From Takakia lepidozioides (Eukaryota > Plantae > Bryophyta), in contig CM060734.1 in the NCBI GenBank assembly GCA_030704615.1, positions 19,406,001-19,470,000 of the forward strand: a DNA stretch of 64,000 nucleotides, written 5' to 3'. Position numbers and translations under genes: made by a program. This document shows, one piece after another, positions 1 through 64,000 of this stretch (within the stretch, counting starts at the first letter, position 1; each line of letters begins with the position of its first letter). The notes beneath the pieces are model-generated. The model was not told the origin of the DNA and searched no databases. It saw only the letters and a program-made list of their open reading frames with translations.

Positions 1-62
1 TATTTGATGCACACACACATTGAAGGTTATTGTTTGCATTTCGCTTATAATGAGTTGTATGG

Positions 63-3000
63 TTGCAAAGACACATTATAATATATGTCCATATGTTCAT
101 TTGTTTGTATCAGGACTTTGTCCATCCCTTCCCGGTCCTTTCTCTTGGCACCCCATCCGAGAACAACCCAAGTACATCTGGCGGGAGCCATGGGCGAGAC
201 GCCACCCCCACGGTACCGGACGATGATGACGATGACAATGACAGTGACAGTGACAACATCAATGAGCATGGAATTAACCAGGAGGATGTGCAAGCCATGG
301 AGGATCTCTTAATGCATCATGTGGGCGCTGATGCATCCTATGGAGAGGGAACCCGACCAATCGATGATCCTAAAATGGCCCCCTCAAATGACATGGAGAA
401 GGAGGCGAGAACTCCCTTGTACGAAGGGGCGAAAGTTAGTCGACTTTCAACAATCTTACTTTTGCTCAATCTTCAAATTCGATTTGGCATAAGTAATGTT
501 GGGATGTCTGCCATAATGCAAACTATTGCAGACTATATCCTTGCTCCACACTTGAAACCCAAGATGCCACAGTCGCGGAAAGAGACGCGCGAAGTCTTGG
601 ACTTTGTGGGGATGGGCTATAAGATTTTTCATGCATGTCCATGTGATAAAACCCTATACTACGGAGAGGATTCGCGTCTCACCAAGTGCCCAAAGTGCAA
701 GAAAGACCGATATCGGGATGATGTCCAAGGGAAAAAAATACCACGCAAGGTATAAGCGCCATTCCCCCTCGCATGGAAATTATTTTCTTTAATCTTCTCA
801 ATGCATGTAACGTGGATTCCACAAAGTTTAGGGTTTAGAGAGTAGTACTCATGCAAGATCTGATTGTGGTTTTGGAAAGAGTGAGTGAGGAGTGGAAGAA
901 GTGACGTTCGGTTTTGACCATTCACGCCCAAATGAGGGTGAGGTTGCATAAAGGGAAAGACATAAGGGTGTTGTATTATGTGTGTTAATGGGATGATTAC
1001 ATGTGGGGGACGTGGGGTATTTCATCCTAGAAAATGCATTATTTTCCGATTATCCCGCGATTGAGGGCACAGTACCGAAGCCCCAAATTGGCCAGACTCA
1101 TGAGATGGCACGCCTCGCATCGGAGCCCCCCGGGAAATGTGTGCGGGCCACAAGATTCACAAGCATGGAGGCATATTGAAGAGATGTGGCCTTTTCTTTT
1201 GGAGGACCCACGACATGTCCATCTCGGCTTCTCTTCGGATGGGGTCAACCCATTCTCTGTCCAGTCATGTAGTCATTCCACTTGGCCGGTGACCATGGTG
1301 AATTACAACATCCCTCCGTATCTTTCAATTAAAAAATGCCATATCATGTTGGCTGCCATTGTGCCAGGTGAGTGTTCTCATTTCATGTTTATTATTGCCT
1401 TGGACTTTATATTAAACTTCTGATCTTTGACGCAATTCGGATGCAAGATTGATGAGTGACATAATCATGGAGTAAGACGTGTAATTCATTTTGTAGTATA
1501 ATTTGCATATTGGTGGAGCATTGAAATAATGATGTGAATATCTCATAGGAAAAAAAACAAGTGACAAACATGGACACGTACTTGCGACCTCTTGTTGATG
1601 AACTTAAGGAGCTATGGAGAGGGGGTCCCGACATTGGATGTTTCACTCGACCCTATGGCCAGACAATCTTTTCAGATGAGAGGCATCTTGCTTTGGACAA
1701 TGCATGATTATCCAGGTATATTATGTTCCCCATGAACAACCCACGTACATTCACTTGTCAATGCCGGATAATATTGATGAGGATTGGGATTGATTGAAGT
1801 AGCGGCGACAATCTTGTGCACCGTAGTGGGGTAGATGGCATTATGGGCCATGCACATGACAACTTTTTGTCTTTGCTAATGTGGCGGGATGTGTAGTACA
1901 GGACTAACTGTTTGCTCGGGGCTAAGCACCAAAGGGTACCATGCATGCTTGCATTGTGGCGATGATCTTAATGCACATAGCTCCCGCCATCTTCACAATA
2001 TGGTGTATCCCAACTACCGCAAATTTCTTCCCATCGATGGAGAAGAAGAGAGAAACACTTGTTTGATGGCAAAGATGAAGTACGCCCCCCCCCCCCCCCA
2101 TGATACCATCCGGGCAGTTTTGGGAGGACCGATGGAAAGAGGCCCATGCGAGCACGGACGGTGAAGTGGACGTGCCCAACATGAAGCGACTTTCAATCTT
2201 CTACGAGTTGCCATATTGGGCGGTACATAAAACACCGTCAATATCCCTATGCATGCATGTGATATTGCACATTTGGTATGCGTTGCATTGTCACTTTCAC
2301 GTCAAAAAATTTGTGCAAGTATTTGTGGGTGGGGATATATGTAGGACCTGAAGATTCGCCATCTTCTAGATCCCATGCATATTGAGAAGAATGTCTGCTC
2401 GTCCCTTTTTTGGGTTCTTCATGGCACGCCGGCAAAGAAGGGAGTGGCTGCAAAAGGAGATTCTCTCGGTGTTAGAAAGGAGCTTTTGGAGCAGGGTCGC
2501 ATGCGCCATCTATGGGCTGAACAAAATGATGTGGACCCAAAAGGTGTTGTACGGTGAAAGTATAGGCGCGCACCTTGGCAATGGACAAAGGAGGAATACA
2601 AGAAAGTGATAGCCACCATGAGTGTTGTCCGAACACCAACTGGTTATGGGTCATCCCTCCGTATGAAGTTCAGCAAAGAAGACGGGGTCCATGGTTTGAA
2701 GTCTCATGACTACCACAATCTATTGCAAGACATCTTGCCCATGCAGTACGTGGGACATTGACTCCCGAGCTTCGTGAGATAATCTATAGATTGGGAGGCA
2801 TTGTTCCGATGGATTTGTTCCAAAGAGTTGGAGGAAGCGGATTCTCCACGCATGAAGAAAGAGGCGGCGGAGGTAATGTGTATGTTGGAGATGCACCTTC
2901 CTCCCTCCTTCTTTGACATCCAAGTGCACTTGATAGTGCACTTAGTGGAAGAGGCTTCGATTGTCGGCCCCGTTCATTCTCGGTGGATGTACTTCCTTGA

Positions 3001-4269
3001 GCATTATATGAAGACTTTGAAAGGATTTGTAAGACAAATGGCGCACCCGGAGGGTAGCATGGTGGAGGGGTATACGTTGCAAGAAGCTATGTTCTATTGC
3101 ACGGAGTACATGGCAAGGGTGGATGAGGAAGCCCCTCGGATGTGGAAGGAAGAGAAGGATGCACGAACCAAGAACATCGTTTTACCCAAAAATCAAAGAG
3201 GGTAAAATTGCCGACCTTGGTGATTGAGCAAGCGCATGACTTCATACTGAAGAACACCCCATCCATACATGAGTGGGAGGCAAGAGACAATAACCTTGTT
3301 TAGCAACGAGAGGAGGAGACGCTTGCATGGAGGCGGAACCAACCAAGGCCGGTTACTAGACGTCCACGACGAGAAGCGGGCCGCCGGAATGTTCCTTCAC
3401 AAAATTTGCCCATGGAATTGCAACCTCTAAGTTCATTCCAACAGTGACTTTGGACTTCAGTTTATGACACCGTTGCTCAAGGAGAGGTGGTTTCAGATCT
3501 GGTGCAAGACATTGCAAGGGGCCCCTCTCAATTCGCGACCTCATACACGGCGGTTTGGGTTCACGGTTGTCATTTCCGCATTCGTGCTCTTGACATGAAG
3601 CGCAAAACAACCTTTGATTCCGGCTTGTGTGCCACATATTGGCAAGACTCCGTGTGGGGCAAGGGAGATACACGACCTGCTGTGAGCAAACTTGAGTACA
3701 TTGGAGAGCTTGAGAGCATACTCCAACTTCAGTATACAAGGTACCGACCTCTTCTCTTCAAAGGAAGGTGGTTCCAACCATATCTTGTGGGGCCCTCCGC
3801 AACACTAGTGCAAGATGATTGTGGTTTCATGCGCGTCAGTGCAGATAGGCTCAACCCTACTCATCATCCCTCTGATGAGCCTTTTTCACGACCTTCAGAC
3901 ATGGAGCAAGTTTTCTTCTCCGATGACAAAACAAGAGGGGGGAATTGGAAGGTGGTTGTGCATGCTCAGCCAAGAGGAAGACGTATCTATCATGGTCTCG
4001 GATCTCCATGGGGTGAGGCAATTGCGGTGGACGGAGAGACTGGTCATAATGATACTGATGATGGAGGTTGGGTAGAGGGGGTAGAAGAGGATGATGACGA
4101 CCCGGAGAATGCATCCCGGACCCTGTATGATGAAGCTCCAGAAGATACGAATGTTGGAGAAGGAGACGAAGACACGGCCATTGACAATGAGGTGGAGGAT
4201 GATTCGGAGGTGCCTTTTGAGGGCCGGGCCATTTATGACGATGACTCCGATGACCAAGAATACTTGTAG
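63..4269 (+). pseudogene. CACTA/En-Spm TnpD-type transposase (Transposase_21 + DUF4218/DUF4216-like), spliced, with stops and frameshifts
   Basis: Ordered motifs across ORF pieces: HACPCD..CPKC (63-755), YFPIIPRL, DSQAW, GFSSDGVNPF, HSTWPVTMVNYNIPP (1034-1368), YLRPLVDELKELW, WTMHDYPG, IFYELPYW, DPMHIEKNV, GLKSHDYH, LPPSFFDIQVHLIVHL, GPVHSRWMY, PEGSMVEGY. GT-AG introns begin near 750, 1368, 1716 and 2223. Confidence 0.93.
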
Positions 4270-4599
4270 CTTGATGAGGACGAAGAAGCTCCAGATGATG
4301 ATGTTCAAGTTGATTAGACACGAAATCAAAACTACATAACAATTCTCGCACTGAACTGTACCCATCCCTTCGATTGATTGTACATGTACATGCATATTGT
4401 AGCTTATTTCTATGATTGATCAAATATGGCTGTGGCTGGTAGTCTTTCAAGAAGAAGACAGAGGCATTAAATATGTTGGAGCAACACATACAGATGTGGT
4501 ATCAAGAGAATTATCAAAATGAATGTCACAATCTACAAGAAGGTCCACAACAACAAGCTAAACCATAAAGAAAAACAAACACCCTACCCCAGTACCATA

Positions 4600-4630
<31 letters not shown>

Positions 4631-4754
4631 GAACCCCCAAAGGCCCTTAACCTAAACCTAGAAAGCCTGGCCATCGCTGCCTGCGACCCCCATGCATCGC
4701 ACGCTGCGACGCGTTTTTAGAATATATGCGGCCGGGGGTTGCAAACAGCGACGT

Positions 4755-7292
4755 TGTAGTGTGAAAAAAAGGGGCATAAATCCCCTTCTGGATAATTCTG
4801 AATTTGTCTCTTCTACTGTAGCAGCAATTTGTTATCCATAAGACCGACCCCTATTCAATTCTCTATGTACTGTTCATAGTTCATGTCATCCACGCCGCAG
4901 CGGAAGGGAAGACATGGATGGGAATAAGAAACCTCTCTTGTCCATAATTCTACACAATCTTAATATAAATGCATCACTAGTAATATTGTTGTAATGTTCT
5001 TAGTGATACAAACAGCTCTATGTCAGAGTTATTGACAGCCTATGTGGCCATCACTCACGCACAGCACATACTAAACCCTTTTTGCTGTGCAATTTTTTTT
5101 TTTCAAACCTTTTCTCTCCCCTTTCAGATACAAGTACCCTAGCTCTGATTATCAACAAATCAGCCTATCTACATGCAATGTAGATGCGCCCAAGCCAGAT
5201 ATCTAGTGAAATCCATCTTGGAAGTTTAACCAGGAACACACAATCATAACCACATCCTACATAAGTCTTTCTCTCATCCCAAACAAACCCCCATTGACTA
5301 TACAGGCATTCCACTAAGCTTCACTTTTGTATTCAGTTTGCAATGAACAGATTGCCTTAAGCTGAATCATCTCTCACTAATAATGCAGATGCACTAAGCA
5401 GTTTGCAGGAAATTAACCATTCATCACTCAACTGTGTGTATGCGGCATATATAAAACCCCCTTAACTATGATAGAATTACAGAAGCATCCCTCATTTGTA
5501 CACTACGATGAAAGACAGCATGCCCCTTTTTTTCTTTGTTTCTACTGACATCAGAGCTCTAATACAACATTGGTACAGATTCAAAGTGTTGAAACCAGAT
5601 AATCAAAAGCAAAACAAGCATCACACATTCAGTAACTGTGGAAGAATCTGCATCAGCCCTCTATCAACATTTCCACAGACATGTGCATCCTCTCACATCC
5701 TCTCACATCCTCTCTACAATCTCCTGGTTTGAAGTCAAACCACCTCCATTCCATTTTTTCAAATGTTATCTCCTCCATCATTCCTGCTTGAGAGCTCCTA
5801 AGTAAAATATTCCTAAGTAAAAAAAGAACCAAACTTTTTCTCACATGGCTGATATATACTTAGAAGCAGGTGGTGGAGTTCCCTGCCCACGTTGGCTCTC
5901 ACATCCTCGTCAGCAGCTGCCTCGGTATCTGCCGCTTGCTGCTACTTCCGGCGCTTCTCCAGAAGCCAGAGTCATTAAATCATGGCGCTTCCCTTAGCAA
6001 ACCATCCGCCAGCAAGCCCTAGTTAATTCATAAACAGTAATGGCACTGCTTACTTCTGTGGCAGCAGCCCAGATAGACAAGTTGCTCCACTATCTACACT
6101 TCATCTTACTACCCTACTACTAATCAATTCACCTTTAAAGCAAAGTTAGGAGATGGTACAGCGAACGCAATCTTTACAAAGCTGCTTCACATGCTTGCTC
6201 ATCCCCTACCTTCATTGCTGCTAATCAAACCCATCTGAAGATATAAACCACAGGTTGATAACAAAATGTAGCAACACCCCAGAGCCCTCCGTTCTGCTCA
6301 ATTCTTCACCCACAGCTTAGATCCTTACCCGCCGCTAAGCCTAACTGCAGTGACTCCTTCTGACACAACACATGTGACCGAGCTGCTTCCCTTCTCGTGC
6401 TTATCTTCCAGTTAATTGCCAAGTGACAAACATAACGTCCATGGTGGCACCGCCTCCCTCTGTATGGCAGCTGCACACATGCCAAGTTGTTGCCTGGCAG
6501 CTTATTCTTTAAGCACCCTGCCCTCTGGAAAACCCGAGTCTTCACTCATGAGCCACCGCCCTCACCATTTCTTCTCATCTGCAGCTGTTCATTATGTCAA
6601 GCTGCTCCTCCACACAAGCTCATCTTCCAGCATTCAATGAAAAGACGAATGGCGGCACCGCAGGACACCACCAGGCAGCAGAATACGCCAAGTTCCTTGG
6701 TATTCCTACCTCTTGCTCATTCCACAGCCCCTCGGCAGAATCCACCAAGCATTTTCCTACTTACGCTCCCTGCTACACACCTCTCCTGCTCGTTCTTCTT
6801 CTTCGCATAGCATCCCGTAGGGCATTCCCCGCCATCGCGCACAGATGAAGCTCATTCATCTCCCGGATGAAAAACACACATGGCCATACGTTCATCCTCA
6901 TGGATGAACCATGTTCATCTTATGGAAGAAAAATCGTAGGTACTTAGGCTATATCCTGGCCGAGCGTTCCCCAATGTTCCCATGATGTTCCCAGAACATG
7001 AATGAACTTCATTCATCCGCTGGATGAAAAATCCACTGTTTCATAGCTTACCTACTTCCATCCAGGCGAAACATCCTTTTCTCAACTCTGTAACCTGGCA
7101 AGTATGGATGTACTCCGCCATCGTTGGGATGATAAATCAAGGATGAAATCTGTCCATTCAATGGATGAAATAATCTCACAGGGATAGCTCAACTTCCTTC
7201 CCACTGGTATCAGAGCCCCTGTCTTGTAGAAATGCAGAATCTGAACAGTAACAACAAAAATTTCAATGTTACTCCCCTGCATTCACACTACA
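4755..7292. mobile_element. Non-coding element with TGTAGTGTGAA...TTCACACTACA termini, copy A (Ginger/GingerRoot-like non-autonomous element or solo LTR)
   Basis: Perfect 11-bp terminal inverted repeat. Flanks ACGT/ACGG give a 4-bp TSD with one mismatch. Ends and interior are homologous to 15535-17715. Confidence 0.8.
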
Positions 7293-7769
7293 ACGGCATG
7301 TCGTCGCAGGATTCGTCCTGTTTTTTTTTTTTTAAAGAATTGGGCAGCCCCTATTTGCGACGTCCGGCCGTCGCCAATGCATTTTGCCATTCATGCCACC
7401 ATGCGATGGCCTGGCGTCGCCAATAAGGGCTGCGATGAAAGAAAAGACAAAAAAGGGCTGCCTTTTTTGCGCTGGCGACGGCCGGCCGTCGCCAGAAAGG
7501 GCTGCCTTCTGCCCTTCGCTAGGGGGCGTCGCACGCTCGGCGCCGCGCGGGGCATGGGGGCGCGGCTGGCGTCACCGCCCCCCCCCCCCCCCCCCCCCCC
7601 CCATTTGCTGTAGTGGTTGTGTTTCCTGCATGCTACTAATCGCTTGGGAATTGGCAATGTAGGACGGGAGGTGTCCCGTCATAGGACGTAAACAAAAAAT
7701 CAATATAATTCGGAACAACATCCTTGTAAACTATTCCATCTCACATATGTACGTACATACTTCCATCTC

Positions 7770-9235
7770 ACACATTAAACCCATCATTTTAAGCAATAAC
7801 AGAGGACTCATTTTCAGAGACTTAGAATGTCCATGCCCACAAATTGATCCACAAGATCTTAGATAACATCGCCATTGTGTTAAATAAAGTCTTGTGTATC
7901 ACATTGTAGGAATGTGCATGCACTCAGAATGAATCTGGCTAATCATCTGGGTAGTTCCTTGCCGGACAAGACTCAAATAAGTATAGTGAAATGGAAGAAC
8001 GGAATATCCCCCGTCAATGAAATTCTGCCAGCACTCACATTTGACCCATCATCAATGAATCAATCTGGGAATTACTCCAAGATTCTGGCTTGCCATACTT
8101 ATCAAGTAAATCACAAGATCTTATATAACATTGCCAATGATACACAAAGTCTTATGGTTTACATGGTAAGTTTGATCATGCACTCTTGAAATCCCCTTAA
8201 TCATTGTGGTTAATCACCTGGGTTATTAATAGTGTTTTGTGTCAGACTGGTCATCTTAAACAGGCAGAAAAGAATGGTCATTACGAGCACGGGAGACCTC
8301 CCGTACCAGAGAGGCGGGATATCTTCCGGGAAAGCAACAACGGGAGGTCTCCCGACATAGTAAAGCCGGGAGATCTCCCGTCAATCCACGTCTGCCAACA
8401 AACACTTTCAACCCATCATCATTTGAAGCAAGGATATAGCATTCAAAGCAGAGACATTCCTGCACGTGCATGGCCATAGTTACAAAGTGATACCCAAGAT
8501 ATTAGATAACATCGCAAGTGTGTTAACTAAATTCTTGTGTATCACTTTGTAAGAATATGGAGGCAACCAGAGAAGTCCTGCAATGAATGTAGCTAATCAC
8601 GTGGGTATCAGTAGTGTTTTTGAAACAGTAGTCTAGCGCGAGGTTCATCTCAAATGATTGTTCAAATGAATGGTCAAAAGGTCGTTCACTGGACTTCTGC
8701 CAAAAACACTTTCAACCCATCATCACTCTTAGCAGTGACAATTCAGGCTTGTGCATGGCTATACTTACATGAAAGCCACGCAAGATTTTAGATTACATCG
8801 CCAGTCTGTAATATAAAGACTTGTGGCGCCCTCTGTAAGTATTTGGCTGCACTCCAAATGTCCCGTCATGAATGTTATGGATCACTTGGGTATCAGTAGC
8901 GTGTCGTGCCAGCCAAGTCCTACTCGAGGTTCATCTTGAAATACTTGAATGGTCAATGGACCGGAAGGGGGAAGGTTTCAATGATCCAAATTCTACGAAC
9001 TAGATACAGTGAAAGACACACATGAACCTGGACAAAAAAGGAAGGGAGGTCTCCCGTAGAAGGAGGTCAAAAAATCGCTTGGAAACTATGGTGACTTCCT
9101 ACGCACACTTTCAACCCATCATCTGAAGCAATATGAGAGCTCTCACAATCTGGGAATTACTTCAAGTTTTCTGTCTGGCCATACTTACCAAGTTAACTAC
9201 AAGATCTTATCCAACATTGCCAGTGTTGCATAAAG
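7770..9235. repeat. Degenerate ~300-bp tandem repeat, about 5 units
   Basis: Recurring blocks 'acccatcat' (~7780, 8045, 8411, 8715, 9114) and 'caagatcttagataacatcgcca'-like (~7852, 8113, 8494, 8781, 9200). Confidence 0.75.
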
Positions 9236-12200
9236 CCCTCCGGACAGAAGGTCTCAACGACCTGGTCGATGGCCGATGATCGGATCTCATTGTTGTAGTA
9301 GCGACTTTGCAGAGGATTTTCAGATTCTTCCACCTCTGTACGTAGCACTCTTGGGATGTATCGATTGTTGGCTGTGATGCTCCTCCGCACGACCTCGTCC
9401 ACATTGTCCCACTCTGTGTCTGCCATCGGAAAAATGAAATGGAAATGAATTACTGGAGTCTCAAAATTCTTTGTCTTGAAAAAAATCTCCCTCTTCGATG
9501 GAATGTAGAAGCTTGTATCTATAAGGAATTTCCCCTTTGTGGATTGAATGTACGCTATCAGCTCACGAGAGCTATCAGTATTGGTGATGACACAGAATAC
9601 ATTGGTCCTGATTTTTCTTGACCTCGTGCCATTGAAGAGGTCGGCGAACTCATTCTCCGTCCAAGGCTCGATCTTGTCTGGACGCTCATTCAATGTGCTG
9701 ATCATGATGAGCGAAACAACTTCAAATGCTTTTGTGGCGAACATTGCCACCGTCCCAATCTCCCGAGCCCTGTTTCCAATCTCGCACACACTGTAAACTC
9801 TATCAAGCGAACCTCGTGGAGTCTCTGCAAGCGATTTCATGGCTTGAATTAAATTCAGAAATTGAAGTGGTTGCTTCTGCTTTCCCGTCGTTGGCTTAAT
9901 TTTCGCGTCAAGGTAGGGGTTCCCGAGAGCATTCTTTAAGTGCACAAACTGGGCCTTGTTGATTTCGTACTTATGTTTGATGGCGGTCCACTCCAACTTT
10001 GTGTATGGATGTCAGTTGTCCTTCGTCGGCTCCTTAAATCCAAAACCGACCATGATATCATCCATAAATGTGCCTCCTCAACTTCTTGTACTTGCAATAA
10101 TCCTCTAGACTCAGAACATCGGGGTCAGGCCCAGTGTATGGATGACGCATCGACACTTTGTTTTTGAGTAACATATGGGCAACCTTCCAAATCTGGCTGT
10201 CGTCCAAACCCTGCAGTCGAGCAACGCTAGATTTTTTGAGCGTTGGCTGCTCTTTCATGGGGATATTCCCTTTGGGGTCAATGAGCTCGCCCTTCTCCCA
10301 TTTCATGAACACTCTTGTCTAGTAATTCCAGATCTGATCGGAGGTGAACACAAGTGGCATTGCCTCTTTGTCGCTTTTCACATCCAGAATGGTTTGAGCT
10401 CCGACCATGAAATCCTGCACATACCAGCAAGTGTAGTTAACTACCACGGGAGGTCTCCCTTGCTAACTTTCACATTCAGCCAACACTTCCGGCTGACTTC
10501 CAGCTAACTCCAGCACTGCAAACACTTCCAGCTAACTTCCTACCAACACCTTCAACTGATGATTTAAACCAACCAAGAGGATGTTGACAATTGGTCACTC
10601 TTTCTGGAGTGTCTCCTACTTTCTATTGCGGTGCTTCTCCATTTCCTCTTTCTGGAGACATTCTCGACCTAGAACAAAGTCAAACCTGTGAACAGCAACC
10701 CTTAAGTAACCAAGAGACAATCACATCATGAAGCATCATCCTTAACTTCAAATCTTGATGGTGCGTGGATCTCGTCCAAATCAAGAATGTCACCAGATTG
10801 GAGAAAGAGAGAAGCACCGCAAAACAAAGCAGAACACATCCCAGATGACCTCAACGGAAGAGAAGGTGTTGGGACAACGAATGTGGTTGCTGGTGTGTGG
10901 GCGATGAAATTGGATTTTGATCGACTATAATGTAGACATCCATTGCATCGCTGCAGTGTAGATGAATGGAAAGAAAGGACGGGAGACCTCCCGTGGTCAC
11001 TCTCACCTTCCACTGCTGAGTCTCGACCCGACGATGCTCATCATACTTCTAGGGCCGCTCCTTGTAATTGTAATATTTTCTGCAGTGACAGACCTTCTCA
11101 TAGAAAGACGGTTTGTAAAGATTCTCCTTGTTCGGCTTGTTCGGAACTTTGGAGATAGTCACCAGTCAAAGCTCATCCATCGAGTACACTATCTTAGCAG
11201 GCCATGTACGTAGCAATTTTATCAGGACATCATTACTCAGTGCCGGATCCTCCAAGAGCTCCTGCAATCATCACAGTTCAGTTGATTAGCATTAGAAGAG
11301 AGACAATCGAAAATGGACAGTGGACAAATACATGGTCAAATAGTAAGTAGAATTTCTCAAAGGTGAGTTAGCACGGGAGACCTCCCCTGACCTGGGCTGC
11401 CATCAATGTATGTTGGCCTCCGATAATAAAATATGTCGCCTTCTGCAGTTCGCGCTCATTGACAGGGCTTCCTGCTCCACACCTTCGTGGGATCGGTCTC
11501 GTGTCGTGGAATCAAATAAACAGACATTTTTTAGTCAATTAGGTTGTACGCAACTAGCTTTGATTCAATCTCCAGCTTGTGCTTCTCACAGAGTGGTCGA
11601 TAAACCATATGCTGTGGGGCCAGAAAACAGTGGTCGATGTCCACTTCTTGGACGTATTCAAATCCAAACAGGAATATATCCTGGTATTGCTCGATGAGAG
11701 TCGTCTCGACCTTCTTCGCCTCATCCAGGTCAAAAATCTCGTCAGTCTTCAGGTGCCTCTTTTCTTGGCTATTCACTATATTGATGGTCTTTCGTCGTTT
11801 TCTTCCCCCCTCTTCTTCGTCATCATCTCCATTTCCTTCTTTTGGCTTTCTTGTTTTTTTCGGTTTCTTCTTCGGGTCCTCCAACTGCTTTTGCTCCGAT
11901 TGGAGTCACTGTACCTCCAATTGCTGTCTCTCGTTGGCATTATTGTAGAGAATTCCGTCAAGGTATTCCCAGCTCTTGAGGATTTCCATCTCTAGGTCGT
12001 CTTCGACAACAGGGACCGTGAATCCCATCCGAATCGCGAATCCCATCAGATCACTACTCAGACTCATGGCATCAACAGAGAACCCAAAAACCTTCTCCCC
12101 TTTCCTGGCGTTCTTGCGGATGAACACAACAAGGGTAACCCTGTTATCCCTCACGGAGTCCTCCGTTTCAATTCCCAACACATCACAACACAGAAGTGTT

Positions 12201-12430
12201 TTCTTTTCCGCACCGATCTAGTAACGGAATATGGCTTTCTCTGGGTTCGGGGAGTGAGCAACGTCGATACCCCAGTAGTCAATACTTCTCTTTAGCTCGT
12301 AGAAGCCATCATGCTTTATTGTGAATCCTTCTATGTGTGGACATATGAAGGAACCGGCAATTTTGGCGCTCATCACTGTTCTGGCAGCACAATCAACAAA
12401 AGAACAACCCGTTAATATAAACATCAAATA
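9193..12430 (-). pseudogene. Degraded multi-exon TE gene: basic linker, ParB/Srx-like domain, helical region, possible degenerate amino-methyltransferase-like C-terminus
   Basis: Reconstructed EVDIDHCFLAPQHMVYRPLCEKH...VYLIP...KP.NERELQKATYFIIGGQHTLMAAQ|GT (11650-11390; one stop, one frameshift). The 267-aa ORF 9193-9996 contains YYNNEIRSSAIDQVVETFCPEG near its end. Confidence 0.6.
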
Positions 12431-12821
12431 ACAACCAACACAACGGTCTTCCCAAACCGTATGGAGCTATACCTCAATTCAGGGACGGGAGATCTCCCGT
12501 GACAAGCAATGAACAATACCACCAATAAGGATAATTCAAGTTCTCATAAACACAGCACATAAACAGCAACATGGAGGTTTCAGAACTTCAATTAGTAGTT
12601 TATAAATCAAAAACCCAGGGTGCTTCAAGTACACCAGAGATGTACTTCAATACACTGACGGGAGACCTCTCGTGATCAACTCACAAAACGCATCCCCACC
12701 TACACTTTCCAAACCCTAAACCTCTAGACACAACCCCACCTACCATCTACAGTTTACTAGAATCTACATCAAGAAATTGCCCTATAGTCACACCACAATG
12801 CATTGGACTATCTAGCCAGTT

Positions 12822-13601
12822 CTAATATGCGTTGCGGATCTCTTCTCTCAGTTTCCCCTGCTTTGGATCCCATCGAGGTATCGTTGGAGAGTATCTAGGA
12901 CTCCAAAAGTTGTTGTCCGAAACCCAATCAGGGAATATCTTGGAGATTTCATCGGTTTCCAATGAGTTCGACGCCTGTGCACCCTGGGAATTTGATCCGG
13001 GAGGATACACATGTGCATCCAGGGCATGCTCTTGTGGAGTGTACAGTCCTGGAGTGTATTCTGGTGAATCTGCTGGTATGTACACTGGGTGGACAACTGC
13101 TGGTATGTAAGTGTACTATGCAGGGGTGTATACTGGTGAATCTGAAGGTACATACGAGTCCTCTAAAGGGGTGTATTCTGGTGAATCTGCTGGTATGTAC
13201 ATTGGGTGGACAGCTGCTGGTATGTAAGTGTCCTCTGAAGGGGTGTACACTGGTGAATCTGCTGGGACATATGTGTCCTCTAAAGGGGTGTATTCTGGTG
13301 AATCTGCTGGTATGTACTAGTCATCTGCAGGGGTGTAGACTGGTGAATTTGTCGGTGAATACGTGTCCTCTGTAGGGGTGTATTCTGGTGAATGTGCTGG
13401 TATGTTCTCTGGGGCGACAACATTTACTTTGCTTCCACTGCAATGGTTTAGCTCGGATACCTTGCCATCATCCTCCACTAATTTCTGGATAGCGGACATC
13501 AACTCCTCATCTTCTAGGTAATGACATCTTGGCCAACGTTTTGGCTGACATCCTGACCAACCCTCAGCGTGTGCAGTGCATGATTCCAGACTCCTTTTCA
13601 A
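12822..13601 (-). pseudogene. Pro/Tyr/Ser-rich repeat ORF with two in-frame stops
   Basis: 45-bp repeat at 13040-13410 encodes Y[IV]PADSP[EV]YTPxED[TS]; also contains YSPTNSPVYTP and YSPT. Confidence 0.6.
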
Positions 13602-14279
13602 ACTGAAAATAATAGGTCAGTGAAATGGAAGTTACTTACTCTTTGGCGGATGACCTCATTCCCGGTCGACATTATACACTCTCTTACGCTCTTGGATACT
13701 ACGTCTTAAATATCACGGGGAGGTCTCCCGTGACATTAACCTACCGTGCAATGGGTTTTATTATGGGAGACCTCCCCTGAGAGAACAAACGAGAGAGGTC
13801 CCATGCGTAGCACGGGAGACCTCCCCTGAGAAAATGCACAAGAGCGGTCCCCTGACTAGCACGGGAGACCTCCCCTGAAAAAATGCTTGGGTCACCTGAT
13901 GCAATCCTAATGCAATCAGTTGTGGGAAGATACGAAAGTACATACCGTGAGCTTGATCCTGCCATGGTGGTTGAAGAATAATCGCAGCAGCAATGCACCA
14001 ATCAAATTACACCACGACACCAGCACGGGCTCGCCACCAGCTCTCCTGATCGCCCTCCTGAACGACGACCGCACCACACAACTGAAACTAACAAACAAAA
14101 TCCTGAATACTGCTAGACGCAACAGACAACAGATGCAGAGCGCAAATCAGATGCAGATCACCGACCCTCCCTTCACTCCCTTCACTCCCTCTCAAGCTCT
14201 CAAAACTCGTGGCTCTAAGTTTCAGCAGGGCTTCGCTGTCACGAAAGTGTGAGAGGGAGAATGAACCAGGGAGCCTCCC

Positions 14280-15330
14280 CTTTTATACCCGGGGAGGCAG
14301 ACCCATGCGATACCTCGCCATGGGTATGCGATGGCAGGCATGCCCAGTGCATGTCCCAAGAACTGCCACGCGCCCGCCATGCGCGAGATCCAAGTGGCGG
14401 CTGCCGCAGGGGCCAATTATTAGGGGAGGGCTACCGTGAAACGGCGCCTGCCATGTGCCCGCCATGCGCGAGATTCAAACGACGGCGGCCGCATTGTCCG
14501 CAAACCCGTCCAATCATAATTATTAGGGGAGGGCTGCCGTGAAACGGCGCCTGCCACGCGTCAGCCACGTGCGAGATACAAGCGGCGGCGCGCGTAGGGC
14601 CTGCAAACCTGGCCAATCATATTTATTGGGGGAGGGCTCCCGTGAAACGGCGCCTGCCACGCGCCCGCCATGTGCGAGATTCAGGCGGTGGCGGGCACAG
14701 GGCCCGCAAACTTAGCCAATCATAATTATTACGAGAGTGCTCCCATGAAACGACGCATTCAACTCATGAACATGGAAGGTTCTATGCCCTCCATCTGTAA
14801 TGGACGATCCAGATTCAACGATGCTTTTGAGCATGCATGTGAAGGCATTTCCATAGTTAGTATTCTAGCACGTGGCGAGCAGGCAGGCTACGCATGTGCT
14901 GGAACGTCAGAGTACGAGACGCTGCCGGCCATAATGCGGCGGCATCAGCATTACTGAATGCGGCGGCGGCGGCGCTGCGGTACGCTATAGCGAATCTTAC
15001 CTTCCATGAATGCTGCGAGGGGAGAGCTCCCGTGGCACGGCGCAACGTCATCATGGTCATGCGACATCCATCGAATCTGACGGCTCAAATTATATCTGGG
15101 ATCTCCTTGGACGGTATCGATTACATTGATGTCGTCGTGCAGGTACATCATAGATGATATCCATCCACGTGGCGGCCATGCAGATGTCGTACTGTCGGGT
15201 ACGGGAGGCCCCCCGTCACAATCATTATGACAAGTAATTAATGAAACGATTCCCCCTTGTTGTACAAGCCTCATGTATGGGTGCGGTTGGCCTCATGCCC
15301 CAGTATGCAAATGCGGGTCTATATAAGGGC
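14280..15330. promoter_or_regulatory. Putative divergent promoter region of element 2
   Basis: TATAAAA on minus strand (14281-14287) and TATATAA on plus strand (15320-15326). About four ~103-bp GC-rich repeats (14400-14760), each with CCAAT. G-box CCACGTGG at ~15165. Confidence 0.45.
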
Positions 15331-15534
15331 AACATCTTCCCCCTCATTTCATTCAGTCTCGGCGAAGCCCTGCTGAATTGTGGAGTGCAGGTGCTGGATT
15401 GACTGAAGAGTGGTGGAAGGGTGGTGGAAGGATGGAGAGTGTTTCATCTCTGCATGTTTGTTAGTCATTCTCTATCAATATTTTCCAAAAGAGTTACACA
15501 CTGAACTCACGCAGTATCTGCTTCTTAAGCCTGG

Positions 15535-16067
15535 TGTAGTGTGAAAAGAAGGGGCGTGAATCCCCTTCTGTGCAAATCTAATTGTGCTCCTCCCCAGTTT
15601 TGAAGCGGAGCAAAAGAAAGGAACTCTCTTCCAGTGATCCAACCATCGTCACTCGGTTGTGGGTTTCCCTCAGGTCCTTCATGATCAGAGTTTACACAAT
15701 CCTCATCCACGCCGCAGCGGAAGAGAAGACATGGATGGGGAGTCTGTATTGTTCTCACCCTTGGTTCTATTTTTACACGACATCCTTTCCCTGGGGTACA
15801 ACACCAGCCATGCTACCATGTTGTCTTCAGTGATGCAACCAGCCCTACGTCAGTGATGAACACTGCCCTTGTAGGCAGCTCCCTTGGACAATAACACGTG
15901 GAAGCCCCTTTTTGTAATAAGATCATGATTTAGAAGGAGGCAACTCAGATCTGCCATGAACTACAGGCCCACCGGTTTGGCTCTTCATGGGTTCATGCTT
16001 TCTTTATCTTACCTCCCCAATCTTCATCCCTCATCAATCCCTCTTGCTGGTCAGCTCTCTCCCTTTG

Positions 16068-16125
<58 letters not shown>

Positions 16126-17715
16126 AGGGTCTGCAGATTCCTCACTTTTTCACAATAGCATGTCTAAGATGCAATGCAATGCGCATTCAGCCAGGCATCC
16201 AGTGTACCCAGCATTGAAATCAACCTTGGTCACACAAGACATAATCAGCCCCTTTATCAGTTCCTCTCTTGCCAATGACAGATGCTTCACACTCCCTTTT
16301 CCCAGGTGTAGCCATTTGCCCAAGACAGTTCTCAACCCGTCTACAGGTCTCAATTTACCCACCCTGACAGCTCTCTTTTTCCCATCAACTGTGAACCTCA
16401 GTTGTTCACATGCTGAGAGCACTCTGAGAATCAGATCCAAACCCCAAACAGTGTTGGTTTTTCTGCCCATCCACATCATCCCTTCTGCTCCTTCCAAACA
16501 GTTCTATCTAACCTTCACTGGTTTCCTCTACCTACTAAGCTAGTTCCACATTGGCTGCAATGTGTCAACATCCAAGGCCACATTGTTTTTACAGGCTCAT
16601 GACACTGAAACAAAGAACAAGAATACAACAAACAGCAACCATTCTGACCCAGCGATGAGTTAACCCTGTCCCCACTCATTTCTCCTACTGTGCAATGTAA
16701 CAGCAGGTGCATCCATTTCCAGCCTATCCTGGTTTGAAGTCCAGTGTCCTCATTCCATTTCCCAAAGCTCTTTTCTTCCTCACATATCTGTGTCTCTTTC
16801 TACATACAAGAGATAGTCCAAAACTTCACAAAGCGATTTCTAAGTCACCCAAAAAGGAAGCCAACACTCTTCGAACTTATCTGTCTTATACTCCAGTGAA
16901 GCGGTGGGTCTGCCTGTCAAGATGGCACCTCATCAACTCTGTCATCAGCCACATTCAACGCTTCTTCTTATCGTGATTCCAGTCCTCATTATGTCATGAC
17001 GGCTCTGCTTCGTCTGCTGGCAACATCCTTGTGCCTGCCAACCTCTACCCTATCCTTCTACATGTGCACTTCTTCCCTAAGAATTGATCTGGTCCTACAG
17101 CAATAAGACAGAAAGCAGCTACAAGTCTTAATTACAGATAACCTGAAGCGCCATACACACCAGCCTGCACTTCTCATGCCCCAACAGCCGTTGAGCCGCT
17201 CCATCTCCTCATAACTGTGCTCTTCAAGACAATGGCGGCAGCGGTGGTGCACCGCTCTCATCACATGCTCAACCTTCAGAATTGATCATTACTACGAAGA
17301 AGGCGGCACCGCTTCCTCTTGCACAGAATGCCAAGCAAGAGCCTTTAACGTTGCTCTTTAAAGCAAGCTGATTCCCCTTGCGCAGGTGGAACTTTCTAAG
17401 ACATACTGTGCTGCCAACACCACTGCAGCAGCTCCGAAAAGTTGCCCGCACTCTTCCCCTTCGTTTTTCACAGCCCGAGCTTCTAGGTTTAAACATCATC
17501 GATGAAAATCATTCATCCTAGGGATGAAAAAGGCGCATGTCATAACTTAGCCATATTTTGTCCTGGCAGAGCAATAGCATAGTGTTCCCATGGAATTACC
17601 TGTAGTCATGGATAATTCCTTCCCCTCATTAGCACCAGGGCACTCCCTTCGTAGTAATGCCGAATCCTGATGCCAAACAAAAATTTGAATGTTTACCCCC
17701 TGCATTCACACTACA
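15535..17715. mobile_element. TGTAGTGTGAA...TTCACACTACA element, copy B
   Basis: Same 11-bp TIR as copy A; perfect 4-bp TSD CTGG (15531-15534 and 17716-17719). Confidence 0.85.
16073..16121. repeat. (CT)n microsatellite
   Basis: Directly visible. Confidence 0.95.
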
Positions 17716-19158
17716 CTGGCACAACGAAGAGGTGATGTTCCATTATACTTTCTCTTTGTTTTGTTGTTCTTTTTTTAATCTCATTTATCTGTCTTCGTCT
17801 TCTCCAGTTATACCATTGAATGTGCGGGAGATCTCCCGTCATCTTGAGTAGATCCTTTCCAATTTGTTTGGAACTCTATTTTCTGTTTATATTTTTTCGC
17901 CCATTGGAGATCACAGAACGGGAGACCTCCCGTGATCCCTTAGTGTTATTTGCATATGTGGTATGCATAGATTCTATCTTGCACAATCCAGAATTTTTTT
18001 GTGGATTCTAACTTAAGGGTTGAGGCGACTATAATGGGAGATCTCCCGTCATCGTGCGGAGTGTTGCCGCATTTGATATATTCATCTTTTCTACTTTTTT
18101 TGCTTCCCATTTTTTACTCGAGGGCATAGCAGGGGAGATCTCTCGTGGTTGAAGATGGTTACCACCTGTGGACATTTGTCTGTCGGAGAAGCCGTGAATT
18201 TAATCCAACTTGTCGGCTCTCCAGTCAAGTGAGTTGCTTTTGCCTGCTGGAAAATAATTTCACTCCATTTTTCTAGTATATCACTGGTTAAAATAGGCGC
18301 ACATTAGAAAAGGCCCGGGAGTTTAATGCAACCCCTTCGGTCCTGCCTGCGTGGCACCTCCCGCCACCCTAGCCGCACCCCCTTCCCCGGCTCCTGCGCG
18401 GCTCGCGGTCGCTGCGCCCCGGCGCCCCCTCGCCCCGGCGCCAGCCCACCCCTCACGCACCCCCCCCCGCACCCCCCATCCCCCTGCCCGCCCGCCCGCC
18501 CTCCCCGCCCCCGCCCCGCCCCCCGCCCGCCGGCCGTCACCACACCACATGAACTCTGTGGCACATGACACCTGTCACCACAACCCAACATCGCGCGCAG
18601 GACACATCGCATGACGAAAGATGGATGGGATGCAACATGATCCATGTGCTGCAATCACCCATTATGATGGACGGCTTGACATGACAGGATGTGACACATA
18701 CTCATATATGGCCGTAGGGAGATCGCGATGATCATGCTTTCATGCTTTTCGTGTCCAGTTCGCACGCACATGGTGGACCTGTCGATTCAAATGCGGACCT
18801 TCAGCTGTCACTCCCCACGTCGATGCTTGATTGATTTAATTCATGGCAGCCACAGGACAGGTTTTCCAAGCTTCCTGGCGTTTGCATGGCCCGAAATGTA
18901 TGATCCTGACGGAAGCGGTGTTACAAGCACTTCCTTGAGGAGTATGCATCGCGGCTGTTATAAACTGTTGACTGAGTTGTGGCGGTGAAGCGATTACTCA
19001 TTCGACTTGAGTATAGGGTTTCTTTTTGGAGAATTTGGAAGTCATTCGTGTGATTCGCAGCTATTTTCTTCCTCTTGCTTGCCATTTTCTATCTGTTGCA
19101 GTCCATTTGCGTGCTTCATGTTTTAGTTTGAGTTCTTGCTTTCACATTCCAGCAACCT

Positions 19159-22100
19159 TTGCTCGGCTGGAGTATTCTTCAAGAGGAGGGTAGTGGATTT
19201 GGAAAGGGCGCCGATATGGTGAAACAATCCTCCATGCGCGAAGCGCGTCGGACATACAATGAAACGTACGACTTTGATGAGTGGGAAAATCTCATATGCG
19301 AGGCTCACTCAGAGGCAAGGGTTGAGCAGCCTGGTGATGATAATAGGAAGCCATTCAAGTGTATCCACTGTCTTAAGCAATATAAAGATAAGAAGAAACT
19401 TAACATTCACAGGATAAATGGTTGTGATGCTGCTGTGGGAAAGGGTGGGCCTAAACTGAAAATGTACCCTGTTTTTGAAAAGGGGCAAAGGCACATCATG
19501 GAGGTTGTTCTTAGTAAGCACGGGATGAAGCCTCCTTCCTGCAAGTTGATGAAGACGAGGGTAGAACGCGAGGAGACGACGGCAGAAGAGACTACTCGAG
19601 AACCTAAGCGCAGGAAGCACATGAGTCTTCGGAAGGAGCCGAGAGTGGACCTTGATGATGATGATGACGATGACGATGACGATTTCCAGTTGTTGGACGC
19701 ACCACCTGCACTGCCACAGCAGACTGTTAGACCTCAGCGCATTCGAAAGGACTCATTGGACGCACCTCTGCCATCACAGGAAAGTCTTCCATCTGAGCGC
19801 ATTATAAACTCTACGTTTGTACGACCTCATGCCGTGCCGCAGCAAAGTCTTCGACCCGAAGTGCACGTTGGAGTTGCATCTTCAAGTAGACAAGATGGCA
19901 GACCTCCCGATGCTTCAAAATTTTGTTGAAGTCCTTCAAGGCTTTTTTCTTGCCCCCTGCACCATCAGTTGGTATACTCCCACACCACAATATTCTGAAG
20001 GCAATAGGATTCAGAACGGCAAGGTCACGCACAGCCCTGCATCGTACGTCGCGCATGAAACAATGCAGATCTTCAAAAAGGTGTTTGCAGTCCTCTTTCC
20101 ACACTCCCCGAAGGGCTGCAAACCCTTCACGCACCTGGGTTCGGGCTTCCTCATATGGGGGCATGCCTCCGTACATGAAGTATCCAATCTGCAGGAAACT
20201 CTCACCCGCATTTGTAATGGCACACTGGCAATCTTCTGTGTTGAGAAGATGATTTCGGAGAGTTAACAAGATGGAGTTTCGGGGAATTGACATAGGTTTC
20301 ATGTTGTGAACGTGAGACATCCAAACCAGACGGAACACCCTGCTGAAAAGCGGAATGTTTGGAGGTGGAGCGTGGTGACAAGCAGCCTCAAGAATGACCA
20401 TCAACCTATCAGATTCATCCTCAGAATGTGTGAACATATCGGGGGGCAACTCAGGGATCTCACCTGCTGCAACAATTTGGTACAGAGGGGACAAACCCCA
20501 GATTCCCTCCTGTTTCTCATCGTATTGTTCTCTATCCCATTTTGCCATGTTGTCGTCAACAAACTGCCTTCTACGAGCCTCCAACTCAGACTGGGCTGCA
20601 ATTCCTTTCATTTCGAAATCCAGCAATGCCATGGCATACTTGTGATGTGCCATCACCAGTTGGCATTCTGCCAACTGAGCAGGATGGTCACGAGTTACTC
20701 CAGGACGTATGGCAAATAGCTCCACCACATTTCCACAACTGTCTTCTCCTCTAGAGGTGCATCAAACTGCTCCCCCGCCATTGCAGAGTCATGGAGCTGG
20801 TCAGTAATAGAGGAAGAGTAACCAAAAACCCTAAACTTGAAAGGCAACTTCAAACAAAATGCAAAGACACGCATCATCAAAGAAGGAGTTGTGACCATGA
20901 AGGTGCAGGCCAAGAAAAAGGTGTGTTACCCGTCGTTTAAGCCACCATTGACCAAAAGCGTTGCCCATCATTTGGTCCCCGAACTCAAATTTCCCAATAA
21001 GAGCCACAAGACGATTGAGAAAAGAAGGCACGTCCAGAGATGGAAATCCATCGGGCAACAAGTCAAACTTCATTAGATAGGTCAGTCCTGGGCATGAAAC
21101 ATGTGCGGGTATGGGAGGCACAACAATATCCGAGGTCAGTAGCAACGATGCCTTGACAAAGCCTTCCCTTGCCTCTTCTCTACTTAGCGGTGCAAGGGTT
21201 GTGGACTTCAGAGGTGTGTATTGCCCTTACCACGGTTCGTGCTACTGCATTTCAGTTCCTGGTGGTTCTTAACAATGTCCCTGGTGTTGTTCTCATTTCA
21301 TTTCTTGTCATGGCCACATTTTCACATGCCGATGGTGGGAATCCAACCTACATGACAAACTTGAGGCTGCTCGACAAATCCTCCATGAGGTCCACATTGA
21401 GAGGCTCGCAAGGGATGAGGCACGTTTCTGCAATGCCAAGTGTGGACATAAGGAGGCGGTTGTCCTTGAACCGCAGTCAAGCGCACTCGTTCACCTGAGT
21501 ACAAATACAAACATGGGGGCACTCATTTTGGCCGCTAACATGGCATGCAATTCCACACCTTCTGATGAGGCCAACAATGCAGTGGTAGACCATGTGTTGT
21601 CGGATCATGTCCTCCCTCAGGCCCAAACGATCCTGCCTGCTGAAGAAACTTGTGGCAACATACAGTGCCCACAACCAAGTCCCATGACTCAACTTGAAAT
21701 GGAACTAATCACCACTCAGGTATTTCCTGGATTGTGTCGACCGCCTCCCCCTGTGGCCTCTTTCACTTCAGAACAAACCCTCTGTGACATAACTGAGTTC
21801 CAAAGTCCACCACCCCTTAATATGCGATGTCCCACTGATGAGGGTGCTATTGTACATGCAGTAAGCACTGTTGGATCTTCCGTTACCCCAGCTACCTCAG
21901 TGCTTAAACATGGGACAGAGCCTCCCACCCCCAATGCGATGGTTCTCGCACTGCCTTCGCCCATGCGACCTTACCAAATCTTGTTTGATGGTGCTCATAC
22001 ACCTCACAGTACAGAGGCTACTACACGATTTCATGGTGATGTACATGGCAGTGTCCGGGCATTGAATAAAAATGCATGCATTGACATATTGGGCTCTCGG

Positions 22101-23423
22101 ATGTGCAGGATACATGAAGGCCTTGAAAACGTATTGTGAGTTGCGACGCCTGCGCACCCTTTTTCATGCATGATATGGTATACCTTCCATCCACAGTTTG
22201 CAAGTGGCCCGCATGTGCATAATTATGTGGGCGGATTCTCATAGCAATGAGGTATGTGCCTTTTTTGCAGGCGGGCCAGTGGTGCAGTGGTGGCAAAAAC
22301 ACATGACATGGTTTTTGAAGGGCTCTCGGGTTTCGCAAGTTCCTCTTAGACTAGAAGATGCAGATGACTTGCTCTCTGCAAGGGGGTGGATTAGTGACCG
22401 TCTGATGGACTTCTGGGTGTCAGTTAATACTTTCTCTTCCTGAACTTGTGTGAATAAAATCCGTGTTGTAGATAGCTTCACATGGATATGCCTTCACGAT
22501 CATTGTGCAAAGTAGGAAAATCAAGTCGACTCTGTGCGGATTTGGATGCAAAGACGGTTCCCCTTCTTCAGGAGTGAGGGTGTTGAAGCCCTTATTGTGC
22601 CAATTTTATGCAAGTGAGTACAATGTGTATGCATTTATACCTTCTTGTTGCCGTACCTTTGAAGAAGGCCGTGCTCCATTGCTACATGTGGACTAACCTG
22701 CTGTTGTTGCCCCCCTGTGCAGTGACCATTGGAGTCTGGTTATCTTGGAACCGTCTCGCTACCTTCACTTGAATAGCATAAGAAGTTTGCACAAGTACCG
22801 TGCTTTCAAGCCATTTTTTGCTACTTTCTGGGCCATGGTCAGAGGAATCAGCCCAGGAAGCCCCCAGTGGAAGGATGCGACTGACCTCAAGCGGTGGTTC
22901 TGCCCACTTGTTCCACAGTAGGCCAACACATGGCAGTGTGGTCTGTTTGTAGCTCATTACATTGAGCTGTACTTAGTGCAAACGTACTTGAATCCACAAC
23001 CTGGTGGTGCAGGCCCGGTAAGAGGCAGCTGCTCGTGGTTTACATGATCATTTGCTGCCTGTTTTAGTTGTGGACGTTCATGTGCTCGCGCAATGTGCTG
23101 AATCCATGTATCAGGTAGAATGAACATGAATATCCTTACGAAAATTGTATGAATTTCTAACAATGATCATTGTTTGTTCATTGGTTGCTTTTGCATTCTT
23201 TGTTCTTCTTTCTTTGCAGCTCACATCAGACTGGTTCCCTACTGAGGCCGTGCACGAGAAAAGATATGAACTTCAAGACATGATTTTGCACGAGCTTGAC
23301 GGTCACCCATCGCACGAGCCTCCATATGCAGTGCCCAAACCCCCACGCAAAGTTGGAGATTGCAGCAGCCCTGTCCTCCCTGTGCCCACCACTCCAGCTC
23401 CCCTCACACGCAGATGGTGTTAA
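19159..23423 (+). pseudogene. MULE accessory gene: C2H2-like zinc finger, helical domain, Ulp1/C48 SUMO-protease; disrupted by an internal inversion (19884-21185) and stops
   Basis: FKCIHCLKQYKDKKKLNIH; GWISDRLMDFW; 22723-22980 reads DHWSLVIL...HLNS...VPQ*ANTWQCGLFVAHY (catalytic His and Cys present, Asp>Asn, Gln>stop); last exon WFPTEAVHEKRYELQDMI. Confidence 0.8.
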
Positions 23424-26400
23424 CGTGCCAAGAAAGTCGGCAAAGCGTTGTGACATTGGATACAATTGGCTACTTAAAGTATTATTTATTAATTGTCTAC
23501 CTTTCTGCGTTGATTTTTGTGGTCCTTTGTTTCCCACAACTGTGTCTTATTCTTCTTACAGGCAGCACATTTCCGACCGTCAGTGCACGTTCTCCGCTTT
23601 GTTTTGCAAGTTCGCTTCAGTCCCTCTTTCCTACCCCCAGTCAACCCTTCTCTACATTGGGGTATGCTATTTCGGGATGTCTCTTCCTTCTCTCTAATGT
23701 TTTCGATTCAAGGGCATGTTGTTCAACATGATGGCAGCCAATGGGATCCCCGTTGCCCCACAATCTGCTCACACTCACTTCATAGTGCCACATTACTGTT
23801 CCGTTTCCTTGCTTACATGTATTGTGCAGTGATATAATGCCCAATACTGAAGACTAGGACTGTTTCAACAAGTATATGTTGACAAGCACTGGTAACTGGG
23901 GTATTTCTCCCTACATGCAACACATGCCTAAATTGCATATACAAGCAAGCCATGAACTGCATGTAAAGGAAATTGGTAACACCCCGCACATACCATTCCA
24001 TGCAACAATCGTAAATGGGCACAATGCACACCCCAGTGCAATCAGTCTTCCTCGCAATCACATGAATGTTATTGTGCTGGTGCCAGTGTGGCAATTGGTC
24101 TCTCAGCAATGATATTGAATATAATTCGTGCCAAGCACCTGTGCTCTACACGCCACGAGGTCCAGTGTGTTGCACAATGGTGAATCAACGAAGTGTAGGG
24201 TTCTCTATGCGTGCCATTCGGATTTCCATAGTGATACATACACAGAGGGCACCTGATATCAGGCTCGGAAATAAACTCCATATATTTCCATGTCTATGGC
24301 ACAATGTTTGAACACATGGGCCTCTCCATCCCCCATCTCTCTTTGCCGTTGTCTTTCATTCAAACACATGAAAGGATAGAATATGCTGATGTTTCCCCTC
24401 CTCGTATACCTGCTCTCCTCCATCTTCACCGAAGCCTGTGCACTTCTCTACAACAATGGTGTCCGTCAACCAAAAAAAAAAAAACTGTTCAAATGTCCTT
24501 TCATACTTCGGCCCCAATTTGTACCCATCCCTATCTCCCAAGGAATATACACTTCTTCTACTTCATCCACTTATGTGTTCTGATTTCAAGGTGCACAAAT
24601 GCAAGCCTGCCTTGCCAGCATCATGGGAGCTGCAAAATCATTCCTTCTAAATTTACATAATTCCCATGTGACCTGTATGTAGAAGGGTAAGTGACACATA
24701 AGAAACGTCCCTTCCCTTCTGCTAATTGCTTTAGGCCAATTGAATGTAATCTTGAAGGTATCACCCTAGGTAAGGAAGATTACGAAAGCAAACAATATTA
24801 TGCATAAATGCCTATTGGTTTCATATGCATTTAATTAAATCTCAGCAAGTTCTGTGTGAACATATGGATGACTGTGGATTGAAGGGTGCCTTTACCAACT
24901 GTCAGGTACCCTTCATAATTGAATTTCACTTCACCCACAGCCCTCTTGAAGCTGGGGGACAAACACATGCAATTAGACCACACCATGCTTGCTTCAGCAA
25001 CATTTGTTCAGATTTTCAGCATGGAACATGCACATTTGCATGCAACCCCTATGCACTTCTGGTGCAAATGAGGCAGTACTAAACGACCAGGCAGTTCCTC
25101 TAGTTCAGCAATACTTATGAACTGCCCCACAAACTCCAGCCTCAGTTTTTGAAAGAGCAAACACATGCACTCAATTGGATCCCCACCTTAAGCCGCCGAC
25201 CGTGTCTTCTATGAAGCATTATCAATTACTTCTCAGATTTTGGCGTGGACGATCCTGCCCCACCTACAAGCAAAGCTAAGAGGGCTGGACAGACTCTAAG
25301 AGCACCCAAGTCCTGCACCAGCTCATCCATGACACAAGTCTCATCGATGTCGGTTTTGTCAATAAAAAAAAGCAGTAGTTGGAGTGAGCCCCAACGACCA
25401 ACTAACACTATGTTCTCCTCTCTCAACCCTATACTGCTTCTTTAGTCGCACTGTAAAGCTACCCTTCACCATCACATTAGTTTTTATACCAGCGAGGGTC
25501 TTCTTCAGGTCCACAATGGGGACCTTGGATAGGAATCCGTCTCGTCTGCCTCCACAATGCTGAAGATCTTTTGAGGACTCCGCAGGTTCACCTCCAACCA
25601 CAAGTACTCCCCAGAAATCCGAGCCTTCGTGGTTGTGTCCACATGAAATCATTTTGCCTGTGCAGCACATGCAATCACATCCCAAATACACAAAGGAACC
25701 CCCATAGTAACATATTGCATAGCATATGACTTTGGGGCATTCGGCTTGTACAACAACACTATTCCTTCCAGACACACTGATTTCTCCATGCTGGAATCAA
25801 ACAAAATGTTTCAACGACAGTGCGTGTCCCTGCCAATCGCAGTTGCAGCACATCCGAGATATCGCGGGGATCTTCAATGGCAACTTCAATAAGACTGCCA
25901 TTTGTACCTGAATAGTATGCCATGACCTGACTTCGTAATGAAAAGCAGCCCAAAGGAAGTTGGAAACCCCGGTACCAAAAACAAACGCCTTGAAATGTGT
26001 CTGCCTTTGCCCAAACTTAAGTGCGAGTGTGCTTTTTCAGTTGTGACTTAAGCTGCGATTGAACATATGCCAGTTCAAATGCGGTCTGCCAGGTCACCAA
26101 CGATTAGAGCTGCGAAACCGCCAACCCTGCTGCACTGCCACCCTCGGCCCAGACCGATTGGGAAAGCATTCATCAACATTCCGAAAGCAAAATCTTCATG
26201 AGGACGCTTAACCAGCCCTGGTCTCGAACGAGTGAGGTTCACCTCCACTTTATACTGTCTCCTTCAAAAACAATGAAGATATACATTACTGATTTTGAGA
26301 ACTGAAGAAACTAAACATATGCCGTTTCCCATGTTTCACTATTTTTTGGGGCTTTCAGGCAGATGGTCACATAAGCAGCTGTTCCGAGTGCAAGAGTCGG

Positions 26401-26814
26401 AATATTATCGGATGGCGCGAAGGCTATAACCTATGCAGCCTTAAGAATAGAAGAGGAGGAAAATGCAACCTCATTTTCTCAAACATCACAGACATTCAGT
26501 TCATGAAATGCACTCAATTCCGATTCTCACCGGCGGCAACAGCTGGATTCCGTTTCGCAACAAAGATCAAACTCGTCGATTGTCGCTCCACATGAAGGCG
26601 AATCAACCAAGCTCCATATGACACATTTTCTCCACAATACTCGTGTAAACAGACACTGCATCATCACAACAAGGACCGTAAGAAGATGAACTTGCAACTG
26701 AGCAGAGTACACAATGATCTGCGACGGTTCTGTGGACATACCAATGCCATTAGCCATAATACTGTCCAACTGAAATAGCCTCCATAGGTACAGTCAAGCA
26801 CACCTTCCTCTTAC

Positions 26815-28010
26815 GTGCCAAAACAACATGAGGTTTGAGGAGGAGACAGACGGATGATGATCTGCGGATGAAAAGGCAATTGAGAAAAGAATGGATGGAC
26901 AATCATGTGTAACCGTGCATGCACACATATTTCATCCGTCGATGGGATGAACAACGGCAGAACATGAGGGTTCAGGATGATAGTGTCGGATGATGGTTGG
27001 CGGATGAAAAGACAACTGACAGAAGAATGGATGAAACTTCATGTGTAACCGTGCAGACGTTACAGACTTCATCGTTCCATGGGATGCACATCGGCGATCC
27101 AAATGGGGTATTCGAGAAAACAGTTGTTCTCGTATCTACCTTCATTGGAGTCTTTCTTTCAGAGAATTCAGGACTTATGCCTCCAGACTTATGCCTCCAG
27201 ACTTATGCCTCCAGACATGAGGTCACAATGTCACACGATTATATCCACGGTCTGTACCATTTTCCGAACCATGGTTCTCACAGTTATGTTCTCAATGGTG
27301 ATTTGTTATGCTTCAATTTCGCACCAGGTCCTGTTGCTGGTAAAATATGTAAATTGTAACCTGGCATGGACATTCTATTCCGTGACACACAAGCCAACCC
27401 AACCCCATGCAGACTAAGATTGTCGAAGTCTTCGCCACTCCCTCTCACATGCAAAATAAGAGACTACAGATGTGAATTGAGTAACACTACAACAGGTTAT
27501 GCTCACAAAACCTCAATGCATCTGATATTTTAGGGTTTCTGTTCAACTGCCACTTGCATTCATATTGGGCCATGTACAATGTTGCAAATTCATTCCGTAT
27601 GGGTTACTGATATCGTGTTGGAATGGTAGCATCATGCTTCAAATCTGACATTTTGTTACACATGAATTGCACAAGAGCAGGACAAGCTGGAGTCTGAAAA
27701 ACCTACGTGCATCTTCAAGTTGGTTGTTTTATGAGAACTGTGACGAGCATTCACATTAGCGCTTCTAGAATGTTGAGCACGAGAGGAACGATGTATTCAT
27801 TGTGTATATGTACATAACAACATTTTACAAAGCTAGGTTCATTCTCCAGCGACAAAGACTTTACTTAACCTCAATTGAATAAGAGGAGAAGAAGTGAAGC
27901 TGATAAATCCCACAGGGGGATGACTAAACAGAACGGATGGATGACAAACGGATGCAAATGTCATGTGTAACGGTGCAGCCGTTACACAGTGCAACCCTCG
28001 ATGGGATATA
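26815..28010. repeat. Three degenerate copies of a ~110-bp repeat plus a 15-bp tandem (GACTTATGCCTCCA-, x3, 27172-27216)
   Basis: 'gaatggatg...tcatgtgtaaccgtgca'-like block at ~26890, ~27025 and ~27960. Confidence 0.65.
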
Positions 28011-28999
28011 CATACGTGCTTTTTCTGCTGGTGGGGAGTTCACGTTTGTCCCACCGAGACCTTGTGGAAGAACAGATTGAAAAATTGAATATAAGCACAG
28101 GGTCATTCTGTGTTTCATGTGATTCATCATTGTTTTTCTTCACATCATCTCTTTCAAGAGGGAGTATCAGGAAGTTTTGTTGTTATCTTAGGGTTACCCA
28201 AGTCGTTTCCTGTATACATTGTTTTCCTGGTGTTCTTCTAAGAAAGTCATAGCTCTTTGGAGTCATCTTCTCCACACACTATAGTACTTACATATTCCGA
28301 GGAGACTAATCTATCAAGTTGAGGGTTGCAATGGGATTTGGGGCGGGTGTAGCTTTTAGGCTCCGCAAGATTTATGCAGGATTTGAAGAATTGCCAACCC
28401 GTATTCCCCATGAGGTCATCTTGCGCCTTCTTGAAAAGGTGCAAACGGAAGAGGGGTAGGACAAAGTGTGGGTTTACAAAATCCAAGGAGGAGTCAAGAC
28501 AATGACAGTCCACATGGGCGACCTGAAGTGTTTCTACACAATGGATGAAGAGGAGCAAGGAGCTGTGGTTTTGTGCCATGTGCTGTTAGGTTTCGTGGAC
28601 AGGCTTGTGTTGAAGACCTGGTACCACACAACCAGCCGCTATGAAGGGGAGGGTGTTGTGGATTGGGGGTACCATGTAGATATGAGAGAGGGATGGGTAC
28701 AAGAGTTTCTGGAACTCATCCCAGAAAGTAAGAGGGGCATAATACTCGTAGACCCCTCTAAGGGGTTTTTGGAGGATGAGGTCCGCAGCTATGCAGGACT
28801 GAATGGTTAGTGATTGTAAGACTCTCCTGTTTTCATTGAAGACCTGGTACTGGCAGAATTCATTGCACCAGACTCTCGCTTTGTGCCTCCCTATTTTGAG
28901 GTTTGTACATGAAAGTCGGCTTCAGACATATAGTACATGCATGTTGTAACAATTACTTCTCTTAGAGTTGGTATGAGTTGGTATGAGTTGAAGACTCTT

Positions 29000-30860
29000 G
29001 GTTCAAGCTTTCCTTCATTCCTCTAGAAAGTCCTTCACACATGCATGAATCTGCTGAGTGTGACCCACCCAACAATCAGACCCCAATATGGCCAGGTCTT
29101 AAGGCTCGGCCTCCGCATCCATTCTTGGGCAAAAGAAGAGGCGATAGACCTACCTTCGTGAGGGGTTCAGTCCAGTTGTGGGACTTATGTTGGTATACAA
29201 AATTGGTTCAGGAGATTGTTGCAGCTTTCTCATTCCTCTAGAAAGTCCTTCATACATGCATCAACCTGCTGGGGGTGACCTGCAGCTGACCAAGTTTTGC
29301 CCAGCCCCCTTCCAACTGACCGGCCAGACTACGCTAGATGATGTGAGACTGTATGCTGTCCCACCACTATTAACACCACCAGACCAAACCCATACTACCC
29401 TCTCATATAGAGGACCCCCTTGCTCATCTGCAATCTGTAGTCTGCCCTCCCTGTTCCCTAGCTTCTACGCCACTAACTACTGGTACTACAGCCCCTCTCC
29501 CTGCAGCTTACAGCATCCTTGGACGCTGCTTCCCACACATTCAACCACCCACCCAGGTTCCACAACACCTCTAGCTCATGTATCTCTACTCTCCTTCTCA
29601 CTCTCTCTCTCTCTACTAACTACCTGTTTCAACCAGTGGTCATGTGGTAGCTAAATTGGTTGCATGGCCCTCTTGCCTGGGGCAAGCCCATGATCCCCTC
29701 CCAATGCTGTATCGCTGCCCCCACAGCTCCCACTGCTTCACACCCACATAGACACCACATCATTTGCCATCCCCCCTCTTGGAAATTTGGGCTGCTCCAT
29801 CCATTCTCGCATCCATTCTTGGGCAGAAGAAGAGGCGATAGACCTACCTTCGTGCGGGGTTCAGTCCAGTAGTAGGACTTATATTGGTATACAAAATTGG
29901 TTCAGGAGATTGTTGAACCTTTGCTTCGGTCCTCTAGAATGTCCTTCACACATGCATCAAGCTGCTGAGGGTGGGGTGACCTACCCAGCAATCATACCCC
30001 CACATGATCAGGGTTTTAGACTCAGGAAGGATCGCAGTTTCTTAAACCTCTTGAAAGTTGATGAACAGAGGTGCAGGGAACACTATGTTCGACATGGTCC
30101 TGAGTACTCATGACACGTTTTTTGCCACAACATTGTGGCCATAGACCCCGCATCCATTCTTGGGTAGAAGAAGAGGCGATAGACCTACCTTCGTGAGGGG
30201 TTCAGTCCAGTAGTGGGACTTATGTTGGTATACAAAAATTGGTTGAGGAGATTGTTGAAACTTTGCTTCATTCCTGTAGAAAGTCCTTCACACATGCATC
30301 AACCTGCTGAGGGTGACCTGCCCAGCAATCAGACCCCCACATGGCCAGGGTTTTAGACTCAGCCTGGATCGCAGTTTCTTAAACCTCTTGAAAGTTGGTG
30401 ACAGAGCTGCAGGGAGAGACTATGTTCGACATTGTTCAGGCTTTCCTTCATTCCTCTAGAAAGTCCTTCACACATACATGAATCTGTTGAGAATGACCTG
30501 CCCAACAATCAGACCCCAACATGGTCAGGGCTTTAGGCTCAGCCTCGACAAAGTTTGTGAAAGTGGTTGAAAGTTGGTGAACGGAGGCGCAGGGAGAGAC
30601 TATGTTCTTGCTGGTCCTGAGTACTCACGAGACATTGTTTGCCATAGCGTCGTGGCCATAGACCCCGCATCCATGGTTGGGCAGTAGAAGAGGCGGCGAT
30701 AGACCTACATTTGTGAGGGGTTAATCCAGTACTGAGACTTACGTTGGTATATAAAATTGGTTCAGGAAATTGTTCAGGCTTTCCAGATTTCCTGCAGAAA
30801 TCCCTTCGCACAAGCATCCATCTGTTGTATACCCCAAGAGGAGCAGGGCTTTAGGCTGAG
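29000..30860 (-). repeat. Tandemly amplified exon+intron-like unit (~6 partial copies) of an unidentified gene fragment
   Basis: Recurring 'agaagaggcgatagacctaccttcgtgaggggttcagtccag' and 'ttcctctagaaagtccttcacacatgcat'. Minus strand reads CAG|GHPQQVDACVKDFLEE..NFVYQHKSHYWTEPLTK|GTAGGT. Confidence 0.7.
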
Positions 30861-31360
30861 CCTCCTGATTTTCAATGTTAGTGAACAGAGGTGTCAGGAG
30901 TATGGTCCTGAATAGGGTTGCTCACTAATGAGAAAACCCCAACACTGAGTGATTCCAACAAGTCCCAGCATGTGTCATTCACTTTCAACTCCACCTGCTG
31001 CACCTACTTCAGAACATATGCAAGTGCATGAACCCGTGCATGTGCAAGTAAGGTGGGAGAACCTTCAAACCATGTGTGCGCAAAATGAAAACCATGAATG
31101 TCGGGAGTATACATTGGACATGAATACATGGAAAGATTGTTGTGACAATCTGTTTTTTGGCATTTACATTGTTCAAGCAAACATCACATGCTTCCATAAT
31201 TCCACTCTGAAGGGTCACACAAACATAGAAAAGAGGCAAACTATCCTCCCCCTGTGAAAGAGGTTCAGGATGCTACTGACCAGTCAACGTCTTTGAAATT
31301 CCACTCATAATTAGGCACCTGAACCTCTTGCCTAATCATTCTCTCTTTCCAAACACACAC

Positions 31361-31921
31361 TCACATATCCCACCGAAAGAAGAAGACTGAGTGGTGGAAG
31401 TGATTGCTCCCCCAATGCGGCAAGACACACAAAAACACCGAGGATGAGTTCTTCCGCAAATGCATAAAGGAAGCAAACATGACATGCATCACTCCATCCT
31501 CAATAGTTAGGCAAATGTCACCAGCCCTGGTCCAAGGTCTTTCAGGTCTGCAACCCTTCTGAAGCTTGCGCATGATGGGGGAAGGAAGTTCGTCCAGCAG
31601 TTTAATGCAGTCCCAGCCTTCATCCACCCATTGAAACAAGGTAAGAATATGAAAACACTCGTTCTCCTTCGAAGGGTCCAGGCCCAAAGCATGTGGCCCC
31701 CACTCTTCGTTAGGAGCACACATGAATCTTGACCTGAGTACAACGGTGTTAGGCTGTTTTGCAGCTGCACTGTTGGTGTCATCGTAAAAGCCAGACCAGC
31801 CCACTCTACCTGCAGATACATGTGCTGTAAGAATGATATCCCCTGCTGTGGGTTTTGACCAATCCACCAATGCTTCCAATCCAGAGATGTGAGTCCCCAC
31901 GATGCCAGTAATATCTACCAC
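31361..31921 (-). other. 186-aa ORF fragment of unknown function, cut at its 5' end by the CACTAG terminus
   Basis: Protein-like composition; begins exactly at 31921; no family recognised. Confidence 0.3.
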
Positions 31922-32270
31922 ACTAGAAGCATTTGTGTCTTTTCCGAATCGACTGGGTGTCCACCAACCACTCCGGGAACCACTTGGCAGTAAGCGGGAC
32001 TATTGGGAGTCGAAACGGACAATATGGGCCCACGGGGGCATTTCAGACGGCGGGCAGAAGTGGGGTCAACGACTCCGGAGTCGTAGCAAAAATCCGGGCT
32101 ATTTAATTAATTACGTAAATACATAAAATTTGAAAAAACGGAAATTACAAGTGGTTCTAATTACTGCACTTGCGACTAGAAATTTTCATTCATAATTTGA
32201 TTAATGGAATAAAGATATTTCTTCATTAAAGTGAATACATAGTCGACTCAACGACTCCATGAACCACTGC
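31921..32270 (+). mobile_element. CACTA-type terminus (CACTAGAAGCATTTGTGTC) with subterminal palindrome
   Basis: Matches the terminus at 38878 at 18/19 nt; ACGACTCCGGAGTCGT at 32069-32084. Confidence 0.7.
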
Positions 32271-32399
32271 GCATTGATTGCACCCGCCACATTCGCTGAC
32301 GTGTGTTTCACAAAAACAAGTAAAGAAAATGTGGCCTTTGGGGAATAGATATTTTAATATGTACTGCCTCCACCTGGAAGTGACATGGAAGGTCCATGG

Positions 32400-35300
32400 T
32401 CCAGCTTGTAGGGTTTGTCGTTCTGAACACCACCGTGGTGGACATGTATGCCGAATGTGGGAGCATTGAAGATGCGAAGGTAGTGTTCGACTGTGGCTCA
32501 ACGAGATGTGGTGTCGTGGAGTGCGATGATTGCATTGGCAACAAGACAAGGATGTATGCATGATTTTTGCAGAGACAATGATAGCTGAAGGAGCAAGATA
32601 GAGTGTGGGTCCATATTCATCAAAGAGGGTCGGATTTCAAGCTCCAGATTACCTATGGTTCCCTGTGGAAGGATAACTACAAAAAACCTCCATGGGTAGA
32701 TGGTCAGCTGGAAGCGGCAGCTGTAGCGGCACAGTTGATAAAATCAGGCACCTCAACCATGACCACAGCTTCTGGAAGAGGATCAAGAGAGGGAGTCCAC
32801 AATGCCTCTTCTGGCACTTATGGGCATGTGAAGATGCTTTATGAGGCAGGCAGACTGAAAGAGGCTCTACAAACTTTAAACCAAAGAGGCATTTCAGCAG
32901 ATGTAGATACGTATGTGTGCATCAAGATGAAAGGCCTAGAAGTTGGAAAGCAGGTGCACACTCACATTGTCCAAGAATGCCTCAACGATCTTTGATCACG
33001 TGGAATATAATGTTGGCAGGATTACCAAGCATGGGCGTGGTACGAATGCTTTGGAGACCTGTGAGCAAATGATGCGCGAAGGGGTGAAGCTCAACCACAT
33101 CGCGTTTGTATGTGTTTGCAATGCGTGTGCAAGCCTGGAAAAGGGGAACGAGGTCCATGGTGACATCGGTCAGAGCTGGAATTGCACCGGATGTCATTCT
33201 GAACACCGCCTTGACCTGGACATGTATGCCAAATGTGGATGCATTGAGGATGCAAAGGGAGTTTTCGACACTATGGCTGAACGAGATGTGGTGTTGTGGA
33301 GTGCGATGCTTGCAGGGTATGCACAACAGGGACGTGGGATGGAAGCTTTGGAGACCTATGATCCAATGATGGGGGAGGGGGTGAAGCCCGGCCACTTTGT
33401 GTGCATTTGCAATGCTTGTGCAAGCATGGCAGCCCTGGACAAGGGCAAAGAGGTGCATGGGGATATCATCAAAGCTGGAATTGTACCAAATGTCATTATG
33501 AACACTGCCCTGGCAGCTCTGGAAAAGGGGAAAGAGGTCCATGGCGACATCTTCAGAGCTGGAATTGTACCAAATGTCAGTCTGAACCATACCTTGGTGG
33601 ACATGTATGCGAAATGTGGGTGCATCGAGCCTGGACGAGGGCAAAGAGGTGCATGGGGTATCATATGCATCAAAGCTGGAATTGTACCAAATGTCATTAT
33701 GAACACTGCCCTGGCAGCTCTGGAAAAAGGGGAAAGAAGTCCATGGCGACATCTTCAGAGCTGGAATTGTACCAAATGTCATGCAGAACCATATCCTGGT
33801 GGACATGTATGCAAAATGTGGGTGCATTGAGCCCTGGACAAGGGCAAAGCGGTGCATGAGGTATCATCAAAGCTATTATGTACCAAATGTCATTATGAAC
33901 ACTGCCCTGGCAGCTCTGGAAAAGGGGAAAGAGGTCCATGGCGACATCTTCAGAGCTGGAATTGTACCAAGTGTCATTCTGAACCATACCCTGGTGGACA
34001 TGTTTGCAAAATGTGGGTGCAAAGGGATCTAGGATCTAGGATGCAAAGGGAGTGTTCGACACTATGGCTGAACGAGATGTGGTGTCGTGGAGTGCGATGC
34101 TTGCAAGGTATGCACAGCAGGGACGTGGGATGGAGGCTTTGGAGACCAATGAGCAAAGGATGGGGGAAGCACATCATGTTTGTGTGCATTTGCAATGCTT
34201 GTACAAGCCTGGCAGCCCTGGAGAAGGGCAAGAGGTGCATGGGGATATCATCAAAGCTGGAATTGTGCCAAATGTCAATCTAAACACTGCCCTGGCAGCT
34301 TTGGAAAAGGGGAAAGAGGTCCCAGGCGACATCTTCAGAGCTGGAATTGTACCAAATGTCAGTTGAACCATACCCTGGTGGACATTTATGTGAAATGTGG
34401 GTGCATCGAGCCTGGACAAGGGCAAAGAGGTGCATGGGGTATCATCAAAGCTGGAATTGTACCAAATGTCACTATGAACACTGCCCTGAGGTGCATGGTT
34501 GCATCGCCAAAGGCAACAGCTGCAGCGGCACAGTTGATAAAGTCAGGCACCTCAACCATGACCACAACTTCTGGAAGAGGATCAAGAGAGGGAGTCCACA
34601 ATGCCTCTTCTGGCACTTATGGGCATGTGAAGATGCTTTAAGAGCAAGCAGACTGAAAGAGGCTCTACTGACTTTAAACCAAGGAGGCATTTCAGCAGAT
34701 TCAGATACGTATGTCTGTCTCTTGCATAAGTGCATCAAGATGAAAGGCCAAGTGAAGCTAGAAAGCAGGTGCACACTCACATTATCCAAAGTGCACGCCA
34801 AATATTTTTCTACCCAACACCCTTGTCAACATGGATGTTATGTGCGGGAGCATCATGGATGCTCACCAAGTGTTCAACAGAATGCCTCAACGATCTTTCA
34901 TCACGTGGAACACGATGCTTGCAGGGTGTGCACAGCAGGGGCGTGGTATGGAGGCCTTGGAGAATGTGGTGAGGGCACCTTCTTCTTCGACCTATTTCAG
35001 CCTGTTTTTCCCTCTCATCAGACTCGGCCCTGAATTTACATATTGAATTGTCAAGGACAATGTGGTGAGGGCACCTTCTTCTTCGACCTATTTCAACCTG
35101 TTTTGCCCTCTCATCAGACTCGGCCCTGAGATGCATATTGAATTCTGTAAGTTAGCTCATTGGGTGGATCTGTGGTGGTTTGGAATGACTATGACAAGTA
35201 ACTGCCGATGTGGCAGCACGAAAGTATCCAAAACAGATAACAGAGATGAGGAGAAGGTGTGGAATGAATACTTTGTTGACCCCAGTGAATGGTAGAACAA

Positions 35301-38040
35301 CCGAGGCAAAAAGTTGAATGCCTATTAGATGACAGAGAGTAGCAGACGCAACTCAGCATAGGAACTAGTGTGATTGGGTGTTTCCTAGGTTGTCATTGTC
35401 AGCTTCTAGCAGCAAGGGCAAAGATGAATGCATGGTTTGTGGTGAGGCATGGATAGCTGAAGGAGAAGGGATATAGTGTGGGTCTTGATTCATCCAAGAG
35501 GGCCGGACTTCAAGCTCCAAATTACCTGTGATTCCATGTGGATCAATAGCTACAAGAAACCTAAATGGGTAGATGGTCAACTAAAGGCAATAGCTGTAGC
35601 GGCTCAGTTGATAAAATCAGGCACGTCCTCAACCATGACCGCAGCTTCTGAAAGAGGATCAAGAGAGGGAGTCCACAATGCCTTTTCTGTGGGGCATGTG
35701 AAGATGATTTGTGAGGCAGGCAGACTGACAAAGGCTCTAGGTCTGGAAGCTGGAATCAGGTGCACACTCACATTATCCAAAGTGGATTCATGCCAAATGT
35801 TTTTTCTACTCAACACCCTTGTCAACATGTATGTTAAGTGCGGGAGCATCATGGATGCTCGCCAAGATTTCTACAGAATGCCTCAGCGATCTTTGATCAT
35901 GTGGAATATAATGTTGGCAAGATTTACCAAACATGGGTGTGGTAGGAATGCTTTGGCGACCTATGAGCAAATGTTGCGCAAAGGGGTGAAGCCCAACCAC
36001 ATCACGCTTCCGCATGTTTGTAATGCGTGTGCAAGCCTGGGACCTCTGGAAAAGGGGAAAGAGGTCCATGGTGACATCGTCAAAGCTGGAATTGTATCAG
36101 ATGTCATCCTGAACACTCCCCTGGTGGACGTCTATGCCAAATGTGGGTGCATTAAGGATGCGAAGGGAGTTTTCAACACTATGGCTGAACCAAATGTGGT
36201 GTCATGGAATGCGATGCTTGCAGGGTATGCACAGCAGGGACATGGTATGGAGGCTTTGGAGACCTATGATCAAATGATGGGGGAAGGGGGGCACCTTCTT
36301 CAATAGCACAATGGCTACAAGTGGGTAGATGGTCAACTGAAAACAGCAATGGCAGCAGCACAATTGATAGAACAAGGCCCACTGCTAATGAAGGTACCTT
36401 CTTCAACATATTTCACCCTGTTTTCCCCTGCTATCAGAGTCGTCCCTAAATTTTCATGTTGAATTCTACAAGTTAGCTCGTTGGTGGATCTATGGTGGTG
36501 TTGGAGTGATTTTGACATGTTCCTGCCAATGTGGTCGACAAGAAAGTATCGAAAAATAGATAATAGAGATGTGGAGAAGCGCTGGAATGAATACGGTTCC
36601 GACCCCAATCAATGGTGGAACAATCCAGGCAAAAAGGTGAATGTCTGTTGGAAGCAGACGCAAGTCAGCATAGGAACTAGTGTGATAAGTAGGGTTGGGG
36701 TGTTTGCTAGCACAATTCTAGAGTGTTGTTGTCAGCTGCTAGCATCAAGGCAAGGATGTATGCATGATTTGTGCAGAGGCATGGATAGCTGAAGGAGCAG
36801 GGAGCAGTGTGGGTCCAGATTCATCCAAGAGGGCCGGATTTCAAGCTCCAGATCGCCTACAATTCCCTGTGGAAGCAGCACACACCTCGCACACACAAGA
36901 GGTCATCTTGGGTGCATGGTCAGTCAAATCCTCCATGGGTCATGACACAAGGTCGAGGACAATGTGGTGAGGGCACCTTCTTTTTCGACCTATTTCAGCC
37001 TATTTTCCCTCTCATCAGACCTAGCCCTGAATTTACATATTGAATGCTGTAAGTTAGCTCGTTGGGTGGATGTGGGGTGGTTTGGAGTGACTTTGACAAG
37101 TTACTGCTGATGTGGCAATAGGAAAGTACCCAAAAACAGATAACAAGATGAAGAGAAGCTTTGGGATGAACACTTTCCGACCCCAGTCAGTGGGGGGACA
37201 ATGGAGACAAAAAGGTGAGTGTTTGTTCGACTACAGAGAGAAGCAGTTGCAATTCAGAATTGGAACGACTGTTAAGTCCTAGGTTGGGGTGTTTTCTGGA
37301 AGAACTTCACGCCGTCACTGTCAGCTGCTAGCCGCAAGGCTGAGGGTTGTATCCATGATCTGTACATGGGCAGGGATAGCTGAGGGACCAGGGATAGAGG
37401 TCCAGATTCATGTTCAGGTTTAGGCTGAGGGATCAATAGCTAAAAGAAATCAGCTGGAGTAGATGGTCAATTGTTGCAAGTGGAAACAGTAGCGGCAGCA
37501 CAATTGATAGAATGAGGTGTTGCTCAACACATTTCAGCTTGTTTTTCCAAATAGGGTTGGGGTGTAAGAACAAATCTAGGCTGTCATCATCAGCTGCTAG
37601 CAGCAAGACAATGATATATGCATGATTTGTGCAGAGGCATAGATAGTTGAAGGAGCAGGGATAGAGTGTGGGTGCAGATTCACCCAAGAGGGCGGGGCTT
37701 CAAGCTCCAGATTGACTCTATAGCTACAACAAACCTGCATGGGTAGATGGTCAACTAGCAGCAGCGGCACAATTTATAAAATCAGACACTGCTAATGAAA
37801 GCATCTTATTCAACACATTTCACCTTGTTTTTCCCTCTAATCAGAATTGGTACTAAATTTCCATGTTGAATTCTGCAAGTTAGTTGGTTGAGTGAATCTA
37901 GTTTGGAGTGACTTTGACATGATACTGCCAATGTGACAACAGGAAAGTATCAAAAAACAAGTAACAGAGATGAGGAGAAGTTATGGAATGAATACTCCAG
38001 TCAATGATGGGACAACCAAGGCAAAAAAGTGAATGCTTGC
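32400..38040 (+). pseudogene. Scrambled array of OSB-type PDF-motif and PLS-class PPR gene fragments
   Basis: Repeated [46 protein letters not shown] and ACASLAALEKGKEVHGDIIKAGIVPNV. The PDF motif is split by an intron: EEKxWNEY..DP..WW.N.GKK|intron|IHPRGPDFK...LW....KP.WVDGQL. Many frameshifts. Confidence 0.9.
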
Positions 38041-38877
38041 TACATTTCATAGACTAGCAAACGCATTCAGAATAGGAACTAGTTACTTGTCTTCCACATG
38101 AAAGGGAGCATGCACAACCGGCACGAATACAATGCCCATGGAATGTTGTTATTTATATGATTGCAGAGCATAGGTGCAATGACAGACCTGCCAGTCATGT
38201 TACTGGGAACAACGTGGACACAAGTTAGTTCGGACCCCAGAATGTCTAAAATGTCAAGACTAAGCTTTCTGTCCATCATAAAATGCAGTTATGTTGCCCC
38301 CACTCCAGTGGGTTCAGATAGCAATAAATATAATGCCTCTCCAACCACGTTTGTGAACAAAACATCCCACCGAGAATGAGAATACTGACTGTGACAATGC
38401 CGATTCAAAACGACGCATCCCTCAAAAGCACCCGCCACTTTTTCCCGCCCTACTGTCGTGTGGGTGGAGGCTGCCAATCAGAGACATTGCCTCCACTTCA
38501 TGCATGTGTTGTCCATACATGTGGACCAATGTGCACCTCAGCGGATGGTGGAATCAGTATCCCTTTGCTCCTCAAGATGCATGTGCCCATCCGAAATCGT
38601 GCAGCACATGACTTACCCCCTCCAAAAGTCATGTTCTCCAGCCTCACCGAATACATACTCTCCCCACACGACACTGCCATTCAGCACTCCCAAACTCGTT
38701 GAGTTTCCTCAGATCCCCCATTGCCTCGTCGCACTCTCCCTCACCCATTTGCCTGGCCTTGCTGCCTCTTTCATTGCCGCCTCTCGCACTTAGCAATGTC
38801 AGACGCTCAAGAAGGAGTAGACAGCTCCTGGCTGCAAGAGGAAGCTTTTGTTGATGTCGACACTCACAAGGAGTTGG

Positions 38878-39100
38878 CACTAGAAGCATTCGTGTCATTT
38901 ACCACTAGGGTAACGACTCATTTTGAGTCGTAAAAGTCAAAAAACCGGGATCGACTGGAAGTTACAAACGACTAGTTACAACAGACGTGGAAGTTGGGTC
39001 GGACATCCAATGATTGGAGTTGTAAAGGACGCAGACGCGTAAACAACTACTCAGCGATTATTGTGATTAATGCTGAAGAACCATGTGGTGTAACCAGGCG
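38878..39100 (+). mobile_element. Second CACTAG terminus of the same family as 31921
   Basis: CACTAGAAGCATTCGTGTC; ACGACTC-ATTTT-GAGTCGT at 38913-38931. Confidence 0.7.
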
Positions 39101-39524
39101 GGCTGCCCGTGTGTCTCACCTTTTGGGCTGACTTTGACTTTTCCATCCGGCTGAATGGATTGACTCACCAGAGCGCGATGACGCATGGACACGGACGTGG
39201 ACGATGATGTGGACGCCGACATGGCGGTGCCACGGCGAGCAGCAGTGCTGCCACGTGGCCACAGGCCCGGGGCGCCACATGGTAGTTGACCACATAACTT
39301 GCAGTGCTACATGCCCAATGGCAATTGCGACTGCGGAAGTCGGCACAACCACTGCTTTACTACTTTAAATGAAGTGCTCGAAATTACTTGAACAATCACT
39401 CATAGTAGTTCATGCTTTGAATTTTGGTGTTTGTAATGAGCCAACTAGTACATACGCATGTAATGCCATACAAGAGAACTAATCATGTCATTAGAAATGC
39501 GAAAACAATGAAAGACATGTAATG

Positions 39525-39615
39525 AAACAAAACAAAATAAAAATGAAATGAAATGAAACAAATGGTACATTACATCAGCGGAAAGCTCAAAGAGCTTATG
39601 ATACAACCAAAGTAA
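39525..39615 (-). repeat. Short dispersed repeat with (GAAAT)n tail, possible LINE/SINE 3' end; second copy at 54631-54700
   Basis: Shared 'aaatggtac..ta.a.c..gcggaaag.tcaaagagcttatg..acaa'. Confidence 0.5.
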
Positions 39616-39744
39616 AAAAACAGCCCAAAGCTACTACTGCTCTGGGGATTGCCTAAGGGTCAAGGCCTCATGCAGGTAAGCTGCCAAGCAATTGTGATCC
39701 TCATAATGCAAGGCTCAGTGACAGATTGAGTCCCACGGAATAGA

Positions 39745-39860
39745 TCATCTACCCATGCAGGTTTCTTGTAGCTATTGATCCACAGGGAATCATAGGTAAT
39801 CTTGTGCTTGAAATCTGGCCCTCTTGGATGAATCTGGACCCACGCTCTCTTTGCTCCTTC
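39745..39860 (-). pseudogene. Isolated OSB PDF-motif exon
   Basis: CAG|IHPRGPDFKHKITYDSLWINSYKKPAWVD. Confidence 0.75.
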
Positions 39861-39967
39861 AGCTACGCACAAGTCCTTCAGCTGGTGTACAACCTCTTCC
39901 TGGTCCTGGAATCTTGGGTCACGGGTGGATAATTTCCCGAGTAGCCATGCCTCTCCAAAAAGTCTTT

Positions 39968-42641
39968 CTAGCGCGCAAGTGACTTTCCATTCCCATCATC
40001 AACAGCAGTCATAACTGGCTCCCCAGCAGGGTACTCAAGACCCTCCTCCATCATGGCAGTGAGGTCCAAAATCTTTCCTTTTGTAGCTCTCACCAAGGCA
40101 AGAAGGTGTTGCTGGAGAAATCTGTTGTCATCCGTCAGTTCAAGAATAGTTTGCCACTCTGTGGAGATAAGGGCAGGTAGGCTGGGCAGTGGACTTCGAC
40201 CAACGGATGTTCTCTGAGCCATTGAAGGGGAGGTCAGACCTGGGGGAGTTTGTAAAGAGGATGGGATGGAAGAAGGGGAGTCATGACCAGTCATCAAGTT
40301 GTTCAGGCCACCTTTACATGTGCCCATGAGGGGTCCGCAGAACTTTGCAATCAGCCCATCCTCCACTTGGGGGTGCAACATCTTCAGAACCTTCACCTGG
40401 TGTGCACACATATTTCCTTTCTGGGTCCGGGTGTATGAGGCAGATGCACATTGGCATCTGGAATGTCCTTGGCAAGCAAGATTGAAGTGCAAACAAATCC
40501 CTCTTGTCGCTTGTTTCAGATGAACCCATATGCCTTTGCATGTGACATGTACCAGTAATGGGTTAGCACATCACCTGTCAGTTCAGAGATGAGCCAATCC
40601 ACCCGCCTACTACCGAGGACGTTTTTGGTGCTCTTCAATTGCGCTTTCAGGTTCCCGTGGTATGCTTCTATGGCAGCATTAGTGTCTTGAGAGGCATGAG
40701 ATATTGCGGGATCCTTTCATCCACATTTTGGCTTTTGGAAGCCACTCTGTCTCTATGTAGGTGGAGAATTCTGTCTCAGAAGGGTACTTCTCCCGCAGGT
40801 CCAAAATTTTGAGTACGGCCCATGCTTCACCTACATCCCCAGAGGTCTCCTTTCTATCATACATGATTTGTGCCAGGTCTTGTAAGATAGCCGCTCGCAA
40901 TACTGGGTCTTTCACCTTTGCAACTGCATTCTTCTGCCAGGCTCGGCGAACATGCCACAAGCACAAGAAAACAACACAATCCCCCCAAACAGATCTGTTC
41001 TCTTATCAGGTAGGTAAACTGAAATTGTGTAACCGAGACATCATGGTAGGCATATTGCCTGAGTTCATGGACGTACCTAATGGCAGCAATTTCAGCATCA
41101 ACGTCATCCACAATAAATGCATTGGGACGCCAGTCTACTTGCCGACTTGTCATTTGTTTGTTTAGTGCCTCCATCCAAGGCGTCATATCGATGGTTTTGC
41201 ACCTTGCAGTGATAATGTAAGCCACTGGAATACCATTCAGCCAGTCGTCGAATACCATCATGGTATATAACGGGTACTGCAACAACAATCATGTGTAACC
41301 GAAGTGACTTGAAAGGAAATGGTTGCAAAACAGAGTACTTCACACGAAGAACGTAATTTGTCATGCTTTCAAGAAATTTGGGTTAACAATCTGACGAACC
41401 TTCTTTTCATTCGTTCCAAAGGTTGCATCACAAGCAACTATGCGACGATGGCCATGTTTGGGCATCTGTTTTCTCTGCCAATCAGTTTGTATGCCAAGCA
41501 CAAATGGAAGGTCGAGTTTTTTGTCATTCAACGTCCAAGCAGGGTGATTAGACTCTTCATGGTAGTAGAAAACGCTTACTGCGTTTTCATGCACCCACAT
41601 TCGGACACTTTGTGCATCATTGGAGTGCTTTTTGAATGTTTCTTCATCGCACTTGTTGGCAATATTTCGGATGTCATTTGAAAGAAGGAAGGTGTCACGA
41701 GTAACCTCGAACCCCCCATCCATGATTTCCCTCACCCTCTGCGTATGCTTGGCCATTATCTTGTTGATGCTTAGTCCGAGACGGAGGTTGTGTAACACCC
41801 ATGATTTCATCTCATCGCTCAGGTGGGGAGTTAATGAAACGCGACCTACTTGATGCGCAAGTCCATGGCAGACTTGTCCAGCCCCATTCACATGTCTCTT
41901 TTCATAATAGACCAGCTCTGCAATATCAGGGTCCACATAGCATTGCTTCACTACAAACCTGCACATGCATCCCCTCTTGATGCCTTCCCCCGATTTTGTT
42001 TGTGTGGTCCTCATTTGTTTTGGCTTTGCTTCAGTGGAAGCGGCCGTGGCTCTTGGCTTCCTCCCCTTCTTCTTGGTAGGCTTCACTCGGCGTTTCTTGT
42101 GTGCCATTGCAAGGGTAACCTCCAAGAGGGAACTAGTTCTGTCCTGTGGACCATATGAGCAGTGATACCTACAATAACAAAAAAACAATCCGTTACTATG
42201 ACACCAAGGGGATTCAGGCACTCGGACATTCATGGAAATCATTCAGTAGCCCTTGCAACACATGACCTGCAGCCCAATGTACCTTGTTGTAGTCCTGGCA
42301 CTGTTGCTGCGAGGAGCTAAGAGAGACCCCTCCGGATGGCATCTTTGCTGATGCCTGCTGAAAGTGCATGGGCCATCTGAACGGGAAGACTCCCCTATAA
42401 TGAAATCAGCAACTCGATTCCAGGGAATGTAGGCGACTTCGGCAGAGTTTTGGCCAGGAGGCTTGCCATGCCATTGGAAACGCCACTGCAGTACATGATG
42501 GTTAAAAGCACCTACACTGGGCATTTGAACTTGGTTTCGAAGCAGCAAAACAAGATGGGATGCAGTGTTTTCTTCATTCTCGGCAACAGACATATCGTGG
42601 CGCAATTCAGGGACCTGAGGCACGGCTGGTATTGGCTGCAC
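39968..42641 (-). pseudogene. MULE-type DDE/SWIM transposase of the At4g13970/At1g60560-like family
   Basis: VAYIPWNRVADFIIGES; YHCSYGPQD; KRGCMCRFVVK; HVNGAGQVCHG; PFVLGIQTDWQ; ACDATFGTN (D1); FIVDDVDAE (D2); CLWHVRRAW; TNAAIEAYHGNLK (E); RRVDWL; SWIM CQC...CAH. Frameshift near 40700. Confidence 0.9.
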
Positions 42642-43773
42642 GTTGTGCTTTCGTGGTCAGAACAGTTTGAGAGGACCATGAAAGGAAGGTGACGATTGGA
42701 GGTTGCCCCTCATTACACATACTTCCTGGTCTCATCCATCCGTACCTACATACATCCATCCTAAATCCTAGAAGTCCCAATCCATAAAATAATACTAAAT
42801 TTCAAATTTGAATTTTGAAATTTGAACATGTACAACCTTGTGTATACATGCATATGTGAGGGCTTCCCGCCTATGGTCATCATGTGACTTTCGTGATGGT
42901 CATCATGTTACTTTCGTGACCATCATGTATGTGTCATTTGCCATGTATGGATCCATGTTTTCGACTCCCGATGTGTCCCGCGCGATGTTGGGTTGTGGTG
43001 ACAGGTGTCATGTGCCACCTGGTGGGGGGCATGATGGGTGGGATGGCGCCAGGGCGCGGCGACCGCGAGCCGCGCAGGAGCCGGGGAAGGGGGTGCGGCT
43101 GGGGTGGCGGGGGATGCCACGCAGGCAGGACCGAAGGGGTCGCATTAAACTCCCGGGGCTTTTCTAATGTGCGCCGTGTTTTAAGGAAACCGTTAATCAT
43201 AAATTCGCGTCATCTTTTATTAACCTCCTCCCTGCTCCCTCAGGTGACTCCAGCCTACCTTGTGGGATGCGGTAGGGCCTATAACCTTCTCCCCCTTCCC
43301 CTAGGTGAGTCTGGGTTCAAGTGCGGGATAACCTTCCCCGATCCCTTAGATGCATTTGGAGCAGAGGTTATCTTTTCCTTCCACTATAATTAAAGGCCCT
43401 GATTTGTGTGCAATCCCCGTTGTTTCCCTTCAAGAACAAAACAAACTATTTTCACAACTAAACGCGGGAAATCAATCCACACACATCACGGTAACAGGAA
43501 TTAGGCACCGAACTGTCTGCTGTAAGAAAAATCTCCAATTGCAAAGCCTGCTACATTGAGGATGCACTGGACTGTAACCATTGCGTCAACTACAAATTGC
43601 AGGCGTATGTAATCAAACAGGAGCCGATACATTTGAAGCTTTCTTACTAAGGCCAGAAGATAACGTAGATATTCCATCTTTAAGATATTTATTTAAGAGA
43701 ATAAATGAGACCCGCTTACCATCACATGTAACAAAATCAATGATATTCAATTGGACCCAACTTCTGGAGCCAT

Positions 43774-46700
43774 TTACTTGGAGCGGGTGATGAAATCATA
43801 AGCCAAATTAATAAGAGCGCGACGGCACTGCTGGATCCGGGGTTCCACGCTTGGCGGAAAGGCAGCAATTGCATCTGCGGCATTCTGGGCATGAGAAGCT
43901 GCCAATTCATAGGTCCTCGCAATGCCGCGACTATTTCTTACCAGCTCCAAGGCCTGTACAAATCAATTTAAACATTACAACAAACAAGAATAGGCTCAAC
44001 AGAACTGGAGAGAGTGAGGACGCATTATGAATCTAAAAACATCATCGGAGATACAAAATGAGGGCGAGAGGGGTTACCAAGTCAAGATCTCCGGTATTCT
44101 TGAATTTGCGAAGGATGATCTCATGCATCCGCGGATTCTCTTCGTTAGCAAAAAGTACTGGCGCAGTTACAATGCCCTGCCCATGCCATTTGAGTGAACA
44201 CTGCACATTAGATGTGTGGCCTCATTCCCCAAAAAGACCGACATAGTGTACTTTAAAGCTACTGCCGCAAACTCCATTAAATCTCCAGGGACCCCAGTTT
44301 ATTAGTAAACATGTTAGCAGCATCCATTAACACTAAAACTCACACCTCCAACTTTCCCAAACAACTGCTGTTAACTACACCCATACAAGTGTGCTCATTG
44401 ACTGTCCCACACACTCATACGGACCTGTGAAAGATCAGAAAGGGCAGGCTTGCCCAAGGATTCTTTGGTTCCTGTAAAATCAAGTGCATCATCCACAAGC
44501 TGATATGCCAGCCCCTGCCACCATCCAATCCAGCAACTCTCAATATAAATAACGGCCACAGACCTCCCCCCTGAATAAAAATATTTTAAGACCAAACACA
44601 ACAGAAAGCTCCCAATAGAATGCTACGGGTAAGTAAGAGAGGAAAGAGCTTTTGCAGCAACAAGTGGAAAAAGAAGGTGCAATACCAGATGATAACCATA
44701 ATCAAACGCAAGATCTGCAACCTCCCTGGGTTGGTCAGCCAGCAAAGCTATGGACTTGCAGCTATTGGCCATGAGTGATGCAGTCTTGTTGAACGTCTTC
44801 CGCAGATAATAATCCATGCTGCCCTTCCCAATCGACAAGACCCCTCAGGCTTCTAGCTACTACCCAGTTGCAAGCATCTGGAAGACATTGAGTGAAAAAT
44901 GAAGCGCAAAGCAAGTCAAACAGAAAAACAATAGGGAAAAAAAACAGAGCCTGACATCCTCCATCCACTGCTGATCAACAGGACACTAACAACCAACCTG
45001 GAATACTGCTCAACAGGAACAGTCAACTGCATGATTTCACCAGTCACCAAATGCTCCAACACGTGTGACATCAACTCTACAACCTGCACTTCCCACTCGA
45101 GCCTCAGATCATTCCGGTTTACAAGGAGGGCTGATGAAATGAAGAGAAAACAGTCCATGGCCTGATACGGTCTGGAGTGCCAGCCAGAAAGAAACGTTTA
45201 TGCGAGCTTTCTTCTGATATGTCGAAACAATAATAGACAAGTAGAAGGTGCAACTGAATGTGAAAGTAAACACTCTTAGCTCAGAGGTCCTCCCCACTCA
45301 AAAAAATTCCAAGATGCCTGCACAACTCTTCTGACCCAGAAAAGTAGCTGCAGGATCATAAAAAGTCAGATTCACATAAGTTTACAAGGATCTATAAACA
45401 AAGTTTGAAATCATCCTTACCACAGTATTCTGAAGCGATGCTAGCGCAACTGATGCCCTGGCGAGCAAGAAATCACCGGCCAGAACTGCTAGCTATCATG
45501 CACCAGCCCACATATGAAACACACATTCAACTTTATGTCGCATGGAATCTCATTTCTAAGAACGATTGTGACACAAAGAAACAAAGTGCCCATTTATCTT
45601 CACAGACGAGAAGCAAGATGTCCTTGTTGATCTTTATACTTCACCTTGTTACCCATGACAAAGTTGAGGGAGCCAATGCCCCTGCGAGTATCGGCATCAT
45701 CCAAAACATCATCATGCAGCAAGCTCGCGACCTACACCCCCGAACCAATTATGAACCACTGTCCAGGAACATACCACTAAGGAGCTCATCTTGTTGTAAT
45801 TGGCATGAGCCCTCAACCACTTCCATTTCCAGAGATCTCCACTCAGCAATCCTTCTGAGTGCAGCTGACTTTCCAGGGCAGGTAAGAGACGCACCAAGTT
45901 ATACATTTCTTTAAATCTGCAATGAATGGATGAATGAATGTACTGACAAACTGTGAGTATAAGCAAGAGTCTAGACACAATGGATCTCTGACATATGTCA
46001 GTGATGGATGGTAAACGAACATCCATGTTCTAATTCTGCTGCCACAATGGCTCCATGTTTTTTTATTAAGGAATTTTGGTGCTTTCTCTAAGGTGCAATG
46101 CAAAAATCATCTCCATAGCCTGTGCCCTCTGGCCCAATTCTGAAAAAACCAAGTGAATGAAAAAATGACTCGTCCATACGTGAATCATTTCGGTGATCTC
46201 AGCAATTCGGTGCTGGCGGCAGCGCCGATCATCTGAAATAAGAGGCGGCCTTTGGGTGGGCAACACCAACGTCAGGGAGGATGCCATCAGTAGCAATACC
46301 TGGACCACCCGTCATCAGTCATGTACTCTTCATATTGCTTTTTCTGCTACGTGCGTTTCCTCATCTGAGGATACATCGGTGCACACTCATCCAACAGAAT
46401 CCCAACAAGATGCCGTCACTGCAGGCACTAAAACTACCAACAAGCACAAACCAGGCCTGAAACTTGTTCCCTTCAAGGCCCAAAATGTACTCCATCAACA
46501 CATGTGAACAACTACCGCAATTAGGACTCTGCAACTCCATTAAAAAGTCGAACCTATACTAAACACCAAAACAAATTTTACGGATCAGCACACCTCTTTC
46601 ACAAAAAAGGCGGAACATAGTTACACAGAATGACGGTACCATGGGCCGAAAGCGCTTGCCCTCTGCACCCAGCTGGAAAAAGTACTCAGATGCTTGCGCC

Positions 46701-48583
46701 AACCTGGGCACCTGCGTAACTCCACCAGTCTCCACTAACTCATGCAAGGGAAGGGAATATGCGGCCAAGAGAGTATGAAGGCTGCCCTAGCAGTAGAATT
46801 TTAACTGAGCTATACACTAGCCTCCATAGCTTCTAGCATTCCTGCCACAAATAGGAGCCACAGGCCAGATAACAGTGGGAACAACAAGGCTTGACACTAG
46901 GATAAAGGTGTTGAAGCAACTTGTCCAAAGCACAGAGACTAAGAAGAGTGTACCAAGCCCAACAGGACTAAGCACAGGCCAACACTGCCAACAAAAGCAT
47001 ATGGACAAATACCTCTGACATAGCCATGGAACGCAACCGGTCGCCAATTGAAGCTAGCTCATCAGCTACTAAAGATAATGGGTCCACTTTCTCCTACCAC
47101 ACACAAACCACCAACCTCCAACATGACAAGCTGCCTATTGCAACATCCTCTGAATATTTACTGCTGATTGACAAGTGGAAGTGAATAATGTGGGTACACT
47201 TGGTGCGGCATGAATTGTTCCAAAATTACCAACCTCGAATTCCCCATGAGCGGCTGCTTGATGAACTCCAAGGGTTGAATGTGGAGAAGCACCAAAGCCT
47301 TTGAGGAAGGCAAGAGGTAGACATGGCAAGGCCACAGGCAACAGTCTCCTCTCCTGTTGGAGTGGGACTGTGCACCAATGCACTTGGTTTGAAACGGTTA
47401 ACACACTGCGTGCCTGCAAAATGAACAGCCTCCTTGTCAATGCGAGTGGGGAGAGAACTGAAAAAGATAGCTATGATACTTGCAAAATCACTTGCCAGTC
47501 AATCTCCCACCTCCAAGCCAGAAGCCCTTACACGAGGAGCTGAACATGGAATGAGTTGCAGCTGGGACAGAGAGTCTGAGTACTAATAAAGTAAGGGCAT
47601 CCATTGCCCCGCAGCCTGCAATGGTTAGAACAGACTCACAATACCAATCCCATGTGTTAGAAGCCAACCCTGTGAAAGGAGTACACTAGGTGTATTCATC
47701 AGCATGAATTCAACAGAGAACACCTTGAAGCAATCAGTATGCTTGCATGAGAAATTTCTCAAGGGCAAGATTTCACTGCTTACATTCCATGACTAGAATC
47801 CGAAACCAAATTTCCATTCATCACAAAATGTCTATGTACAGCATTCCTGTAGTCTAACCCTGTGATTTGCATAATAGACTAAGTTTCACATCGATAGCTG
47901 TGTGGCTTATCACCATGTCACCTTTTCTTTGTTCCGTTCACAGATGATTAAATTAGTGAAGTAAATTTTCACTCAACAAAAGATCTAGACAATAGACAAA
48001 GTGGAGCACAAAATTTGAGCCCCTTTCGAAATTTCAGGATCAGTCTGGACTCCAATCCAGAAGCACAGAAGGAGCTGCGTGAGACACTAGACCCGCTCTT
48101 CACATCTTATAGACTCGAACTAGACACCCGAAGCTCATGTATCCTGCAGCATTCACTGCACTGCAAAATCCAGAGAGCTGCTCCACCTTTCAAGTTGGTT
48201 TATTTACTGAATTCCGCAGCAAGAAAAATCACTGGCACACAAAAAATTCTGTGCTGAAGTTCATGTAATAGATGGCACCCGCATGATAACATTTCATTGG
48301 TTAACAGCATGAAAAGCCTTTCTTCTACGTTGCAACTTGAACTGAGCCAGTGCTTCTGCTCAAAATACAACTCTTCCGAACCCAACGAACAAGCACGGGC
48401 ACTAAGTCCTAGCCGTCCAACGGCCCGGCCCTGGTGGATTTGATCTTACGCCGGCATAATCTAGAAACAGAAACTTCATCCCTATTAGTGTAACCTCTTT
48501 CGAAGCGTGGTTGCGCAGTGGAAATCGCGCGAGAGCAGCGAACCAACCTTGAGCAGCCGAGCCAGGTACCGCCCTGCCTGCAT
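43774..48583 (-). CDS. GPS1: Long-chain trans-polyprenyl diphosphate synthase, mitochondrial type (GPS1/SPS3/COQ1-like), ~428 aa, 13 exons
   Basis: Exons 48583-48548, 47561-47511, 47413-47234, 47093-47013, 46711-46640, 46299-46180, 45731-45645, 45492-45421, 45083-44998, 44818-44686, 44514-44425, 44176-44078, 43953-43774; all GT-AG and in phase. Motifs [24 protein letters not shown] (FARM), [22 protein letters not shown] (SARM). The first two exons are less certain. Confidence 0.93.
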
Positions 48584-49072
48584 TGCATTCCGGGCTGCGC
48601 AGCACCCTTTCTTCCCGCCTACCTACCTACCCCACCTCTGTCGCTCCTTGCACTCTAGTTGCCAGGTATTCACACCATAGATTTTCCTCCCACTCCCAAC
48701 TATCCTTCTGTCCAGATCTAGCCACACTCCACTCCACAGAAAATCCCTAAACCAAATCCCCGAACATAAACAGTCTAGTCTATGAGAATCTAGTCTGAAT
48801 CCACAGCGCGTCACAGATTCATCTGCTGGCTATGTGCGCACTGTGCTCCATCCCTCCTGCCTCCATCGTACCAGCTTTTTCCTAGTTCTTCCGGACGAAG
48901 ACGAAGGGCACGTGGCATTTTAGGGCTGAGTCATCAGCGACGGCTTACCTACTTAGTCGATCATATAAAGTTCCCAATTTAGTCTTTTCTCTGAATCACT
49001 GAAGTAATAGTGGCATCCAGGTGGACAGTGACTCTACTAATCATTCATCCACTCAACACCTAATAATTTATA

Positions 49073-51110
49073 CTAGGGTAGCCTGTGCTGTTGGCCTCAG
49101 GTGTCCAGTGTCATCTAGCAATCTTCTATGTATCCAAGGCCGTCTCCTATGTCGAGGCCCATCTAAGCCTAGTGTACAATCTCCTATGTATCCAAGTACG
49201 TCTCCCATGTCAAGGCTCGATTTATTTTTTTAGCCTGTGCCGATGGTCCATTTGTGAAGAATTGAAATCTAAGACCAAGTGCAATTTCCTATGTATCCCA
49301 GTGCGTCTCCTATGTCGAGGCCCAAGTGCGATCTCTAGTGTAGCCTATTGCCGTTGGCCCATGTGTGAAGAATTGAAATCAAAGACCAAGTGCAATTTCC
49401 TATGTATCCAAATGCGTCTCCTATGTCAAGGCCCATCTAAGCCCAAGTGTAGGGTAGCATGCGCTGTTGGCCTATGTGTGAAGAATTGAAATCTAAAACC
49501 AAGTGCAATTTCCTATGTATCCAAATGCAGAGTCTCCTATGTCGAGGCCCATGTGTGAAGAATTGAAAACCAATTTGTTTTTTTCCATGAATTTATTGAA
49601 TAGTAATATATCCAATCATTATTGATATATCTCCCGTCGAAGCTCCAATCATTGTCCCAGAAAGCCCACTTTGCTATTTTTCCTGAATTTCCAACGACCA
49701 AAAGTACTTGAAATTCCACATCTCCCACACCACAGGTCCAAAAAATCATGAGACCAAGCCGGTGCACCCCTCCTCATCGAGGGCTTTCCAACGGTACCTA
49801 GCACCTCGGCTTAGGCCTTGCGGTTTGGGACATCTCAACGGTACAAAACAAAACAAAACAAAACAAAACAAAACGAACAAACAAACAAACCGGCTTGCTT
49901 CATATATTGACTAGGGTAGCCTGTGCCGTTGGCCCAAGTGTCCAATGTCATCTAAGCAATCTCCTATGTATCCAAAAACATCTCCTATGTCAAGACCCAA
50001 GTGTGACCTCCAGGGTAGCATGTGCCATTGGCCCATGTGTGAAGAATTGAAATCTAAGACCAAGTGCAATTTCCTAAGTATCCAAGTGCGTCTCCTATGT
50101 TAAGGCCCATCTAAGTCCAAAGGCAATCTCCTATGTACCCAAGTGCTTCTCCCAACTGCGACCTCCAGTGTTATTCCAACACTTAATTTTGTAGTTTAGT
50201 TGAATTTTCAGCGACCAAAATTGTTCATATTTCTATAATCCTCGGCCAAAATTTTCGCTAGAGTAGCCTGTGCCGTTGGCCCAAGTGTCCAATGTCATCA
50301 GCTAAGTCCAAGTGCAATCCTCTATGTATCCAAGAGCGTCTTCTCTGTCGAGGCCCAAGTGCAACCTGTAGGGTAGCCTGTGCCGTTGGCCCAAGTGTCT
50401 AAAGTCATCTACGTCCAAGTACCATCCCCTATGTATCCAGAGACCCTTGAGTTTGGGAGATCTAGGGTAACATGTGTCATTGGCACATGTGTGAAGAATT
50501 GAAATGTAAGCCCAAGTGCAATTCCCTATGTATCCAAGTGCGTCTCCCATGCAGAGGCTCAAGTGCGACCTCCAGTGTCCAATGTCATCCAAGTCGAAGT
50601 GCAATCCTCCATGCATCCAGAGACCCTGCAGTTTGGGAGATCTCCACGTCATTGTTCCAACAAAGCCCACTTTGCTATTTTTGCAATCTCCCCTGTCAAG
50701 GCTTCGTATATTGATATATCCACTTCAGATTTTTCGACCAAAAGTACTTGATATTCCAAATCTCCCACATCAAGGGCCAATCATTGCTCCAAGAAAGTCC
50801 ACTTTGCTATTTTTCACGAATTTCCAACAACCAAAAGTACTTGGAATTCCACATCTCCCACACTACGGGTCCAAAAATCATGAGACCAAGCCGGTGCACC
50901 CCTCCTTGTCGAGGGCTTTCCATTGTCATCTAAGTCCAAGTGCATCAATATATGAAGCAAGCCAAATCTAATCATTTTTTTTCCATAGAGCCTACGACCA
51001 GATTTGAACCGGAGACCCTTTCCCTTGATATCTCTCCCCTCGAGGCTCCAACCATTGTCCCAGAAATGCCCATTTTGCCATTTTTGCTATTTTTTGTGAA
51101 TTTCCAGCGA
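49073..51110 (-). mobile_element. Tandem array of non-autonomous Helitron-like units
   Basis: Minus-strand 3' end TTGGGCCAACGGCACAGGCTACCCTAG (imperfect hairpin plus CTAG) at 49073, 49911 and 50258. 5' end TCAATATATGAAG at 49910, giving a head-to-tail CTAG|TC junction. Internal minisatellites and (CAAAA)n. Confidence 0.7.
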
Positions 51111-53307
51111 TTGGTACAATTCCAGCTTTGATGATATCCCCATGCACCTCTTTGCCCTTCTCCAGGGCTGCCAGGCTTGCACAAGCATTACAAATGCACA
51201 CAAACATGATGTGCTTCCCCCATCATTTGCTCATAGGTCTCCAAAGCCTCCATCCCACGTCCCTGTTGTGCATACCCTGCAAGCATCGCACACCAGCCAT
51301 AGTGTCGAACACTCCCTTTGCATCCTAGATGCACCCACATTTTGCAAACATGTCCACCAGGGTATTGTTCAGAATGACAACTGGTACAATTCCAGCTCTG
51401 AAGATGTCGCCATGGACCTCTTTCCCCTTTTCCAGAGCTGCCAGGGTACTGTTTAGAATGACATTTGGTACAATTCCAGCTTTGACGATATCCCCATGCA
51501 CCTCTTTGCCCTTCTCTAGGGCTGCCAGGCTTGCCCGACGCCACATCTTGTTCAGCCATAGTGTTGAACACTCCCTTTGCATCCTAGATGCACCCACATT
51601 TTGCAAACATGTCCACCAGGGTATTGTTCAGAATGAAATCTGGTACAATTCCAGCTCTGAGATGTCGCCATGGACCTCTTTCCCCTTTTCCAGAGCTTCC
51701 AGGGCAGTGTTCAGAATGACGTTTGGTACAATTCCAGCTTTGATGATATCCCCATGCACCTCTTTGCCCTTCTCCAGGGCTGTCAGGCTTGCACAAACAT
51801 TGCGAACATGATGTGCTTCCCCCATCATTTGCTTATAGGTCTCCAAAGCCTCCATCCCACGTCCCTACTGTGCATACCCTGCAAGCATCGCACTCCACGA
51901 CACCACCTCATAGGTCTCCAAAGCCTCCTTCCCACGTCCTTGTTGTGCATACCCTGCAAGCATCACACTCCACGACACCACATCTCGTTCAGCCATAGTG
52001 TCGAACACTCTCTTTGCATCCTTGATGCACACACATTTTGCATACATGTCCACTAGGGTAGTGTTTAGAATGGCATTTGGTACAATGCCAGCTCTGACGA
52101 TGTCGCCATGGACATCTGGACACTTCTAGCTTTGAAGATGTCACCATGGACCTCTGTTTTCCGTTTTCCAAGGTTCCCAGGCTTGCACACGCATTGCAAA
52201 CACAAACAATCGTGATGTGGTTCGGCTTCACCCCTTCGTGCATCATTCGCTCATTCAAAGCATCGTACCACATACATATCTGAATCTGCTGAGATGCTCC
52301 TTGGTTTACAGTCTGTAGAGCCTCTTTCAATCTGCCTACCTCACAAAGCATCTTCACATACCCAGAAGAGCCAGAAGAGGCATTATGGACTCCCTCTCTT
52401 TATCCTCTTTCAGAAGCCAACGAGCTAACTTACAGAATTCAGTATGCATCTTAGGGCTGAGCCTCCATCCCACGCCCAAGCTGTGCATATCCTGCGATCA
52501 TGGCGTTACAAGACACCACATCTCCTTCAGTCATATTGTCGAACACTCCCTTTGCATCCTTGATGCATCCACAATTGGCATACATGTCCACGAGGGTACT
52601 GTTCAGAACAATATCTGGTTCAATTCCCGCTTTGATGATGTCACCATGGACCTCTCTGCCCTTTTCCAGGGCTGCTAGGCTTGCACACGCATTGCAGACA
52701 CAAATAAAGGTGATGTGATTGGGCTTCACCCCTTCCCACCATTTTCTCATAGGTCTCCAAAGCCTCCATCCCGCACCCATGATGTGCATATCCTGCAATC
52801 ATTGCACTCCAAGACACCACGTTTCGTTTAGCCATTAGGTCGAACACTCCTTTTGCATCCTGAATGCACCCACATTTAGCATACATGTCCACCAGGGTAC
52901 TATTCAGAATGATATCTGGTAAAATTCCAGCTTTGACAATGTCCCCATGGACTTCCTTGCCCTTATCCAACGCTGCCAGGCTCGCACACACCTTGCAAAC
53001 CTAACCTGGGGTGATCTGGTCGGGCTTCACCTCTTCCCTCATCATTTGCTCATAGGTCTCCAAAGCCTCCATCCCGCGCCCCTGCTGTGCATAAGCTGTG
53101 ATCATCGCAGTCCAAGACACCACATCTCGTTCATATTGTCCAACACTCCCTTTGCATCCTCGATGCTCCCACATTTTGCATACATGTTCATCAGAACAGT
53201 GTCCAGAACAACATCTGGTACGATTCCAGCTTCGACAATGTCAACATGGACTTCTTTGCCCTTTTGCAGGGCTGCCAGGATCACACACGCATTGCAAACA
53301 CAGTACA
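51110..53307 (-). pseudogene. Scrambled PLS-class PPR fragments, same family as 32400-38040
   Basis: ACASLAALEKGKEVHGDIIKAGI, LVDMYAKCGCIQDAKGVFD, VVSWSAMIAGYAHHG; many frameshifts. Confidence 0.9.
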
Positions 53308-53399
53308 TGAAAAAAGGGAAGAAGAAGGAGGAGATGGAGGTCGCGTCGCCGAGCAGGAGTGACTTGAAAATCTCGCTAAGTCCTCGGCCCCCTCACTGC

Positions 53400-53748
53400 T
53401 ACTTACGGAGCTCACAACCCGAGCTCCCTATCAATTGTCCAGCTCACAATCCGATGCGTGTCATTGTAATTTCAAAATAGTGCCATATTGGTTACAATTG
53501 AAAAAAATGTCCCCGGTCCAACCCGCAATCGTCAACACGACTGCAAATTTCAAATCAGCCTGTAAATCGGCGTGAAACCCGGAGTTCACTTCTGCGACTT
53601 CTATACTCCATCCTTTATGTCAGCATGGCATAAAAACGACTGCGACGACTGGCGAGTCGTCATTCACAACCTGGAGTCCCACGCGTAATCGTTTCGGACA
53701 GAATCGCAACCGCGAGTCGGGTGCGAAAAGCACCTATTCCTTGTAGTG
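53400..53748 (-). mobile_element. CACTA terminus (CACTACAAGGAAT on minus strand) with subterminal ACGACT..AGTCGT palindrome
   Basis: ATTCCTTGTAGTG ends at 53748; ACGACTGGCGAGTCGT at 53645-53660. Confidence 0.65.
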
Positions 53749-54964
53749 ACACTACGAGAAGTGGGAGAACCCATGAACTCCCAAGGATGAGCAAGACGAA
53801 TAATCAAGGAACCAACATTTTCGTAAAGGACAGAGATTTAAAAGACTTTATTTAAAAACTATTTGAGATGGGGATTTGCGGGGCGGGCTTATTGGCTCCT
53901 CCCTATAAGGGAGAGACCAAGCATTGGTGCCAAAAATGAGTAAGATCCTGATATACCTCCACTAGATAATACCTACATGAAGCAGATGATCCTCCCCCAC
54001 TTAAATGTTAGCTTGAATATACCTTGATTGGATAAGACCCATAAGAGTGATTCTTACACATGTAAATATTCATATGCTTATATAGGCTTATATACGCGTT
54101 GTAACTTAGGGTTGTTTTTTTTTCAGGGAAGACGTGTGTTACGCGGGGATGCAGAATGGCAGCATCTTCGCTGAAAAGCTTTAGGGTTTTGTTTATGGCA
54201 GAGAAGACGCGCAGGGATGGGGGGATGGCAGCGTCTTCATGCATGGTTTTCTGGAAGTACAAGAGCATGAGAGGGAGTCCTCCATATGTGTGCAGGTGGG
54301 ATTTGCAACCAACCCGAAGCAGCTACAAGTATGTGTTATCGTCTCTTAATTCTGAAACAACACGGTTATTGGTGCAATTTCTCTCATGTCTTGTTGGAAA
54401 TCGGAGTCTGTGGCTGCTTGGTCCAGGTTTATCGAGAGCATATCCTACTGGCATGCTCTTCCTGCTTGTGCCATGCTGTAATCTTTAAGCTCTAGATGCA
54501 CATAGGTACATTATTCCTTCCTTGCTCTTAGAGAGGATGTTTGAGAGAGTCGTGGCCATCAAATGCGGTTTAGTGGTGTGACAGATCTATTGCAATTGAG
54601 GATTAAACCAAAGTTGTGCGGTCTGCCAGCAGAAATGAAACGAAATGAAATGGTACTTTATAACGTCCGCGGAAAGTTCAAAGAGCTTATGGGACAAAAT
54701 GGGGAAAACAACATGAGAGAGGAAACAAGACCAGAGCCAAAAAATAAGCAGAGAAAGACTCCAATTGCACACAGATTTGGAATGTCTGTAGAGAGAAAAA
54801 TTCTTCAATTACTATTTGATTAGTCAGTTAATAAGGTGTTGGAGCATGCATAGATCAACACAGATGAATCAAAGTTGTGCTGTCTTTTCAGTTTGGGGTT
54901 TGCTGTCACATTTTAGGTTTCACCTTGTTCATGTTATCTTCTAGGCTTCCTCACTATCTCTCTA

Positions 54965-55325
54965 TTTACAGTTTTACAGTCTTACAGTTTTACAAATTTA
55001 CAGTTTTATAGTTTCATGGATCTTTAGTATATATCTTTTTAAACATATAAAGAGATCTCCAAAAGGTCCTCGAGCAAGGTCACTAGTGCAGCTGCTCCAG
55101 CCCCTTCGGACTCGAAAAAGTCACGTAATCATCTCATAGGGACTTCCGAGCAGCAACCCCTGGAAGTCAATAGCAACAAAACAGCCCACCTAAATAAGTT
55201 TCTCAGTGAGTATTTCAGTTTTACAGTTTTACAAATTTACAGTTTTATAGTTTTATGGATCTTTAGTATATATCTTTTTAAACATATGAAGACATCTAGA
55301 TAAGTTTCTCGGTGAGTATTTCAGT
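54965..55325. repeat. ~85-110 bp local duplication containing (CAGTTTTA)n
   Basis: 'tttacaaatttacagttttatagttt.atggatctttagtatatatctttttaaacatat' at ~54990 and ~55228. Confidence 0.8.
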
Positions 55326-56589
55326 ATTTTATCAGTATTTCACTTAAAAAAACATTTTTCAGCTCATTATAAACTTCATTTTTCTCAATTGTCATATTGT
55401 AAATTTATTTGCTTTTCATTTCAAATTACTTCTTTATATTTCTATTACCGTAGCACCTTGGCAAGATCGATAATCATCTGTCGAATATTTATTTTATTTT
55501 GAGAATTTCATTTCAACATATGAAATATTCTCAAAGATGTTTTATTATCATTCACAAAGTTACTTAATTTCACAAAATCAATTCCCAAAATTTTCAACAA
55601 TCTTTGAAATATTAAAATTTGTGTCGAAGTTGACAAGGTACTACGGTATCTCAATTACATACTTAAAAGTTTTTATTTCATATTCACATTTATTTTATAT
55701 CATTCTGCTTTGCATGCCCAATCCATGTTCTCACTTTCACCACGGTTTTAATTTCATAGTTTTAAAATTTTAAAATCTAACAATTGAACAAGACCAATAT
55801 ATCAGCTTGAAGTTCAATTTTTCACTTCATATCATATGATTTATTTCAAGGAAATAATTATATTCAAAATTCTCTAATCTAATAATTTTTCATTAATCTA
55901 ATTAATATTACACTTTTTTGTTTACGATTATTGTTGCGGTTAACAACAAAATTTCTTAATTCATCTTCTTCTTTATGTAAATCCTACATTTCTCATTTAT
56001 TAATGTTTACATACTTAACTACAACATAGTAAATTGCATCCAAAAAAATTCATCCATCCAAAAAAATAGTCAGTATTTCAACAAATATCTCAATATTTTA
56101 CTAATTCAGAAAATTGAAAGATCAGTTATAGTATCATACATTATACTTAATTTTTGCTCTTATGGTACATGTTCATTTAGGTCATTGTTCTATATTGAAA
56201 AAGATCAAATTTAAAATTTTATGAGAGGATTTGATGATTATTATATTTTCAATTGCCAAAGTTGTCAATAAAAATAATACAATAAGCTGATTGTTATCAT
56301 ATATTTTCATATAACAGATATTCTAATATGAAGACTGAATGATGCTTAGGTTTTTTCGATTTAAGTCTATTCTCTATTATAGGGAATTTGTTTTTTATTT
56401 TGTTTTTTAAATCTACAAATAAAATAAAGTTTTTCCAGGGTCTCTGGTCTCTGCCCTTGTTATACATATATGTTTAGTTTCAATATAAAATTATAAATAA
56501 ATATTCTACTCTCAAGGTGGAGCCATTACACGACTAGCCGCTTGTTAAAAAGCTTTTGCATGCCGTCAAGATTTGTGGGAGAGACCGAT

Positions 56590-57575
56590 GTCAAGTGTCC
56601 AATGTCATCTAAGTCTAAGTGTAATCCCGAAGCCCACTTTATTGATACATCCACTTTGATATTTTTCACCAATTTCCAGCGACCAAAAGTACTTGAAATT
56701 CCAAATCTCCCACCTGAAGGGGCCAATCTTTGATATTTTTTCCGAATTTCCAGCGACTAAAAGTACTTGAAATTCCAGATCTCCCACACCGCAAGTCCAA
56801 AAATCATGAGGCCAAGCCGGTGCACGTCTCCTCATCGAGGGCTTTCCAATGCGACCAAGGCGCACCGGGGCTGGGCTGCGGTTTGGGAGATCTCAACCAC
56901 TTTATAAAACAAAACAAAACAAACAAAACGTCTCGCTTCATCATATACTAGGGTAGCCTGTGTTGTTGGCCCAAGTATCTAGTGTCATCATGAATCCAGA
57001 GACCCTACAGTTTGGGAGATCTCCACGTCATTGTTCCATGAAAGCCCACTTTGTTATTTTGCTAGGGTAGTCTGTGCCGTTGCCCAATTGTCCAATGTCA
57101 TCTAAGTCCAAGTGCAATCTCCTATGAATCGAAGTGCAGCTCCTATTGAGGCTTCAATATACCCACATTGCTAATTTTCACGAATTTACAGCGATATTGT
57201 GAATGCCAATATTTAAAAAAGCCCAATTTACATTTATGTCCAAGTGCACAAAAGACATGAAAGGCCAATCATTGTTCCAGGAAAGCCCACTCATTGTTCC
57301 GGGAAAGCCCACTCATTGTTCCGGGAAAGCCCACTTTGCTATTTTTCACGAATTTCCAGCGACCAAAAGTCCTTGAAATTCCAAATCTCCCATATGAAGG
57401 GCCAATCAAGCCCACTTTGCTATTTTTCGTGAATTTTCAGCGACCAAAAGTACTTGGAATTCCAAATCTCCCACATTGCGGTTCCAAAAATCATGAGACC
57501 AAGCCGGTCCACCCCTCCTCATCAAGGGATTTCCAATGGCACCAAACAAAATAAACGTCTCGCTTCATATATCGA
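56590..57575 (-). mobile_element. Further units of the same Helitron-like repeat
   Basis: CTAGGGTAG(C/T)CTGTG at 56948 and 57062; 5' end TCGATATATGAAGCG at 57575 (minus strand), preceded by A. Confidence 0.65.
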
Positions 57576-57969
57576 TTGACGTTGATGGTTTTTGCATTTT
57601 TTTTGAAGTAAAATATTATTATTTTAATACTGAGTTCTTTTTTGGTAAAACATGGTTGATATCTTTGAAACATCTGCAAATTGCTACTAGTTGGCATTTC
57701 CAGAGTTCATGTTGATCTGAAGCGGCTCGCAGATAGCAGGGTTCAAATCAAACCTAGAAAGTAAATCAACAACAAGATAAGCGGTGCCTTGGTATTATAC
57801 TTATTTAGTCATACGTATCTGTTTGACTTGGTTTAAAAATCATACCGTGCAGGGCATTTATGGTTTTCCTGTGGCATTTGTTGGAGCAGGTAGAGGACAA
57901 GGGCGCCTAAATTTTTCATTCAGAATGCATGTTCATCCAACTTCATCCACATCAGTTACGCCGTTAATT

Positions 57970-58018
57970 TTTAAAACCACGCGGCCTGATTCAGGTCGCG
58001 TGGTCGTTTAAGGGTTAA
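57970..58018 (-). mobile_element. Lone piggyBac-like terminus (TTAA|CCCTT) with subterminal hairpin
   Basis: AAGGG-TTAA at 58010-58018; ACCACGCGGCCTGA-T-TCAGGTCGCGTGGT at 57976-58004. Confidence 0.45.
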
Positions 58019-58959
58019 CTGAAGTGGGTTTCTCTTGGATGGAAAGGGGAAGATACTGCATCATGGATATTGACAAGTACCCTTCATATGTCAAGGACAT
58101 TGTTTTTATTTGTCATTCTTGTGATAGTTGGTTTGTTTGATGAATGCCATAATGAGGAGTTTACATTTAAAGACTCGCTGTCGTGATCGCATCTTCTCCC
58201 ACCTCACCCCTCTAAGTCCATTCTGCACTCACACTACTCCACAAACATATTCAAAATATATCATGCCAATATTCTTTTTTCATCAATCTTTTGTTCTGTC
58301 TCATTTTTATTTTTTATTTTATTTTTATTTTTTTGGGTAAATGATGAATTCGCAGTCCCGACACATTAGCAGTTACACTCTCCTTTCAAGTACAATTATG
58401 CACTGGACAATTTTATCAACTTTTTCATCCAAAACAAGGTATGGATCCTTTTCTATATTGTCCACAACCCAAGTTAATATAGACCTACACTACCAATCCT
58501 TACTTCCACATGAAGGAACTGGACCTCAATAAAAGAAGGCCTAAACTTGATAAGATGAATTGATGACCCAAAAACATGAATGGGATGACTCGAACCAAAA
58601 TCCTCTATCATAGTTTTTATAATTCATGACATTTTTGTTTGCTTCAATATGCACATAGTTCCGTTCATATGGATGAATGATCATTTCATCAATAGATGAA
58701 AGTCATAATGATAATATATACATAAGTTACACTTGCTTCGGCAATGCGTCCACCTTTCTTTTTACATATACCTTTGTTTTAGAATCCTCTTATCTATATC
58801 GCTCTTCCATAGTAGGTATTTGGTTGTTTGGCTTGTTGCGGCCCTTTGGACATCTGACTTGGCCATAGCCAATGATTCCCTCGGATAGAAAATTGTGCTT
58901 TGCTCATTTTCAAATTGTCCAACCCTAATTAGAGAACACCACAATAATGTTGAAATATA

Positions 58960-60150
58960 TAGATGAGGGTGAGGAAGGAGAGGAGGGAGATGGAAACTTG
59001 ATGGAAAGGGAAATTGAGAATGCATGTTTGTATGTGGTTATATGCAACACAACACATACACTCTTTTGGTGTTAAGTTGCTATATAACAAATAAGTGTTA
59101 AGTTTGACTTTTATAGATCAAAACATTTTCTTGCGCTCCGGTTTGAGTCCAAATGATAAGAACTTTTACCAACCATGTAATCAAAAACTTTAGACTTTCG
59201 TATGGTTGATGTACCCACATTGAAATGATCTACCATATGTGTAGCACTATACCCATGAGCAAACCTATATAGAACAATGGCCACAATTTTTCTGATCTCT
59301 AATTGTGGCCTCACAGGATTAAGACATTGAGATTGCAAGAAAGGTGTCAATTCTAAAACCACGTTGTTGAAAGCTTCAGAACTCATCCTGTAAAACATTA
59401 AACATTTCTTGTCTCTCATTTCAGGTGTACTATGCCACACGTTTTTTTCTACATTATCCCAGTATTGTCTAGGTTCTTTCCACCGCAAGCGAGGTGGGTG
59501 ACTCTTCCTCTTTGCAATGACACAGAAAATTGGAAGGAAACTAAACCCTATTGACGGTTCATTGTCTGCAAGCAAGTGCCTCAATCTGGACTTGAACATT
59601 GCACAGTTTCCTAAGGTAACCGAAAGAAGCATCCAAATGAGGAGAATCCCTCACATGAGAGCTCGGTCTATTTTTCTATGGTTGGTTTTGATAAAGAGGC
59701 ATCTTAGCATGTAATAGCAAGGCGCACCTAATCACATGTGATGGCAAGCAAGCTTCGGTAAAAACCAGAACAAAAAAGAAGAGCGCGGCAGGGCAACCAA
59801 CCGTTCGCCGCATGTGCCGTGTACGGCCGTTCGCTTCGCTCGACTGAGGTGGGGCCCGCCGCTGGCGAATTCTCCAGGCGAACGGGAAATCACAAAGTGC
59901 ATATGCGCGGGCCTAGATGAGGGTTGAGGAAGGAGAGGAGGGAGATGGAAACTTGATGGAAAGGGAAATATGGGAATGCATGTTTGTATGTGGTTATATG
60001 CAACACAACACACACACTCTTTTGGTGTTAAGTTGCTAAACAACAAATAAGTGTTAAAATTGACTTTTATAGATCAAAACATTGGCTTGAGCTCGACTTT
60101 GAGTCCAAACGATAAGAACTCTTACCAACCATGCAATCAAAGTCTTTAGA
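58960..60150. repeat. ~235-bp direct repeats (58960-59194 and 59914-60150) bracketing a Harbinger fragment
   Basis: Both copies run from TAGATGAGGGT to CTTTAGA with high similarity. Confidence 0.85.
59195..59520 (-). pseudogene. PIF/Harbinger (HARBI1-like) transposase N-terminal fragment
   Basis: FYRMSSEAFNNVVLELTP...KIVAIVLYRFAHGYSATHMVDHFNVGTSTIRK (helix-turn-helix region); the DDE core is missing. Confidence 0.8.
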
Positions 60151-61744
60151 TGATAATATATAGGATGGCACAAATATCATAAATTCTCTATTTTGAAACG
60201 AGAAGTTCGCTTCCTAACCCAACAAATAAAGCATCCTTCATTTTTTTTAAGCTCTTAAGACTTATCCTCCAAATCTGTAGCTCTTTGCAAGCGTTATTCA
60301 CTTGCATGTCTAGCTTGGATATAGTCTGGCCATGCTCAAAGCCTGTCAGCTCCCTCTCCTTGGCATGTATGTTGTCACATTTCTCTTCAATTAAGAGTTC
60401 TATATACAATCAACAAAACTATTTCTTACAACTATGAAATGCATTCTATTAATAAATGCCTTGTCTCCAATAACATGTGTTGGTAAAATACAACATTAAG
60501 GTATGATGCAATGCATGACTTATCTCATGTAAAAATTAATACTGGAGGTATAAAAGCCATGTGATATGATGGACTTTAGAAAGCCCACTTGACAAATAAC
60601 AAATAACGTGTTCAATCTGTTCTTGCACTGATTCAATTCTTTAATCGGGGCACAAGTAGACACACCATCTTAATATTGGTGCACTACATGTCAGTGAGGT
60701 TGTCTCTCAGTTTGGATGCCCCCCCCCCCTCCCTCCCTCCGCCTATGTGTATGTGGTTGCTGCTTACTTCTAGAGTTTTGGAGCTGCGATTATTCCTCCT
60801 TATGCTATATTTCACGAATATAATGAATATTAGATTGACAAATTTAAAATTTGAGATCATTTTCTCCCCCCCTTTTTTTAAGTAACTTTAGCTCTACTGA
60901 AATACATTGTGGATATGAAAGATGCAAAAGTAATTGTATTTAGGCCTCTGCAGGAGGGAGTGGTCACAACATGTGCGTAGAGATGTATTCAAGTAAAATG
61001 GTGCAGTATAAGTAAAATTAAAAGGCATTTTTGTGTGAGATATTTGTACGTGTTGTGAACATTTGTGCCAAAGTAGAGAATCAATAGCTACATGGACAAC
61101 TATCAGTTCTATCTTCAGAAAATTAAATTTCAACCATCAAAGACACGAAAGTACTGAATCACGATTTAAAAAAAAAAAAAATACAGAACAGGGGAGTGGC
61201 CCTGGAAATTTATCAAAGGAAGATTGAAGATACAAGAGGAAAAAATAACCTCTTTTTCTATTTGTTACTTATCACAAATGCAAGCACCAACCACCAATAT
61301 CTTAGAAGATTTTGGAGAACATATATGTACATTGTGGCGGAGATCCCATGCATAGCTGAGTGGTTAGGGCATAATACCATTTCAAAAACTAGTGGTTGTC
61401 GGCTCAAAACCACATAAGTGTCACGTTGGATGTGTCAAGTTAAATAAGCACAGTGTGAAAACAACTAGAATAAAGCTAGTTATTTGTATTTAACACTTGG
61501 ATTTAGGTCAAGTGTTAAATCAGGTGTCAAGTTTAGTTTGACACCTGAACCGTCTTATCTTCACGAGAGCGGCAGTCGCGCAGCTCATCTCTCTCGAGTT
61601 GAGCCTGCGCGACCGAGCTCCTTCATGCGTTCAGATCTGAGTGTGCTTATGATGGGAGTGTAGGTTGTTGTGGGGTGGAGTCCCCATAGCGTGGGGTGCC
61701 CCTGGCTCGACTTCTATTTTAAAGAGTGATAGCGATGGATTTCA

Positions 61745-64000
61745 TACGACGTGATGCCTCAGAAAGAGAAGGCACCGCCGTGGTCCCAGTGGAAAATCCC
61801 ATAGCCCGCTCTCGCTCGTCGGCATTAGGCTCCACTAACTGTTGCAACTAAGCATCCCACAGGAGGCCAGGTCCACCATCCCGAAAAGCATGGGATCCTG
61901 GGAAGCTGAGCAGTGTAGGTAATGCTACTCGTGGTTGACCCACCCTGTTGACCACTGCCAAAGGCGAACGGTCATCGTGTTTCACACGTTGAGACTGCCT
62001 CCCTATGTCCAAAATGCTGTCCACTATGAGGTGTGTTGGCCGCTGCACCCCATCAAATGCACGCTTGAGCAGTGCGGGTGGCATCAAGTTAGTCCACCAT
62101 AGCCGTGGACGATGAGCCCGTGATCCCACTGCAACTACATCCAGCAGCACTGCTAACCCAAGCCACGACTTGATGCACACTGGCCATCACCCTGGCCCGA
62201 GGCCCATCAGTGGCACATTCTCCAAGATGTATGTTGGCGATACAGCTTGATGAAGCTGCAAGTGGCGCAAAATCCGCACCATCTCCCAAAACAGACCCGT
62301 CCTCGAGTCTCGCAATCCATTGCCATGCCCGGTTGATGAATGCCCTTGGCAGGGCCAACCTGCCACTACCAGATCAATGGAGCCAACCTGCTCCAAATCC
62401 GGCGCCCCCAGCAACGAAATGTCTGCTAGCAAGGCTTGTTGGTATCCACGAACTGCAGACACTAGCAACAAAGCAGAGTACTGCTGTACCAACTGAGCAA
62501 CATGGCGCAGTGAGACGCGTCGTGCAGTCTCATCCCTCTCCACATACAGGTAACGCCTTACCCGCACACCTGCCTGTAGCACAGCAGCCAATTCCGTGCC
62601 GATCCCGCCAAACAAGTCCAGAAGGCAAATGCCTTTATCCGGATACTGCCACACAATAGGTGTGGTTTCCAATGGTGACAACTGAGGTGGTCCTGGTGCA
62701 ATACCCGCACTCTCCTCCTCTCCTGACGGTACAAAAGCCTCTACCTAGGCTTGTTGCACCCGTCGATCAGCAACCTGCTGCAAATCCTTGCTCGTACCCC
62801 ACAATGGAGTGTGAGCAACCATGGCAGACCACTCCACCATACCATGCATGTCATCCTGCTCTGCTGGAGGTGGCACATCCTCTGAATGGGCATTGCCTTC
62901 CAGCAACTCTCCAGGCCAACTAACTGTAGCTGTAAAGGCGGCTAGTATTGGCATCTTGCCCCGTTGGGCAGCCGCAATATCCTCAATGAATGTCACAGGG
63001 AGCTGTACACGACGACCATCCCCTGACTGCCATCCAGGCCTGTAGAATGCTGACTCCTCCCAAAAGTCCAGGGTGAAGCCCATGGGGTATAACACTGCCC
63101 CACCCACGAGGACATCGTAAGAGACCGCGTCTGTCACAATGGCCTTGGCTCGCATCAATGAGCCATCTGTAGGGTGATCCGGCTACAGTCTAATGGCCAA
63201 CTGATGTCGTGTCATCCCCCGAGCCTGCTCTGATCCTCCCAGAGATGTCTGTATTTGGAAATGACAAGGCTCCATATCCGCCTCCATGAGGCCCAAACCT
63301 GCAATAGCAGCCCTGCCCAACATCAGTGGCTGAGCTCCCGAGTCCAACAAGACCCGCAGTGGCCGGTACTTCTTGCCTGCCGATCCACTCAAAGAGAAAA
63401 TGCCATCCTGGTTGTCTAACAAGACAACTCCAGGTGTCACCATGGCGCGCTCAAAGGCTGGCCTAGCTGGCAGCTCCGTCAACCTGGCAGCTGTAGCTTG
63501 CTAGGGCGCAGCCGTGGCAGTCTTGACCCTCAAATCCGAGGATCCCTCTGCCACTACACCTTCCACTAACTCCGAAGAAGATGAAGTGACCTCCCCACTC
63601 TCACAGAGTGTTGCTGTTAGTCTGAACACTGCAGCTGGCCTTACCCCCGGCGTCGCAATCATGGTTGCCGAGAATAGTGGGGCTTGACACACAGAGGTGG
63701 CTGCCCCCAATAACACACCGGCTGCACTAGCCTTGGTAGCAGGTGTCAGTGCTGCACGTGTAGCTCTCCCCAATGGCATAGTAACCTCCGCCTCGGTAAC
63801 AGTCGGGCGAGAACTAGGTGCCATGGATGGCGTCGACACAGTCTCCGCCAATGTGAATGACTGAGGAAGCCTCGCCTGACGGCTTGCCTCCCCACGCTGT
63901 GGATCCAATTCCACCTCTGCACCTCGTGGCTCAGGAACTCGTGCTGCTCCTCGAGTCACGACTGCAGCAGACTCCACCTGCTCTAGTGGTAGTGCTGCTC
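61745..64000 (-). pseudogene. LTR-retrotransposon (Ty3/gypsy-like) polyprotein: low-complexity gag-like tail, aspartic protease, C5 cytosine DNA methyltransferase; single frame with five in-frame stops, truncated before RT
   Basis: RVLLDSGAQPLMLG and YDVLVG (retropepsin). LDLFGGIG (motif I), VERD (II), AGWPCQG (IV), ILENV (VI), AHRPRLWWTN (VIII), EPNADERERAMGF (IX). ORFs starting at 63977, 63482, 63158, 62681 and 62180 share one frame. Confidence 0.9.

Follow-up and report, generated by a model that had tools for sequence, protein, structure and literature searches.

A dead Gypsy-type retrotransposon copy with a DNMT3-like methyltransferase in a land plant, and what its relatives suggest about the family

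Why would a retrotransposon carry its own cytosine DNA methyltransferase (DNMT), and does the minus-strand end of this 64,000-nt stretch of DNA (here, the window) hold such an element? An earlier note, made from the letters alone, read a retrotransposon polyprotein with a methyltransferase here and cited DNMT-bearing retrotransposons from Klebsormidium and dinoflagellates. The portions of PMC5890265 in our scope (de Mendoza et al. 2018) describe KnitGypsy-Dnmt3 of Klebsormidium nitens, an element with DIRS-like repeats and Gypsy enzymes acquired in the K. nitens lineage, and SymbioDIRS-Dnmt3 of Symbiodinium. According to the same source, the Symbiodinium enzyme carries out de novo CG methylation in yeast, and the Klebsormidium enzyme gave no activity there, a result that its authors call inconclusive. 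The KnitGypsy-Dnmt3 kind was later named "Gypsy-DNMT3" of streptophytes (bioRxiv 10.64898/2026.05.21.726589); the available parts of that preprint and of PMC12344493 speak of "streptophytes," with the species unnamed. As we read it, a Ty3/Gypsy-type element has left a decayed and truncated copy in the window, and the methyltransferase of its relatives likely methylates their own new cDNA inside the particle. We give this explanation, with all four of the steps described below, a probability of about 0.6.

The copy was read in frame -3 from 63998 on the minus strand, where 759 codons, including five TAG or TGA codons, extend from 63998 to 61746. The coding order is Gag tail, retropepsin, and C5 methyltransferase truncated ahead of motif X (Table 1); the copy runs off the end of the window, and the 5' part of the element lies outside it. 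The LDSGA of the retropepsin is at 63347-63333, and the methyltransferase motifs follow in unpermuted order: I (62621-62598), IV (PCQ; 62354-62346), VI (ENV; 62222-62214), VIII (62120-62103), and IX (61817-61794). A Pfam search matched PF00145 with an E value of 4.9e-11 and 43.1 bits, against a curated Pfam cut-off of 22; the protease match was weak (Asp_protease_2, E = 0.17), but this region aligns with the protease region of the Marchantia protein Mp4g09160. Over 753 columns, 63980-61746 is 55% identical to that protein.

Table 1. Parts of the retrotransposon copy and of the adjoining repeat in the window
Feature	Coordinates	Strand	Basis	Stop codon
C-terminal part of Gag / pre-protease linker	63441..63998	-	alignment to Mp4g09160 residues 436-605	63503-63501
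Retropepsin (aspartic protease) region	62980..63440	-	weak Asp_protease_2 match; Marchantia protein alignment; locus-built PR profile	63185-63183
Protease-methyltransferase linker	62658..62979	-		62747-62745
DNMT3-like C5 cytosine methyltransferase	61746..62657	-	PF00145; DNMT3A as best PDB match; tree; model of a stop-free relative	61850-61848
Out-of-frame stretch between two small compensating deletions	62166..62201	-		TGA 62189-62187
313-bp piece of an equally abundant repeat abutting the cut DNMT	61433..61745	.	depth step at 61433; different flank in run X8	

The single minus-strand frame of about 2.25 kb that had been proposed does join protease and methyltransferase, but it is broken at 62166-62201, and the accompanying claim that there are no frameshifts does not hold. 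Additional letters stand behind 62201 and 62166 in other copies from the host, and exactly where frame -3 fails, the relative P0044 (494-511) is matched by another frame (11/18 identical; E = 2e-5). Because the TGA in this stretch is out of frame, it is no point mutation. The remaining stops (63503, 63185, 62747, and 61850) are single transitions relative to most other host copies. Two of them fit the proposed CAG/CGA deamination of the coding strand, but the other two need deamination of the opposite strand. The proposed deletion of motif X and reverse transcriptase (RT) was borne out: similarity to relatives ends at 61746, just ahead of motif X, and the window past this point is matched by 0 of 94 relatives. 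Integrase (IN) and the DNMT-RT linker are deleted likewise. Motif X is missing from the window copy alone, as 30 contigs of sequencing run X1 extend past 61746 and there resemble, by eye, the motif X of relatives. With four stops, a shifted stretch, and everything past motif IX lost, the window copy is dead.

To which class does the methyltransferase belong? In a comparison with PDB sequences, the family profile matched DNMT3A (1.3e-25) ahead of DRM (2.9e-13) and M.HhaI (1e-8). The predicted structure of the stop-free domain of a relative (L014; pLDDT 94.5) matched the folds of DNMT3B (Z 29.1, rmsd 2.6, 279 aligned), DNMT3A (27.9), M.MpeI (25.1), and DNMT1 (19.2). As judged by profile and predicted fold, the domain is DNMT3-like, nearer to DNMT3 than to DRM, DNMT1, DNMT2, or bacterial enzymes. 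The DNMT3-type catalytic fold is common to the DNMT3 and DRM enzymes of plant hosts as well, but the available part of PMC6453930 describes a DUF3444 at the C terminus of host DNMT3 and a rearranged motif order in DRM. We rejected DRM identity on motif order, which is not VI-X before I-V, and a host DNMT3 gene on the position behind a retroviral protease and on DUF3444, which Pfam searches found in neither the window copy nor 16 relatives. Had a DNMT3/DRM gene of the host been captured or retrocopied by chance beside a protease fragment, a copy without RT or integrase would be accounted for. However, the window DNMT is 62 to 68% identical to its closest retroelement counterparts, compared with only 24 to 25% between a close relative's domain and DNMT3A/B, and very many host contigs share the sequence. 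Retroelement kinship, motif order, and abundance largely refute such a capture, which we consider extremely improbable. The domain groups with retroelement copies in a tree of retroelement DNMTs only, and nesting among host genes, for which the earlier note had allowed, is improbable. That the copy is a dead member of the retro-DNMT3 kind of element is, in our judgment, very likely.

We next consider the host. The window contains several frameshifted, partly duplicated pentatricopeptide repeat (PPR) genes at 32585-36306 (plus strand) and 51188-53480, identified by Pfam PPR repeats and presumably of the class that serves RNA editing in land-plant organelles. The named organisms among the 120 of 686 matches listed for these frames are land plants only, at no more than 54% identity. 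By its PPR genes, the contig is from a land plant, and a non-seed host is likely. The suggestion that this lineage persists in a non-seed land plant therefore stands as to the land plant, given the PPR matches and the bryophyte relatives, and is only likely as to "non-seed." Since many relatives come from environmental assemblies, we also weighed an algal or contaminant contig. We rejected this very unlikely origin, against which stand the land-plant PPR matches, the presence of the element's flank at single-copy-like depth in the same runs, and the annotation of the family on Marchantia chromosomes.

Four sequencing runs of one sample contain 60 to 65% of the words of 54001-64000. In run X1, summed contig depth is 0.5 to 1.2 million over 61436-64000 versus 109 to 169 over the flank 60500-61201, and 25,741 contigs were aligned; summed depth is no copy number. 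The 313-bp tail is as abundant as the DNMT part. The element family is plainly very abundant in this host. Contigs of runs guessed to be RNA also cover parts of the element and were kept out of the evidence.

Among 52 near-length matches, the 24 with a named organism are all from bryophytes (19 Marchantia, 2 Calypogeia, and 3 Sphagnum). One Marchantia protein cluster has 18 members, and many Marchantia copies are present as unlabelled gene models; Mp6g11220 (P0002) gave no Pfam match and is without the motif IV region. Relatives have the part order gag-PR-DNMT-RT-RH-IN-PHD (PR, protease; RH, RNase H). Marchantia MARPO_0091s0058 and Mp2g26090 span DNMT-RT-RH, and other polyproteins span PR-DNMT-RT-RH-IN, one with PHD. 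Of the best 80 among 479 metagenome loci, 52 leave room of 1.2 kb or more behind the DNMT, and RT comes next in 45 of these; DNMT-RT-RH-IN is found in 28/80, and all seven parts are found in 6/80. One of these loci (L014) is 100% identical over 141 residues to an integrase of Sphagnum fallax. The link between methyltransferase, RT, and integrase anticipated in the earlier note is thus seen in relatives, not in the host. Full-length relatives encode a DDE-type integrase (rve, PF00665, with Integrase_H2C2) and no recombinase family; on these grounds, we rejected a DIRS element.

In a quick, unrooted tree of 63 picked retroelement domains (SH-aLRT support only), from which P0058, P0060, and further short or redundant rows were omitted, the window DNMT joins copies of Marchantia, Calypogeia, and the Sphagnum type in a clade with 99% support, and the copies of every host make up a subgroup of their own. 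The RTs of the DNMT-before-RT layout also form one clade (22/22; 99%). These host-wise subgroups fit long vertical descent. K. nitens sequences are absent from the named matches, and likeness to KnitGypsy-Dnmt3 was drawn from its description in the accessible parts of PMC5890265; on that comparison of features, the statement that Klebsormidium-type Gypsy-DNMT3 elements occur in land plants holds.

Several more distant groups were observed. A second layout, RT-RH-DNMT-IN(-PHD), occurs in 47/240 proteins (P0020, P0022, P0026-P0040, P0043, and others), including a protein of Cymbomonas, an alga for which "EpiLTRs" have been published; its DNMTs form a related clade (99%), and its RTs lie outside the DNMT-before-RT clade. 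A second moss clade (L063-L080) has DNMTs about 40% identical; it shares the split ends and the self-primer geometry described below and has no stop conserved between DNMT and RT. Viral contigs gave 30 distant phage-type matches (29 to 48% over short stretches) and no close kin, and the ESM Atlas gave generic PF00145 clusters only. Prokaryote genomes gave two loci, one of them a retroelement contig. This locus, L111:1-9285, is filed under a cyanobacterial genome and contains a whole collapsed retroelement unit with a 127-bp terminal overlap and the same palindrome and stop as the elements described here. It and P0035, which is named as a bacterial MAG protein, look like eukaryotic contamination.

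How might such an element make its proteins? DNMT and RT could each be read in a single frame in 26 loci, and both share one frame in 23. Within the window clade, 13/13 in-frame loci stop at the same place after the DNMT, and CAA comes next in 12 of the 13; the double stop of L055 is not in a CAA context. Gag-PR-DNMT proteins, those of Marchantia included, end 93 to 115 residues past motif X. The sequence TAG-CAA-YYA is a read-through signal of the tobacco mosaic virus type. In the second moss clade, there is no common stop and 4/10 linkers are stop-free, so the conserved stop is not needed for the whole family. As a first step of the proposed cycle, Gag-PR-DNMT would be the main product in the window clade, given the in-frame stop that follows the DNMT in relatives; RT-RH-IN-PHD would be made by read-through, as the TAG/TAA-CAA context suggests, and each particle would receive many DNMT copies.

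The ends of the relatives are unusual. The locus L057 reads repeat A (1679-2017), coding part, G-rich tract, repeat B, 2 nt, A, and B, with the ends TGTC and GACA; L077, of the second moss clade, has the same A-coding-B-A-B plan in unrelated sequence, and the 3' B-A-B is also found in L018, L029, L069, and L027. Two whole long terminal repeats (LTRs), one on either side of the coding part, were not found in the relatives, whose repeats are split as A-coding-B(-A-B). Four of the five two-ended copies have 4-bp target duplications (L057, A-coding-B-A-B; L020 and L074, A-coding-B; L019, rearranged), and L077 has none. B never precedes the 5' A among the left ends, which number 19 + 11 and represent 16 + 8 distinct sites.

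In 16 of 20 loci, 11 to 15 of the 15 bases right after A are complementary, at one offset, to a site about 25 to 35 nt below a TATA-like box in A; among shuffled 15-mers, 22/2000 reach at least 12 complementary bases. The second moss clade has the same self-primer geometry in other sequence in 9/9 loci, taken as the best of many offsets and without a null comparison. A G-rich polypurine tract lies immediately 5' of repeat B. If A is followed by the primer site and B preceded by the polypurine tract, B + 2 nt + A would be the true LTR. In the second step of the cycle, the element RNA would prime itself, and reverse transcription would yield ordinary LTRs of this composition.

How could ordinary LTRs become split ends? 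As a textbook rule, the integrases of LTR elements use the tips of linear cDNA, and foamy-virus integrase can cut a palindromic circle joint. In the third step that we propose, integrase would act on the palindrome GACA-NN-TGTC inside the LTR rather than on the cDNA tips. A two-LTR circle opened at the palindrome would give A-coding-B-A-B, which is the form that can copy itself anew, and A-coding-B would result from a one-LTR circle or from linear DNA cut twice. The palindrome is also present in the distant L111. Insertion from a circle through this internal site has, in our view, slightly better than even odds. The same element, with the same role for its enzyme, could also do without a circle if integrase cut both internal palindromes of a linear cDNA to give A-coding-B, with A-coding-B-A-B arising from linear dimers or later recombination. 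For such a route speak the A-coding-B copies with target duplications, which are seen directly (L020 and L074), and the mirror form A-B-A-coding-B, which opening a circle at either LTR should produce and which is found in 0/30 left ends. However, A-coding-B is without the 3' A needed for strand transfer, so that A-coding-B-A-B would have to be remade every cycle. In addition, A and B meet end to end in a clean joint, which in L013 and L019 still contains part of the primer site, as expected of a circle fresh from ligation, and the two repeat pairs of L057 have aged alike (A, 92.3%; B, 93.7%). We regard the linear route as the less probable of the two.

We return to the opening question of what the enzyme does. 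Its catalytic Cys and ENV Glu are invariant in 45 sequences, and between families dN is 0.29 versus a dS of 1.5. Within clades, where the copies compared are decayed and non-independent, median dN/dS is 0.58 for DNMT (349 pairs, 27 copies) versus 0.41 for RT in the window clade and 0.34 versus 0.44 in the second moss clade. Of 44 single-frame DNMTs in loci, 4 are stop-free. Depletion of CpG or CHG as a sign of self-methylation was not found: CpG values of the DNMT elements are 0.29 to 0.78, a depletion no stronger than in the remaining Gypsy elements of these loci (0.51 and 0.52).

Through its fusion to Gag, the enzyme would be packaged along with the cDNA. In the fourth step, methylation of the cDNA would let the new copy enter the host genome already marked. 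From the position and conservation of the domain, self-methylation by the element's DNMT is our favored role, with modest confidence. The enzyme could instead have its role beyond the particle: it could act on chromatin of the host close to the insertion site, with the PHD finger as its guide, or on other elements, or it could be a decoy or a module for DNA binding. Such a role would suit several observations: the Gag-PR fusion ahead of the stop separates DNMT from RT in the window clade, the second layout places DNMT between RNase H and integrase, and the CpG values hold no self-methylation signature. Against it, the Gag fusion would bring DNMT and cDNA together, a pure decoy would not be expected to keep its catalytic residues, and K. 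nitens retains an ordinary plant-like methylome in the account given by the available parts of PMC5890265. We consider an outside role unlikely. Combining self-methylation with the other steps, one may picture an old green-plant lineage of integrase-using elements with a mid-LTR attachment site, two-LTR-circle insertion, self-priming, an active Gag-level DNMT3 before a leaky stop, and self-methylated new copies; as a whole, this picture is tentative and less likely than not.

How do these elements compare with known ones? Like KnitGypsy-Dnmt3 as described in the accessible parts of PMC5890265, they have an intronless, unpermuted DNMT3-like domain in a Gypsy polyprotein and, in relatives, A-coding-B-A-B repeats. 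They differ in having a land-plant host with kin in liverworts and peat mosses and, in the window clade, a conserved stop before RT, whereas the DNMT of KnitGypsy-Dnmt3 is placed in the Pol frame. Those parts of the paper make no mention of self-priming, of target duplications, or of a palindrome inside the LTR. SymbioDIRS-Dnmt3 is likewise a retroelement that has a DNMT3-like domain and direct repeats in split form, but it uses a tyrosine recombinase, unlike the DDE integrase and 4-bp target duplications of the present relatives (PMC5890265, same parts). Tf1/Sushi elements and plant Tcn1 chromoviruses, compared by features with the available text of PMC6317226, resemble them in that the 5' end of the element itself, instead of a tRNA, is the predicted pairing partner of the primer site; those elements have chromodomains and ordinary LTRs, in contrast to the PHD finger, DNMT, and split ends here. 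The Chlamydomonas Gypsy-7a_cRei is also a Gypsy polyprotein with a PHD finger, but no methyltransferase is reported for it in the accessible parts of its source, and a figure legend there places the PHD ahead of integrase (bioRxiv 10.1101/2022.06.16.496473).

In our literature search, which covered mainly the text of openly available papers, no publication turned up that reports such copies from land plants or explains their ends. The proteome table of PMC5890265 lists Physcomitrella and Selaginella, and the word "Marchantia" was not found in three files of that paper. What appears to be new, from these sequences, is the land-plant host range, the clade-specific stop, and an end structure implying an unusual insertion route; the kind of element is itself known from algae.

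These observations matter chiefly beyond the window copy, which, being dead, serves only as a pointer to the family. With DNMT-bearing retrotransposons now in Marchantia, and not just in a hard-to-study alga, a transposon's gain from its own methyltransferase becomes testable. Marchantia methylation mutants exist, and an uncounted source of DNMT3 could confound bryophyte methylation genetics. If the ends reflect insertion of a circle through an internal site, they represent a departure from the rule of linear cDNA tips.

The repeat piece abutting the cut DNMT ends sharply at 61433, with TGTCA on the plus and TGACA on the minus strand. It had no DNA match elsewhere in the window or in the relatives' loci and repeats, and the GACA-NN-TGTC joint is absent from the element's region of the window. 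By strand composition, it is weakly nearer to the relatives' A than to their B. It is more likely to be the left end of an opposite-strand A-type repeat than the window copy's own right end, a preference to which the composition lends slight weight.

Other parts of the window were also scanned. The long frames at 9193-10011, 11531-11905, 19132-22139, and 31361-31999 gave no Pfam match. Frames at 40857-42656 (minus strand), two of which were scanned and gave no Pfam match, resemble what we take to be a Mutator-like transposase. At 58967-60150, two direct repeats of about 240 bp, 89 to 98% identical and 956 bp apart, surround a 179-codon frame that gave no Pfam match and presumably resembles the start of a PIF/Harbinger transposase. 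Finally, 54-4269 (plus strand) holds a decayed CACTA transposase region (Transposase_21, DUF4218, and DUF4216).
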